Source: Pseudomonadota bacterium (GTDB lineage: Bacteria > Myxococcota > JACRCW01 > JAFGSX01). From it: a DNA stretch of 64,000 nt. The notes beneath the pieces are model-generated. The model was given only the letters and a program-made list of their open reading frames with translations, ran no database searches and was not told the origin of the DNA. The translations under genes were made by a program, and so were the position numbers. This document shows, piece after piece, positions 1 through 64,000 of this stretch; within the stretch, counting starts at the first letter, position 1, and each line of letters opens with the position of its first letter. Location of the stretch: the NCBI GenBank assembly GCA_043821645.1, contig JBDRCO010000072.1, forward strand, positions 1-64,000, given 5' to 3'.

Positions 1-1034
1 CGAGGATCGCGGTCGATGCGAGCGATGCTGGCAGCACGACCCAGATAGTCGTCGAGTTCGACACGCGTGGGCATGGCCGGAGCGCAGCCATGGCGCGACA
101 CCACCAGGGCGCCACAGGCGTTGGCATACCGTGCACACGTGAACAGGTCCTCGTCGCGCAGCCAGCCGCGCAGGAAGCCACTGAGAAAGGCATCACCGGC
201 ACCCAGGACGTTGAGCACCTCGACAGGAAGGCCTCGCTCGACTTGGCCGTGATCCAGATCCTGGGGGATCTCACCGGCAAAGATCACGCAACCCTTCGGC
301 CCACTCTTGAGCACCAGCAGCGCGGGGGTCTGCGAGCGCACCTGCCGCAGCGCAGAGAGGACGTCGTCGCTGCCACCGGCGATGCGGAACTCCTCCTCGG
401 TGCCGACGACGAGGTCACAGCCAGGCAGGATGGACTGCAGGTGCGCGCTGACGCGCTCGTTGCTCACATAGCGCGACTCGCCCATGCAGTGACCGGTCAA
501 CCCCCACAGCACCGGGCGGTAGTCGATGTCGAGAACCACCCGGGTGCCCGCTGCACGCGCTGCAGCCATGGCCTGCCGGCTCACCGCGTCGACCCCGGCC
601 TGCGAGAAGTGCGTGCCAGTGACCAGAAGCGCGGTGGCGCGGGCAATGAACGCCTTGTCCTCGTCGCCACACTCGACGGCCATGTCGGCGCAGTTCTCGC
701 GATAGAACACCAGGGGAAAGGTCGCGCGGTCGCGCAGGGCGAGCAGCACCAGGCCGGTGAGCCGGTGCGGGTCGGTCTGCAATCGCGACACGTCCACGCC
801 CTCGGCTAGCAGGGTCTGGCGCACAAAACGACCCATCTGCTCGTCGCCCACCCGCGACAGCATGGCCACCCGCAGGTCCTGACGCGCGCACCCCACGGCG
901 ATGTTGCCGGCGCAGCCTCCCAGGTACATGGCGAAGCTCTGCATGGCCTCGAGAGCCGAGCCCAGCTGCTCACCATAGATGTCCACCGCCACGCGCCCCA
1001 GGCAGACCAGATCCAGGGTCCTTGTCGTCGTCAT
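1..1034 (-). CDS. iolC: 5-dehydro-2-deoxygluconokinase (PfkB family, inositol catabolism); runs off the window start
   Basis: Manual translation from ATG at 1034: MTTTRTLDLVCLGRVAVDIYGEQLG...FAMYLGGCAGNIAVGCAR...RVGDEQMGRFV...FPLVFYRENCADMA. ATGA overlap with the iolB stop. Absent from the ORF track because no stop lies in the window. Confidence 0.93.
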   Translation of the reverse strand, partial: MTTTRTLDLVCLGRVAVDIYGEQLGSALEAMQSFAMYLGGCAGNIAVGCARQDLRVAMLSRVGDEQMGRFVRQTLLAEGVDVSRLQTDPHRLTGLVLLALRDRATFPLVFYRENCADMAVECGDEDKAFIARATALLVTGTHFSQAGVDAVSRQAMAAARAAGTRVVLDIDYRPVLWGLTGHCMGESRYVSNERVSAHLQSILPGCDLVVGTEEEFRIAGGSDDVLSALRQVRSQTPALLVLKSGPKGCVIFAGEIPQDLDHGQVERGLPVEVLNVLGAGDAFLSGFLRGWLRDEDLFTCARYANACGALVVSRHGCAPAMPTRVELDDYLGRAASIARIDRDP

Positions 1035-1843
1035 CGCGCGCTCCAGGGCGGGCGCCACTGCGGCGCGTCGGGATCCAGGGTCCAGCGGTGCGCCTCCGTG
1101 AATTCCGGCTGCACGTAGCGCGCGTCATCGAGGTGGCGGATGGCCCAGATGTAGTACATGCCATAACCGGGAGCCGCGACCTGGGCGTGGTCCACGGCAT
1201 CGAGGATTTTGACCGTGTCGTTGTTCTGCACGCGCAGCACGTCGTCACCCAGCTCGGCGTGGCCATAGCCCTGGGGCGCCGTGAAGCGGTAATGGTAGAG
1301 CTCCGGTTGCGGGTGGTGGTGCGGCGGGTAGCTGGACCAGCGCCCGGGCGCATGCACCACCTCACCCAGGACCAGCCGGGCCTCCGCGCTGCTGTTGCTG
1401 TCGTCGAACACCGTGCGCACCACGCGCGTGGCGGCCCCATCGACGGACCCCTGGCCGCGGACCTCCTCGCGCACCTCGCTCGCCGAGAACAGGCGAGGTT
1501 CGAACACGCGGTCGTTGATCGTGCGCAGGCAGGCTAGCTCGCAGGCCTGTTCGGCCTGGATGTCGAGCTGCGCGCCGCGGCACAGGTGCGCCACGGCCCC
1601 GGCCTGCTCAAACAGGGAGTGGCGGGCGACCTGAACGGTCCTGCCATCCAGGGACCAGTGCCCTGCGCCGTCCAGCAGCAGCCATGCGGTCTCGACCTCG
1701 GGTCTGTCCTCGAAGCGCTCCCCTGCCTCCAGGCGGAGAATGGCGAGGGCAAGACCCGCGTCGTCGTGGCGCTGCTTGAGGCCGAGCACCTCGTTCCAAC
1801 CCGTTTCGAAGCCCCCACGGTGGGCCGTGATGTGCTTTGTCAT
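1031..1843 (-). CDS. iolB: 5-deoxy-glucuronate isomerase (KduI/IolB family)
   Basis: GEVVHAPGRWSSYPPHHHPQPELYHYRF and HAQVAAPGYGMYYIW motifs; start MTKHIT preceded by GAGG; adjacent to iolC. Confidence 0.9.
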   Translation of the reverse strand: MTKHITAHRGGFETGWNEVLGLKQRHDDAGLALAILRLEAGERFEDRPEVETAWLLLDGAGHWSLDGRTVQVARHSLFEQAGAVAHLCRGAQLDIQAEQACELACLRTINDRVFEPRLFSASEVREEVRGQGSVDGAATRVVRTVFDDSNSSAEARLVLGEVVHAPGRWSSYPPHHHPQPELYHYRFTAPQGYGHAELGDDVLRVQNNDTVKILDAVDHAQVAAPGYGMYYIWAIRHLDDARYVQPEFTEAHRWTLDPDAPQWRPPWSAR

Positions 1844-1917
1844 GGTGTCCTCGATCCCGCGTTCGCGCCGTTCACCGACGACGCGCTCGGACTTTTGCAG
1901 GTCTACCGGACGAATAA

Positions 1918-4634
<2,717 letters not shown>

Positions 4635-4766
4635 GGCGCCTGCTCACGGCCCGCCCCATCGGTCGATCGTCGTAGAACGGCCCTTGTCCACCCTCTGCCC
4701 GATGCTCTACCTCTGCCACTGTGCCGAAATGTAGGAGAACCGCGCACCACGTGACGGAGCTTCTCC

Positions 4767-6791
4767 ATGCACCGACGCAGCATCTGGATCCTGGCCCTGA
4801 GCGGTCTTGCCACATCGTGCCTTGACCTCTCGGGCCTGCAGCCGTTCACGGACGAAGGGGATCCCGCCGAGCAGGCTTTTTCCGGAGAGGTGCTGCTGGC
4901 CACCTTCACTCCCCAGGGTCCCTATCTGGTCTCCCCTGTCCTCGAGGTGCCCGATGGTGCCACGCGCATCGCACTGATGGTGGATCTCGCCGATGAGCGA
5001 GACCTGTTCGAGATCCATGGGGCCGCTGCAGACCCTTCCCAGGCCGCGCTTGTCTGGGAGACGGCCGTGGAGACCTGGCGGGAGGGCTCCCGGCACGTGG
5101 CGCGCATCGAACTGGCGGGGGTGAGCCACAGGGCGCAGATCCGACTTCCCGCCATCGAGGCTCCGCGCATCGTCGCGCTCGTCTGGTCCGCCCTGGTTCC
5201 TCCCGAGCGCGCTTCCGTCGAGGAAGGGCAGGCCCCGCGCACACGTCCCTCGATCCAGCGCCAGGCCCTGGTCACCGGCGCCATCCCACGATCGGGCTGG
5301 GGTGCGCGGGCACCGAGCTGCGTGACACCAGAGTCCTTCTTCAATCGCATGACCGTGCATCACACGGTCACCGCACCCTCGATCAATGGAGACTTCGCTG
5401 CGCGCATCCGCGAGATACAGGCCTACCACATGGACGGCCGCGGCTACTGCGACATCGCCTACAACTACCTGGTGACGACGGACGGCCGGACCTGGGAAGG
5501 CCGCGGCACCAACCGCGGTGGCCACGTTCTCAACGAGAACGCCAACAACATCGGCGTCAGCTTCATCGGCTGCTTTCACACCAGCGACTGCGCGGGCCTT
5601 GGTCCCAACATCCCACCTGCGGAGATGATCCTCGGCGGCGCGGTGCTCATCGGCGCCCTCGCCATCCAGCACGGCATCGCCATCTCGGGTTCAACCGTGC
5701 TGGGCCACCGCGACATCGGCCAGACCGCCTGCCCGGGGGACCACCTTTATGGCCGTCTGGGAGAGATCCGAGATCGTGCGCGCCAGGGCGGCACGGCCGT
5801 GGATGACGGGGGCTGCACGCCCACCCAGCGCTCCAACTGCGGCGCCTATGGCTGCGGTTGCGCCGACGGCCAGTGCTCCGGCGGCTACTGTCCAGGCAAC
5901 GGTTGCTCGGCTCAGCAGGTCCAGAACTGCGGCGCCTATGGCTGCAACTGCGTCGACGGTCAGTGCAACGGCGGCTATTGCCCGGGCACAGGCTGCACGG
6001 TCAAGGAGACCCAGGATTGCGGTAACTACGGCTGCGGCTGCGTCGACCACGCCTGCAACGGTGTGTTCTGCGAGGGCACAGGCTGCACCGCACGCGAAAC
6101 CCTGGATTGTGGCAACTACGGCTGCACCTGTGTCGACCATGCCTGCAACGGCGCGTTCTGCGAGGGTTCGGGGTGCACCGCACGCGAGGCCCTGACCTGC
6201 ACCGACCAGGCCCAGGACTGCAAGGACCATACATGCCGTTCACCAGAACCCTCGTGCGATCCCGATGCCTGCGCGGTGTACGGCGTGATCTGCTGCCCGG
6301 GCATGGATGGCTGCGTCAACTGGTTCGTCGACAACGGCAACTGCGGCGGCTGCGGTGTGACCTGCACCACAGGCGAGACCTGTGACCTGGGCCGCTGCGA
6401 GGGAGCCGACGGCTGCACCAGCGACGAGCGCAATGGCTGCGGCAATACCGCGTGCGTCGACGGCGTCTGCCAGCCCACCCCTGTCGTCGATGCGGGATCC
6501 GCACCGGGCTCCGATGCAGGCGCGCCACCCGCCTTGGATGCAGGTGCTGCGAACATGCAGGACAGCGCGATCGCTGTCGATGCGACCCCCGGCACCCAGG
6601 ACGACGCCAGCGCACCGTCCAGCGCCGATACCCCCGACAACCAGGGGGTACCGCCAGACCAGAGTGGTCCCTCCGACAACAGGGCGAGCGCGGGGTGCGG
6701 CTGTCACAGCGCCAGCAGCGGCCACAGCCTGGTACCCTGGGCCCTGGCACTGCTGCTCCCCTGGCGCCGACGCCGGGCGTGCTCGAGGTGA
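4767..6791 (+). CDS. Lipoprotein with a PGRP-like Zn-dependent N-acetylmuramoyl-L-alanine amidase domain, Cys-rich repeats and a C-terminal MYXO-CTERM
   Basis: Lipobox LATSC; RSGWGAR, VHHT, IQAYHMDGRGYCDIAYNYLV, EGRG, GHRD..TACPG; C-terminal GCGC-hydrophobic helix-RRRR. Confidence 0.85.
   Translation: MHRRSIWILALSGLATSCLDLSGLQPFTDEGDPAEQAFSGEVLLATFTPQGPYLVSPVLEVPDGATRIALMVDLADERDLFEIHGAAADPSQAALVWETAVETWREGSRHVARIELAGVSHRAQIRLPAIEAPRIVALVWSALVPPERASVEEGQAPRTRPSIQRQALVTGAIPRSGWGARAPSCVTPESFFNRMTVHHTVTAPSINGDFAARIREIQAYHMDGRGYCDIAYNYLVTTDGRTWEGRGTNRGGHVLNENANNIGVSFIGCFHTSDCAGLGPNIPPAEMILGGAVLIGALAIQHGIAISGSTVLGHRDIGQTACPGDHLYGRLGEIRDRARQGGTAVDDGGCTPTQRSNCGAYGCGCADGQCSGGYCPGNGCSAQQVQNCGAYGCNCVDGQCNGGYCPGTGCTVKETQDCGNYGCGCVDHACNGVFCEGTGCTARETLDCGNYGCTCVDHACNGAFCEGSGCTAREALTCTDQAQDCKDHTCRSPEPSCDPDACAVYGVICCPGMDGCVNWFVDNGNCGGCGVTCTTGETCDLGRCEGADGCTSDERNGCGNTACVDGVCQPTPVVDAGSAPGSDAGAPPALDAGAANMQDSAIAVDATPGTQDDASAPSSADTPDNQGVPPDQSGPSDNRASAGCGCHSASSGHSLVPWALALLLPWRRRRACSR
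5811..6240 (+). repeat. Coding tandem repeat, 90-nt/30-aa period (GCTxxxxxxCGxYGCxCxDxxCxGxxCxGx), 4 full copies plus 1 partial
   Basis: GGC/GGT/GGG-TGC unit starts at 5811, 5901, 5991, 6081 and 6171. Confidence 0.9.
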
Positions 6792-6793
6792 CC

Positions 6794-8284
6794 ATGTACT
6801 GCGCACGCCGAGTCTGGATCGCGACCGCTCTTGGCTTGCTGCTGCTGGCGACCCCATCCAGCGCTGCCGACGTGTGGAGCGATCCCTTCCCGGGCATCCG
6901 CTACCTGCACCGTTCGACCACGCAGCCCAAGGAGATCCATGCGCTGGTGGTGGACCTGACCCACCCTGCGATCTTCTTGCGCGCCACCAAGAGCGACGAG
7001 CGCGGTCGCACCGTGACCTCGTTCTCGAACCTGGTGGGGGCGGCGGCCGCGGTCAACGGCGACTTCTACAACACCGATGGATCCTACGACCCCGTGGGCC
7101 TGGCCATCGGTGAAGGCTTGCAGTGGACGGACGGCCAGGATTCCACCAGCCACAACTTCATGGCCTGTACCGCGCTCAACGACTGCCTCCTGGACATCTC
7201 GAGCAACGCGGTGACGCCGGATCCGTCGTGGTGGAGTGCGGTGGGCGGCAACACCGGCCTCATCTCCAGTGGCGTCAAGTGGACCAGCGCCCAGGACACG
7301 AGCTGCGGGTCCTTCTGCACCACCTTGCACCCGCGTACCGCCGCGGGCCTGTCCCAGGACGGCAATACCCTGATCCTCGTCGTGGTGGAGGGCCGACAGG
7401 ACCCCATCCTCGGCATGTCGCTGAGCAGCCTGGCCACGCTGATGGAGGAACTGGGGGCTTACAACGCCCTCAACCTCGATGGCGGAGGCTCCTCCTCCAT
7501 GGTGGTCGATGGATCCCGCGTCAGTGGCCGACCTGCCAACGAGCCCAGCGAGCGGAGCGTGGCCAATCACCTGGCCGTGATCTACGACGCTACCCGGGCC
7601 ACCAGTGGCCGCCTGGTGGGCTACGTGCGCGAGAACGACATCTACAACACCACGGGTCCCATCGCCGGAGCCCTGGTTCACCTGTCCACGGGCCAGAACG
7701 CCACAACCTCGGACACCGGCTTGTATGACTTTGCCGAGGTGGTCCCTGGCACGGTCACCGTCACCGCGAGCAAGCCGGGCTACCAGGACTCCAGCCTGGA
7801 CAAGGTCATCGAAGCAGGCATCACCAACTGGCGCTCCATGGCGCTCGTGGCAACGCCCCTCGACGCGGGAATATCAAGCGACGCCGCAACGGCGGCCGAC
7901 GCGACCTCTCCGCCGGTGGACAGCGGGTCAGGTGCGGCCGATGGCGCCACCGCAGTCGACGCCGGGACCACCCCCCGCGACGTCGGGACCTCGGCCAGCG
8001 ATGCCGGGCTCGGGCGAGACAGTGCGAGCACCGCAGTGGATTCTGGCGCTGACCCGGACACCAGGCAAAGCGATGCCACCCCGGCGTCCGATCTGGGCAG
8101 CAGCCCGGTCGAGGATTCGGGAGTGCTGGTGCTCGACGTGCCGCCCCGTGAACCAGACGACAACGTCGCCACGGCCGGGGGATGTTACTGCGCCGGCGGA
8201 CGCGGTCCGCAGCCAGCGGGGATGCGATGGCTGGGTCTCGTACTCGTGGCCTTGTGGCGGCGTGCTCGCTTCAGGAGCCTGTGA
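6794..8284 (+). CDS. Secreted phosphodiester glycosidase (NAGPA/DUF2233 family) with a carboxypeptidase-regulatory-like domain and MYXO-CTERM
   Basis: Signal peptide; AAVNGDFY, HPRTAAG, VVEGRQ, ALNLDGGGSSSM, ERSVAN; DAG-rich linker; GGCYC...WLGLVLVALWRRAR tail; start ATG 6794 after GAGG. Confidence 0.85.
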   Translation: MYCARRVWIATALGLLLLATPSSAADVWSDPFPGIRYLHRSTTQPKEIHALVVDLTHPAIFLRATKSDERGRTVTSFSNLVGAAAAVNGDFYNTDGSYDPVGLAIGEGLQWTDGQDSTSHNFMACTALNDCLLDISSNAVTPDPSWWSAVGGNTGLISSGVKWTSAQDTSCGSFCTTLHPRTAAGLSQDGNTLILVVVEGRQDPILGMSLSSLATLMEELGAYNALNLDGGGSSSMVVDGSRVSGRPANEPSERSVANHLAVIYDATRATSGRLVGYVRENDIYNTTGPIAGALVHLSTGQNATTSDTGLYDFAEVVPGTVTVTASKPGYQDSSLDKVIEAGITNWRSMALVATPLDAGISSDAATAADATSPPVDSGSGAADGATAVDAGTTPRDVGTSASDAGLGRDSASTAVDSGADPDTRQSDATPASDLGSSPVEDSGVLVLDVPPREPDDNVATAGGCYCAGGRGPQPAGMRWLGLVLVALWRRARFRSL

Positions 8285-8508
8285 CCGACTCTTCGCGGTA
8301 CCCATCCCGACCGTCGCTGCCGTTGCCGCCATCGCGGCCTGCTCCTCCGCGGTGATCGCCGCGCAGGCCCAGCCCGGCCGTCGTGACGACCTGCCAACCC
8401 AGCAGCTCATTGCTATGTAGGCGTCAGGCGCACACACGCCGTTTCGAACCATCACGCTCGGTGCGGGACGCGACTGCATGCGACCTGTGCGCCGGCCAAG
8501 GAGCGATT

Positions 8509-9291
8509 ATGACCTCCCCACAACCCGTGATCTCCTGCCGGGCTCTCCGCGTCTTTGTCGAGGACAAGGAGATCGTGCGCGGCGTGGATCTCGACGTGTA
8601 TGCCGGCGAGAAGCACGCCCTCATGGGTCCAAATGGTTCGGGAAAGTCCACCCTGGCCAGTGCCCTGATGGGACAACCGGGTTATCGCGTCGAGGGCGAG
8701 ATCTTGCTCGAGGGTGAACCCGTGCAGGAGCTGTCACCTGACGAGCGCGCCCGGCGCGGCATGTTCCTTGGTTTTCAGTACCCGGTGGCCGTGCCCGGGC
8801 TGTCGGTCGCCAGCTTCATGAAGGCCGTGCTCGAGGTACAGCGCGGCGCCAAGGTGGCCGTACGCGCCTTTCGAGAGGACATGAAGAGCACCCTGAGCTT
8901 GCTGGACCTGCCCGCAGAGTTCATGAGCCGCTATCTCAACGATGGTTTTTCGGGCGGCGAGAAGAAGCGCCTCGAGCTGATGCAGCTGCTGATGATACAG
9001 CCCCGCTTCGCCCTCCTCGACGAGATCGATAGTGGCCTCGATATCGACGCCCTCAAGACCGTGGCCCGGGGCATCTCCCGCGCCGCGGACGCAGGAGCCG
9101 GGGTGCTGCTGGTGACGCACTACCAGCGCATCCTCGACCACGTGAAGCCGGACCGTGTGCACGTCTTCAAGGACGGGCGCATCGTGCGCTCGGGTGGCGC
9201 CGAGGTGGCGGCCGAGCTCGAGGCCCATGGCTACGAGACAAACCCGATGGTGAACCCGGCGCAGGCCGCCACCATCGCCGCGGGGGTGTGA
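8509..9291 (+). CDS. sufC: Fe-S cluster assembly ATPase SufC
   Basis: [52 protein letters not shown] upstream of ATG 8509. Confidence 0.96.
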
Positions 9292-10712
9292 ACATGGTCG
9301 CCGACACCTCCATCACGGGAATCAACCAGGACTACCTGGAGCGCTACGGTTTTCACGACGTCGAGCACTACCTGCACACCTCGCCAAAGGGCCTGAGCCA
9401 CGAGCTGGTCGACGTGATCTCACGCTACAAGAGCGAGCCGGACTGGATGCGCGCGTTCAGACACCGGGCGCTGGACATCTTCGAGCAGAAGCCCATGCCG
9501 CCCTGGGGCGACCAGGAGATGCTGCGCCAGATCGACTTCGCCAACATTCACTACTACGTCCGGCCCACGGACCGGCAGAGCCGCTCCTGGGATGATGTGC
9601 CCGCCGACATCAAGCGTACCTTCGATCGCCTGGGTGTTCCCGAGGCCGAGCGCAAGTTCCTGGCCGGGGTCAGCGCCCAGTACGAGTCCGAGGTGGTGTA
9701 TCACTCGATCCGCGCCGACCTCGAGAAACAGGGCGTGCTGTTCTGCGACATGGACAGTGGCCTGCGCCTGCATCCAGACATCGTGCAGCGTTACTTCTCG
9801 ACGGTGATCCCGCCCGCGGACAACAAATTTGCCGCGCTCAACAGCGCGGTGTGGTCGGGCGGTTCCTTCATCTACGTGCCACCCGGCGTCAAGGTGGAGA
9901 TCCCGCTGCAGGCATACTTCCGGATCAACATCGAGAACATGGGTCAGTTCGAGCGCACCCTGATCATCGCCGACGAGGGTTCCAGCGTGCATTACATCGA
10001 GGGTTGCACCGCGCCGGTGTACTCGTCGGACTCGCTGCACTCGGCCGTGGTCGAGCTCATCGCATTCAAGGGCGCGCACATCCGCTACACCACGATCCAG
10101 AACTGGTCGACCAACGTGTTCAACCTGGTGACCAAGCGCGCGGTGGCCCACGAGGACGCCGTCATCGAGTGGATCGACGGCAACCTCGGCAGCAAGCTGA
10201 CCATGAAGTATCCCTCGGTCATTCTCAAGGGACCGCGCGCTCACGGCGAGGTGCTCAGCATCGCCTACGCTGGCGACGGCATGCACCAGGACGCCGGCGC
10301 CAAGATGATTCACGCCGCACCGGACACCACCAGCCGCATCATCAGCAAATCGATCTCCAAGGGGCAGGGCCGGTCGTCTTACCGCGGCCTGGTGCGCATG
10401 GAACGCGGTGCCGTGCGCTCGCGCACCAGTGTCGAGTGCGACGCCTTGCTCATCGGAGACGCGGCGCGCTCGGACACCTACCCGACCATGGAGATCGGGG
10501 AGCAGGACGTGCGCGTGGAACACGAAGCTCGGGTGTCCAAGCTCGGCGACGAGCAGCTGTTCTACCTGCAAAGCCGCGGTCTCAGCGCAGACAAGGCTCG
10601 GCTGATGATCGTCAATGGTTTCATCGAACCTTTCGTCCGCGAGTTGCCCATGGAGTACGCGGTCGAGCTGAACCGGCTCATCGCCCTGGAGATGGAGGGA
10701 AGTGTTGGCTGA
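9288..10712 (+). CDS. sufB: Fe-S cluster assembly protein SufB
   Basis: [56 protein letters not shown]. Confidence 0.97.
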
Positions 10713-12000
10713 CACAGCACAGATAGAGGCGGATCCCAGGCCGGTGGTGACGACGCACGTGCTGGACATGCTCGGTCGCAGCCGATCCGAACCCGAGTTC
10801 TTGCGCAGTCTTCGCTTGCGGGCCAGGCACAGCTACCAGGCGCAGGCCCTGCCGCGACGCAGCGAGCACCTGTGGAAGTATTCGGACCCGGCACGCTTGT
10901 GGCCCCGGGGTGAGCCCGTGAGCTTGGGGCCAGTGCACCCCCTTCCCCTGCCTGCGCTCGACGGGCGAGGCGCGATGACCGTGGTGCAGCCCGGGACCCA
11001 GCTGCGCGCCACCGTCGACGCCCGCGTGGCCGAACAGGGCGTGCGCATCGTGTGTCTGGGCGAAGACGGGCCTCAGCTTCACCTCCTGGGTCAGGCCGTA
11101 CCCGCGGAGCACGGGCTGTTCGAAGCCCTCAACCTGGCCACCTTCTCCGCAGGGGCCATGATCTACATTCCGCGCGGTGTACGCGTGACCCTGCCGCTCC
11201 ATGTGGTGATCGCCGCGACCCAGGCCCACAGCGCTGCTCGTCTGCTCGTGGTGATCGAGGAAGGGGCCGAGGCCACCATCGTCGAGGAGCACCTCGGCGG
11301 CGATCTCGAGGCGCGTGCCAGCACGGTGAGCGAGCTGTTCGTGGCACCCGGGGCCACGCTGCAACATGTGCTGATCCAGGACTGGCCCGTGACGGTCTCC
11401 GGCCACCAGACCGTGCGTGCCTGCGTGGAGCGCGACGGCCATTTCGCGTCACTGCTGCTCAACCTGGGTGGGCGCGACAGCAAGCTGGACCTCGGAGCAC
11501 GCCTCGAGGGATCCGGAGCGAGCAGCGAGATGGTGGGTGTGGTGCTCGGCGACGACCGGCAGCGCCTGGACCTGCACACGGTACAAGATCACGCCGCGGC
11601 CCACGGCACGTCCAGCATCGACGTCAAGGTGGTGCTGGGGCAGCGCGCCGAGGCAGCGTACACGGGCCTCATCCGCGTGGCGAAGGATGCCCCTGGCTGC
11701 AAGGCCTACCAGGAAAACCGCAACCTGCTGCTGTCGTCGCGGGCTCGCGCGCAGACCATCCCCGAGCTGGAGATCCTGACCGACGACGTGTCGTGCAGTC
11801 ATGGCGCCACGGTCTCTCCGGTGGACCCGGCCCAGCTGTTTTACCTGCAGAGCCGAGGCCTGCCCGCCCCGCAGGCGCTGCGGCTGGTGGTCCAGAGCTT
11901 CTTCGAGAACACCCTGGCGCGCTTGCCCGAAGCCCTTCGTGTCGACGTGGAGCAAAGGCTGGCGCCGCGATTGGACAGCATGAGTGGGGTGGTGGCATGA
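10702..12000 (+). CDS. sufD: Fe-S cluster assembly protein SufD
   Basis: [41 protein letters not shown]; position in operon. Confidence 0.92.
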
Positions 12001-12320
12001 CCTGGACCCGCGCCGCGGCACTCGACGATCTTCCCCTGGGCGGCGCGCGCAGCGTCGTGGTCGAGGGCGAGAACCTTCTGCTGTGCCGGGTCGACGCGGC
12101 ACAGATCTGTGCACTCGTGGATCGCTGCAGTCACGACGGTGCAGCCTTCGGCTCCCGTGATCTGCGGGGCTTCGAGCTGGATTGCCCACGCCACGGCGCG
12201 CGCTTTGACGTGCGCGATGGCAGCGTGCTCAGGGCTCCAGCGACGGCTCCACTGGAGTCTGTGGCTGTACGCGTTGCTGACGACAACCACGTCGAGGTCG
12301 AGCTGGAGTCTCTGTCGTGA
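11997..12320 (+). CDS. Rieske-type [2Fe-2S] ferredoxin within the suf operon
   Basis: CSH...CPRHGARFDVRDG Rieske motifs; ATGA overlap with the sufD stop. Confidence 0.9.
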   Translation: MTWTRAAALDDLPLGGARSVVVEGENLLLCRVDAAQICALVDRCSHDGAAFGSRDLRGFELDCPRHGARFDVRDGSVLRAPATAPLESVAVRVADDNHVEVELESLS

Positions 12321-13576
12321 CGGCGACCCTCAGCTCCGTCGAACTCTCGTCCCTGCCCTTGCACGAGCGCCTGCGCGGTCTGTTTCCAGCTCTGCAGCGG
12401 CAGGTGCAGGGCAAACCTCTGGTGTACCTCGACAGCGCGGCCACAGCGCTCAAGCCCGCCACGGTCATCGAGGCCGAGGCAGACTTCTATCGACGTCACG
12501 CGGGCACCGTACACCGCGGCATGCACCTGCTGGTGGCGGAGGCCACGCGGGAGTACGAGGCCGCTCGCGAGCGCGTGGCCCGCTGGATAGGTGCGCCCTC
12601 GGCATCGGGGGTCGTGTTCACGCGCTGCGCCACCGCGGGCCTGAACCTGATCGCCCGGGGCCTGGAGCACGAGCTGGCCGAGGGCGACGAGATCCTGCTC
12701 ACCGAGATGGAGCACCACGCCAACCTGGTGCCCTGGATCATGCTTGCTCGTCGACAAGGAGTGACCCTGCGGCACATCCCTTTCGACACCCGGGGCGAGC
12801 TGGACCTGTCGAGCCTGTCCACGCTGCTGGGACCGCGGACCCGCGTGGTGTCCCTGACTCACACCTCCAACGTGCTGGGCACGGTCAATCCCGTGGCCGA
12901 GATCGCCCGGAGAGCGCACAGGCTTGGCGCCCTGGTGGTGGTGGATGCAGCCCAGGCTGTGGGACATCGGACCGTCGACATGCGGGCCCTGGACGCCGAT
13001 CTGCTCGTGTTCTCCGCGCACAAATGTTACGCGCCTACCGGCGTGGGCGTGCTCGCTGGGACCGCGGAGGCCCTGCACCGCCTGGAACCTCTCGAGGGGG
13101 GTGGCGAGATGATCCTGGAGGTGCAGCTGGACCGCGCGACCTGGGCAGAGATCCCCCAGCGCTTCGAGGCTGGCACACCCAACGCCGCAGGGGTCGTGGG
13201 TCTGGTCGCCGCCATCGATCTTCTCGACGAGATCGGTCTGGATGTCGTGCGACGCCATGAGCAGGACATCACGGCGCATGCGATCGAGGCGCTGCAGGCG
13301 CTGGGAGGTCTGAGCCTGCACGGACCACTGGACGCTACCCAGCGCGGTGGCCTGATCAGCTTCTCTGATCCGGGTTTGCATCCTCACGATATGAGTGCGG
13401 TCCTGGACCAGCACGGGATCGCGGTGCGCGCGGGCCACCACTGTGCCCAACCCCTGCACAGACGCCTGGGGGTGGCAGCCACCACGCGGGCATCCTTCGG
13501 CGTGTACTCGGGTCCCGACGACGTGGCCGCGCTGGTCGAAGGCCTGCGCGACGCCAGGAGGTTCTTCGCATGCTGA
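12317..13576 (+). CDS. sufS: Cysteine desulfurase SufS
   Basis: YLDSAAT, MEHHANLVPW, DAAQ, SAHK (PLP Lys), FEAGTP, RAGHHCAQPL. Confidence 0.96.
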   Translation: MTATLSSVELSSLPLHERLRGLFPALQRQVQGKPLVYLDSAATALKPATVIEAEADFYRRHAGTVHRGMHLLVAEATREYEAARERVARWIGAPSASGVVFTRCATAGLNLIARGLEHELAEGDEILLTEMEHHANLVPWIMLARRQGVTLRHIPFDTRGELDLSSLSTLLGPRTRVVSLTHTSNVLGTVNPVAEIARRAHRLGALVVVDAAQAVGHRTVDMRALDADLLVFSAHKCYAPTGVGVLAGTAEALHRLEPLEGGGEMILEVQLDRATWAEIPQRFEAGTPNAAGVVGLVAAIDLLDEIGLDVVRRHEQDITAHAIEALQALGGLSLHGPLDATQRGGLISFSDPGLHPHDMSAVLDQHGIAVRAGHHCAQPLHRRLGVAATTRASFGVYSGPDDVAALVEGLRDARRFFAC

Positions 13577-14067
13577 ACGCCACGCCTCCCCTCGACGAGC
13601 TGTACCGGGAAGTGGTGCTGGAACACCATCGCCACCCGCGCGGCGCGCAGCCCTTGCGCCGTGTGGATGCGCGCGCCGAGGGTAAGAACCCGAGTTGCGG
13701 TGACGAGGTGGCCATGCAGCTCATGCTCGAGGACGGACGCATCGTTGGCCTCGAGGTGGTCTCGCAGGGCTGCGCGATCTCGACGGCCTCGGGCTCCATG
13801 CTGGCAGAACGTCTGCAGGGTCGCACGCTGGCCGAGGCGCGGCGGGTGGCCGACGTGTTCAAGGCTGCGCTTCACGGCGACCGGGTCCCGGCAGAGATCG
13901 ACCTGGGCGACCTGGAGGCACTGATCGGGGTGCAGAAGTTTCCCGTTCGCATCCGCTGTGCCCTGCTGCCCTGGGTGACCTTGCTCGAGGCCTTGCTGGA
14001 TGAGCAGGGGGCGCCACCGTCCGCGATCCACATCCGGTCCCGCGTCATCCCCGAGGAGATGCCATGA
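13570..14067 (+). CDS. sufU: SufU (NifU-like) sulfur-transfer protein
   Basis: LYREVVLEH, NPSCGD, GCAISTAS, FPVRIRCALLPW. Confidence 0.93.
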   Translation: MLNATPPLDELYREVVLEHHRHPRGAQPLRRVDARAEGKNPSCGDEVAMQLMLEDGRIVGLEVVSQGCAISTASGSMLAERLQGRTLAEARRVADVFKAALHGDRVPAEIDLGDLEALIGVQKFPVRIRCALLPWVTLLEALLDEQGAPPSAIHIRSRVIPEEMP

Positions 14068-14405
14068 CAGACCTGTCTCAGAACGAGACCACAGGCCTCC
14101 ACGAGAGCGACGTGCGCGAGGCCTTGATCGCGGTCGAGGATCCAGAGCTGGGCTATTCCATCGTCGAGCTTGGCCTGGTACGCGACATCGAAGTGGATGG
14201 TCCTGCACACCGGGTCAAGGTCTGGCTCACCCTGACCAGCCCCATGTGCCCCATGGGTCCCGAGATCATCCACAACACCGGGCTCGCCGTCCGCAGCTTG
14301 CAGGGTGTCGATGACGTCGAGGTCGAGCTGACCTGGGTGCCACCGTGGGATCCGCGCAAGGACTGTAGCGACGACATCAAGGCCGAACTGGGCATCTGGG
14401 ACTGA
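14064..14405 (+). CDS. Metal-sulfur cluster assembly factor (SufT/PaaD/DUF59)
   Basis: DPELGYSIVELGLV, TLTSPMCPM, TWVPPW. Confidence 0.9.
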   Translation: MTDLSQNETTGLHESDVREALIAVEDPELGYSIVELGLVRDIEVDGPAHRVKVWLTLTSPMCPMGPEIIHNTGLAVRSLQGVDDVEVELTWVPPWDPRKDCSDDIKAELGIWD

Positions 14406-14529
14406 GCAGGGCCACCCCGCTCGCGCCCGGCACTTTCGGCGTCAGGACCACGCGAACACGGTCTCTGCTTGGCAGCCGCGAGGCGCTCTGCCAACCTCTG
14501 CTTCACGCGACATGTAACGGGAGACGACC

Positions 14530-14985
14530 ATGACCGAACTGAAATCCGTCGACAACATCCTCGAGTTCGCGATCCGCCAGGAAGAAAAGGCTGAGGCCAT
14601 GTACCTGCGCCTGGCAGGCAAGGCCGGCCACGCGCACATGAAGCAGTCTCTCGAGGAATTCGCCGCCGAGGAGAGGCGCCACAAGCAGATCCTGCAGCAG
14701 ATCCACCAGAATGGAGGCCTGAGGCCCAGTGCCGAGCAGATCGCGACCCTGGGTCTGGCCGAGATGCTGCGCGAAGTCGACGAGGACACGGAGATGGACT
14801 ACCAGCAACTCCTGATCTTCGCCATGCAGCGCGAGAAGGATGCCTTTCGCATGTACTCGAGCCTCGCCGAGATCGCCCAGGACGAGAAGCTGCGCCTGAC
14901 CCTGCAGTCCCTCGCCCAGGAAGAAGCCAAGCACAAGCTGCGCTTCGAGATCGAATACGACCAGACCATCCTGACCGAGGGTTGA
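14530..14985 (+). CDS. Ferritin-like (rubrerythrin-domain) diiron protein
   Basis: Two helix pairs with EE..H ligands (EERRHK, EEAKHK); FAIRQE / FAMQRE repeats. Confidence 0.85.
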   Translation: MTELKSVDNILEFAIRQEEKAEAMYLRLAGKAGHAHMKQSLEEFAAEERRHKQILQQIHQNGGLRPSAEQIATLGLAEMLREVDEDTEMDYQQLLIFAMQREKDAFRMYSSLAEIAQDEKLRLTLQSLAQEEAKHKLRFEIEYDQTILTEG

Positions 14986-15103
14986 GGATCTGCTCCCCGG
15001 CAGCACACAGGCGGGGACGTTCTGAACAGGGCATCGCTCCGAAGTAGCTCGCCACAGCACCCTGGGCTAGTCTCTCGTCGTCACTGCACAACGAGGTGCG
15101 CCC

Positions 15104-17107
15104 ATGACAGCTACGCCTTCGCTCGACAACGAGCTCGTCGTCGCCAACACCCTGCGCTTCCTGGCCGTGGATCAGGTCCAGCAGGCACACTCGGGTCACC
15201 CTGGCCTGCCCATGGGCATGGCCGACGTGGCAAGTGTGCTGTGGTCACGCTTTCTGGTCTTCGATCCGGGGCATCCGGACTGGCCGGATCGCGATCGCTT
15301 CGTGCTCTCCGGAGGCCATGGCTCGGCTCTGCTCTATGCCCTGCTGCATGTGTCCGGCTTCGATCTCCCTCTTGACGAGCTCCAGAGATTCCGGCAGCTC
15401 GGGTCCCGCACTCCCGGCCACCCCGAGCACGGGTTGACCCCGGGCGTGGAGACCACCACCGGACCCCTCGGGCAGGGTCTCAGCAACGCCGTGGGCATGG
15501 CCCTGGCCGAGCGCTGGCTAGCGCATCGCTTCAACCGTCCCGGCCACAGCGTGGTGGATCACCGCACCTGGGTGTTCGCGGGCGACGGCGACCTCATGGA
15601 GGGACTGAGCCACGAGGTCGCGGTGCTTGCGGCCCACTGGGGCCTGGGCAAGCTGTGCCTGTTCTTCGACGACAACGGCATCACCATCGACGGCCCCACC
15701 CACCTGGCCACCTGCGAGGACGTGCTGGCGCGTTTCACCGCCTATGGCTGGCAGGTGCAGCGTGTCGACGGACACGACCACGAAGAAGTGGCCCGGGCCA
15801 TCGCGAGCAGCCTCGCGGAGACCGCACGCCCTTCGCTCATCGCCTGCCGCACCCACATCGGCTACGGCAGTCCCAATCGCCAGGACACGGCCAGGGCGCA
15901 CGGCGAACCCCTCGGTGTCGACGAGGTGCGCCTGGCCAAGCAGAAGCTAGGCTGGCCCGTGGACCAGAGCTTCGTGGTGCCTCAGGTGGCGCGCCAGGTC
16001 CTGGGCGAAGCTGCGCAGCGCGGTGCCCGCCGTCACGAGGCCTGGCAGCAAGGCCTGATCGGGTATCGTGCCGAACACCCGGGCGAGGCGGAGGTGCTGG
16101 AACGCGCGCTCAGTGGCGAATTGCCCGAGGGCTGGGACCACGACCTGCCGACCTTCAAGGCCGGAGACAGCCTGGCGACCCGCGCCGCCTCCGGTGCGAT
16201 CCTCACCTCCCTGGTCCACAATATCCCCACGCTACTCGGCGGTTCAGCGGACCTGACACCGTCGAACAACACCCGTGCCCGGGGTCAGGTGGCGCTCACG
16301 CGGGACGACATGGGAGGCCGTTACATCCACTTCGGTGTCCGCGAGCACGGCATGGCTGGCGTGCTCAACGGTCTGGCCCTCCACGGCGGGCTCATCCCCT
16401 TCGGCGGCACCTTTCTCACCTTCTCCGATTACATGCGTCCTTCGCTCCGCCTGGCCGCGATGATGCAGCAGCGGGTGGTCTTCGTGTTCACCCATGACAG
16501 CATCGGTCTGGGCGAGGACGGCCCCACCCACCAGCCCGTCGAGCATCTGATGGCCCTGCGGTCCATCCCTGGCCTCACGGTGATGCGCCCCGGCGACGCG
16601 CGCGAGACCCTGGTGTGCTGGAGAGCGGCGGTGACCCGCCAGGGACCGACGGCTCTGTGCCTGACGCGGCAAGGTCTGCCGGTGCTGGACAGGGAGCGCT
16701 ACGCCGACGCCGAGGGCGCGCTGCGCGGCGCCTATGTGCTCAGTGACGTCGAGAATCCGCGCGTGATCTTGATCGGCACGGGCTCGGAGCTCCACCTCTG
16801 CCTCGCTGCTCAGGATCAGCTCCTGACCCAGGGCGTGGCCGCGCGTGTCGTCTCCATGCCGTGCTGGGAGCTGTTCGAGGAGCAGAACCCGGCGTACCGG
16901 GAAACGGTGCTCCCGGCTTCCATTCGCGCCCGGGTCGCCATAGAGGCCGGTGTGACGACGGGCTGGGAGCGCTACACGGGCGACTCGGGCAGGATCCTGG
17001 GCATGGCCAGCTACGGAGCTTCGGCCCCGGCCAAGCAGCTGTTCGCGCACTTCGGGCTCACGGTCGAGGCTGTGATCCTGGCCGCGAATCAGGTGAGTCA
17101 GAAATAG
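15104..17107 (+). CDS. tkt: Transketolase
   Basis: SGHPGLPMG, TTGPLGQG, GDGDLMEG, GSADLTPSN, HFGVREHGM, THDSIGLGEDGPTHQPVEHL. Confidence 0.98.
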   Translation: MTATPSLDNELVVANTLRFLAVDQVQQAHSGHPGLPMGMADVASVLWSRFLVFDPGHPDWPDRDRFVLSGGHGSALLYALLHVSGFDLPLDELQRFRQLGSRTPGHPEHGLTPGVETTTGPLGQGLSNAVGMALAERWLAHRFNRPGHSVVDHRTWVFAGDGDLMEGLSHEVAVLAAHWGLGKLCLFFDDNGITIDGPTHLATCEDVLARFTAYGWQVQRVDGHDHEEVARAIASSLAETARPSLIACRTHIGYGSPNRQDTARAHGEPLGVDEVRLAKQKLGWPVDQSFVVPQVARQVLGEAAQRGARRHEAWQQGLIGYRAEHPGEAEVLERALSGELPEGWDHDLPTFKAGDSLATRAASGAILTSLVHNIPTLLGGSADLTPSNNTRARGQVALTRDDMGGRYIHFGVREHGMAGVLNGLALHGGLIPFGGTFLTFSDYMRPSLRLAAMMQQRVVFVFTHDSIGLGEDGPTHQPVEHLMALRSIPGLTVMRPGDARETLVCWRAAVTRQGPTALCLTRQGLPVLDRERYADAEGALRGAYVLSDVENPRVILIGTGSELHLCLAAQDQLLTQGVAARVVSMPCWELFEEQNPAYRETVLPASIRARVAIEAGVTTGWERYTGDSGRILGMASYGASAPAKQLFAHFGLTVEAVILAANQVSQK

Positions 17108-17138
17108 CTGCCGCGGACCAAAGCGCGGCGAGACGCGT

Positions 17139-17753
17139 TCAGCGGATCTGGATACAGGTCGGGGCGTCGAAGACACCGCTTGCCGCGCCTCCACCCTCGG
17201 GAAACTCGACACTGAAGTTGCCCTTGGCGCGCCCACCCTCCTCGAGAGCCTCGAGCTGAACCAGGCCCGAGTGTGCAGCGCGATTGACCGCACACTGCGG
17301 CCCCGCGTCCTCGGTGCCCGCATCCAGCCCAGGACCCGTGCTGCAATGTTCAAAGGTCTGCAGGGTCACCGTGGCAGTGGGTGGCGGCCGCCCTCCCCCG
17401 GGAGGGCCAGCGTAGTCCAGCCCCACAACCTGGTAGTCCTGCACCTGGGTACCATTGATGGTGATCACCAGCGAGGGGTCGACGGTGTCGATGGGATCCA
17501 GCACGGCCTCACAGAGATCGGAACGCGGCGCGATGCGCACCACGGTCAGCGCTGTGGCGCCACTGTGTTCGATCTTGTGCCCGGCGCTGGCACCCTCGAA
17601 GCCGACGCCGTAGGGCGTGCCGTCCACCCGGGTCAACCCAGCGCTGGAGCCCGTGTCAAAAAGGGGACAGGCCGCCCCCCCGGTCACCACGGGCGCGAGG
17701 AGGGCGAGCGCAGGTAACCAGGACACGCGACGAAACCGGAAGGAGGGGTGCAT
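17139..17753 (-). CDS. Hypothetical lipoprotein
   Basis: Basic N-region, hydrophobic stretch and GAAC lipobox-like motif; DAG linker; -10-like hexamer 6 nt upstream of the ATG. Confidence 0.6.
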   Translation of the reverse strand: MHPSFRFRRVSWLPALALLAPVVTGGAACPLFDTGSSAGLTRVDGTPYGVGFEGASAGHKIEHSGATALTVVRIAPRSDLCEAVLDPIDTVDPSLVITINGTQVQDYQVVGLDYAGPPGGGRPPPTATVTLQTFEHCSTGPGLDAGTEDAGPQCAVNRAAHSGLVQLEALEEGGRAKGNFSVEFPEGGGAASGVFDAPTCIQIR

Positions 17754-17784
17754 GGGCGCAGGATAGCACATATGATTCGCTGCC
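17754..17784. promoter_or_regulatory. Putative bidirectional promoter (back-to-back -10 elements) for two leaderless genes
   Basis: Plus strand TATGAT at 17771-17776; minus strand TG-C-TATCCT at 17768-17760; only 31 bp between the divergent ATGs and no SD. Confidence 0.55.
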
Positions 17785-18741
17785 ATGCAGGGCTTCCCCT
17801 ACCGCGTGGTCAAGCGCCTCCCCGCCGGCGGGATGTGCGACGTGTTGCTCGCCTTGCGCCAGCCGGACCAGCGCCCGGTCGTGCTCAAGATCCTCAACGC
17901 GCAGCACCGTGCGAACCCGCTGTCCGTCGAGAAGTTCCTCAGTGAGTCCGACCTTCTCGCACTGCTCGAACACCCCAACGTGGTGCGCCGCGAGGACGTG
18001 GGAACCTTTCAGGACGTGCCCTACCTGGTGCTCGAATACATCCCGGGAGTGGATCTCCAGCACCTGCTCGAGGCCGGGCTGTCCGCGGACCGGCTGCCGT
18101 CGACAGGAACCGCTGCCTACATCGTGGGCGAGCTGCTCAAGGCCCTGGCCCACGTGCACCGCGCCACCTCGGCGACCGGGGAACCACTTGGCCTGGTGCA
18201 CAGAGACATCAAGCCGTCCAATATCATGCTGGGCTTCGACGGTAGTGTGCGGCTGCTCGACTTCGGCATCGCCGTGGCGGCCCAGGTGGAGGGTGGCCAA
18301 CCTGCTGCCGTCGAGGGCACCCTGGCCTACCTGGCGCCAGAGCAGGTCCTGGGGGAGCCCGTCGATCCCCGGGCGGATCTCTACGCCGCCGGCGCCGTGC
18401 TCTACCAGCTGACCACCCTGGAGCCACCCTTCGGTGCCTTCGGCGAGGACGAGGACACTGTCCTGACCCAGATCGTCGACGGGGCCCTGCGCCGTCCCCG
18501 CGACTGGGTTCCCGGCTACGATCGCCGCATCGAGAAGCTGGTGCTCAAGGCCCTGGCGCGCAAACCAGGCCGCCGGTTTCAACGTGCCGAGGACATGGCC
18601 GTGGCCCTGAGCGATTTCCGCGATCCCATGATCTCGGGCGAACTCGGGCTGCGAAGTCTGCTCGATCTCCTGTTCGCCGAACGCCGCGACCGCCTGGCTG
18701 GCCTGGTGCACGCCACGGTACCCGTCGGGCAGCGCCGCTAG
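17785..18741 (+). CDS. Hanks-type Ser/Thr protein kinase (kinase domain only)
   Basis: AGGMCDV, VVLK, HRDIKPSN, DFG, GTLAYLAPEQ, DLYAAG; no transmembrane segment. Confidence 0.92.
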   Translation: MQGFPYRVVKRLPAGGMCDVLLALRQPDQRPVVLKILNAQHRANPLSVEKFLSESDLLALLEHPNVVRREDVGTFQDVPYLVLEYIPGVDLQHLLEAGLSADRLPSTGTAAYIVGELLKALAHVHRATSATGEPLGLVHRDIKPSNIMLGFDGSVRLLDFGIAVAAQVEGGQPAAVEGTLAYLAPEQVLGEPVDPRADLYAAGAVLYQLTTLEPPFGAFGEDEDTVLTQIVDGALRRPRDWVPGYDRRIEKLVLKALARKPGRRFQRAEDMAVALSDFRDPMISGELGLRSLLDLLFAERRDRLAGLVHATVPVGQRR

Positions 18742-18803
18742 CGGTTCCCTTCGGACCCTCAGGATCGTATGAAGCAAGCCTTCCTTTTTTTGCGGAGGTC
18801 GCC

Positions 18804-20174
18804 GTGCGTACCATCATCGAGCCGTTTCGCATCAAGATGGTCGAGCCCATCCACATGACGACCCAGGAGGAGCGGCAGCGCTATCTGATCGAGGCGGGAT
18901 ACAACCTGTTCAAGATCAGCGCTCGCCACATCCTGATCGATCTTCTCACCGACAGTGGTACCGGTGCCATGAGCGCGAACCAGTGGGCTGCCATGATGCG
19001 CGGCGACGAGTCCTACGCCGGTGCGATCAGCTTCGAGAACTTTCAGCGCGCTGTGCGCGACATCACAGGCTTCAAGCATGTGATCCCGACCCACCAGGGG
19101 CGCGCAGCCGAACGCATCCTCGCCGCGGTGCTGTGCCGGCCCGGGCATGTGATTCCCAACAACACCCACTTCGACACCACCCGCGCCAACATCGAGGCCA
19201 CCGGCGCTCGCGCCGTCGATCTCCCCTGCGCCGAGGCGCGCCACACCGGCGAGCCCCATCCCTTCAAGGGCAACATGGACCTCGCGGCGCTCGAGCGCTG
19301 CCTCGTCGACAACAAGGGGCACGTGCCCTTCGTGATGATGACCGTGACCAACAACGGGGGTGGTGGCCAGCCCGTGTCCATGGCCAATCTGCGCGCGACC
19401 AGCGAGCTGTGCCGACGCCACAGCGTGCCCTTCTACATCGATGCCTGCCGCTTCGCGGAGAATGCCTACTTCATCCGGGCCCGCGAGCCTGGCTACGCCG
19501 ACAGGCCCGTCATCGACATCGCCCGGGAGATGTTCCGCCTGGCCGACGGCTGCACCATGAGCGCCAAGAAGGACGGCATGGTCAACATTGGCGGCTTCCT
19601 GTGCAGCAACGACGACGCCGTGGCGCTGCAGGAGAAGGACCTGTTGATCCTGACCGAGGGCTTTCCGACCTATGGCGGCCTGGCCGGGCGCGACCTCGAT
19701 GCCATCGCCGTGGGCCTGTACGAGGCCCTGGACCCGGATTACCTGGAGTACCGCCACGCCTCGACACGCTACCTGGGTGAGCACCTGAGCCAGGTGGGTA
19801 TCCCCATCGTGCAGCCGCCGGGGGGCCACGCCATCTACATCGACGCGGGCAAGATGTTGCCGCACATCAAGCCCCTGGAGTACCCGGGCCAGGCCCTGTC
19901 CATCGCGCTGTACCTGCACGGCGGTATTCGCAGCGTCGAGCTCGGCTCGATCATGCTGGGACACCGGGATCCCGCGACAGGCGAAGAGAGTCCCGCGCCC
20001 CACGAACTGGTGCGCCTGGCCATTCCACGGCGCGTCTACACGCAGAGCCACATCGACTACGTGGTGGAGGCCGCCACCGAGGTTCATGCGCAGCGCGAGA
20101 AGCTGCGAGGCGTGCGCATCACCTACCAGCCCGCGGCGCTGAGGCACTTCACGGCGAACTACGAGTTGATCTGA
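18804..20174 (+). CDS. tnaA: Tryptophanase (tryptophan indole-lyase)
   Basis: EPFRIKMVEP, IDLLTDSGT, THQGRAAE, MSAKKD (PLP Lys), RLAIPRRVYT, LRHFTA. The SAKK and RHFT forms favour tryptophanase over tyrosine phenol-lyase. Confidence 0.9.
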   Translation: MRTIIEPFRIKMVEPIHMTTQEERQRYLIEAGYNLFKISARHILIDLLTDSGTGAMSANQWAAMMRGDESYAGAISFENFQRAVRDITGFKHVIPTHQGRAAERILAAVLCRPGHVIPNNTHFDTTRANIEATGARAVDLPCAEARHTGEPHPFKGNMDLAALERCLVDNKGHVPFVMMTVTNNGGGGQPVSMANLRATSELCRRHSVPFYIDACRFAENAYFIRAREPGYADRPVIDIAREMFRLADGCTMSAKKDGMVNIGGFLCSNDDAVALQEKDLLILTEGFPTYGGLAGRDLDAIAVGLYEALDPDYLEYRHASTRYLGEHLSQVGIPIVQPPGGHAIYIDAGKMLPHIKPLEYPGQALSIALYLHGGIRSVELGSIMLGHRDPATGEESPAPHELVRLAIPRRVYTQSHIDYVVEAATEVHAQREKLRGVRITYQPAALRHFTANYELI

Positions 20175-20194
20175 GCCTCGACGGCGACACCGAT

Positions 20195-21232
20195 TCAGTC
20201 GACGGCAGCGACGAAGGTCTCGAGGATCTTGCGCGAGTTCTCGTCGACGGTGCGAGGCACGTCGAGCTGCACCTCGACGAAGAGGTCGCCCTTGCCGCCG
20301 CCCTTGAGACGCGGCGCCCCCTTGCCCTTGAGGCGGAACTTCTGTCCACCCTGGGTCCCGGGCGGGATGTTCATGGCCACCGAGCCGTCCGTGGTGGGGA
20401 CGTCGACCCGGGCGCCCAGGATCGCCAGGTGAAAGGGGATCCGGATCTCGGTGTGCAGATCGTCGGCCTCCCGCTTGAACACCGGGTCCTCGTCGACCTG
20501 AACAACGATGTAGAGATCCCCTGCCGTCCCCCCGCGCTTGCCGCTGGCACCCTTGCCCTTGAGGCGCACCCGCGAGCCGGTGGTGACACCCGGCGGAATA
20601 CCGACCTTGAGTTTCTCGGTCTGCGAGCGCACGCCGACCCCGGCGCAGGCCCGGCAATCCTCGCTCGCGGCGCGGCCGGTGCCGTTGCATCGCGGACACG
20701 TGCGCGCGAAGGGCACGGGCCCACGCGCCCGTCGAACGCCCTCGCCCTGGCACTCGGGGCAGGTCATGGGCGCCGCCCCATCCCGGCTGCCGCTGCCCTT
20801 GCAGTCCGGACAGCCGCGGTCCAGCGTCACCTCGATGGACGGCTGGGCGCCGTTGATCGCGTCCTGGAGCGACAGCGTGAGCTGGGTCTCGACGTCGACG
20901 CCGGGCTCGGGGCCTGGTGCCTTGCGCCGCGCGCCAAACAGGTCGCTGAACAGGTCCCCCAGATCGGTGAACCCCGAAAAAGGATCCGCACTGCTGGAGC
21001 CGCCAGCGCCGGGGCTGTCGCGGTGACCGAACATGTCGTACGAGCGGCGCTTCTTCTTGTCCGACAGCACCGAGTACGCCTGGCTGGCTTCCTTGAACTT
21101 GTCCTCGGCGTTCCTGTCGCCGGGGTTCTTGTCCGGGTGGTGCTTGAGGGCGAGCTTGCGATAGGCGCTCTTGATCTCGGCGTCGGTCGCGTTGCGCCGC
21201 ACCCCCAGCACTTCGTAGTAATCGCGCGCCAT
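20195..21232 (-). CDS. dnaJ: Molecular chaperone DnaJ (class A)
   Basis: [16 protein letters not shown], four CxxCxGxG repeats, C-terminal GDLY/GDLF domain. Confidence 0.93.
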
Positions 21233-21350
21233 GCTTGTCTGTCGTCTCCCTGGCGACGACCCGGGATGGCTCGCCAGGGGCCCAATCTAGCACCCCGTGC
21301 GCTTGCGCTCCAGCCGATGTGCAGGGTGGTGCAGCCCCCGAGACCGGAGC

Positions 21351-21779
21351 TCAGCGCGACTTGCCCGAGAGGTGGGCACGGGCGACGATCATGTCGACCA
21401 GATCGCGGTGCCCGGCGATGAGCGACGTGAAGCACAACCCATCCCAGCGGGTACGAACGTCGTAGTTGGTGAGCCCCGGCACCGGCACCACGCGAACTTC
21501 GAGGATGTCGTCAAAGGAATAGGACCGAAAGGCCAGCACCCCCTTGTAGGTGACCGCATACTCGTCGACCGTGATGCGCATGGACCAGTAGTAAAGGCCG
21601 ACCAGGGTGAACAGACCCACGAAGAAGGCCATGCTCACCCACACCTGCAGTGGCAAGGTCAGACCACCGATCACCGACGTGAGCACGATCCCCACCCAGA
21701 ACGACAGCGCCACGGCGACCGGCACGCGCAACCACAAGGCGGGCCTGAAGACACGGGTCTTGTCGCTGCGAGACCTCAT
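21351..21779 (-). CDS. Small membrane protein with two TM helices and a PH-like C-terminal domain
   Basis: MRSRSDKTRVFRP start, two hydrophobic helices, then RITVDEYAVTY...YSFDDILEV; TACACT 6 nt upstream of the ATG. Confidence 0.6.
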   Translation of the reverse strand: MRSRSDKTRVFRPALWLRVPVAVALSFWVGIVLTSVIGGLTLPLQVWVSMAFFVGLFTLVGLYYWSMRITVDEYAVTYKGVLAFRSYSFDDILEVRVVPVPGLTNYDVRTRWDGLCFTSLIAGHRDLVDMIVARAHLSGKSR

Positions 21780-22004
21780 GATCAAAGTGTAATCGCCACC
21801 CTGTGGCCCCGCAACCAGGTGCCCTCGTCTCCAGGTCCAGCCGCCAGGCCATGGTTGCCGACACCGGGCTCCAAGCTCGCGTCCTGCCTGAGCTCTCTGG
21901 CCACAGCGGGATCCGTGCCCGGCGCGTTGACGCTTCGTGGTGATCGCGGTTTGATGCCCGCTGGGCTGCGACCGTCGCGGAGACGCCCTCGAGCGAGGAC
22001 AGGC

Positions 22005-23459
22005 ATGCGAGCGACACACTTTGCCCTGAGTCTGATCGTACTGCTGGCCGCGCCAGCTGCCGCGCAGGACGATGAGGACCTGGATTTTTCCCTGGGCACA
22101 ACCGGGACCGAGGATGCGGATACCGGAGAGGCCACTGCCGGAGATGCGGTCCCCGAGACCCCGCCCGCGACCACCGCGGAGGAACCCGAGCCCGCCGCCG
22201 CCAGCGAGGTGCCCATCACCGAGCAGAGCGGCCGCACCGCGCTGAGCGAAGGCCAGAAAAGACGCGTGCTGGCCAGCCTGGCCTACATCGATCCCTCCTT
22301 GCCACCCCAGCGTGTGGCCGAGATGGAGCACGTGCTCAAGCAGGCCATGCTCGGTCGCCCCGATGTCGACGTGCTGGATCTGCGACGCGCCCTGGAGCCA
22401 AACTCCGGCGCAGACGCGCGACGCCTGGTGGCGGACGCCGAGGCGCGCCTGGCTGCAGGCAAGTCGGCGTACGAGAACCTCGAGGCAGACCAGGCCGTCG
22501 AGCAGCTCACCCAGGCCTGCGAACGCTTCGAGACCGGGTACGCCGCCGTGCAGACCCCCGACAAGATGGTCGAGGCGCATGTGTTTCTGGCCAGTGTGCT
22601 GCTTCAGACAGGCAGCCTCGACAAGGCCCGCATCCACTACCGCACCGCCCTGTACTTGGATCCCAAGCTCGACCTGGATCCCAACCGCTTCGCGCCTGAG
22701 GACATCGAGGCTCTGGAGATCGTCCGGCGAGAGATCATCCAGGAAGAGACCGGCAGCGCGGACATCACGTCGGCACCGGTCTCGGCACGGGTGTACATCG
22801 ACGGCGTTTACCGCGGCACCACACCGGTCAAGGTCACGGACCTGCCCCGCGGCTATCACTACCTCCTCGTCGAGCGGGATGGGTACGAGCGCATTGCGGG
22901 TGTCGTCGAGATCACCCCCCGGCGCAGCCAGAACTTCGAGCAGAACCTGATCGCCCTGAGGCGTTTCGCGGATCTCCAGCGCTCGCTGGCCTCGGTGAAT
23001 CCCGACGCCAACGACCTGGGCGGCACCGTCGAGACCCTGCGCAATGTGCTACCTGGTGATGGTTTCGTGCTGCTCACGGCGCGCATGCGTGCCGACGGGG
23101 TGGGGCTCGATGCGCGGGTCCACTACGTGGACTTCGAGAGCGGTCACCGGCTCCGCCACTCCGATGGTCAACTGCCCCTCAATGCGACGCGGGCGGTGCC
23201 GGCTCTCCGGGCACTGGTCGACGACGCCATGGATCTCTCCAAGGGGGTCGAGGACGCTCCTCGGCAGCCCCTGACCCTGGTGGTCGAGGACACGGGTGAG
23301 CCCATCGAGATCCCATGGATGCCCATCCTGGCCGGAGCCGGAGGCGTGGTGGTGGTGGGCGCGGTGGCCGCAGGCGTGGTGTTTGCCGTCGGCACACTGA
23401 CCACTCCGTCGGCACGACCCCTGAGCGGAGGCGGCCGGGTGGCGGTGCTGGGCTTCTAG
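22005..23459 (+). CDS. Secreted TPR + PEGA domain protein with a C-terminal TM helix
   Basis: Signal peptide; TPR-like helices; PEGA motif ITSAPVSARVYIDGVYRGTTP...GYHYLLVERDGY; hydrophobic C-terminus. Confidence 0.82.
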   Translation: MRATHFALSLIVLLAAPAAAQDDEDLDFSLGTTGTEDADTGEATAGDAVPETPPATTAEEPEPAAASEVPITEQSGRTALSEGQKRRVLASLAYIDPSLPPQRVAEMEHVLKQAMLGRPDVDVLDLRRALEPNSGADARRLVADAEARLAAGKSAYENLEADQAVEQLTQACERFETGYAAVQTPDKMVEAHVFLASVLLQTGSLDKARIHYRTALYLDPKLDLDPNRFAPEDIEALEIVRREIIQEETGSADITSAPVSARVYIDGVYRGTTPVKVTDLPRGYHYLLVERDGYERIAGVVEITPRRSQNFEQNLIALRRFADLQRSLASVNPDANDLGGTVETLRNVLPGDGFVLLTARMRADGVGLDARVHYVDFESGHRLRHSDGQLPLNATRAVPALRALVDDAMDLSKGVEDAPRQPLTLVVEDTGEPIEIPWMPILAGAGGVVVVGAVAAGVVFAVGTLTTPSARPLSGGGRVAVLGF

Positions 23460-23544
23460 TCTCGCTGCCTGGCGACGGGCGCGGATCCAGGCAGGCCGGG
23501 TGCCACGACACAGACACACAGCGTGGCTGGGTGGAACACGAATC

Positions 23545-24489
23545 ATGAACCTCGACTGCGCTCGCTGTGGCGCCCACGTCGCCCTCGACCCCGACAGCGA
23601 TGTCGCCACCTGTCCCTACTGCGGCGCCACCAAGCTCATCGAGCGCGCGCACGACACCCCCGACGCTGACACGGCTGCAACCGAGAGCGTGTCCCGCACA
23701 GGATCCTCCTCGTCGGTGCTGGGCAAGGTGGGACTGGGCCTCGGCGTGGCTGCTGCCGTGGTCGGTATCGTGGTCTCCATGATCACCGCCGGGCCGACCA
23801 CGTCCTCGCCGCCGACCGCTTCTGCGCAACGACAGGACAAGCCCACAGCGCCGGAGGAGACCGCGCCCGCGGTGCTGGAGCAACCACCCGCTCCGGTGGT
23901 GTCCAGGCCGCAGGCCATCCGGATGCTGGAGCCCGAACTCCTGAGCTGCATGAAGCAGCACAAGGTGCACTACTTCATCGTACGCATCGGCCAGGGCTAC
24001 GACGCGCCCCCGGGTCTGTATCCCCCACTGGTCGTCCTTTATGACAATGCCACCGTCGAGTATCGCGAGGTGCAGGGCTTCTCGGCCACGCCACTGGGCC
24101 GCTGCGTGGTAGCCGCCGCGGCCAGGCTGTGGACCGATGCCCCTCGGGGGGCCTACATGCACTTCGGATTGCGCAACCCGGATGCGCGGGATCCCCTGGC
24201 TGGCAAACCGCGGAGCATCAACCAGGCCCTGGCCCACAAGGCCCTGGGTGATCTGGATGAAGCCGCCCGGGACTGCGGCAGGCGCCAGCTCCCGGGCTTC
24301 AAGCCCGGCCGCGACCTGAGCATGATCGTGCGATTCCGCGGCATCGACGGCCAGGTCGAGCAGGTGGAGCCCTACTACATCGACGAGAAATCGCCTTACG
24401 ACCAGTGCATCCGAGCTGCGTACAAGAGCGCCACGGTGCCGCAGTTTCGCGAACTGTCCGACAAGGTGCTGCACAAGTTGAGGCTGTGA
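23545..24489 (+). CDS. Bitopic membrane protein: N-terminal zinc ribbon, TM helix, Pro-rich linker, two disulfide-containing periplasmic domains (AgmX/TonB-C-like)
   Basis: CARC...CPYC; TM LGLGVAAAVVGIVVSMI; paired Cys in each C-terminal repeat. Confidence 0.6.
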   Translation: MNLDCARCGAHVALDPDSDVATCPYCGATKLIERAHDTPDADTAATESVSRTGSSSSVLGKVGLGLGVAAAVVGIVVSMITAGPTTSSPPTASAQRQDKPTAPEETAPAVLEQPPAPVVSRPQAIRMLEPELLSCMKQHKVHYFIVRIGQGYDAPPGLYPPLVVLYDNATVEYREVQGFSATPLGRCVVAAAARLWTDAPRGAYMHFGLRNPDARDPLAGKPRSINQALAHKALGDLDEAARDCGRRQLPGFKPGRDLSMIVRFRGIDGQVEQVEPYYIDEKSPYDQCIRAAYKSATVPQFRELSDKVLHKLRL

Positions 24490-24504
24490 GGCTCTGCAGA
24501 CATC

Positions 24505-25788
24505 TCAGTAGCTCGGCTTGCGCCGCGCCACACTGAGCCACACGCCGACGCCGAGCATCACAGTGAGCACCGACGATCCTCCGTAGGACACCAGCGGCAG
24601 CGTCACTCCCACCACCGGCATGAGCCCGGTGACCATGCCCACGTTGACCAGCATCTGCCAGAACACCACACCCGCAACGCCGATGGCGAGCAGGGCGCTG
24701 AAGCGATCGTGAGCACCCGCCGCGATGCGGATGCCCTTGACCAGCAGCAGGGCGAACAGCACCAGGAGGACCATGGCTCCGAACAGACCCCACTCCTCGG
24801 CCAGCACCGAGAAGGCGAAGTCGGTGTGGTTCTCGGGCAGGAAGGACAGCTGCGTCTGCGTGCCCTCCATGAAGCCCTTGCCCTGCACACCACCGGAGCC
24901 GATGGCGATCATGGACTGGTTGGCGTGGTAGCCGGCGCCCAGAGCGTCCGCCTCGGGGTTGAGGAAGGTCAGCACGCGCTGCTTCTGGTACTCCTTGAGC
25001 ACCTTGAACCAGGCCACCACCGCCCCGGCCACGCCAGCCACGGCCATCACCCCCAGCGAGCGGGCGCGCACACCCACGAACAGCACGATGGTGCCCGCGA
25101 TGGCGAGCACGATCAGGGTGGTGCCCAGATCCGGCTCGACCAGGATCAACACTGCCGGCGCCGCCATCAAGTCCATGGGCGCCACCCACACTTGCCGCGC
25201 CCAGCCCAGGCGTGCCGCGCGCAGAAACGACACCGCGCACCACAGCACGGTGACGATGACGAGCACGACGCGCAGCAGGGTGCTCCAGCCTGGAGATCCA
25301 GGAATCGCCACCTCCTCGAAGCGCAGCACCAGCACCGCAACCAGGGCCAGGGGCCGGCTCGGGTTGAGCGGCCGTACCAGGTCCACAAGACTCAAGGTCT
25401 GCCCGGGCTTGTAGCGCGCCATGTAACGCGCCATGGCGAGCACCATGGCCATCTTCATCAGCTCCGAGGGCTGCAGGTTGAACGCCCCGAAGCCTATCCA
25501 GCGCTGCGACCCCTTGATGGTGGTGCCCGCCACCAGCACCATCAGCAGCAAACCGCACACCACAAGGTAGATGGGGTAGGCCAGCCGCTCGTACCACGAG
25601 GTATCCAGCGCAGCCAGGCCCAGGGCCACCACCAGCCCCACCGCGACGTAGCCCATCTGGAAGTACTGCACGCCGGGGCGCGTGGCCTGCGAGGCAGAGA
25701 ACAGGTTGACCACGCCAACGGCGCCGACCGCCAGCACCAGCACCAGCAGTTCCCTGTCGAGGCTAGCAAAGAAGGCTCGCGGGTTCAC
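24505..25788 (-). CDS. rodA: Rod shape-determining SEDS glycosyltransferase RodA
   Basis: GSQRWI, QPSELMK, EPDLGT, IAIGSGG, FLPENHTDF, EEWG, LPLVSYGGSS. Confidence 0.96.
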   Translation of the reverse strand: MNPRAFFASLDRELLVLVLAVGAVGVVNLFSASQATRPGVQYFQMGYVAVGLVVALGLAALDTSWYERLAYPIYLVVCGLLLMVLVAGTTIKGSQRWIGFGAFNLQPSELMKMAMVLAMARYMARYKPGQTLSLVDLVRPLNPSRPLALVAVLVLRFEEVAIPGSPGWSTLLRVVLVIVTVLWCAVSFLRAARLGWARQVWVAPMDLMAAPAVLILVEPDLGTTLIVLAIAGTIVLFVGVRARSLGVMAVAGVAGAVVAWFKVLKEYQKQRVLTFLNPEADALGAGYHANQSMIAIGSGGVQGKGFMEGTQTQLSFLPENHTDFAFSVLAEEWGLFGAMVLLVLFALLLVKGIRIAAGAHDRFSALLAIGVAGVVFWQMLVNVGMVTGLMPVVGVTLPLVSYGGSSVLTVMLGVGVWLSVARRKPSY

Positions 25789-28028
25789 GGTCGCACCTGC
25801 TGCGGAGCATATTCCACGACGCGAACCTCGGGTGAATCGGCGCCCGGGCTGCGCTCGAGAGCACCGAGTTCCCGACTTCGCACGCGCTCGAAGTACGCGC
25901 GGATGACGTTGCCGGCGATGGGGGCCGCCTCGCTCCCACCATGACCCGAGTGCTCGTTGATGACAGCCACCGCGATCTCCGGATCGTCGGCGGGTGCGTA
26001 GGCTGCGAACCAGGCGTGGTCGCGCTCCCAGTAGTCGAGCTCGTGCAATTTTTTGATCGTCTCACCCATCTTGACGACCTGGGCGGTGCCGGTCTTGCCC
26101 GCCAGCGCGACCCCCGAGTTGCGCATCCACTCGGCGAGCCCCGCAGGTTCCCTGCGCCAGAACAGACCGTACGCCGTCCCTCCTTGTTCCAGCACCGCGG
26201 ACAACCCACCCTGGATGGCCTGGAGAAAGGCGGGGTCCACAGGCACACGCCAGCGCACGGCCGGGTCGAAGTGGTGGATCACGTTGCCCTCGTGATCGCG
26301 AATCTCCCGCACCAGCTGCGGCGCATACAGGGTCCCGCCGTTGCCGATGGCGGCATAGGCCAGGGCCAGCTGCAGCGGTGTCACCGAGATGTCCCCCTGA
26401 CCGATGCTATTGTTGACGACGTAGCCCTTCTGGTAGCCGTCGGGACGTCGCTCGTAGTAAGGGCGATCGGCAATCAGCCCCGGCACCTCGTGCCGCAGAT
26501 CGATGCCGCTGAGCGAGCCAAAACCCAGCAGGTGCGCGGCCTCGGCCAGGGCATCGATGCCGGCGTCGAAACCCACGGTGTAGAAGAAGACGTCACAGGA
26601 TTTCTGGATGGCCCGGTGCAGCTCCACCGATCCATGGCCGCCCAGGTTCCAGCAGCGCCAGACCGCGCGACCAAGCCGGAATGCACCGGGGCACGTGATG
26701 TGGCGACGGGTATCGAGCACGCCTGCCCGGGCACCCGCCACCGCCGTCACCACCTTGAAGGTCGAGCCCGGCGGGTACTGCTGCTGGATGGCCTTGTTGA
26801 TCCAGGGCTGCAAACGATCCGTGTCCAGGCGCCGCTTCTCCTCGGGCGAGATCTTGCCGCTGACCATGTTGGGGTCGTAGGCGGGCACGGACGCCATGGC
26901 CAGGATGAAGCCCGTCTTGGCCTCGACCGCGACCACCGCCCCGGCACGTCCCTCGATCTCGGCGAAGGTGTGCTCGGCCACCTGCTGCATCTCGGCGTCG
27001 ATGGATAGCACGAGGCTGTTGCCTGGCTGCGGTGACTCGCCCATGTCGTCACCCAGCAACTCGGCGGCGCGGGCATCGTCCATGCGCCGACCCATGGCAT
27101 CGACGACCACGCGTTCGACACCATCAATGCCCCGGAGTTCACGCTCGAAGGAACGCTCGAGCCCGGCCCGGCCGACCACGTCACCCATGCGGTAGCCGTC
27201 CTCGCGCAGCTGCTTGAGTTCCTCGCGACCCACCTCGTTGATGTAGCCAAGCACGTGCGCGCCCAGGCTCGCCATGCGGTAGCGCCGTCGCTGGGAGTGC
27301 TGCACATCGACGCCGGGCAGTTCGAACAGGCTGGCGCGGGTGTCCACGCGCACGAAGGCGTCCCAGGACACATCCCGGGCTACACGGATGGGCAGAAAGC
27401 GATCCAGTCCATGCGCCTCTTGCATGTCCTGACGAACCTCGTCGAGGGCCTCGGAGGGAACCCCCAGGGCCTCGGCCAAGCGCTTGAGCACGAGGTGCTG
27501 ACTCGGAAACTCGTCGGGCAAGATGAGAACACGCTGGCAGCGTGGACAAGCCGGGTCCGGCTCGAAGAGGATGCCGGGCAAGCGCTCGGCCTCGACGTAG
27601 CGGAGCAGTTCACCGGCGCTCGCCGGCGCCACCTGTTCCGCCAGGACGATGGGAGCGACTTGCTGTGCGCGCTGGGCAGCCAGGATGGCCTGGTCGAGCT
27701 CCAGCAGACGGTCGCGCGCGATACCAAGGCGCAGCCCGAGGGGACGCAGGGTCTTGAAGGAGTCCGGAACGAAGGCGGGGGTCAGGTACACGTCCTGGGC
27801 CGGACGGTTGTCGACGAGAACACGGCCGGCCCGGTCCAGAATGGAGCCGCGGTCGTGGGTGGCGCGACGCAGCTGCACGAAGTTGCTCTCGCTCTTGATG
27901 CGGAACTCGTCGCCCCGGACCACCTGCAGGTAGTACAGGCGCGCGATCAGCACCACGATGGCTGTCACCACCGCCGACGCGGTGAGCACGAATCGCAGGG
28001 GGCCAAAGGGAGGCTGATCGGAGCGCAT
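25785..28028 (-). CDS. mrdA: Penicillin-binding protein 2
   Basis: N-terminal TM, RGSILDR, GRAGLE, GSTFK (SxxK), SCD, KTGTAQ, DHAWF; lies between mreD and rodA. Confidence 0.95.
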   Translation of the reverse strand: MRSDQPPFGPLRFVLTASAVVTAIVVLIARLYYLQVVRGDEFRIKSESNFVQLRRATHDRGSILDRAGRVLVDNRPAQDVYLTPAFVPDSFKTLRPLGLRLGIARDRLLELDQAILAAQRAQQVAPIVLAEQVAPASAGELLRYVEAERLPGILFEPDPACPRCQRVLILPDEFPSQHLVLKRLAEALGVPSEALDEVRQDMQEAHGLDRFLPIRVARDVSWDAFVRVDTRASLFELPGVDVQHSQRRRYRMASLGAHVLGYINEVGREELKQLREDGYRMGDVVGRAGLERSFERELRGIDGVERVVVDAMGRRMDDARAAELLGDDMGESPQPGNSLVLSIDAEMQQVAEHTFAEIEGRAGAVVAVEAKTGFILAMASVPAYDPNMVSGKISPEEKRRLDTDRLQPWINKAIQQQYPPGSTFKVVTAVAGARAGVLDTRRHITCPGAFRLGRAVWRCWNLGGHGSVELHRAIQKSCDVFFYTVGFDAGIDALAEAAHLLGFGSLSGIDLRHEVPGLIADRPYYERRPDGYQKGYVVNNSIGQGDISVTPLQLALAYAAIGNGGTLYAPQLVREIRDHEGNVIHHFDPAVRWRVPVDPAFLQAIQGGLSAVLEQGGTAYGLFWRREPAGLAEWMRNSGVALAGKTGTAQVVKMGETIKKLHELDYWERDHAWFAAYAPADDPEIAVAVINEHSGHGGSEAAPIAGNVIRAYFERVRSRELGALERSPGADSPEVRVVEYAPQQVRP

Positions 28029-28540
28029 CACGGGTGCGCCTTCCATCCTTCGAGGGTGTCGTCCGCCAGCCGTCCATACAGGCGCTCGAGCAAAAACCAC
28101 AGGGGCACGGCGATGAGCCCGTCGAAGATCAGGGCCACGAGCTGGGTTCCGAGTCCCGCAACCCGCGCTCCCGCATCGCCCACCAGGGCCAGCAGCGCCG
28201 CGACCAGCAGCCGCATTCCGGCCGAGAGGACGAGCGCCAGAGGCAGGGCCGCGGCGCCGCGGTGAACACCCAGGATCTCGGACAGCGCACGCGCCAGCAG
28301 GTACACGATGGTGAAGGCCAGCATGTGAAGACCGGGTGGGGCTCCGGCCATCAGGTCGGTGCCGAGCCCGACCGCGCTTGCCCCCAGGGCTCCGGCCAGG
28401 GGGTCCAGGCGCACCGCCGTAAAGGTCAGAACCGCGACCGCGGGCTCGAGCCGCAGATCCTCGAACTGGAGCAGTGCGGCCAGCGCCGTGCACACCGCCT
28501 GGGCGAGGAGCGCGACCAGCAAGGGCAGCAGGGTCTTCAC
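28028..28540 (-). CDS. mreD: Rod shape-determining protein MreD
   Basis: Polytopic hydrophobic protein with GLGTDL...GLHML; lies between mreC and mrdA with overlapping start/stop codons. Confidence 0.85.
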   Translation of the reverse strand: MKTLLPLLVALLAQAVCTALAALLQFEDLRLEPAVAVLTFTAVRLDPLAGALGASAVGLGTDLMAGAPPGLHMLAFTIVYLLARALSEILGVHRGAAALPLALVLSAGMRLLVAALLALVGDAGARVAGLGTQLVALIFDGLIAVPLWFLLERLYGRLADDTLEGWKAHP

Positions 28541-29697
28541 CGTCGGTCCTCGGCTCGCCCCGCATCGCGCGACGCGGTTGTCGGTGGGCGTGAGGTGGGC
28601 GTGCCCGTGTCCCGGCGGTGCGGTGTCGTCGGGGACAGTGCGGGATCCACACGAGGCCGACCACTGTCGGCGGGAGGAATGGCCGGAGCAGATGCGGGAG
28701 CCACCGCGGGCACCGGGGCACGCACGGCGGGCCGCGTCGCAGCACCCGGCGCCTCCGCCGGCGTCGGGCGTGGCCGCCCCACGGAGACCACATCCGGCGC
28801 GGTCGCGTCCATGCCGCCAGCGTCGTCGGCGACGCCCGGGTTCCCACGCGTCCCTCCGAGTTCGGGCCAGGTCACCTCGTCGGGAGACGTGATGAGGACA
28901 ATCACCTCCTCGAGCCGCGAGAACACGACGCGGGGTTCGACCAGAGCATCGAGATAGAGCCCCATGCGCGGGCGCGTCACCTCGGCCACGCGGCCCACCG
29001 GAATGCCCTTGGGAAAGGTGCCGTCCAGACCCGAGGTCACCAGGACGTCATCCACGAACAGCTCCAGCGTCCGATCCACGGCATCCAGCCGACAGCGCCC
29101 CGCGGCTCCGCGGAGCACGCCTCGCGTCCGGCTGCGCTCGGCCATCACATCCAGGCGCATGCCGGCGTCGACGAGCAGGAGCACATCGGCGTATTCTCGT
29201 GACGCCACCACGACACGTCCCACCACGCCATCGGCGGTCACCACCCCGGCGCGACGCTGCACGCCATCGCGTGTGCCGCGATCGATACGCACATTTCGAT
29301 AGTTGGGGCTCTCGCCGAAGCCGATCACCCGCGCCACCACGCTTCGCGTGCCCGGCAGGCTTCGCTCGAGGTCGAGCAGGCGTCGGAGGCGTCGGTTCTC
29401 ACGGCCGGCCTCGTCCAGCACCGCACGCTCGCGCTGCATCCGCTGGAGCTGCTGGCGCAGCTCCACATTCTCATCGGCCACTCCCACCAGCCACAGGTAG
29501 GCATCACCGGTCCGTGCCACGGCGCGCCAGGTGCCTGTGACCGCGGCCTGGATGGGGCCGGTGACCCAGTGCACGAGGCGGGTCAGGCGCCCCGAGGACT
29601 CGCGACCACTCGCACTACCGTAGAGAAAGAACAAAGGAAGCAGCAGCAAGGCCGCGATGACGAGGAGGCTCCGGTAGCGGCGCAGCAGTTCCCGCAT
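28537..29697 (-). CDS. mreC: Rod shape-determining protein MreC with a long Pro/Ala-rich C-terminal tail
   Basis: TM, coiled coil ENRRLRRLL, IDRG..DGV, GVVGRV, VTSGLDGTFPKGIPVG. Confidence 0.93.
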   Translation of the reverse strand: MRELLRRYRSLLVIAALLLLPLFFLYGSASGRESSGRLTRLVHWVTGPIQAAVTGTWRAVARTGDAYLWLVGVADENVELRQQLQRMQRERAVLDEAGRENRRLRRLLDLERSLPGTRSVVARVIGFGESPNYRNVRIDRGTRDGVQRRAGVVTADGVVGRVVVASREYADVLLLVDAGMRLDVMAERSRTRGVLRGAAGRCRLDAVDRTLELFVDDVLVTSGLDGTFPKGIPVGRVAEVTRPRMGLYLDALVEPRVVFSRLEEVIVLITSPDEVTWPELGGTRGNPGVADDAGGMDATAPDVVSVGRPRPTPAEAPGAATRPAVRAPVPAVAPASAPAIPPADSGRPRVDPALSPTTPHRRDTGTPTSRPPTTASRDAGRAEDRR

Positions 29698-29703
29698 GGC
29701 AGA

Positions 29704-30735
29704 TCAGGCGATGGCGACGTGGCGAAGCAGGACCTCGTTGTCCAGCAGCTTGCCGCCTCCCAGCACGACCACGGTCAAGGGATCCTCGGCGACGATCACG
29801 GGCAGTCCGGTCTCATTGCTGAGCAAGCGATCCAGCCCATGCAGCAGCGCACCTCCGCCGGTGAGCACGATGCCGCGGTCCACGATGTCAGCCGCCAGCT
29901 CGGGAGGTGTGCGCTCGAGCGACACGCGCAGGGCCTCGACGATGGCGTTGACGGGCTCGGCGAGGGCTTCGCGCACCTCGTCCGCGTTGATCTCCACGGT
30001 TTTGGGGATACCCGCGACCAGGTCCCGGCCCTTGACCTCCATGGTGAGCAGGTCATCGGAGGGATAGGCGCTGCCGATGCGCATCTTGATCAGCTCGGCC
30101 GTCCGCGGCCCGATCAGCAGGCTGTACTTGCGCTTGACGTGGGCGACGATGGAGTCGTCCATCTTGTCGCCCGCCACGCGCACCGAGCGCGAGAACACGA
30201 TGCCGCCGAGACTGATCACCGCGACCTCGGTGGTGCCACCCCCCACGTCGACGATCATGGACCCGGAGGGCTCCTCCACCGGGAGTCCGGCTCCGATACC
30301 CGCGGCCATGGGTTCCTCGACCAGGATCACCTCGCGCGCCCCGGCCGAGGCTGCCGCCTCGCGAACCGCGCGCTTCTCGACCTCTGTCACCCCCACCGGC
30401 ATGCAGCAGACGATGCGTGGCCGCACCAGGGTGCCGCGGCTGGTGGCCTTCTGGATGAAGTAGCGCAGCATGTGCGAGGTGGCGTCGAAGTCGGCGATCA
30501 CGCCGTCCTTGATGGGCCTCACCGCGCGGATACTGCCGGGCGTTCGCCCCAGCATGTCCTTGGCTTCCTTGCCCACGGCGACGACAGCCGACTCGCGGCC
30601 ACTGCCTTCGCGCACGGCCACCACCGAGGGTTCGTTGACCACGATGCCCTTGCCGCGGACAAAAACCAGGGTATTGGCCGTTCCCAGGTCAATGGCCAGG
30701 TCCGAAGAGGTCACGCGTGTCAACCAGCTGAACAT
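29704..30735 (-). CDS. mreB: Actin-like rod shape protein MreB (alternative start 30744)
   Basis: [56 protein letters not shown]. Confidence 0.97.
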
Positions 30736-30862
30736 CGTGAGCATCACCACGGCGCATCGGGGCGCGCCCAGTTTTGTCTCCGCCAGGACCCGGGCCCGGC
30801 GAGGTGCGACCTGTTCGGGAGCTTGAGCGGTGAGCCCCAAGTCCTGCGATCGAACGGCTTTT

Positions 30863-30891
30863 CTCATACCACCGGCGAAACCCCGGAGCAA
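30863..30891 (-). promoter_or_regulatory. Putative sigma70-type promoter of the mreB operon
   Basis: Minus strand TTGCTC-17 nt-TATGAG, with TG extension. Confidence 0.4.
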
Positions 30892-31005
30892 CGAGAACCC
30901 CATGCCTTGACAGGGTTTTTTCTTCCGCGCTGCGCGTCAGGCGGATTCTTCTCGGGCCGAGGCAGATGGCAGTGCCGGGAACAGCCGGGACCCGTTTGAG
31001 GCCTC

Positions 31006-34000
31006 TCAGCCCTCGATGTAGGCGAAGTACTGGTAGGCGACCTCGAACAGACTGCCGGCGGGTGGCAGGGTCTGCTGGTCGCCAAAGAACAGGATGCCAT
31101 TGGCTCCAGGCTCGTAGTCGAAGCCTTCATCGCGGCTTCGCGCCGAGGGCACGAACACCCCGGTGCGCTGCACCTTGACCGCCAGCGAGTTGGATACGGG
31201 CTGCCGCAGCAGGGGCGAGCGGCTGGCCGCACCGGCCGCTCCGATGAGGATGGCGGTGATGGTCTCGGCGAGGTTGGGATTGCAGATGCTTCCGGTGGCA
31301 CCGCCGGTCCCCTCGGCGACCTCGATGTACGCGTTTCCGGGTCGGGCCACGCCCAGCCCCACGCGCTGGCAGCCCCAGGGTCGAGGACCCACGATGCCGT
31401 ACACCTGGGCGCCCTGGGCGCGATAGTCCTCGGCGTAGCTCGCGACGCTGCGCAGGTTGATCGAATCCTCGTCGCTGACGAAGATGACCACCAGTGCTGC
31501 GTTGCTTCGCAACTGTCGGGCAGGATCGCTACTGGCGCGGGCTGCCGCGATGGCGCGCAGTCCGTACTCCAGCCCCATCTCGCGCCCGTTGCCGTTGATA
31601 CCGACGCGCACATTGTCGGCGAAGGTAGTCGGGTCGGTGGTGAACCCGCCGCCCTGCAATACCTCGCCGTCGGTGGTGGCCACACCCAGCCGGAAATCGA
31701 GCCCACTGGCCACCAGCGCGTCGTAGAAGGCACCCGTAGCGACGGACAGGGCTTGCTGCTCCTCCTGCATGCTGGCCGAGTTGTCGATGATCCACAGGAA
31801 GTCACTGCGCAGCTCGGGCAGGGTCTTGACCTCGCACTCCTTGCGCAGGGTATAGCCGGTCATGCCGACGTGGGTGGCGTTGGTCAGGTCGCCCATCAGC
31901 AGCTGGTTGTGGACGTAGCTGTCGGCCGGTGTGCTGGCCACCACCACCAGCACGCTCTCGGCGGAGAACAGGTACAGCACGTGCACCATGTGCTCGGTGG
32001 CGACGATGGCGGTGGGCAGGGACGTGGGTAACCCCTGGATGGTCCCGGGGAGCAGGTGGGACAGCGCTGCGAGAGCAGAACGTCGGACATAGGACGACGT
32101 CACGGGCGCCGGGAAGATCAGGCGCTGCACCGTGGCCACGCCCGCCCGGCCGAACAGGTCGTGAAACACACGACGGTGCGCCTCGATGCGCTCTGCCACC
32201 TGAGGCGCGGTGGGCAGCTGGTCCAGGGCCTGCACCTCGTTGAGCGCGAAGGCCGAGGCCATGCGCTCATCGCCCGGGTCCATGCCCGCTGGCATGGGCT
32301 GTCGCAGCACGAAACCGAGCACGTCGTCGGCCAGATCGTCGAGGGCAAAGGCCTCGGCACCCTCGAGCGCGATGCGGTCCGTCACCGGCGGTACCGCGAA
32401 GGGCAGCTCCGTCCCCGGCACCTGGGTCCCGATCTGGGTGATCACGGAACTCACCGGGCATGCCGTGGTGGCGAGGTCGCCCAGCACCAGATCGCGCGGC
32501 GTCTGGTCCCAGCCCACCGAGGCGTCACTCCGGGTTCCGAGGTCCGGGCTCCCTCCCTCGAGGGTGTTCATCCCTGCGTCATCCTCGGGCTCGACCACTC
32601 CTGGCACCAGCAGACTGCTATCGCAGGCAGGGACCAGGCTCAGGCTTGCGGCCAGACCCACGACGGCACAGAGCACCAGTACACCGCGCTTGCGGCGCCG
32701 CCAGGCCACGAGGACGCCCAGCAGACTGCCGACGATCAGCCAGCCTCGGGGCATACCCGCGGGCCCCGCGCTGCAGGTGCAGCCGAGGCGCAGCACACCC
32801 TTGGCATCCGGGAGCCCGGCCTCGACGCCTGCGTCCACCAAGATGACGAGTCCACCTCCGTCGGGCACGCTGATGTCCACATCGACGCCGCCAGCATCCT
32901 CGACCCCGGCGTCCTCCTCGGTCACGCAGACCGTGAAGCCCTGGGGATCCAGGTCCACGCTGTGATCGCAGTCATTGTCGAGGAGGTCACAGATCTCGGG
33001 CGCGCCCGGGTACACGGTGGGCTCGCTGTCGTCGCAATCACCGTCGCAGTTGGTGAAGCCGTCGGCGTCCGCATCGAAACAGGTGGCGCACATGTTGAAA
33101 GCGCCCAGCATCGCGTCGACGTAGCCGTCGCAGTTGTTGTCGATGCGATCGCAGGCTTCGCGTGCGTGGGGGTTGATGGTGTTGTCGGCATCGTTGCAGT
33201 CCCCGCAGTTGGGGCTGAAGCCATCGTTATCCAGGTCCTCCTCGCCCTCATCCACCTGGCCATCGCAATCGTCGTCGATGCCGTTACGGGGAACCTCGAG
33301 CCGGTCCGGGTTCACATCCGGATCGGTATCATCACAGTCACCCAGACAGGACACCCAGCGGTCGCCGTCTTCGTCGAAGCCCTCGTCTGCCGGTCCGTCG
33401 CAGTTATTGTCCTGGCCGTCGCAGATCTCGGGCGCCGCCTCGATCGTGCCAAAGGCGCCATGAACCGCGGCATTGTGGTCGTTGCAATCACCCTGGCAGG
33501 TGGTCACGCCATCGCCATCGATGTCGGTGTCCTCGTCGATGAGGCCATTGCAGTCGTTGTCGATGTTGTCGCCACAGACCTCGCGTCGCAGAGGACTTCG
33601 CAGCGGGTCCGTGTCGTCGCAATCTCCGGCGCAGACCGTGGCATGGTCACCGTCGGCGTCGAAGCCCTCGTCGACGGTCCCGTCGCAGTTGTTGTCAAAA
33701 CCGTCGCAGACCTCCGCGTGACCAGGGTTGATCTCGGCGAAGCGGTCATCGCAGTCGCCCTGGCCTATGGTGTAGCCGTCGCGATCCTCGTCCACGTCCT
33801 CGTCGATGGCTCCGTCGCAGTCATCGTCGATGCCGTTGTTCCAGATCTCGGCGAAGCCCGGACCCACCCGGGAGTCGCGGTCATTGCAGTCGCCGTCGCA
33901 GTTGCGGTAGCCGTCCTGATCCAGATCGTGGCAGGCGCCTCCCTCGCAGGCCCCCGCCTCGTCCACGACGCCGTCGCAGTTGTTGTCCTGGCAGTCGCAG

Positions 34001-37000
34001 ATCTCCACGGCACCGGGGCGATTGTGAGGATCGCCGTCCTGGCAGTCGCACTGATCCGGGGGCAAGAAGGGACAGGCGCCGCAGTCCCGGTAGCCGTCGC
34101 GGTCCAGGTCGAAGTCCTCGTCGGTGTCGCCATCGCAGTCGTTGTCCTCATCGTCGCAGGCCTCGACGTCGGGTAACACCTGTCCCACACAATCGCCCAC
34201 CGCAACGCCACCGCGGCACTCGGCCAGACCTGCCACACACAGGCCCACGCCGAGCGTGCTGCGAGGGCCGGTGTAGCAGGAGGTCTCGACACCATCGATG
34301 TCGCCGTCGCAGTCGTTGTCCTTGCCGTCGCAGATCTCGAGGTTGCCGGCGTAGATCTCGGGGTCGGTGTCATTGCAGTCACCGCCACAGGTGGTCACGC
34401 CGTCACCATCCAGATCGTGTCCCTCGTCGACCACGCCGTCGCAGTCATTGTCATAGCCATCGCAGTCATCGACGGCGATCGGGGTCACCTCGTCGCTGCA
34501 GATCGCCGAGAAGCTGCCCCCCTCGCAGCGATTCGCACCGCCCTGGCACAGGCCCACCCCCTCGGTCTCCGGGGGCTGGCCGGTGTAGCAGGCGCGGGTC
34601 AGCACGCCACCCAGACCATCGTCGTCGGGGGTCCCGTTGCAGTCGTTGTCAGCGCCGTCACAGATCTCGGTACCCCCTGGCTTGACGTCGATGCGTGTGT
34701 CATCGCAGTCGCAGGACATGGCATTGAGAAAGGCGCACAGGGCACAGGAGCGCGCGCCGTCGCCATCCGCGTCAAAGGTCCCCTCGTCGATGGTGCCGTC
34801 GCAGTCGTTGTCCTTGTTGTCGCACAGGGTCTCGTCCTGCGCCGGGTCGTGCGCGGGCAGCACCAGCGCGCCGCCGCAGGCGGACCAGCTGCCTCCGGCC
34901 TGGCAGCTCTGGGTGCCGCTGTGGCAGAGACCGCGGGGCGCGCAGCTGGCGGCATGCCCCGGGCAGTTCCCGGTGTAGGTCGCCGCGGTGACGTTGGTGC
35001 CTTCGAAGCACACGCGGTCCGCCACGCCGGCGTTGGGTGAACCATCGCAATTGCGATCCACAGCGTCGCAGGTCTCGGTGGCGCCAGGCTTGATGGTCGC
35101 GTCGGCATCGTTGCAGTCGCAGGCCGGCGCCGCGGGAGCACTGCAGGTCCCGCACGCGCGCACGGTGTCGTTGTCGGCATCGATGATCAGTCCATCGTCG
35201 GGGGTTCCGTCGCAGTCCTCATCCTGACCATTGCAGGTGACCTCGGGATCGGCCGGAAGGCCGACCGGGACCACCTCGCCCGCGCAGGCACCCCAGTTGG
35301 CAGGATCGCTGACGTTGGTGTTGATGGCCTGACAGGTCTGGGTGCCGCCGTGACACAGCCCGATGCCGTTGGTTCCCCCGGGTCCCGTGTAGCAGGTCCG
35401 GCTGAGGTTTTCGTCGACGCTGTTGTCGCAGTCGTTGTCCAGGGTATCGCAGGCCTCGACCCTGGCAGGACGGTTGCACCAGGCGCCGTACTGCACGTTG
35501 CTGTTGTCGTTGCACTCCGTCGCCGCGCAGGCCGGGACCTGATCGCCATCGGCGTCGGCGAAGCCATTCCAGGGTGCGCCATCGCAGTCCTGATCCACGC
35601 AGTCGCACAGCTCGGGTGCTCCGGGATAGATCGCGTTGTTGTTGTCGTTGCAGTCGCAGGGCGTGACCGTGCACCCCGTGCAGCTCAGGAAACCATCGCC
35701 ATCCACGTCGAAGGTCTCGTCGATGAGCGTGTCGCAGTCATTGTCCTGGCCATCGCAGATCTCGGGATTGCCCGGGAAGTTGTCGGGATCCGAATCATCG
35801 CAGTCGCAGTTGGCCGCGCCCAGGTAGGTCGTGCAGCCGTCGCCAGCAGCCACGTCGCAGCGCCCGACCCCGTCGCCATCGAGATCGAAGCCCTCGTTGT
35901 TGGTGCCGTCGCAATCGTTGTCCGTGGCGTCACAGACCTCGATGCTGTCCCCGGTGGAGTCCGAACATTGCTGCAGGCCGGTGACACACGCGTAGGTGCC
36001 CTCGCGACACTGATCGCTGTCCGGACCGTCGCAGGGCTGGTTGTACCAGGTCTCGCCGCTGCCATCTGCCGAGGCGGGATTGCAGTCATCGTTGGTGTTG
36101 TTGTTGCACAGGTCCACGACGTGGATGCTCTCGTTGCACTGCACACCGCTGCCATTGGAGCGGCAGCCCCAGGTGCCGTTGACGCACAGATCGGCGTCCG
36201 TGCCGTCACAGGGCTGGGTCAGCTCGGGCCAGTCCTCGTTGTTGGTGCCGTCGCAGTCGTTGTCCACCGCATCGCAGCGCTCGACCGTGTTGCTCGTGTT
36301 GTCGCTGCACCCCTGGCCCCACACGCTGCTCCCGAGATCCACGCACACGGCCGTTCCCTCGGCGCACAGATCTGTGTCCGGTCCGTCGCAGGCCACACCG
36401 AACCAGGCCTCGACGCTGCCATCGGCCGTGGCCGGGTTGCAGTCGTCGTCCACGCCGTTGCAGACATCGGGATCGGCATCGTTGGGATCCGAGCAGGCCT
36501 GGCTGCCGGCGCTGCAGGAGTAGGTGCCTTCGGGGCAGAGGTCGGCATCGGTGCCGTCGCAGGGCTGGTTGTACCAGGCCTCGGCGGACCCATCGGCGGT
36601 GGCCGGATTGCAGTCCTCGTCCTGGCCATTGCAGCGATCGACGAAGCTCAGGCTCTCGTTGCAGCGCGTGCCCGTGCCATTGGCCAGACAGACCACGGTG
36701 CCATTACTGCACAGATCGCTGTCCGTGCCATCGCAGCTGCTCCCCAGGCTGGGCCAGTCCTCGTTGTTGCTGCCGTCGCAGTCATTGTCGATGGCGTCAC
36801 ACAGCTCGACGCTGTTGCCCGTGGTGTCGCTGCAGGTCTGAGCGGACCCGGTACATTGAAAGACCCCCTCGGCGCACAGATCGGTGTCCGGGCCATCACA
36901 GGCCTGGCCGTACCAGGCCTCGGCCGAACCATTCGCGGTCGCGGGATTGCAGTCGTCGTCGATGGCGTTGCACAGGTCAGGGTCCGCGTCGTTGGGATCG

Positions 37001-37506
37001 GAGCAGGTCTGGACACCACCCGAGCACGCGTAGGTGCCCTCGTTGCAGAGGTCGGCATCGGTGCCATCGCAGGGTTGATTGAGCCAGGCCTCCCCCGAAC
37101 CGTCGGGTGTCGCCGGGTCACAGTCGTCATTGAGGCCGTTACACAGGTCCGGATCGGCGTCGTTGGGATCGTCGCAGACCTTCAGGGCGCCCGTGCACTG
37201 GAACAGACCTTCGGGGCAGATATCGGTGTCTGTGCCATCACAGGACTGGTGATACCAGCTCTCGGCGCTGCCGTCGGCGGTGGCAGGACTGCAGTCATTG
37301 TCCTTTCCATCGCAGATCTCGGGCCGGGCGCCGCCGACGCACGAGGCGCCTCGCACCGTGTTATCCGAGTCGTCGCAATCTCCCTGCAGGCAGCTGCAAC
37401 CGTCACCATCGCCGTCGGTGTCATTGCACTGCGCCCGCGCTGTGGTCGGCACCAGCAGCATCACACCGGCGAGCAAGGCCAGGCTCAGAAATTGTAGTGT
37501 GCGCAT
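31006..37506 (-). CDS. Giant (2166 aa) surface protein: signal peptide, Cys/Asp-rich repeats (MopE-related metal-binding motif), internal MYXO-CTERM plus lipoprotein signal, C-terminal VWA domain
   Basis: Start MRTLQFLSLALL overlaps the upstream TGA. Many DCxDxDP..PG..E.CD..DNxCDG..DE repeats; internal GCTC..WLIVGSLLGVLVAWRRRKRGVLVLCAVVGLAASLSLVPAC; MIDAS motif DNSAS and IFVSDED. Confidence 0.88.
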   Translation of the reverse strand: MRTLQFLSLALLAGVMLLVPTTARAQCNDTDGDGDGCSCLQGDCDDSDNTVRGASCVGGARPEICDGKDNDCSPATADGSAESWYHQSCDGTDTDICPEGLFQCTGALKVCDDPNDADPDLCNGLNDDCDPATPDGSGEAWLNQPCDGTDADLCNEGTYACSGGVQTCSDPNDADPDLCNAIDDDCNPATANGSAEAWYGQACDGPDTDLCAEGVFQCTGSAQTCSDTTGNSVELCDAIDNDCDGSNNEDWPSLGSSCDGTDSDLCSNGTVVCLANGTGTRCNESLSFVDRCNGQDEDCNPATADGSAEAWYNQPCDGTDADLCPEGTYSCSAGSQACSDPNDADPDVCNGVDDDCNPATADGSVEAWFGVACDGPDTDLCAEGTAVCVDLGSSVWGQGCSDNTSNTVERCDAVDNDCDGTNNEDWPELTQPCDGTDADLCVNGTWGCRSNGSGVQCNESIHVVDLCNNNTNDDCNPASADGSGETWYNQPCDGPDSDQCREGTYACVTGLQQCSDSTGDSIEVCDATDNDCDGTNNEGFDLDGDGVGRCDVAAGDGCTTYLGAANCDCDDSDPDNFPGNPEICDGQDNDCDTLIDETFDVDGDGFLSCTGCTVTPCDCNDNNNAIYPGAPELCDCVDQDCDGAPWNGFADADGDQVPACAATECNDNSNVQYGAWCNRPARVEACDTLDNDCDNSVDENLSRTCYTGPGGTNGIGLCHGGTQTCQAINTNVSDPANWGACAGEVVPVGLPADPEVTCNGQDEDCDGTPDDGLIIDADNDTVRACGTCSAPAAPACDCNDADATIKPGATETCDAVDRNCDGSPNAGVADRVCFEGTNVTAATYTGNCPGHAASCAPRGLCHSGTQSCQAGGSWSACGGALVLPAHDPAQDETLCDNKDNDCDGTIDEGTFDADGDGARSCALCAFLNAMSCDCDDTRIDVKPGGTEICDGADNDCNGTPDDDGLGGVLTRACYTGQPPETEGVGLCQGGANRCEGGSFSAICSDEVTPIAVDDCDGYDNDCDGVVDEGHDLDGDGVTTCGGDCNDTDPEIYAGNLEICDGKDNDCDGDIDGVETSCYTGPRSTLGVGLCVAGLAECRGGVAVGDCVGQVLPDVEACDDEDNDCDGDTDEDFDLDRDGYRDCGACPFLPPDQCDCQDGDPHNRPGAVEICDCQDNNCDGVVDEAGACEGGACHDLDQDGYRNCDGDCNDRDSRVGPGFAEIWNNGIDDDCDGAIDEDVDEDRDGYTIGQGDCDDRFAEINPGHAEVCDGFDNNCDGTVDEGFDADGDHATVCAGDCDDTDPLRSPLRREVCGDNIDNDCNGLIDEDTDIDGDGVTTCQGDCNDHNAAVHGAFGTIEAAPEICDGQDNNCDGPADEGFDEDGDRWVSCLGDCDDTDPDVNPDRLEVPRNGIDDDCDGQVDEGEEDLDNDGFSPNCGDCNDADNTINPHAREACDRIDNNCDGYVDAMLGAFNMCATCFDADADGFTNCDGDCDDSEPTVYPGAPEICDLLDNDCDHSVDLDPQGFTVCVTEEDAGVEDAGGVDVDISVPDGGGLVILVDAGVEAGLPDAKGVLRLGCTCSAGPAGMPRGWLIVGSLLGVLVAWRRRKRGVLVLCAVVGLAASLSLVPACDSSLLVPGVVEPEDDAGMNTLEGGSPDLGTRSDASVGWDQTPRDLVLGDLATTACPVSSVITQIGTQVPGTELPFAVPPVTDRIALEGAEAFALDDLADDVLGFVLRQPMPAGMDPGDERMASAFALNEVQALDQLPTAPQVAERIEAHRRVFHDLFGRAGVATVQRLIFPAPVTSSYVRRSALAALSHLLPGTIQGLPTSLPTAIVATEHMVHVLYLFSAESVLVVVASTPADSYVHNQLLMGDLTNATHVGMTGYTLRKECEVKTLPELRSDFLWIIDNSASMQEEQQALSVATGAFYDALVASGLDFRLGVATTDGEVLQGGGFTTDPTTFADNVRVGINGNGREMGLEYGLRAIAAARASSDPARQLRSNAALVVIFVSDEDSINLRSVASYAEDYRAQGAQVYGIVGPRPWGCQRVGLGVARPGNAYIEVAEGTGGATGSICNPNLAETITAILIGAAGAASRSPLLRQPVSNSLAVKVQRTGVFVPSARSRDEGFDYEPGANGILFFGDQQTLPPAGSLFEVAYQYFAYIEG

Positions 37507-38864
37507 CAGTAGTACCCTCCCACCTCGAAGCCGAGTGTGGTCAGCCGCTCGTCGAGGGAGAAGCGGCTGGACTGCCAGCCGCCGAAGCTCGCGGTGCGCA
37601 GGCCGGCCCGCGCGAAGAACAGGGGCGCCGCGTGCAGGACCAGCCACGCCTCCCCTTGCCAGGCGGGGCGCAGCATGATGCCGCCGCCCTGCCCCACGGG
37701 TTGGCGGGCCGCCAGCACTCCCTCGACGGTGAGGAGCGGTGGCCACAGAGGTTGCACCGCGCGAGCGTGCACTTCTGCAAACAGGTAGCGCGTGCTCGGC
37801 GCAGGCAGGCAACAACCAATCTCGCTACGCTGCCAGCCCCAGCCGCCGCCGAGACCGAGCCAGGGCGCGTACGCATGATGGAACAGCATGCGCCGGTAGC
37901 TGCCGCGCAGGGTCAGATCGTCGTCGTCGATTCGGACCTCACCGCCCTCGTAGCTGCCGCTGTAAAGACCCCGGCGATAGGAGGCATCCAGCACCAGGTC
38001 GGCGAGGGGCGAGCGATTGAGCGCGGGGATGAGGCGCAGTGGCAGAACCGACGCGCTCACGCTCCACCCGGGCAGGGCTCCCGATTCGATGGGGATGACC
38101 CTGCGCAGCTGGCTGCCACCGAGATCGACCTGGCGCGAGCCCACGGAGAAGCCCGTCGCCAGGAACAGCGCAGGCACCCGCTTGCGCGCTCGTTGCAGCG
38201 AGGCCAGAGCGTCAGCCTCCCGCTGTTCCTCCTCGAGGATCTCGTCACTCGGCGACACCACCGCGGCGCGACTGTCACCGCGGGCCGTGCGCTCCTGCCA
38301 GGGCTGCGATGAGGCCGGACTCACCTCGGCCACGCCCACGTCGATGGCGACAAGCGGGGGGTCTGCATGCTGCAAGAGCACGCGGGCTTTCTGGTCGATG
38401 AGGCTCGCGATGCGCTCGGCGTCCTTGTCCTCGATGCGGTCTGCCTTGATGCCGCGGATGGGGATACTCCGCGTGGCCTTCTGACCCAGGTTCGAGTACA
38501 CCAGAACCGTGAGTCCGCGCTTGGACGCGGACAGGATGATCGCGCGCTCGGCACCGACCGCCGCGGCCAGGCGCGCCACCCCGTCGGGCATCAGCAACTG
38601 GTTGGGCCACACCCTGGTGCGTTTCTGGGCTTCGACCACGTCGGCGTGGTCGACCACGCGCTCACCAAAGCGCGCGCGCAGCGCCTTGACCAGACGCGGA
38701 TGACTATCGAGGGCCTGCTCGCGAGCCACCCCAACCACCGGCGCGACCAGGATTCGTGGAGCTGGGGCCCCCTCGTCGGCCGCGTGGAGCGGCTGCGCCA
38801 GCAGGACAGCCAGCGCCATCCCCAGCAGGAGGCTGGTCCCGAACTCTCTCTCGACGCGGAGCAT
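37506..38864 (-). CDS. Secreted protein with a probable C-terminal outer-membrane beta-barrel
   Basis: Signal peptide; alternating hydrophobic beta-strands; ends LGFEVGGYY (aromatic terminal residue); SD GAGGTG and TATAAT (38897-38892) upstream. Confidence 0.65.
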   Translation of the reverse strand: MLRVEREFGTSLLLGMALAVLLAQPLHAADEGAPAPRILVAPVVGVAREQALDSHPRLVKALRARFGERVVDHADVVEAQKRTRVWPNQLLMPDGVARLAAAVGAERAIILSASKRGLTVLVYSNLGQKATRSIPIRGIKADRIEDKDAERIASLIDQKARVLLQHADPPLVAIDVGVAEVSPASSQPWQERTARGDSRAAVVSPSDEILEEEQREADALASLQRARKRVPALFLATGFSVGSRQVDLGGSQLRRVIPIESGALPGWSVSASVLPLRLIPALNRSPLADLVLDASYRRGLYSGSYEGGEVRIDDDDLTLRGSYRRMLFHHAYAPWLGLGGGWGWQRSEIGCCLPAPSTRYLFAEVHARAVQPLWPPLLTVEGVLAARQPVGQGGGIMLRPAWQGEAWLVLHAAPLFFARAGLRTASFGGWQSSRFSLDERLTTLGFEVGGYY

Positions 38865-38946
38865 GCAGCACCTCGCTGTCAGGTCGCACCCATTATACGT
38901 GACGGAGCGGGAGCCTGCACTCGAGCTTGCCGACCTGCCCGGCCCT

Positions 38947-40449
38947 TCAGAGAACAGCGACGCCACCATTCCCCCGCGCCAGACTCTGCAGGTCGACCCG
39001 GGTCAGGGGGCGCGACACCTGCAGCACCATGTCGCGAATCTGCTGCGCCTCACGCCGGATCTCGCGCCAGTGCTCGACGATCCCGGCGCCATCAAAGCCC
39101 GCGGAGAACAGCCGCTCAAAGATATCGCGCAGCGGAAGTGTGCCGTCCCCCAGGCTCAGGTGGCCGTCGCTGAGCCCATCATTGTCATGCAGCTGCAGGT
39201 GCACGATACGGCGCTGGGCCCGGTCCAGGAGCTGCAGCAATTCCTCGGTGTAGTCGAGACCGTTGCGGTGAAGATGGGCATAGCCAAGATCCAGCGCCAC
39301 CTGTGCCCCTGGGATCTGCTCCGCGGTCCGAGCCAGGCGTTCCGGCCCGACCTGCCGCCCGTAGTCGGGGCCATTGCCGATGGCGAGATCCACTCCGCTG
39401 TCCGCCGCGCGCGAGGCCAGCTCCTGCATCAGCGGCAGGTCATCCACGCACAGCGCTGGCACCACCAGCAGACAGGCTCCCACGTCGACCGCGAAGCGGA
39501 CCAGCTCCTGTCCCAGATCGCGGCCCGCGGTTCCAGCCAGGGAGACCAGCGGCGCCAACACACTCAGCTGCAGACCCATGCCGCTGGCCATGGAATGAAA
39601 ACGGGCGCGGGCGCGGGCGTCGATGTCCGAGGGCATGAAATTGTCGAAGAAGACCTCGAACGCGCTCAGGCCCTGTCGGGAGGTGTGCCGCAGCTCGTCC
39701 TCGACGAACAGGCCATTGAAGCGGCAGCTTTGCAAGCCCAGCCACAGGAAGCGGCGTTGCTGCATGACCACGCCCTGGCGTCGGCGCAGCAGGACGCCCA
39801 GAGCATGCGTCGCCTGGGGCAGCTCGGGGAGCAGGGTCACGGCCTCGCCCACGGCGTGGGTGGCATGCGCGTCGCTGCCAGCCAGGGCCAAGCCGTCGAT
39901 CTTCTGGCACCAGCGCGCGGCAAGGTCGTTGCGATTGTTCAGGTCGCGGCGCCCGTTGACCACCTCGACAGCGTCGATGAGGTTGGGTCCTCCGAAGGGC
40001 GCTCCGTGGTTGCGGTGCCTGAACGGATGGGCCGCAACCAGGATCCCCCCGCGCTCGACCACGAAGCGCCTCAGATCCCAGGGGTCGGCGCGCAGCAGGT
40101 CGATGCCATCGAGGGCGCTCGGATCCAGGCCCAGCACCAGCACGTCGTCCATGGTGCGCGGGATGCGGTACTCGAGCCCGAAATAGATCTTTGGTGCCCC
40201 GGGCAGGTGCTCGGCTGCAGCGCACGCCGCATCGAAGCCACGCCGCACGGTACTGGCCAGCTGCTGCTGGTCCATGGCCAGAACAGCGCTCTGCTGGCGC
40301 AGCTCGTCCGGCACGAACTGTGCGGTCACACACAGGCCTGCCAGACCATTGTGCGCCGCCGCCGCCACCATTTCCCCGGCCGTGGCCACCGCTTCCGGAG
40401 TGCACTCGGCGGTATGCACGTGCAGGTCAATGGCAAAGGGGCTCGACAT
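38947..40449 (-). CDS. Fusion of a PHP-domain phosphoesterase and a xylose-isomerase-like (AP endonuclease 2) TIM barrel
   Basis: DLHVHT, AAHPFR, AVEVVNG, AGSDAH; then LDLGYAH, HLQLHDNDG..DGHL.LGDG, IVEH. Confidence 0.75.
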   Translation of the reverse strand: MSSPFAIDLHVHTAECTPEAVATAGEMVAAAAHNGLAGLCVTAQFVPDELRQQSAVLAMDQQQLASTVRRGFDAACAAAEHLPGAPKIYFGLEYRIPRTMDDVLVLGLDPSALDGIDLLRADPWDLRRFVVERGGILVAAHPFRHRNHGAPFGGPNLIDAVEVVNGRRDLNNRNDLAARWCQKIDGLALAGSDAHATHAVGEAVTLLPELPQATHALGVLLRRRQGVVMQQRRFLWLGLQSCRFNGLFVEDELRHTSRQGLSAFEVFFDNFMPSDIDARARARFHSMASGMGLQLSVLAPLVSLAGTAGRDLGQELVRFAVDVGACLLVVPALCVDDLPLMQELASRAADSGVDLAIGNGPDYGRQVGPERLARTAEQIPGAQVALDLGYAHLHRNGLDYTEELLQLLDRAQRRIVHLQLHDNDGLSDGHLSLGDGTLPLRDIFERLFSAGFDGAGIVEHWREIRREAQQIRDMVLQVSRPLTRVDLQSLARGNGGVAVL

Positions 40450-40709
40450 CCTGGGGCCTCGCTGGGGCCGGGATCGTGGCCGAGCCACGCCGGCGATGCA
40501 ACCGCCGCGTGCCCTTAAGACCGAGCGCGGAGCTGGGTGTGGAGGGATGGCCGCCGCTGGTGCTCGCCCCCCCCCGGCATCCCGTTGTCCGGATGGGCAC
40601 AAGAGGGGATTGCGCTTCCGCGAAGCCAGTCGTTGATTCCCCGGGTTCTGTTCGATATGGATGCGCCCCGCTTGAAAGATCCGCCACCCGTGGTGGCAAG
40701 GAGCGCTCG

Positions 40710-42257
40710 ATGCTCGAAGGGATGCGCAGGCACGCAAATTCGTTCATCACCACCGTGATGTTCGGGATCATCATCATCGTTTTCGTATTCAGCTTCGGGC
40801 CGGGCTCTGCGCGCTATTGCGGCAATGCGCTGCCCATGGCGGCCGCGGTCAATGGCCGCGCCATCACCGCCGCGGAGTTCCAGCAGCAATACGCTCGTAC
40901 TTTCGAGCGGATGCAGCAGTACCGGCCCAACTATTCTCTCGACACCGCCAAGGCCGAGAACCTGAAGAAGAGCGTGCTGGACCAGCTCATCGGGCGCGAA
41001 CTCCTGGTGCAGGAAGGCCAGCGCCGCGGGCTCACCATCGCCGACGAGGAACTGGCACGCGAGATCGTGAACATGCCGATGTTCCAGCAGGAAGGCGCGT
41101 TCGATCGCGACCTGTACCGCCGCTATGCGACCAGCCTCAACCTGTCCGAGGCCGGCTTCGAAGAGGAGCTGCGACGCGACCTGCTGGCCCAGCGCATGCG
41201 CGAGATCCTGCAGGACACCGTGGCCGTCAGCGGAACAGAGATCCGATCCCTGTGGGAGCGACGCAACAACCGCGCTGATCTGTGGTTCGTCAAGGTCGAT
41301 CCCTTTCATTTCCGCAAGGAGATCCAGGTCAGCGATGACGAGGCCAAGACCTTTGCCACGGAGCAGCGGGCCCGCGTCGAGGACAGCTACAACCAGCATG
41401 CCACCCGGTACAACAAGCCCGAGCGTGTGCGTGCGCGCCACATCCTGATCAAGGTCGCCGAGGATGCGCCCGATGCTGAGCAGCAAAAGGCCCAGCAGCG
41501 TATCGCCGAGGCCAAGAAGCGCATCGCGGATGGTGAGGACTTCGCTGCGGTGGCCAAGGCACTCAGTGAAGACTCGAGCGCGGCCCAGGGTGGCGACCTC
41601 GGCGCGCAGCCCCGCGGCTCCTGGGTCAAGCCCTTTGAAGACGCGGCCTTTGCTCTGGAGCCAGGCGCGGTCTCCGACGTGGTGCGCACCCAGTTCGGTT
41701 TTCACATCATCAAGGTGGACGCCAAGGTTGCGGCCGAAACCAAGACTGTCGACGAGGTGGCGGTGGAGATCGCCCGCGACGTCCTGACCGAGGATCGCGC
41801 CAAGGAGAAGGCCAAGGCGGCCGCCGAACTATGGCTGGCCCGGCTCAAGGACGCCGCGGATCCCGAGAGCCTCAATCCGCCGGCAGAGGATCAGAAGCCC
41901 GACCCCTTCGCGCCCAAGGTCGACAGTACCGGCACCTTCGAGAAGGACGCGCGCTACGTGCCCAAGGTCGGTATTGCCGGCGACCTGGCCACCAAGGCCT
42001 TCGAGCTCACCGTCGAGGCCCCGGTCCCGGCAGCCCCCATCGAGGTCCAGGGACGCTACTACGCGATCAAGCTCAAGGACCGGCAGATGCCGGATCCCGC
42101 CAGCTTCGACACGGACAAGGAGCGCCTGCGCACCGAGCTGATCTCGCGACGCCAGATGAGCGTGGTCGAGGACTTCATCAAGGTCCTGCGCGAGGTGGCG
42201 CGGGTCGAGCTCAACCCCGGCCTGGTCTCCTACGACGACGAGAGCAACCCCACCTGA
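40710..42257 (+). CDS. PpiD-like membrane-anchored periplasmic chaperone / parvulin PPIase with SurA N-terminal domain
   Basis: N-terminal TM, AAVNGRAIT, PERVRARHILIK, DFAAVAKALSED, GGDLG, VRTQFGFHIIK. Confidence 0.9.
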   Translation: MLEGMRRHANSFITTVMFGIIIIVFVFSFGPGSARYCGNALPMAAAVNGRAITAAEFQQQYARTFERMQQYRPNYSLDTAKAENLKKSVLDQLIGRELLVQEGQRRGLTIADEELAREIVNMPMFQQEGAFDRDLYRRYATSLNLSEAGFEEELRRDLLAQRMREILQDTVAVSGTEIRSLWERRNNRADLWFVKVDPFHFRKEIQVSDDEAKTFATEQRARVEDSYNQHATRYNKPERVRARHILIKVAEDAPDAEQQKAQQRIAEAKKRIADGEDFAAVAKALSEDSSAAQGGDLGAQPRGSWVKPFEDAAFALEPGAVSDVVRTQFGFHIIKVDAKVAAETKTVDEVAVEIARDVLTEDRAKEKAKAAAELWLARLKDAADPESLNPPAEDQKPDPFAPKVDSTGTFEKDARYVPKVGIAGDLATKAFELTVEAPVPAAPIEVQGRYYAIKLKDRQMPDPASFDTDKERLRTELISRRQMSVVEDFIKVLREVARVELNPGLVSYDDESNPT

Positions 42258-42877
42258 GCGAGGCAGACACGCGCGAGATCGAGCTCAAGCGTGGCCTGGC
42301 GGGCGAGGGTGCCTGGCTGCGCCTGTGCGCCCACCTCGGGGTCCCCGCGGCCGAGCGCCCGCAGCACAACCTGTTCGTCGACACCCGGGACGGTGCGCTG
42401 CGCGCGGCCAGCCTTGCGCTGCGGCTGCGGCGCGAACCTGGACGCGGCCTGATCACGGTCAAGGGCCCCGCCCGGCGCCACGGCGAGGTCGCGGACCGGC
42501 TCGAGATCGAGTGTGTGGTTGATGCCGAGCAGGCGCAGACGCTGTGGGATGAACCCGACCGCATGCGGGCACTCGACGCGGCTCCTATCCATCACCTGGG
42601 TACCCTGCTCGAGTCCGGGCCACTGTTGGAAGTAGCGCGCTTCACCAACCTGCGACGGAGCTATCCCTGGAGCGCAGCGGATCAGTCCCTGGTCCTCGAG
42701 GTGGATCGCACCCTGTTCACTGACGGCAGCGAGGACTTCGAGGTCGAGGTGGAGCTTCAGGATGCAGCGCTCGCGACGCCCGTGACCGCGGCCCTGCACG
42801 CCCTGCTCGACGTGATCGGCGTGGAGCACCAGGCCCAGCCCCTGAGTAAGCTGACTCGCGCCCTGCGCCACCGCTGA
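42254..42877 (+). CDS. CYTH domain (triphosphate tunnel) protein; probable CTG start
   Basis: EIELK, QHNLFVDT, LALRLR, ITVKGP, RLEIE, EVDRT, FEVEVE; only CTG (CTGA overlap with the upstream stop) is available as a start. Confidence 0.8.
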   Translation: MSEADTREIELKRGLAGEGAWLRLCAHLGVPAAERPQHNLFVDTRDGALRAASLALRLRREPGRGLITVKGPARRHGEVADRLEIECVVDAEQAQTLWDEPDRMRALDAAPIHHLGTLLESGPLLEVARFTNLRRSYPWSAADQSLVLEVDRTLFTDGSEDFEVEVELQDAALATPVTAALHALLDVIGVEHQAQPLSKLTRALRHR

Positions 42878-42944
42878 GCGCCGGCCCATGACGGGCGCTG
42901 CGACTCTGACCTACAATGCCTCGCCTGAACCCGTCGGAGGTCGC

Positions 42945-43391
42945 ATGCCTGCCCTACTCGATACACTCCTCACCGACATCAAGACGGCCATGAAGGCCCA
43001 GGACAAAGTGCGCCTGCTGGCACTGCGGACCTTGCACTCGGAGATCAAGAACATCGGCATCAACGCCGGACGCGAGCTCACCGACGACGATGTGATCGCC
43101 GCCGTGGGCCGGGCCATCAAGCAGCGCCAGGATGCCATTGAGCAGTTCAAGGCTGGAGGACGCCAGGACCTGGTGCTCAAGGAAAGCGCAGAGATCGCGC
43201 TGTACCGCGCCTACCAGCCGGCCCAGCTCGACCGCGACGCGATCCTCGAGCTGACCCGCGCTTGCATCGCCGAGAGCGGTGCCTCGGGCAAGCAGGACCT
43301 GGGACGTGTGATGAAGCTGCTGATGCCCCAGGTCAAGGGTCGCGCCGACGGCAAGCTGGTCAACCAGATCGTGATGGAGCTGCTGGGCTGA
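42945..43391 (+). CDS. GatB/YqeY domain protein
   Basis: DIKTAMKAQDK, KQRQDAIEQF..GGRQDL, DLGRVMK, GRADGK; GGAGG SD. Confidence 0.92.
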   Translation: MPALLDTLLTDIKTAMKAQDKVRLLALRTLHSEIKNIGINAGRELTDDDVIAAVGRAIKQRQDAIEQFKAGGRQDLVLKESAEIALYRAYQPAQLDRDAILELTRACIAESGASGKQDLGRVMKLLMPQVKGRADGKLVNQIVMELLG

Positions 43392-43426
43392 CGGATTTTG
43401 CCAGCGCCTGCGACCACGCGTCCTGC

Positions 43427-44524
43427 TCAGGGTCTCGTTGTGGGTGTCGCCGGTGGAGGAGACACCACCCGCCCCACAGCGCGTTGCTCGCGAGCCCAGG
43501 CCGCGTGCTTGCGGACTTCTTGCTCAGCGCTGCGATCGAGGGGTGAGAAGCCCCAGGCCGGCTCCAGCGGCCGCGGTGGCGTACCGTCCGCCCCGGTGTC
43601 GATCTGCCAGAACAACACACCGACGATGCGCGGTGCCTTGCGCAGAGCCTGCAGCAGGGCTCGGTAGGCGCGGAGCTGGGCGTCCGCGTCGACGGGCATG
43701 GTACCGCTCGCCGGCCAGACCCAGGGCTCGCGCGCGTTGTCCGTGGTGGCCTTGTAGCCGGCCTCGATGAGCAGCACGGGGCGGGCAAACCGCGTGGCCA
43801 GGCCCGTGAGTTCCTGCACCATGGCCGCGGCCCCGAGGTCCAGTTCCCGGGGCGTGGGCCGCAGCGAGGCCGTGAGGGGGGCGAATCCATTGACCGAGAT
43901 GAAGTCGAGCTGGTCCCAGAATCGCACCTGCGCCACCTCATCCCAGTTGGCGCTGTAGGTCAGGAGCCCCGAGAAGCGAGACCGCAGGCGCCCGATGAGC
44001 GCAAAGAAGCGCGCATCGTTCGCCGGGTCGGCGGTGAGACCCTTGAGCTCGACGCCGAAGGACAGCCCGTCGACACCGGCCTGCTCGGCGCGCGTCGCCA
44101 CCTCGTCGATGAACGCGCCGTAGCCATCGAAGAACGCCCGGGCCCTGGCGGCACTGCGGCGAAGGTCGCCGCGCCAGAGATCGCCATCTATCCACAGGTG
44201 TGGGACCACCAGAACCTGCAGACCTCGACGGTGCGCGTGGTCGGTCAGGCGCCTGAGCTGTGCGGCATCCGGCAGCGCCGGCGCCCGCGGGGAATCGTCA
44301 TCGAGGCCACGCAGGCGTGCCGCCAGCACCAGGGCCACGCAGCTGGCTCCGGTGTCGGCCAGGCGATCCAGGCGCGCGAGCACTGCCTGGCTGCCAAAGC
44401 CTCGCCCCTCCTCGTTCTCGACCAGGTTGAAGCCCACGGCCGGCACGGCGAGCTGGCGAGGAGCGAACACGGGTGTGGTGGGCACCAGCAAGGCGACGGC
44501 GCTCAGGATCAGGCCCCGCGTCAA
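43427..44524 (-). CDS. Secreted glycoside hydrolase, GH113-like TIM barrel
   Basis: VPHLW...WRG, FGVEL, LTYSANWDE, FWDQLDFISVNGF.PL, LIEAGY, GVLFW. Confidence 0.78.
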   Translation of the reverse strand: MTRGLILSAVALLVPTTPVFAPRQLAVPAVGFNLVENEEGRGFGSQAVLARLDRLADTGASCVALVLAARLRGLDDDSPRAPALPDAAQLRRLTDHAHRRGLQVLVVPHLWIDGDLWRGDLRRSAARARAFFDGYGAFIDEVATRAEQAGVDGLSFGVELKGLTADPANDARFFALIGRLRSRFSGLLTYSANWDEVAQVRFWDQLDFISVNGFAPLTASLRPTPRELDLGAAAMVQELTGLATRFARPVLLIEAGYKATTDNAREPWVWPASGTMPVDADAQLRAYRALLQALRKAPRIVGVLFWQIDTGADGTPPRPLEPAWGFSPLDRSAEQEVRKHAAWAREQRAVGRVVSPPPATPTTRP

Positions 44525-45207
44525 CGCGGGACCTGGATACGCATGTCCTTGATGATGGAGTCCTTGAGCTTGTCCACGATGTCCTCGATTTTGCGACGCT
44601 GGCGCTGGTTTCCGAACTGGAACTTGACGCCCATTCCACGCCTCGCCCCGCTCTTCGAGGCCCAGGCCACGGTGCCGCGCAGGCGCAGCCCCATCAGATA
44701 GCCCGGAGGTTTGAGCTTGAGCTCCAGCTCGGTCCCCACGTCGAGGACGTTGTCGGTGGCGATGAACACGCCGCCAACGGACAGGTCATCTGCCATGTCC
44801 GACAGGAAGCGAGAATCCGAGGCATACGAGATGCTCAGGGCCACAGGCAGCCGGTGCGAGGCCCGAACCGTGAAGTCCACCTCGCGACCGCGCGCGAAGT
44901 CCAGCACGAGATCGCGGGCCTGGCGCTCGCCGTCGTCGAACTCGACGCCTATGCCCGGAGGCATGGAGCTGCGACCGCTGCGTACGCGGCGCCAACGCAC
45001 CGAACCCTTGAGGCGAAAGGCCTTTTGCTCCTCGAGAAAATTGATCTCGATGTAGAGCATCTCGCCGACATCGAAGGCCACCTCGCCCTGCACGAACACA
45101 CCGTCGGCACCGTCGCGGTGGTAGTACACCTCGAACAGCTGGTGGCGGTTGCGCAGGGGAACGAGCAGCGTCGGGATCTGTGTCGTCATCTGGACCGGCC
45201 GGCTCAA
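44521..45207 (-). CDS. Tandem PilZ-domain protein (TIGR02266-like); start could be 45190
   Basis: Two PilZ-like halves (GSVRWRR...GIGVEF; RASHR, DDLSVGGVFI, GTVAW, GMGVKF). Confidence 0.85.
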   Translation of the reverse strand: MSRPVQMTTQIPTLLVPLRNRHQLFEVYYHRDGADGVFVQGEVAFDVGEMLYIEINFLEEQKAFRLKGSVRWRRVRSGRSSMPPGIGVEFDDGERQARDLVLDFARGREVDFTVRASHRLPVALSISYASDSRFLSDMADDLSVGGVFIATDNVLDVGTELELKLKPPGYLMGLRLRGTVAWASKSGARRGMGVKFQFGNQRQRRKIEDIVDKLKDSIIKDMRIQVPR

Positions 45208-47180
45208 GGAAGCAGCGGCCGCAGGAACAACAGTAGGCGGCTCGCCAGCAAGCGTCGGGCATCCACGCGAGGGGCCGCGCTGGCCACGTAGGCCACGCTC
45301 GGCGTCACGGCCACGGCGGTATCGAAACCAAAGGCACCCTCGGCGAGCAGGCGCTCCCGGCGCCAGGTCCCGGTCTGGGCGTCGCGCCGGGCCATGGCGA
45401 GGTCCATGAACGAGGCGTCCTGGTACACGACCACCGCGGATCCATCGGGCAGGTAGCCCATGGCTGCGTCCGCACCCACGAAGGACACACCCGGTGGGTG
45501 AGCCGCGCCGTCCTCGATCACCTCGAAGCCGCCCCCGTGCAGGTCGACACCGCGGTAGAAGCGCAGGGTATGGCGCGTCACATCCTCGTAGGCCACGCCC
45601 AGGGTGTTGCTGACGCCGTCGAAGGCCACGGAGGCGAAGCGCCCGACGTCACCACCGTGGCGACCATCCACGCCGTCGCCGTTGATGACCACAGGCGCCT
45701 GTGGCCCCGTGGCCGAGATGCGGGCGCCGCGCAGGTCCCCGCGCAAGCCATCGTAGTACACGACCACGTCGTCCGTGGCGGTCCGGATGAGGCTCGCAAA
45801 CAGGCCCACACCGCGGGGCAGACCGGCCAGATCCGGTGGCAGCGTGGCCTTGCACCTCGGGTTCCCGCCGTCGTCGACACAGGACTGACCGCTGGCACAA
45901 CCGGGCTGGCAGTCGCTCCGCGGTTGACCGCAACCCGGCGCACCATTCTCCAGCACGCATACCCGGCTGGCGCCGCAGCTGTCGTCGCAGGGATCGCGGA
46001 CCTCGGCGGTCTCGACGGTGCTCAGCTGCCAGTCGGCACTGCTCTGCGGGTGCTCGTTGCGGGACGTTGCCACGCGCAGGGCCGTGGCGGCGTGGCCATT
46101 GAGCGTCAGGCCGCTGACCATGTAGGCCACGCGCAGGCGTCCGCTGACAGGATCCAGCACCATGGAGGCGTAGCGTCCTGCGTCGCGCTCGGCGTCGACC
46201 ACGTGGACGGACCAGCCCCCCGAGGCCAGGTCGAACAGGGCCATGCGCAGGTCGCCGTTGTCCTGATCGTAGTAGGCCACCCGCGGCTCGCCGCGGCCGT
46301 TGACCACCAACGAGGTGTACAGGCCCACATCAGGGCCGGGTGTGATGATGCCGCGACGCGGGCCATTGGGATCGCCGCCGAGTTCGCCGGTGGCGGGCAC
46401 GCCGTCGACGTAGGAGAGCCACTTGAGATCGGCCTGGCTGGTGTAGTGTGCCACCACCAGATCCCCGAAGGTCTCGTCATAGGCAGAGACCAGCACCTCG
46501 CCGGCCCCCACGGCCACCGACGCGAAGCGCCCGACCACGCCAGGTTGCAGCGGTGGCAGCGAGGCGCAGTGGCAAATTACCGGGCAGCAGATGTCCCCGG
46601 TCATGACATCGGGATTCTCCAGCACCAGCAGCTGACCCGGCGCACAGCTGAGGCCACTGCAGCCCTTCTGTTTGTCGACGGGATGGCAGCGATTGCTGCC
46701 GACCTCACACACCTGGCCGTCGGGGCAGGTGCCGCTGCACGGCGCCCGCGCCACGCACCAGTTCTTGAAACAGGAGGCGCCGGGCGCACACTCGTCGTCG
46801 CGACGGCAGGCTTGGTAGCGGCAGACTCCCGCGGTGGCGCCGCTCTCCCGGACGCAGTACAGCGCTGGATCGTGCAGCCGATCCAGGCAGTCGATGTCGG
46901 TCTGGCACTCGTACTCGAGCAGGATGGTATTGGCCTGGCAGGCGTTCGAGGCCACGTTGCAGTAGGTCCCCGGGCAGCACTCGGCATCGTCCTCGCAGTA
47001 GGTCGACACGCAGGTGCCGTAGCGGTAGGCCTGGTTGGTCTTGCAGCTGGTGGCCAGGTCACAGGTGGCCTTGGGGATCTCGACCAGATCGTCCTCGCAG
47101 TCGCAGCCACCCGCCGCCGCGATCGCGAACAACATCGAGGACAGGCCGAGCCGGAGGGTCGTCTTGGTCACGCGTCGCAT
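45204..47180 (-). CDS. Lipoprotein with a Cys-rich N-terminus and a probable 7-bladed beta-propeller
   Basis: AAAGGC lipobox; Cys-rich repeats; seven G(R/L)(F/Y)(A/T)S-type blade motifs; Cys-rich insert between blades. Confidence 0.72.
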   Translation of the reverse strand: MRRVTKTTLRLGLSSMLFAIAAAGGCDCEDDLVEIPKATCDLATSCKTNQAYRYGTCVSTYCEDDAECCPGTYCNVASNACQANTILLEYECQTDIDCLDRLHDPALYCVRESGATAGVCRYQACRRDDECAPGASCFKNWCVARAPCSGTCPDGQVCEVGSNRCHPVDKQKGCSGLSCAPGQLLVLENPDVMTGDICCPVICHCASLPPLQPGVVGRFASVAVGAGEVLVSAYDETFGDLVVAHYTSQADLKWLSYVDGVPATGELGGDPNGPRRGIITPGPDVGLYTSLVVNGRGEPRVAYYDQDNGDLRMALFDLASGGWSVHVVDAERDAGRYASMVLDPVSGRLRVAYMVSGLTLNGHAATALRVATSRNEHPQSSADWQLSTVETAEVRDPCDDSCGASRVCVLENGAPGCGQPRSDCQPGCASGQSCVDDGGNPRCKATLPPDLAGLPRGVGLFASLIRTATDDVVVYYDGLRGDLRGARISATGPQAPVVINGDGVDGRHGGDVGRFASVAFDGVSNTLGVAYEDVTRHTLRFYRGVDLHGGGFEVIEDGAAHPPGVSFVGADAAMGYLPDGSAVVVYQDASFMDLAMARRDAQTGTWRRERLLAEGAFGFDTAVAVTPSVAYVASAAPRVDARRLLASRLLLFLRPLLP

Positions 47181-47332
47181 GGCATCCCACCCTGCAATAT
47201 CGCAGGCACTTCCATGATCCATGGGCAGGCTAACACAGGAGCTGCGGGATCAGCCAGCCAAGCCGGGCAGGACACGGGGCTTCGTGGCGCCCTGAAGTCG
47301 TAGAATCCGGGACAGGGTCGGGGACCGGGTCG

Positions 47333-50300
47333 TCAGTAGGCGCAGGAGAGCCCACCGACGGCGCCGCAGGCGTTGGCGCGGGTCGGAGCGACGATGCCCG
47401 TGCACCCGGCGCCCTCCCACTGGAAGTCGCGAACGAACCACCAGTCTCCCGGATGCATGGTCGGGCTGTTGACCATGGTCGTCTGTTGGCCGCTCGCTGT
47501 CTTGCAGTACATGCGAACCTTGACTGTGGTGTCCGCGCCACCATCAGAGCCGAAGTAATGCACGGCCACCGTGTAGCGCTGGTTATTGCCCAGAGGAATG
47601 GCCCTGCTGGGCACCGGCACGGAGATGCTCTCGGGGGTGCACACCGTGCGCGAACCGTCAGCATAGCAGCCACGTCTGTTGTCGACGTCGAGGGTGGGGT
47701 CCTCATTGCCGTAGGTCGCGACTCCCCAGTTCGTGGGAAATGTCGGTAATACACATGCAGCCTGCCCAGGCACCACCACCTTGCAGGCGTTGCAGCCGGA
47801 CCAGTGGCAGTCCCGCAGAGCGGTCGCGGCGTTGCTTCCATAGCTGTCGCAGATCCAGTAGGGCACCTCGTTGTCGATGACGGTGTCGTCGCCGTAGGGG
47901 CACCACCAGTTGGTCCCGTAGTAGTAGTTCTGTTCGGCGTAGTCCCAGGCGTGGCCCCAAGCCCAGCTGCCACCAACCGGGCCCAGCAAGTGCAGGTCCA
48001 TATCCACATTGCTCGCCGACATGATCATGGTGACGTTGAGCTCATCTGTCGGAGGCGGAATGTTGATCGCGTACGGGCAGACCTGGTCGGGTACCGTCGG
48101 ATCGGGATGCGACATGGTGAGCCGCAACGTGTAGTCGCCAAACAGCACGGGCTCGAAGGTCACGGCGTTGGTCGACACACCTGACAGGGCCAGGCTCGAA
48201 TTCCCACCCGCTGGGTCACTGATCAGCGACCACGACATCCGGAGGTTGGCGTCGTCGCTGTCGATCGCCACCGGCACGGTCAGGGTCACGGGCTCGAAAA
48301 GCACCGGCGGCACCGGCGCGTGCGACTTGGCCGCGCAGTTCATGGTCGACAGGCCCTCGTCGATGTAGCCGTCGCAATCGTTATCGATGCCGTCGTTGCT
48401 CTCGCTGAGGGCGCGGTTGCGCAGAGCATTGCTATCCGCACAGTCGTCGTCGCTGCCATAGGTACCGCCCTGCCAGATATCGTCGGCACCGCACTTGGGC
48501 GTGGCGTCACCGTCGACGTTGATGCGGTCCTGGATGCAGTGCAGCGTGTTGTCGCAGCGTGGGTTGGTGAAGCACTCGCTGTTGGTGAGCGCGCACACCG
48601 GCGGGTTGCGAGTCTTGCAGCCCCCGGTCTGGGCATTGGTGTCGCAGTAGGCCTCGCCCTGGCACCAGGTCGCCGTGCAGCGCTCGTCGTGGGCCACCAC
48701 CTGGGCCGCGCCTCCGCTGCAGATGTGATCGGTGCAGGCGAGCGTGTCCTGGGGCGGGGTCTCGAGGTCGTTGGCCGCCCACGAGATCCCGCTGGCGGTG
48801 CACACGTCGCTTCGACAGTCGGTGGTCGAGGCCTGGGGCGGCGTCTCGGCGTCTGTCCACTCTGACACCGGGCTGCCGCTGAGGCAGATCTCGCGCTTGC
48901 AGTCGTCTGCGGCGTTCTGGGGCGGGGTCTCGGAGTCGTTGTTGGCCAGGCCGACGGTGCCATTGGCACTGCACACCTGGCGCTTGCAGTCGTCCGTCGC
49001 GGTCTGCGGCGGCACCTCGGTGCTGTCGGGGATCCAGTCCAGTCCCCCCAGGCACACGTCGGTGTGGCAGTCGGTGGCCGAGGCCTGGGGTGGAGTCTCG
49101 CCGTCGTTGTCGATGGAGGTGACGACACCGCCCAGGCAGATCTCCACCTTGCAGTCGTCGGGTGCGAGCTGAGGAGGTGTCTCGCCGTCGTCATCGACCG
49201 TGGCCGGGGCACCGCCCTGGCAGACCTGGCGCTTGCAGTCGTTGTTCGCCACCTGGGGCAAACTCTCGGCGTTGTCCGCCTGCGATATCACCGAGCCGCC
49301 CTGACAGATCTCGCGCTTGCAGTCCTGGCTCGAGATCTGCGGCGGGGACTCGGTGTCGTCGGCGACCGTGCGAATGGCGCCGGTGTCGCAGATCTGCTTG
49401 TAGCAGTCGGTGCTGGAGCCCTGAGGGGGCAGCAGGGTGTTGTCGTTGAAGTTGATGCAGCCGTTGGCCGTGCACTGGTCATTGGTGCAGGCGTTGTTGT
49501 CGGCGCAGGAGGCGTGGTTGTACTGCACGTTGAGGTTGCCGGCCTGGCAGGTGACCTGGGTGCAGGCGATACCGTCGTCGGAAGGCAGATCGCCGTCGTT
49601 GGGGGTCTGCACCACGTGACCGGCCGAGCACACCGCGGTGCGACAGTCGCCGGCGAGCTGGGGAGGCAGGGTGGCGTCGTTGGCCTCGTTCTGGCAGCCC
49701 AGGGTTCCGTCGCACCGATCGTTGGTGCACAGTTCGCCGTCGTCGCACGCGCTGTCGTCGGGTTCGTGGACCACGCGGTCCGTCCCCTCGTCGCAGCGGT
49801 CCACGGTGCAGGCGATGCGATCGTCGAGCACCGGAACGTCCTCGATCAGGCAACCCAGGGTGATGCTGCAGACGTCGCGACCCGTGCACCACAGGGCATC
49901 GTCGCAGTCGACGTCCTCGCGGCAGCCGGCGTGACGCACGCACACATTGTCGACGCAGGCCTGGTCCGCGGGGCAGTCGTCGTGGTCGGCGCAGACGCCG
50001 TTGCGCTCGCAGACCCCGGCCTGGCAGTGCTGGTCGATGGGACAGTCATTGTTGCCGGTGCAGGGGTCATTGCGCTCGCACACGCCGCTGTCGCCGCAGT
50101 GCTGATCGATGGGGCAGTCGCCGTTGTCCGTGCAGGCGTCGTTGCGACTGCACACCCCGTCGATGCAGGCCTGGGTCAGGGGGCAGTCACCGTCGTCCTG
50201 GCAGGTGGTGTTGCGCTCGCACAATCCAGCGTCGCCACAGTGCTGATCGTCCGGGCACTGGTCGTCGCCAGTGCACGCGGGGTTGTGCACGCAGGCCCCG

Positions 50301-50644
50301 TCCTCGCAGTGGGCCTCGGGCGGGCAGGTCGTGTCGTCGCTGCACGCTCCCATGCGCGTGCAGCGTCCATCGACACAGGTCTGGTCCGGTGGGCAATCCG
50401 CGGCCTCGGTGCAGGCGTCGTTGGCCACGCAGAAACCACCCTGGCAACTCTGGTCAGACGCGCAGTCCTCGCTCGTCGAGCAGTCGGTGACCACGCGACA
50501 GGCGCTGTCGATGCAGCGCATGCCGTCCCCGCAATCGCCGTCCTCCAGACAGGCCGCGCCCTCCTCCAGACTGGTGACCAGCGAGGACCGTGCGCACCCT
50601 GCCCCGAACACCAGCGAGACCAGGAACGCGACATGCCATCTCAT
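47333..50644 (-). CDS. Large Cys-rich lipoprotein (1103 aa): tandem Cys repeats, metal-binding motif, Ig-like domain, C-terminal YfaP/DUF2135-like domain
   Basis: FGAGC lipobox; 9 x CxxxxxCxxxxxCxxxxC repeats; about 10 PPQ..DC...C repeats; DGIDNDCDGYIDE; DMDLHL...LDVDN...PESI...YTVAVHYF. Confidence 0.8.
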   Translation of the reverse strand: MRWHVAFLVSLVFGAGCARSSLVTSLEEGAACLEDGDCGDGMRCIDSACRVVTDCSTSEDCASDQSCQGGFCVANDACTEAADCPPDQTCVDGRCTRMGACSDDTTCPPEAHCEDGACVHNPACTGDDQCPDDQHCGDAGLCERNTTCQDDGDCPLTQACIDGVCSRNDACTDNGDCPIDQHCGDSGVCERNDPCTGNNDCPIDQHCQAGVCERNGVCADHDDCPADQACVDNVCVRHAGCREDVDCDDALWCTGRDVCSITLGCLIEDVPVLDDRIACTVDRCDEGTDRVVHEPDDSACDDGELCTNDRCDGTLGCQNEANDATLPPQLAGDCRTAVCSAGHVVQTPNDGDLPSDDGIACTQVTCQAGNLNVQYNHASCADNNACTNDQCTANGCINFNDNTLLPPQGSSTDCYKQICDTGAIRTVADDTESPPQISSQDCKREICQGGSVISQADNAESLPQVANNDCKRQVCQGGAPATVDDDGETPPQLAPDDCKVEICLGGVVTSIDNDGETPPQASATDCHTDVCLGGLDWIPDSTEVPPQTATDDCKRQVCSANGTVGLANNDSETPPQNAADDCKREICLSGSPVSEWTDAETPPQASTTDCRSDVCTASGISWAANDLETPPQDTLACTDHICSGGAAQVVAHDERCTATWCQGEAYCDTNAQTGGCKTRNPPVCALTNSECFTNPRCDNTLHCIQDRINVDGDATPKCGADDIWQGGTYGSDDDCADSNALRNRALSESNDGIDNDCDGYIDEGLSTMNCAAKSHAPVPPVLFEPVTLTVPVAIDSDDANLRMSWSLISDPAGGNSSLALSGVSTNAVTFEPVLFGDYTLRLTMSHPDPTVPDQVCPYAINIPPPTDELNVTMIMSASNVDMDLHLLGPVGGSWAWGHAWDYAEQNYYYGTNWWCPYGDDTVIDNEVPYWICDSYGSNAATALRDCHWSGCNACKVVVPGQAACVLPTFPTNWGVATYGNEDPTLDVDNRRGCYADGSRTVCTPESISVPVPSRAIPLGNNQRYTVAVHYFGSDGGADTTVKVRMYCKTASGQQTTMVNSPTMHPGDWWFVRDFQWEGAGCTGIVAPTRANACGAVGGLSCAY

Positions 50645-50809
50645 GAGTCACCTCTGCCATTGATCTTGGACCGTCCACACCTTATCGGCCTGCGGTCGCA
50701 CCCGGTTGTGCCGCGACCCGGTCCCGGTCCGGTCCAGCATGTGCCTGGAATTTTAATGGCTTTGCGCAGGATCCGCCAATAAGCCAGGAATCTTGCCTCA
50801 GCTGCCCGA

Positions 50810-52213
50810 TCACTTTCCCTGAGCGGTGGGCGCCCCGGGGCCCAGCACGAGCAAGCGTTCGGAGGCGAGCCGCACCAGGGGATCGACCATGGGATCGCTG
50901 GTGGGACCCAGGGCCACCCCGGAGTCCGACAGCACCACATCTGGGTCCAGGGGGTGATCCAGGGGCTTTCCCGAGGGAGACAGGTAGCGTGCCGTGGTCA
51001 CCTTGGCGACCGCGCCGTCGCTGAAGCGCAGGAACTGCTGTACCGAGCCCTTGCCGAAGGTGGTTTGCCCCAGCAGCGCGGCACCGCGCCGCTCGCGCAG
51101 GGCCTGGGCGATGAGCTCGGCGGCGCTGGCGGTGTCATGGTCCACCAGAACCACCAGGGGCACGTGGGAGCAGGGGCCCGCGGCCTTGACCACGAGATGT
51201 CCGAGGTCGCGCTGCCCCCGGCCCTCGAGGTGGGCCACGGGGCCGGGCTCCAGGAACAGGCCCGCGAAGTTCTCGGCCTCATCGACGCGTCCACCTTCGT
51301 TGCCACGCAGGTCCAGCACCACACCCTGCCGCCTGTCACAGGCAAGGTGCGGAGCCAGTTCCTGGGTCGTGTGCGCGGTCATGGGACCGGGCCTCACATA
51401 CAGAACCTTGCCCTGGGCCAGCTCGCGCACCCAGGGACGTGCCGCTGGGCGCTCCTCGCGCATCAGGTCGACGGTGAGATCGACCCCACTACGCCGGGTG
51501 ACGCCGACGCGGGTCCGGCTGCCGCACGGACCAGAAAGCAGGGCGTAGATCTCCGCGGCATCCATGCCACGGCAGGGCTTGCCGTCGACGGAGCGCACCC
51601 TGTCTCCGCGCTCGATGCCACCCACGTAGGCGGGCGAGCCTGGGCGCACATGGCGTACCATCCCCTCCTGGCCACATTCGAGGGCAATGCCGACGTCGGC
51701 AGGCGTCTGATCGGGTTCGTACGACAGGCGCTGCACCATGTCCCGGGTCAGGTAGACCGTGTAGCAGTTGCCCATGCCCTGCACGGCGCCCCGCAGCGCA
51801 GACTCCACCAGACGTTCCCGCGGAACCCGGGTCGCGCCGTGGAGTGCATCCGCCGCCTTGAGGATCCCGACCATCACCTCGTCCAGTTCGGTGGGATGGG
51901 GCAGCGAGGCGACGGTCTGCCGTCCCACGCGGATGCGGTATCGCTCGCGGTGTGAGCTGGCGTCGAAGTCGGCGCGCGGGACCTGCTGCACCATGGCCAC
52001 CAGCGCTCCGCGCAGCATGCCGTCGACGTCGGGGGGGGTGTAGTAGATCGCCGTGACGCCCGACAGGACCTCCTCGATCTGGGCCCAGGTGTCATCCTCG
52101 GCGCGGGAGGCCTGCCCGGCACCCTGCGCGCCCGCAAGGGCCAGCGCGGCAAGCACGACCGCGGCTCTTGGCGCTCGCTGCACCCGTGCTCTGTGAAGGC
52201 TCGTCTGCCGCAC
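50810..52213 (-). CDS. S41A carboxy-terminal processing protease with a PDZ domain
   Basis: PGSPA..GGI..GDRV (PDZ), LDLRGNEGG, TASAAE (Ser), TFGKGSVQ (Lys), TTARYLSPSG; start uncertain. Confidence 0.88.
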   Translation of the reverse strand: MRQTSLHRARVQRAPRAAVVLAALALAGAQGAGQASRAEDDTWAQIEEVLSGVTAIYYTPPDVDGMLRGALVAMVQQVPRADFDASSHRERYRIRVGRQTVASLPHPTELDEVMVGILKAADALHGATRVPRERLVESALRGAVQGMGNCYTVYLTRDMVQRLSYEPDQTPADVGIALECGQEGMVRHVRPGSPAYVGGIERGDRVRSVDGKPCRGMDAAEIYALLSGPCGSRTRVGVTRRSGVDLTVDLMREERPAARPWVRELAQGKVLYVRPGPMTAHTTQELAPHLACDRRQGVVLDLRGNEGGRVDEAENFAGLFLEPGPVAHLEGRGQRDLGHLVVKAAGPCSHVPLVVLVDHDTASAAELIAQALRERRGAALLGQTTFGKGSVQQFLRFSDGAVAKVTTARYLSPSGKPLDHPLDPDVVLSDSGVALGPTSDPMVDPLVRLASERLLVLGPGAPTAQGK

Positions 52214-52568
52214 CTGCTGCTCTCCCGGGTGTCGCCGGAATTATGCTGCCCCCCGGTGGCCCGACGCCGCGCGGCCCGCGTGCGCGCGATGCAGTATGCC
52301 ACGACCGTGAGACGGTCGACAGACCACAGGTGTTCAAGATCGACATTTCTGGCCGGTGCGGGCGCTCCGTTCTATATTGCGACTCGCGGCGGCCCCGGGA
52401 TGGGTTCGCACGCGGCAGTGCACGGATGGTGCACCCGAAAGGTACGCGCGAGGCGACCCGGGAGAGATGGCCAGGGTCCGTCCTTGACACCTGGGAGCGG
52501 AGCGCCGATCTGTTACACTGTGTGAGGGACCCCGGCGGTGCCCTTCGCGCGAGACAGGAGCCGGACAC

Positions 52569-53819
52569 GTGAGCCGTCGCAGCACCCATGGTGGACACCT
52601 CAACTGCTCGTTCTGCGGCAAGAGCCAGCGCGAGGTGCGCAAGCTCATCGCCGGGCCCACGGTCTACATCTGCGACGAGTGCATCCGGCTGTGCAATGAC
52701 ATCATCGCCGAGGAGAGCCAGCGCCAGGGCGAGGAAGCGCAGCCCGAGAACCTGGCCCGACCGCGCGAGATCAAGGCCTTTCTCGATGACTACGTGGTGG
52801 GCCAGGAGCGCGCCAAGAAGGTGCTGTCGGTCGCGGTCTACAACCACTACAAGCGCATCTTCTCGCGCGTGGACCAGGGCGGGGTCGAGATCGCCAAGAG
52901 CAACATCCTGCTGCTCGGCCCCACCGGAGTGGGCAAGACCCTGCTGGCGCAGTCCCTGGCCAAGTTCCTCAACGTGCCCTTCGCCATGGCCGACGCCACC
53001 ACCCTGACCGAGGCCGGCTACGTCGGTGAGGATGTCGAGTCCGTGATCCAGAGCCTGCTGGCCACCGCCGACAACGACGTGGAAAAGGCGGCTAAGGGCA
53101 TCGTCTACATCGACGAGATCGACAAGGTTGCACGCAAGGGTGAGGGCCCGAGCGTGACCCGCGACGTCTCCGGTGAGGGCGTGCAGCAGGGCCTGCTCAA
53201 GCTCATCGAGGGCACCCGCGCCAACGTGACCCCGCGCGGCGCCAAGAAGTACTCGCACCAGGAATACGTCGCCGTCGACACCACCAACATCCTGTTCATC
53301 GTCGGTGGATCGTTCAATGGCCTGGACCAGCTGATCAGCCGACGCATCGGGCGCAAGGGCATCGGCTTCGGCGCCGAGCTGATCTACAAATCGGAGCAGC
53401 GACTGGGCGAGATCCTGCGCCACGTCAAACCCGTGGACATGGTGCAGTACGGCCTGATCCCCGAATTCGTGGGGCGCCTGCCCGTGATCGCCACCCTCGA
53501 CGACCTCAGCCGCGAGGACCTGATCACCATCCTCACCCAGCCCAAGAACGCGCTGTCGCGCCAGTACAAGAAGCTGTTCGACCTCGAGAAGGTCAAGCTC
53601 AGCTTCACCCGTGGCGCCCTCGAGGCTGCAGCCGATCAGGCCATGAAGCGCAAGGGAGGAGCGCGCAGCCTGCGCGCCATCCTCGAGAACGTGATGCTCG
53701 ACATCATGTACACCGTGCCCTACCTGCCCGGGATCAAGGAATGCAAGGTCACCCGGGAAGTGGTCGAGTCTGGCGCCGAACCCATCCTGATCATCGAGGA
53801 AGAGAAGAAGGTCGGATAG
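52569..53819 (+). CDS. clpX: ATP-dependent Clp protease ATP-binding subunit ClpX (orphan paralog)
   Basis: CSFCGK...CDEC zinc domain, [35 protein letters not shown] loop, GARSLR. Confidence 0.96.
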
Positions 53820-53884
53820 TCGGTTTATCCGTGCCCCGCCTCCTGCCTTGACCCTGCGCCGTCTGCCGAACAGGATCGCCGATC

Positions 53885-54865
<981 letters not shown>

Positions 54866-54867
54866 GC

Positions 54868-56187
54868 ATGCTGCCGTCGCTGCGCCTCGCCGGGCTGTGC
54901 GCGGCCCTGTCCACGCTCACCCTCGGGGCGACGCTGTGGCCGCAGGCCCTGTGGGCCGGACTCGCCGCACAGCTCACGCTCCTCGCCTGCGCCCTGCTCG
55001 ACGGCCTGCTCATCCACGGCCAGCCCAAGCCGCAGGTGCGACGCGTGTTGCCCTCGAAGCTGGTGCTGCACCGTCCGGCCGAGGTCCGGCTGGATGTGTC
55101 GGGGCTGCGCCGAGATGAGCGGATCGTGCTCGCGGACACGCCGCCATCCTTCCTGCATAGCGAGGCTCACAGAGGTGAGTTCCTTGTCGGCGGCGAAACC
55201 GCGACCCTGAAGTATCAGGTGCTCCCCCTGCAACGAGGCGCGTGGAGCTATGGACCGGTAGAGCTGCGCCGCAGGGGGCCCCTGGGGCTGGTGCACCGGC
55301 GATGGCGCTGGTCGCTCGACGACAGCATCGAGGTACTGCCGGACCTCGCCGCGGCAGGGCGCGCCGCTCTGGCCATCCGCAAGGCGCACCGCCTCGGTGC
55401 CGGGCGCGGTGTGCGCGGTGCCGCCGGAAGCGGGCGCGAGTTCGATTCGTTGCGCCCCTACGTGCGCGGTGACGACGTGCGGCTGGTGGACTGGAAGGCC
55501 ACGGCACGGCGACGCCAGCCCGTGGTCCGCCATGACCAGGCCGAGCGCCACCAGAATGTGTTGCTGGTGCTCGACGCCGGACGGCACATGACCGCGCGCT
55601 CCCGCGCTCGCCGCGGAGCCGGTCAGGCGAGCAAGCTGGACCTGGCCCTGGAGGCCGCGCTGGCGCTTGCCTGCGCAGCCATCGACGTGGGCGACCGCGT
55701 GGGCGCCCTGATCTTCGACGACAAGCCACGCCACTTCGTGCCCTGTGGTACGGGCCGCCGCCACCTGCACCAGCTGTCTCGCCGCATTGGCATGGTGCAG
55801 GCCCGGCTGGTGGAAGCGGACCCCGCCGCAGCCCTGGCCGTGGTCCTACACAGACTGGCGCGGCGCAGCCTGGTCTGCCTGTTCACCGACGTCAGCGATC
55901 CGCTGTCGGCCCGGGCCCTGGTCGAGGCGCAGCGGGTGCTGGCACGGCGGCACCTGGTCCTGGTGGTGGCCTTGCGCGATCCCGATTTCGACCGCGACCG
56001 GGGCGTGCACGACCCCGCCAGCGATTCCTTCGAGCGCCTGGCAGTGCACGAACTGCTCACCCTGCGCGGCCGCGCGCTACACCTGCTAAGCAGCGCAGGA
56101 GCGGCCGTTGTCGACGTGGGTGCGCACCAGATTCGGACCTCGACCCTGGATGCCTACCTCGACATCAAGCTGCGCGGTCGGCTCTGA
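54868..56187 (+). CDS. DUF58 domain membrane protein (MoxR partner)
   Basis: N-terminal TM pair; EFDSLRPYVRGDDVRLVDWKATARR; LDAGRHM; LFTD. Confidence 0.9.
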   Translation: MLPSLRLAGLCAALSTLTLGATLWPQALWAGLAAQLTLLACALLDGLLIHGQPKPQVRRVLPSKLVLHRPAEVRLDVSGLRRDERIVLADTPPSFLHSEAHRGEFLVGGETATLKYQVLPLQRGAWSYGPVELRRRGPLGLVHRRWRWSLDDSIEVLPDLAAAGRAALAIRKAHRLGAGRGVRGAAGSGREFDSLRPYVRGDDVRLVDWKATARRRQPVVRHDQAERHQNVLLVLDAGRHMTARSRARRGAGQASKLDLALEAALALACAAIDVGDRVGALIFDDKPRHFVPCGTGRRHLHQLSRRIGMVQARLVEADPAAALAVVLHRLARRSLVCLFTDVSDPLSARALVEAQRVLARRHLVLVVALRDPDFDRDRGVHDPASDSFERLAVHELLTLRGRALHLLSSAGAAVVDVGAHQIRTSTLDAYLDIKLRGRL

Positions 56188-56282
56188 GGACGCTGTGCTG
56201 CAGCCTGTCAGCCCGGCCACCCCAAGGCCCCAAACTAGGCGTTGCCGCATACCGTGGCCTGTACTAGCTTGCCGCGGCGAAT

Positions 56283-56356
56283 GCGCGATTAGCTCAGTTG
56301 GATAGAGCGTTGGCCTCCGAAGCCAAAGGCCACAGGTTCGAATCCTGTATCGCGCG
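56283..56356 (+). tRNA. tRNA-Arg (anticodon CCG), CCA not encoded
   Basis: Cloverleaf: acceptor GCGCGAT/ATCGCGC, D arm GCTC/GAGC, anticodon arm TTGGC-CTCCGAA-GCCAA, T arm ACAGG-TTCGAAT-CCTGT; upstream TTGCCG-17-TAGCTT promoter-like motif. Confidence 0.96.
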
Positions 56357-56416
56357 CTCCTGTTCACCCTTTCGCACCGCCATCCACGGTGCGTGCGAAC
56401 TCGCGGAGTGAGGCGC

Positions 56417-56818
56417 ATGGGGGACCGCAAGAAGGCCGCAGATCGACGCAGTGCCAGCCAGCCGGTGAGCGCGGACAGACGCAGGTCCGATCGGCGACAG
56501 TCGGTGCGCGCGCCCATCGACATGTGGATGGAGGAGTCCAAGGGCAATGAGCTCTACTTCCGCCGCACCGGAAACCTGTCGTCGGGCGGGGTGTTCTTCG
56601 AGCAGAGCATCCCGCATCCCCTGGGCACCCGCGTCAGCCTCAAGTTCACCTTGCCCGGACACCAGACCGTGATCGAGGCCGTGGCAGAGATCGTGAACAC
56701 CCCCGGCGAGAAAGACGGCCTGGGCATGGGCGTACGCTTCGTCGAGCTCGGCCAGCCCGACCGCGATCGCATCGCGTCCTTCGTGCGCCAGAGCGTCGAG
56801 AATCCGGGGGCGCGCTGA
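56417..56818 (+). CDS. Single PilZ-domain protein (TIGR02266-like)
   Basis: RQSVR (RxxxR), NLSSGGVF, GMGVRF. Confidence 0.87.
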   Translation: MGDRKKAADRRSASQPVSADRRRSDRRQSVRAPIDMWMEESKGNELYFRRTGNLSSGGVFFEQSIPHPLGTRVSLKFTLPGHQTVIEAVAEIVNTPGEKDGLGMGVRFVELGQPDRDRIASFVRQSVENPGAR

Positions 56819-56885
56819 CCACCCCCGCAGGAGCGCGCAGCAAGCCCTGCAGCCCCACACCTTCGACTCTGCGGGGAACCCTGGT

Positions 56886-57320
56886 CTAGATTTCTGTCAC
56901 GGACAGGTTGACCTGCACCGCCTTGTTGGCCTCGATGGTGACCCCGGGGGTGCAGCCAAAGCCGCGGCGCGCGCTGGTGTTCAGGTCCACCACTTCGGCC
57001 CCGAAGATGCGATCCGGGCCCGCCGGAATGTCGATGAGTTCCAGGGTCACCGCGCCACTTTCGAGCTGGTTGGCATTGGCGCTGTCCTTGGCGAGGATGT
57101 CGATGCGGCTGGTGTCCTGAAAGGTGGGGTCGCTGGCCTGCAGCATGCTGCAGCTGACCTTGCCTCCACCCTTGAGGTCCTGGGACAGCACGTAGACCGT
57201 GAGCACGTCGGTGGATGAGAAGGCCGCCAGCTCGAGGGTCAGCTCGGTGCGGCCGCCGACCTCGGGGCCACAGGCCGAGAGCATCAGAGCCAGACCTGTC
57301 AGCAGGCAGAAGCTGCGCAT
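56886..57320 (-). CDS. Hypothetical lipoprotein
   Basis: MRSFCLLTGLALMLSAC lipobox; GAGGAG SD. Confidence 0.72.
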   Translation of the reverse strand: MRSFCLLTGLALMLSACGPEVGGRTELTLELAAFSSTDVLTVYVLSQDLKGGGKVSCSMLQASDPTFQDTSRIDILAKDSANANQLESGAVTLELIDIPAGPDRIFGAEVVDLNTSARRGFGCTPGVTIEANKAVQVNLSVTEI

Positions 57321-57365
57321 GAGAACTCCTCAGGCCGTGGGTGGCGGAAGACCCACCACAGGTCG

Positions 57366-58250
57366 TCAGTTCTTGGTCACCGTGACCGTTGCCGTGCCCG
57401 TGCCCTGCTGCGAGAGCAGCACGTAGGCGCCTATCCCGACCAGGGCGCCCACCACGACCACGGCACCGGTGACCACGCCGATGGTCACCCACAGGGTCGT
57501 GTCGTCCTCCTCCGCGGTCCCGGAACCCGTGCCGCTGCCAAGGTCGGCCTGGGTCCCCAGCACCTCGAAGACCAGGGGCAGCGTCGGAGTGCCCACACCG
57601 GTGAGCCGGCTGTCCGCAGCGTCGGTGGCTTCCGAGTAGTACTCCACCGTGTAGTCCTCGGGATCGGCGTCAAGGATGAAGCCGGGCACCGTACCGACCC
57701 AGCCTCCGTCGTCGCCCCGGACCGCATCCACCGGTGTGTAGTGCGGTGTGCCCACGCGGCGGTAGAAGAACTGCACGCGCTGGATCTGGGCGGCGCGGGT
57801 CCGGTCACCGATCTCCAGGCGCAGGGCCACGTCCTTGCCTGGCTGCACCGAACCGACCGGCGTGAGCTGGGGCTTGAAGGTCTCATCCAGACCACCGGAG
57901 GTGCGCAAGGTTGAGAACACCGCGTCGAAGACTTCTCGCACCTTGGGCGACACACCGCGGGGCATGGTGTAGCTGGGGTCCGCGAGGATCAGGTTTCGAA
58001 ATGCGGCCTCGGCCCGGGCTCGCTTGCCCAGTGCCACCATCACGGTGCCCTGCAGACGGTACAGGTCGACCAGCTCGGCCTTCTGCAGACCGCCGGACGC
58101 CAGAGCCTTGCGCAGGACCCGGGCGGCCTGGTCGTACTCGGCCTCGTCGACAAGGTTCTGCGCCTCGGACACAGCGTCGGCGCGGGCGTTCACGCTGACC
58201 GACAGTGCACCGAAGACGCACAGAACTGCGAGCGCTCGATGGGGTTTCAT
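57366..58250 (-). CDS. Secreted TPR + Ig-like protein with a C-terminal TM helix
   Basis: Signal peptide, TPR-like helices, FFYRRVG/VEYYSEA beta-sandwich, hydrophobic C-terminal helix. Confidence 0.7.
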   Translation of the reverse strand: MKPHRALAVLCVFGALSVSVNARADAVSEAQNLVDEAEYDQAARVLRKALASGGLQKAELVDLYRLQGTVMVALGKRARAEAAFRNLILADPSYTMPRGVSPKVREVFDAVFSTLRTSGGLDETFKPQLTPVGSVQPGKDVALRLEIGDRTRAAQIQRVQFFYRRVGTPHYTPVDAVRGDDGGWVGTVPGFILDADPEDYTVEYYSEATDAADSRLTGVGTPTLPLVFEVLGTQADLGSGTGSGTAEEDDTTLWVTIGVVTGAVVVVGALVGIGAYVLLSQQGTGTATVTVTKN

Positions 58251-58256
58251 GGCGCC

Positions 58257-58285
58257 ATCGAACGACGGGGCGAGGTCGATGTCAA
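58257..58285 (-). promoter_or_regulatory. Putative sigma70 promoter giving a leaderless mRNA for the gene starting at 58250
   Basis: Minus strand TTGACA-17 nt-TTCGAT-6 nt-ATG. Confidence 0.55.
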
Positions 58286-58364
58286 GCGCACCCACTTCGC
58301 CGATGCATACCAGATCTGGCCGTTTTTTTGCGCTGAGAGCCGAGTGGTGGCTCAATGGAGCTCA

Positions 58365-58856
58365 ATGGCACCACAACGCACCCCCTGTCCCCCGCGCCCC
58401 CCCGCGACCCGCCGCCGGAGGCCGCGCATCGAAGTCGTCGATCACCAGAACCTGGTCGGGCACTGGGGCTTTGCGCCGGCGGGCGAGGCTCCCGGGCAGG
58501 CTCGCGGCTGCCTCAGCCTGGAGCCCTCGGGTCTGGCCCGCTGGACCCCACCAGCCGCGGCCGGTGCGGATGCCAGGCGTGGCCTGTGGTGCCTGGCCGG
58601 AACCCACCTGGTACTTGCCCTCGACGGTGGCGCCGCCTTCTCGGGCCCGGTGGTGCCCATGAGCAAGCGACTGCTGTGGGGCGCCGGTGTGTGGGTGCGC
58701 CTGGTGCGCGAGGCCTCACGGCCCACGCTGTGCCGGACCCGCGCCCGCGCCATGGGCACACGGGTGACGCCGCGCCCGACCCTGGCTCGGGTGGCGCCTG
58801 CCCTGGCTTCTGCCGCGGCCTTGCTGATGGCCCTGGGTGCGCTCCTGCCTTCGTGA
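58365..58856 (+). CDS. Hypothetical protein with a C-terminal hydrophobic helix
   Basis: GGAG SD before ATG 58365; fills the intergenic gap; no recognisable family. Confidence 0.4.
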   Translation: MAPQRTPCPPRPPATRRRRPRIEVVDHQNLVGHWGFAPAGEAPGQARGCLSLEPSGLARWTPPAAAGADARRGLWCLAGTHLVLALDGGAAFSGPVVPMSKRLLWGAGVWVRLVREASRPTLCRTRARAMGTRVTPRPTLARVAPALASAAALLMALGALLPS

Positions 58857-59082
58857 CCCGAGGCGGGATAGCAGGCCTCTCGTCTATCTATGCCCGCGGC
58901 GACCAGCCCATGACACCGGCCTCCGGCGATGCCCCGCTGAGCCTGACCAAACCGGTGCTGCTCGACGTCCATCTGAACCGATGCTTCGAGGCGCCGGGCA
59001 TCCCCGATGGCGCGACCGGCAGGGGCACTGCGGGCCTGGCCCGGATTGGCATATACTGCATGGGAACACCCGGGGAGGCCCG

Positions 59083-61095
59083 ATGAGCTGGCGACCGCTC
59101 GTGCCTGCGTTCGGCGCAATGCTCTGGCTGGCGGGCTGTCCACCGCAGAGCAACGTGATCTACTGCAATACCAGCCGGGAGTGTCCGGCTGCGAACCGCT
59201 GTGTCGACGGACGCTGCCAGCTTTTCACCCCGCCCGCGGATGCCGCGGCTGCGGACGGCGTGATCCTCGACGCGTCGAGACCCGACGCGACACGCCTCGA
59301 TAGCACGACCCGGGATCGCGCCTCCTCCGGCGACGCGGCGGCCTCAGACCATGCCCTGGGCCAGGACCGGCCGACAGATGCGTCTGCAGGAGATGGCACG
59401 GCACGCGACGACGCCTCGGGACGGGATGCCCTGACGAGCCCGGACAGTGCCGCGCTGGACGCGCAGCCCACGGATGCCGGTTCCGGCGACACCGGGCCCC
59501 AGCCCGATGCCTCTGTCGCGACCGATGCCCTGCAGGCTGGCGACGCCACCTGGCCGGACTCGGCGACCGCGGACGCAGCCGGGACCACAGCCATGAGCGC
59601 CCTGCAGCTGTGCAGCGTGTACCTGAGCGCCATGCAGACGAATGGGACCTGCCAGGAACAACCCACCTATGCTGCCGAACTCTCGGATCAGGAGCTGCTG
59701 CAGCGGGCCTGTCGACCAGGCATGGCCGCCCGGCGCTGGGCGGACGATCTCCTCGCCTCGTGGACGGCTGGTCGCGTCGTCCTGGACTGGCCCCTGGCCT
59801 GGGCCTGCCTGGAGGCCTCGCGCACTCTTCGCCTGCGCAATCCAGGCTACGCCCTGCCCGACGACCAGGGCTGGCAGCAGCTGCAGGCCACCACCTGCCA
59901 CGACTTTCACCAGGGGGCGGTGGCCGACGGAGAGCCCTGCAACTGGTCCTGGGACTGCGCCGACGGCAGTGCCTGCTACACGCTCACCCCCTACCTCGCG
60001 GACAGCACCGTGTGCGGCCAGCCGGGGAGCCTGCATGCGAGCTGTTCCACGGCCTGGCCCTGTGCCGAGAACCTGTACTGTAACGCCGACACCTGCGAGG
60101 TCCTGAAGCAGCCCGGCGAGCAGTGCGTGATGGGCGAGGAGTGCGCGTCCAGCTCCTGTGCGAACAACCTGTGCAGTGCGCTGCCGGCACCCCCCATCGA
60201 GGTGGGCCAGGTTTGCCACGACGGGGACATCTGTGCGGGTGACTGCCACGCGTGCCTCCCTGTCACGTCGACGGGAACAGCACGGCAGTGCCAGCATCTC
60301 GCGCTCAGGGGTGCCTACTGCCGGGATCGCAACGACTGCCTGCCCGATCTGGGGTGCACCAGTCAGCGCTGCACCACCGTCGGCGTGGGCGAGGTGTGCG
60401 GGGATGCCAGCGGGTCCCTGTGCCATGCAGACCTGTTCTGTGTGCACGCCGAGGATTGCCACAGCTACGACGGAGACAGCACGGCCTGTCAGGCGCACGC
60501 ACCGAGCTGTGTCGTCGGAGTCGGCCAGGTTTGCAACCCGGGAGCCAGGACCTGCGTGAGCAGCCTGCCTGCCAGCGGCGCCTGTCTGCCAGATGGCGAG
60601 TGCGCCGAGGCGCGGTACTGCGATCCCGCGGGGCAGTGCCGGCCCCTGGCCGTGCGCACCCAGGCCTGCTCCAGCGACGGAGCGACGGCGCCGCGCTGCG
60701 GGGACGACCTGGTGTGCGTCAATGGTCTGTGCCAGTTCGTCTGTGCCGTCCCCGAGGACTGCCAGCCCGGAGATTTCTGCAACAGCTCCAGCAAGCAGTG
60801 TGAATCCCTGCCCTCCAGCGCATGCACCAGCGACGTGCAGTGCGGTCTCGATCGCTTCTGCGACACGTCCAGCAACAGCTGCCTCGCGACACTCGGCGTC
60901 GGGGCCCCCTGCAGCCGGGACGTTCAGTGCAGCACAGAACAATGCCTGGCGGACCCGGCCAGCGGAGCCCAGCGCTGCGCCATCGACCACGTCGACGGCT
61001 GCATCCCCGACCATCGCGCGGACTGGGTGCGCCTGGTGTTCTTGTTCGGTGCGGTCCTGTTCACCGCGCGCCGCCGATTGCACAGGGGAGACTGA
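59083..61095 (+). CDS. Cys-rich lipoprotein (Dickkopf-like repeats) with a MYXO-CTERM-like C-terminus
   Basis: WLAGC lipobox; DA(A/G/S)-rich linker; many C-x5-C repeats; ends GC...WVRLVFLFGAVLFTARRR. Confidence 0.78.
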   Translation: MSWRPLVPAFGAMLWLAGCPPQSNVIYCNTSRECPAANRCVDGRCQLFTPPADAAAADGVILDASRPDATRLDSTTRDRASSGDAAASDHALGQDRPTDASAGDGTARDDASGRDALTSPDSAALDAQPTDAGSGDTGPQPDASVATDALQAGDATWPDSATADAAGTTAMSALQLCSVYLSAMQTNGTCQEQPTYAAELSDQELLQRACRPGMAARRWADDLLASWTAGRVVLDWPLAWACLEASRTLRLRNPGYALPDDQGWQQLQATTCHDFHQGAVADGEPCNWSWDCADGSACYTLTPYLADSTVCGQPGSLHASCSTAWPCAENLYCNADTCEVLKQPGEQCVMGEECASSSCANNLCSALPAPPIEVGQVCHDGDICAGDCHACLPVTSTGTARQCQHLALRGAYCRDRNDCLPDLGCTSQRCTTVGVGEVCGDASGSLCHADLFCVHAEDCHSYDGDSTACQAHAPSCVVGVGQVCNPGARTCVSSLPASGACLPDGECAEARYCDPAGQCRPLAVRTQACSSDGATAPRCGDDLVCVNGLCQFVCAVPEDCQPGDFCNSSSKQCESLPSSACTSDVQCGLDRFCDTSSNSCLATLGVGAPCSRDVQCSTEQCLADPASGAQRCAIDHVDGCIPDHRADWVRLVFLFGAVLFTARRRLHRGD

Positions 61096-61099
61096 GGCC

Positions 61100-62134
61100 T
61101 TGACCGAGCCCCATCCCGCGCGCTGGTTCGAAGGGCCGGACGGACGCGGCAAGATCCGCTGCACCCTGTGCCCGCGCGACTGTCGCCTGGGGCCTGGTCA
61201 GGCCGGCTTCTGCTTCATCCGTCAGAACCAGGGCGGGCACCTGGTCACCCTGGGCCACGGCGTCAGCACGGGCTTCGCGGTGGACCCCATCGAGAAGAAG
61301 CCGCTGTTTCACTTCTACCCCGGGACCTCCATTCTCAGCTTCGGCACCGCCGGCTGCAACCTGGGCTGCCGTTTTTGCCAGAACTGGACCTCGAGCAAGG
61401 CCCACAGCGTGGATCGCCACGGTGTCGAGGCCGCACCTGCCGAGGTGGTCGATCTCGCCGTGGAACACGGCGTACCCAGCATCGCCTTCACCTACAACGA
61501 CCCCGTGATCTTCGCCGAGTACGCGATCGACGTGGCGCGCATCGCCCACCAGCGAGGCGTTCACACCGTGGCTGTCACGGCGGGCTACATCTCGCCAGGC
61601 GCGCGGGAGGAGTTCTTTGGCCACATCGACGCTGCCAACGTGGATCTCAAATCCATGGACGCGTCCTTTTACAAGAAAATGTGCGCGGCCAAGCTCGGAC
61701 CCGTGCTCGACACCCTCGAGTATCTGGCGAAGGAGACGCAGGTGTGGGTCGAGCTGACCAATCTGGTCATTCCCGGACACAATGACAGCGACGACCAGCT
61801 CGAGCGCCTGGCGCGCTGGGTGGTCGAGCACATGGGCCCGGAGGTGCCAGTGCATTTCTCGGCCTTCCATCCCGATTTCAAGCTCACCGAGGTGCCCCGC
61901 ACACCGCCCGCCACCCTGCAGCGGGCCCGCGACATCGCCACCCAGCACGGCCTGCGCCATGTCTACACAGGCAACGTGCACGACCCGCGGGGTCAGTCCA
62001 CCTTCTGCCCGCAGTGTCAGGCGCTGCTGGTAGGTCGAAGCGGCTACCACATCGAGAGCGTGGCGCTCGACGACAAGGCGGCGTGTCTGCACTGCGGCAG
62101 CGTGCTCGCGGGTCGTTTTGGCCCTGCTGCCTGA
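61100..62134 (+). CDS. amrS: AmmeMemoRadiSam system radical SAM enzyme
   Basis: CTLCPRDC, DPIEKKPLFHFYPG, GCNLGCRFCQNW, AFTYNDP, VYTGNVHD, CPQC...CLHCG; TTG start. Confidence 0.92.
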   Translation: MTEPHPARWFEGPDGRGKIRCTLCPRDCRLGPGQAGFCFIRQNQGGHLVTLGHGVSTGFAVDPIEKKPLFHFYPGTSILSFGTAGCNLGCRFCQNWTSSKAHSVDRHGVEAAPAEVVDLAVEHGVPSIAFTYNDPVIFAEYAIDVARIAHQRGVHTVAVTAGYISPGAREEFFGHIDAANVDLKSMDASFYKKMCAAKLGPVLDTLEYLAKETQVWVELTNLVIPGHNDSDDQLERLARWVVEHMGPEVPVHFSAFHPDFKLTEVPRTPPATLQRARDIATQHGLRHVYTGNVHDPRGQSTFCPQCQALLVGRSGYHIESVALDDKAACLHCGSVLAGRFGPAA

Positions 62135-62850
62135 TGGCACCCGGGACGTTGGAGTTGCTGGCCCGGATCGCCCTGGGCGAGGTCCGCAGCGAGGATTACG
62201 TCTCCTGGGCCTGCCGCTCCCTGGAGGAGGGGCAGGACAGCCGTCACCTGCGCATGCTGGCGGGCATGACGGCGGACGCGTCACTGTTCGAGGTCGAGGA
62301 GCTGTTCGGACGCGTGGCCCGCGAGCTTGGCCTGAGTCTGCCGTCACCGGAACGGGCCGTGCTCGACCTGGCCGTGCACATCGCCCGCGCCATGCTCGGC
62401 GGAGAGTACGATCTGAGACAGGGCGTTCGAGAACTGGCCAGACTGTGTGCGGCCAGCGAGTACCGTTACGACGTACTGATGCCCTTTCATGACCTGGATG
62501 AAACCCTCGATGAGATGGACATGGACAGCGGCTACCTGCTGCACCCGGACCTGCGGGAGCGCCCCTGGCCCGAGGTGGCTCGCGACGAGGCCGGGCTCTT
62601 GCTGCGCTTCGTCGAGGCAGGGCTGCTCGATGGCTTCAGGCACCAGGTCGCCTGCAGCGCATGTCCCCACATCGGCAGCCCGCGCAGCCGTGACCTCGAG
62701 GGGTTGTGGAAAAACCTGCGCGATCGCCTGCGGCGGCGCCCGCGGACCGTCGCGTGGGTCTGCCAGCGCTGCGGCAGTGATCAGGTGGTGAGCCTGGACA
62801 GGATCGCGGGACGGAGACGCCTCCTGGACAGCCGTTCCAGCGCGCCCTGA
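62134..62850 (+). CDS. Hypothetical protein with a C-terminal zinc ribbon
   Basis: TGATG coupling to amrS; helical N-terminal domain; CSAC...CQRC. Confidence 0.65.
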   Translation: MAPGTLELLARIALGEVRSEDYVSWACRSLEEGQDSRHLRMLAGMTADASLFEVEELFGRVARELGLSLPSPERAVLDLAVHIARAMLGGEYDLRQGVRELARLCAASEYRYDVLMPFHDLDETLDEMDMDSGYLLHPDLRERPWPEVARDEAGLLLRFVEAGLLDGFRHQVACSACPHIGSPRSRDLEGLWKNLRDRLRRRPRTVAWVCQRCGSDQVVSLDRIAGRRRLLDSRSSAP

Positions 62851-62868
62851 GAGTGCGGCGCGGGCGGC

Positions 62869-63393
62869 TCAGCCCTGCTCGCCGCGAAGCAGCGAGTACA
62901 CCCACACGTCGACAAACTCGCCGTCCTTGAACACGCCCCGGCGCAGGGTGCCGTCGAGGTGGTAGCCGACCTTCTCGAGCACCCGGGCCGAGGCCGGGTT
63001 CCAGGCGTAGACCGTGGCCTGCAGGCGCTCGATGGGGAAGTGCTCCAGGGCATAGCGACCGGCGGCGGCCAGGGCGCGCGTGGCCAGGCCTCGCCCCCAG
63101 TAAGGTTCGCCTATCCAGTAGCCGATCTCGGCCGTGTGGCGGTGCACATCGTCGAACAACTCGAAGCCGACACCACCCACCAGCGCGGCGTCCGCCTCGA
63201 TGGCGAACAGGGTGGGGCGATCCGACTGGGCCTGGCTGCGATCTATCCACGCCTCGGCGTCTGCGCGGGTGTAGGGATGCGGAAAACGATCCCGCAGGTT
63301 GCGCCAGACCTGGCGGCTGCTGGCGAGATGAACCAGCGCATCCTCGTCGCCAGGCTGAAAGGGTCGCAGCAGAAGGCCGTCGGCTTGAATCAT
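62869..63393 (-). CDS. GNAT N-acetyltransferase (RimJ/RimL family)
   Basis: LRDRFPHPYT, AEIGYWIGEPYWGRG, NPASARVLEKVG. Confidence 0.92.
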   Translation of the reverse strand: MIQADGLLLRPFQPGDEDALVHLASSRQVWRNLRDRFPHPYTRADAEAWIDRSQAQSDRPTLFAIEADAALVGGVGFELFDDVHRHTAEIGYWIGEPYWGRGLATRALAAAGRYALEHFPIERLQATVYAWNPASARVLEKVGYHLDGTLRRGVFKDGEFVDVWVYSLLRGEQG

Positions 63394-63504
63394 CGGTGCA
63401 CGCTAGCGCCTCGCCCCGGCTCTGGCGAGGAAAGGTTGGGGTGTGACCTGGCGCGCGAATCTCGCTAGCATGCCCGCCCGTCGCGGTCGTCGAGAGGAGA
63501 TCCC

Positions 63505-64000
63505 ATGCGCTGCGCGCTGTGCGGCTGTCTTGTCCTGGCCCAGCTTGCTGCCTGCGCCTCGTCGGAGAGCGCCCAGAAAAAGGGCTCGACCCCCGGGGTG
63601 GACTCGACCCGTCCGCCCCCTGCCGCCAGCGGTCTGCGCTATCCCGTGGCCCGGCGCGGTGACGTGGTCGATACCTACCATGGCGAACAGGTCGCGGATC
63701 CCTATCGCTGGCTCGAGGACCCGGACAGCGACGAGACCCGGGCCTGGATCGCAGCCGAGAACGCCGTCACCTTTGGCTGGCTGGAACAGATCCCGGCGCG
63801 CCAGGCCATCAAGCAGCGCCTCACCGCACTGTGGGACTACGAGAAGTTCGGCGTGCCCTTCAAGGAAGGTGGTCGCTACTTCTACACCTACAACCCGGGC
63901 TTGCTGAACCAGAGCCAGCTGTTCACCGTCGACAAGCTCGGCGATCCGGCGAGGCTCTTGCTCGATCCCAATACCCTGAGCGAGGACGGCACCGTGGCCC
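63505..64000 (+). CDS. Prolyl oligopeptidase (S9A), lipoprotein; runs off the window end
   Basis: Manual translation: MRCALCGCLVLAQLAAC...YPVARRGDVVDTYHGEQVADPYRWLED...WDYEKFGVP..GGRYFY..NPGLLNQS...LLDPNTLSEDGTVA; AGGAG SD. Confidence 0.92.
   Translation, partial: MRCALCGCLVLAQLAACASSESAQKKGSTPGVDSTRPPPAASGLRYPVARRGDVVDTYHGEQVADPYRWLEDPDSDETRAWIAAENAVTFGWLEQIPARQAIKQRLTALWDYEKFGVPFKEGGRYFYTYNPGLLNQSQLFTVDKLGDPARLLLDPNTLSEDGTVA

Follow-up and report, generated by a model that had tools for sequence, protein, structure and literature searches.

Does the gene at 31006-37506 on the minus strand of the window (the whole stretch of DNA that was analysed, 64,000 nucleotides) encode a single envelope protein or a polyprotein that yields two? 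The question arises from the middle of its 2166-aa product, which reads ...LRLGCTCSAGPAGMPRGWLIVGSLLGVLVAWRRRKRGVLVLCAVVGLAASLSLVPACDSS... and where an earlier reading of the bare letters (the sequence-only reading) had noticed a complete MYXO-CTERM-like tag, the basic cluster RRRKR, a second helix and a lipobox-like Cys, with neither a stop codon nor a Met from RRRKR to that Cys. All of these were confirmed on the sequence, with the codon of the first signature Cys (residue 1576) starting at 32781, RRRKR at 32700-32686 and the lipobox-like Cys at 32625-32623. The enclosing minus-strand open reading frame covers 31006..37815, the Met at 37506 gives the 2166-aa protein, and an identical protein is present in the protein collection. 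The features of the gene are as follows.

31006..37506, minus strand: whole gene, putative precursor of two modules, 2166 aa plus stop (translation of the open reading frame)
37432..37506, minus strand: N-terminal Sec-type signal peptide MRTLQFLSLALLAGVMLLVPTTARA, followed by QC (assigned by eye; similar signals open the database relatives)
32785..37431, minus strand: N module of Cys/Asp-rich MopE-type repeats (PF11617) with a D/A/G-rich linker at its end (profile match)
32773..32784, minus strand: MYXO-CTERM signature G-C-T-C, residues 1575-1578, with Cys 1576 and Cys 1578 (sequence)
32701..32745, minus strand: first hydrophobic helix GWLIVGSLLGVLVAW, residues 1588-1602, predicted membrane span of the sorting tag (sequence; AlphaFold helix)
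32686..32700, minus strand: basic loop RRRKR, residues 1603-1607, predicted to be cytoplasmic (sequence)
32626..32685, minus strand: second hydrophobic stretch GVLVLCAVVGLAASLSLVPA, residues 1608-1627, candidate h-region of an internal lipoprotein-type signal (sequence; AlphaFold helix)
32623..32625, minus strand: lipobox Cys 1628 in the context LVPA-C-DS (sequence; ortholog alignment)
32464..32622, minus strand: disordered D/G/P-rich tether, residues 1629-1681 (low pLDDT)
31009..32463, minus strand: folded C module, residues 1682-2166, a predicted beta-sandwich plus integrin-beta-like VWA domain (high pLDDT; Foldseek)
about 31231-31809, minus strand: VWA part of the C module, in which the DxSxS motif is DNSAS (model and Foldseek)

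The N module spans about 1,550 aa, and PF11617 matches it in 16 stretches (E 7.3e-109). Its final 415 aa share 52-66% identity with 25 relatives, and the Cys and Asp residues are invariant. Beyond the other end of the gene, mreB lies 102 nt downstream in the window. A functional tie to the mreB/rod-shape operon was considered and dropped, as mreB was absent from the 1.5-3 kb flanks of the other loci among 40 searched, and the downstream genes differ in four relatives.

The three parts of a MYXO-CTERM tag, namely GCTC, the hydrophobic helix and the basic RRRKR cluster, are all present in mid-chain. The TIGR03901 profile matches residues 1575-1605, as expected from the sequence-only reading, but the full-length protein scored only 17 bits and a 634-aa piece of it 18.9 bits, both below the 20-bit cut-off; in a six-frame scan of the genome the score was 23.1 bits, above the cut-off. 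Among the family members, 18 of 43 match the profile at E <= 0.01. Terminal MYXO-CTERM-type tails were also verified on the two genes of the window that had been named as references, 4767..6791 and the gene ending at 8284. Such a position is the usual one in the source genome, where 66 of 77 TIGR03901 matches lie no more than 12 aa from the stop; a tag followed by 561 further residues is therefore exceptional there. The lipoprotein-type signal is likewise displaced, beginning at residue 1603 and not at the N-terminus of the chain. It consists of RRRKR, 20 hydrophobic residues and LVPA-C, in agreement with a [GAS]-Cys lipobox, with an unusual Pro at -2.

A lost stop codon or an indel joining two neighbouring genes could produce such an arrangement, and the source genome is a 140-contig draft. 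Coverage was judged from Logan contigs. In run X1, which may be the source sample, one contig spans 32336-33100 with 0 differences, while run X2, from another study, is exact over 32437-32626 and 32717-32947 and leaves 32627-32716 uncovered; the coverage of runs X4 and X6 is confined to 32300-32616. The gap left by X2 carries no weight either way, and the listed RNA runs contained almost nothing of this region. The continuity over 32600-32800 on which the sequence-only reading depends is thus supported in full by X1 and at both flanks by X2. One orthologous locus (G390) does have a frameshifted junction, but of the 45 informative loci, which come from independent assemblies, 43 share the in-frame junction. 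The junction is not an assembly artefact, and the probability left to an error of assembly or sequencing is negligible.

Orthologs were sought in 401 Myxococcota genomes, and loci were obtained from four Myxococcota families (f1, f6, f11 and f18). The complete arrangement of CxC, helix, Arg-rich loop, second hydrophobic stretch and lipobox Cys, in frame and without a stop, was found in the 43 loci, so that the internal tag followed by a lipobox, first seen in this window, is a recurrent one. The assemblies that bear it include genomes of 1, 2 and 5 contigs; the carriers among the genome contigs are all uncultured MAG records, and 15 database proteins of 1712-2180 aa have been called as single genes. 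With 66 of 77 tags terminal in the source genome and the junction present in 43 of 45 orthologs, the internal tag and its junction are more than a chance occurrence. The fused architecture is almost certainly a real, ancient and conserved gene fusion encoding an envelope polyprotein.

The lipobox Cys is present in every one of the 43 aligned sequences, amid linkers that are not conserved, and in the A1 junction the CxC and the lipobox Leu-x-x-x-Cys are the sole invariant columns. The junction parse covered 41 of the 43 loci, in which the signature is CGC (38), CTC (2) or CSGC (1). The residue at lipobox position -1 is Gly in 23, Ala in 11 and Ser in 5 (39 of the 41 parsed loci), and the two loci outside the parse read STG-C and TTG-C. 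A Gln parsed at -1 in L035 is a parse error on FGACQC. Two relatives have a non-canonical residue at -1: His in G052 and Arg in P0003, which at 59% identity is the nearest relative. In the relatives the two hydrophobic stretches are separated by a loop of 4-43 aa (median 11) with a net charge of +2 to +7. Direct sharing of the Arg cluster, which had been proposed to double as the n-region of the second signal, fits the 2166-aa protein, where the basic patch precedes that signal, but is not general in the family. The second hydrophobic stretch measures 11-23 aa in the relatives (median 16), a length that suits the h-region of a signal and would often be too short for a lasting membrane span. 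To judge from these alignments, both putative processing-site Cys positions, as well as the anatomy of the junction, are under selection across the four families.

In one lineage the two modules are encoded separately. The N module of G072 ends in ...CGCGSSEARSSWWVTGLALALAFALRRRRS followed by a stop codon, i.e. in a terminal MYXO-CTERM, and the GTG start of the downstream gene overlaps this stop (GTGA). The downstream product reads KRFLVLLLPLAC, a canonical N-terminal lipoprotein signal, and GGAGGAG, formed by Arg codons, lies 7 nt upstream of the GTG. P0024 is a separate 558-aa C-module protein with the N-terminus MRFASLLVLLPIAC (read from the protein alone), 74% identical to the C module of G072. 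In a quick tree, the only phylogeny made of the split lineage, the two form a clade with support 100 that is nested in the fused f6 clade, the nesting forks having supports of 80 and 93. On this tree, the stop after the Arg cluster is most simply a derived fission within the fused clade. Homologs with a stop behind RRRKR had been named as the finding that would expose the fusion as spurious; this can be discarded for the family, the one stop-bearing lineage being the apparent fission. The split form also shows that each half can, as far as its predicted signals go, stand alone as a protein whose signals are of the ordinary terminal kind.

The GTG and the Shine-Dalgarno-like GGAGGAG, which drive a separate gene in G072, suggest a further explanation for the fused genes, namely that most of the C module comes from translation initiated within the long gene, with the fusion being irrelevant to its export. 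There are indeed GTG codons inside the second hydrophobic stretch of the 2166-aa protein. However, starts at these codons would give no positive n-region, no Shine-Dalgarno-like run was seen in 32686-32720, and, with no stop at the junction, ribosomes that have translated the N module continue into the C module. We consider production from an internal start very improbable.

The structure of the C-terminal part was predicted with AlphaFold. The model contains a helix at model residues 55-72, corresponding to protein residues 1587-1604, and a second one at model residues 77-91 that corresponds to the second hydrophobic stretch. The tether has pLDDT values below 50 (model residues 93-149), while those of the C module are mostly above 90. 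In Foldseek, the C module matched integrin beta headpieces and ITIH1 (E ~1e-9), with a probability of 1.0 to the integrin beta headpieces but TM-scores of only 0.24-0.42. Pfam VWA_2 scored 14 bits on the C module (cut-off 27), and DNSAS, a MIDAS motif of the DxSxS type, is nearly invariant in the aligned relatives. According to the model, the C module has a Rossmann-like VWA fold with a MIDAS motif. A complex prediction of the C-terminal 415 aa of the N module with the folded C module (score 0.01, mark 0.32) gave no answer on binding either way.

A possible explanation for the conserved junction is that the precursor is cut at both sites into two lipid-anchored proteins, which we regard, from the sequences, as the somewhat more probable course. 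Sec would export the N module, the tag helix would stop the transfer, and the Arg-rich loop would remain in the cytoplasm. The second stretch would then act as an internal signal that restarts export, leaving both large modules on the outer side of the inner membrane, with a helical hairpin connecting them. Lgt and LspA would lipidate Cys 1628 and cut before it, freeing the C module as an ordinary lipoprotein of 538 residues after the Cys. The MYXO-CTERM pathway would lipidate the Cys of the CxC and myxosortase would remove the helix, so that the N module would be lipid-anchored at its C-terminus and displayed on the surface. A hairpin of roughly 50 aa would be discarded, and two lipid-anchored adhesin-type proteins would result in a 1:1 ratio. 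In this design, acceptance by LspA or myxosortase of a substrate that is not at the end of a chain is putative.

The same helices could also serve another end, with the protein staying whole or being cut at one site only and the hairpin anchoring two large periplasmic domains in the inner membrane. Two hydrophobic helices on either side of a positive loop make up a common kind of membrane hairpin, and AlphaFold models a helix pair here; the HMM scores of the tag are low (17 and 18.9 bits, cut-off 20), and LspA would probably refuse the lipobox of the two relatives with His or Arg at -1. Yet a mere anchor would not explain why each helix retains a Cys at its outer end (in 43 of 43 and about 41 of 41 relatives) when its sequence is otherwise free to vary. 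The second stretch is moreover as short as 11 aa, and the split lineage manages with signals of the usual cleavable type. An uncut or singly cut anchor is hence the less likely outcome, though one with an appreciable chance, and cleavage at both sites remains our preferred reading.

Candidates for the enzymes that dual cleavage would employ are encoded in the source genome. Three matches to PF01790 (Lgt) and two to PF01252 (LspA) were above the cut-offs. A myxosortase-family gene was found as two fragments at contig ends, which scored 112 and 81 bits with MrtP (cut-off 250) and also matched MrtC/MrtX; probably the assembly has split a single gene. The top-scoring CPBP match of the genome was rejected as a myxosortase, since it is an ABC-permease/CPBP fusion.

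Several known systems resemble parts of the proposed design. In bunyavirus Gn/Gc precursors, a membrane span is followed by an internal signal peptide and host signal peptidase makes the cut, with no lipidation involved. The 2166-aa protein shares with them a stop-transfer helix, a cytoplasmic loop and an internal signal that restarts the export of the next protein, all as predicted here, but would use two bacterial lipid-dependent pathways. We know of no bacterial secreted polyproteins in which an end-of-protein sorting tag is set directly against a start-of-protein export signal. Compared with lipoprotein signals handled by Lgt and LspA, the internal signal has the same positive n-region, hydrophobic h-region and [GAS]-Cys lipobox, and it is truly N-terminal in the split relatives G072 and P0024; here, in contrast, it starts at residue 1603 and takes its n-region from the tail of a different sorting signal. 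Terminal MYXO-CTERM proteins handled by MrtX, such as TraA, likewise have the Cys signature, hydrophobic helix and Arg cluster, with an N-terminal signal peptide upstream, but they lack the 561 residues that follow the tag here, with its borderline HMM score of 17-23 bits.

The closest precedent is MXAN_5598 of Myxococcus xanthus, for which the available text of PMC11980579 (mBio 2025) describes an internal MYXO-CTERM, ascribes it to two genes having fused, and proposes that the N part is processed and surface-anchored. As in the 2166-aa protein, the tag is internal, with a large adhesin-like N part before it and a second exported module after it. According to the same text, however, the module downstream of the tag in MXAN_5598 forms a beta-barrel in the outer membrane and carries an OmpA domain, while here that module is a putative lipoprotein whose lipobox Cys lies within 50 aa of the tag; processing is a proposal in both cases. 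Processing of the TraA tag by MrtX in E. coli is reported there as well, and the idea is raised that Lgt lipidates MYXO-CTERM. The statement of the sequence-only reading that no system like this had been described was therefore too strong. An internal MYXO-CTERM and its likely processing had already been described, the coupling to a lipobox would be the new part, and the idea is only partly new. An internal MYXO-CTERM coupled to a lipobox was not found in the published literature; the sole mention of a lipobox in the available text of PMC11980579 concerns another point.

If both cuts occur, one gene gives rise to two lipid-anchored surface proteins in a fixed proportion, and annotation as one 'hypothetical', 'MopE-related' or 'VWA' protein hides two mature products. 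The family, with 43 fused forms, one split lineage and three invariant Cys positions, provides a handle on substrate recognition by myxosortase and LspA, as well as a natural substrate to test whether Lgt lipidates MYXO-CTERM. A bolder, speculative extension, to which we give a minor share of belief, is that the hairpin of tag plus signal is a general bacterial device for envelope polyproteins. Two adjacent Cys on the outward side of the inner membrane would both be lipidated, possibly by the same Lgt-type enzyme, and the hairpin would be excised by myxosortase and LspA. In the present family, a Cys-rich stalk that binds Ca would pair 1:1 with an integrin-beta-like VWA head to form a two-chain adhesin.

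The C module further resembles CglD of M. xanthus, which is described in the available text of 10.1101/2023.10.19.562135 as an integrin-beta-like gliding adhesin lipoprotein. The CglD model NF033765 matches 43 of 43 family members (best E 1.3e-28), and in the 2166-aa protein it covers profile positions 575-690 of 1124 with 77 bits. The C module is not a CglD ortholog, because this score compares with a cut-off of 400 bits. Judging from the same available text, the two systems have in common a lipoprotein (putative in the present case) with a VWA domain, a MIDAS-type DxSxS, an integrin-beta-like fold and Asp-rich/Cys-rich repeats, but CglD carries the repeats and the VWA domain in one chain, while in the 2166-aa protein the hairpin separates the two. 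By analogy, this likeness points to a possible role in adhesion or gliding.

The gene lies on the minus strand of the window, in a single long open reading frame:

31006-37815, minus strand, open reading frame of the fused gene

Counted from the Met at 37506, the product has 2166 aa, and the identical protein is recorded in the database as a single gene product. Read by eye, its N-terminus is a Sec-type signal, MRTLQFLSLALLAGVMLLVPTTARA, followed by QC, and the PF11617 'MopE' Cys/Asp-rich motif occurs in 16 stretches (Pfam, E 7.3e-109). Over the last 415 aa of this N module, 26 sequences share 52–66% identity, and Cys and Asp are invariant there. Residues 1575–1628 read GCTCSAGPAGMPRGWLIVGSLLGVLVAWRRRKRGVLVLCAVVGLAASLSLVPAC, and 538 residues follow the lipobox Cys, which has Pro at its -2 position. 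The sequence-only reading had placed the tag Cys at 32781, RRRKR at 32700–32686 and the lipobox Cys at 32625, and rereading the sequence returned the same positions. Its claim of a complete internal MYXO-CTERM tag was borne out in location, as TIGR03901 matched residues 1575–1605, but the score was borderline: 17 and 18.9 bits in the protein scans, below the cut-off of 20 bits, and 23.1 bits, above it, in a six-frame scan. Across the genome, 66 of 77 TIGR03901 matches end 12 aa or less from a stop, so an internal tag is unusual there. The two window genes at 4767–6791 (+) and 6452–8284 (+) do carry terminal MYXO-CTERM-type tails (...GCGCHSASSGHSLVPWALALLLPWRRRRACSR and ...GGCYCAGGRGPQPAGMRWLGLVLVALWRRARFRSL), as had been proposed from sequence, and only the former is among the TIGR03901 matches.

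Whether the missing stop could be a fusion artefact was assessed from assemblies and relatives. One contig of sequencing run X1, possibly the source sample, covers 32336–33100 with zero differences and thus spans the junction, whereas a run of a second study matches both flanks and leaves 32627–32716 uncovered. Relatives provide the strongest evidence. A search of 401 Myxococcota genomes with a profile built from the junction and C module gave 47 strong places: the genome itself (family f1), 13 of 20 genomes in f6, one of 11 in f18 and 32 of 172 in f11. All 47 were read; two are broken by contig ends ahead of the junction, and 43 of the 45 informative loci show the predicted internal tag and lipobox in the same in-frame design without a stop. 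The fused loci include assemblies of 1, 2 and 5 contigs, and 15 independently called database proteins (1712–2180 aa, annotated 'hypothetical', 'MopE-related' or 'VWA domain-containing') are also fused. The junction is therefore real and conserved, and an artefact or internal initiation, taken together, is very improbable. The two non-fused loci are a frameshifted junction in genome G390 and a pair of genes in G072. The G390 frameshift (contig C154, 28200–31800) falls after the Arg cluster and before the second hydrophobic stretch, with the tag helix apparently shortened; it reflects either an assembly error or decay of this copy.

The N module of G072 terminates in ...VSCGCGSSEARSSWWVTGLALALAFALRRRRS and a stop, whose TGA is overlapped by a GTG start (GTGA) opening KRFLVLLLPLAC and then the C module. 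A GGAGGAG sequence 7 nt upstream of this start is formed by the Arg codons CGG AGG AGA. P0024, a separate 558-aa database protein from a 62.9-kb contig, begins MRFASLLVLLPIAC and shares 74% identity with the G072 C module. A quick maximum-likelihood tree groups these two with support 100 within the fused f6 clade (nesting forks 80 and 93). The simplest reading would be one fission of a fused ancestor, retained in two diverged organisms, which appears to have yielded an ordinary terminal MYXO-CTERM protein and a second protein that starts with an ordinary lipoprotein signal. Ordinary signals on both products are what would be expected if both already worked in the fused chain.

Within the junction, the only invariant columns of a 6-sequence alignment are both Cys of the CxC motif plus the lipobox Leu and Cys. 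Across 43 sequences the lipobox Cys never varies. Conservation of the CxC Cys is 90% or higher, the exceptions being the split G072 row, where they do not appear in that frame, and G097, with CSGC. The junction parser resolved 41 of 43 fused junctions, giving CGC in 38, CTC in two and CSGC in one; the lipobox -1 residue was G in 23, A in 11, S in five and H in one, plus one Q that is a mis-parse. The two loci outside this set have STG-C and TTG-C. The loop spans 4–43 aa (median 11) with a net charge of +2 to +7, and the second hydrophobic stretch 11–23 aa (median 16). The suggestion that one basic patch serves both signals thus holds for short loops, including the one in the window, but not as a family-wide feature. 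One member of alignment A2 matches NCBIfam NF058595, 'lipo-invert putative C-terminal anchoring domain' (E 0.0081).

An AlphaFold2 model (43 sequences, mean pLDDT 80.7) placed helices at model residues 55–72 and 77–91, corresponding to the hairpin, between disordered tethers (1–50 and 93–149), followed by a confident domain at 150–634. Foldseek matched this domain to integrin beta headpieces and inter-alpha-inhibitor heavy chain 1 (E ~1e-9, probability 1.0), with TM-scores of only 0.24–0.42. The CglD model NF033765 matches 43 of 43 family members far under its cut-off (77 bits for the window protein vs 400), which rules out CglD itself. Because of these two results, the C module is predicted to be a CglD-like, integrin-beta-like VWA lipoprotein. 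The accessible part of a preprint (10.1101/2023.10.19.562135) describes CglD as a lipoprotein of the cell surface that combines Ca-binding repeats with a Cys-rich stalk and a VWA domain.

A polyprotein function of the fused gene appears plausible and well supported by comparison. The N module would be exported by Sec until the tag helix halts transfer, leaving the Arg-rich loop inside, and the second hydrophobic stretch would re-initiate export. Lgt and LspA would release the C module as a lipoprotein, and the CxC Cys would be lipidated via the MYXO-CTERM pathway and the helix removed by a myxosortase. We consider it fairly probable that both cuts occur in the precursor. A hairpin protein left uncut or cut once seems less likely. 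The lipobox Cys is kept beside a non-canonical -1 residue in locus L033 of G052 (His) and in P0003 (Arg), which at 59% identity is the nearest relative; these residues, with the Pro at -2 in the window protein, speak against universal LspA cleavage. The genome holds three Lgt matches, scattered over contigs C136, C49 and C123, and two of LspA, a tandem pair (C118:155166–156337); the additional copies could be relevant to how unusual substrates are handled. A myxosortase-family gene (best matches MrtP and MrtC) is present as an N-terminal piece (C102:3–803) and a C-terminal piece (C26:59292–59549), one at a contig start and the other at another contig's end, probably one gene broken by assembly.

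According to the accessible part of a recent study (PMC11980579, mBio 2025), internal MYXO-CTERM motifs are rare within ORFs, and MXAN_5598 is a likely two-gene fusion of an adhesin, the tag and an OM beta-barrel with OmpA; processing of its N part was proposed, citing work on C-terminal tags functional mid-chain. A word search of the Haft preprint (10.1101/2023.06.07.544157) gave no mention of internal motifs, fusions or lipobox, and in a full-text literature search neither 'internal lipobox' nor 'internal lipoprotein signal' turned up in any paper. In these sources, tag-to-lipobox coupling was not found in print; the general idea of an internal tag is already published.

On the same strand, 102 nt downstream of the gene, lie mreB, mreC, a PBP2-type transpeptidase and rodA (24505–30903, minus), an adjacency not seen at 40 other loci. 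Four further junctions in the genome, which support a more general use of the design, run a MYXO-CTERM-type tag in frame into a second signal:

C31:24903-31532, open frame with internal tag
C31:83657-89320, open frame with internal tag
C106:52371-56618, open frame with internal tag
C113:201942-204371, open frame with internal tag

In two of these, a small YD-repeat-like module precedes a signal peptide and 1625–1938 aa; one is an FG-GAP/Cys-rich protein with just 71 aa after its second-signal lipobox, ILGMAC; and one joins a zinc-protease-like module to 182 aa through a signal that ends in LPGLAQA.
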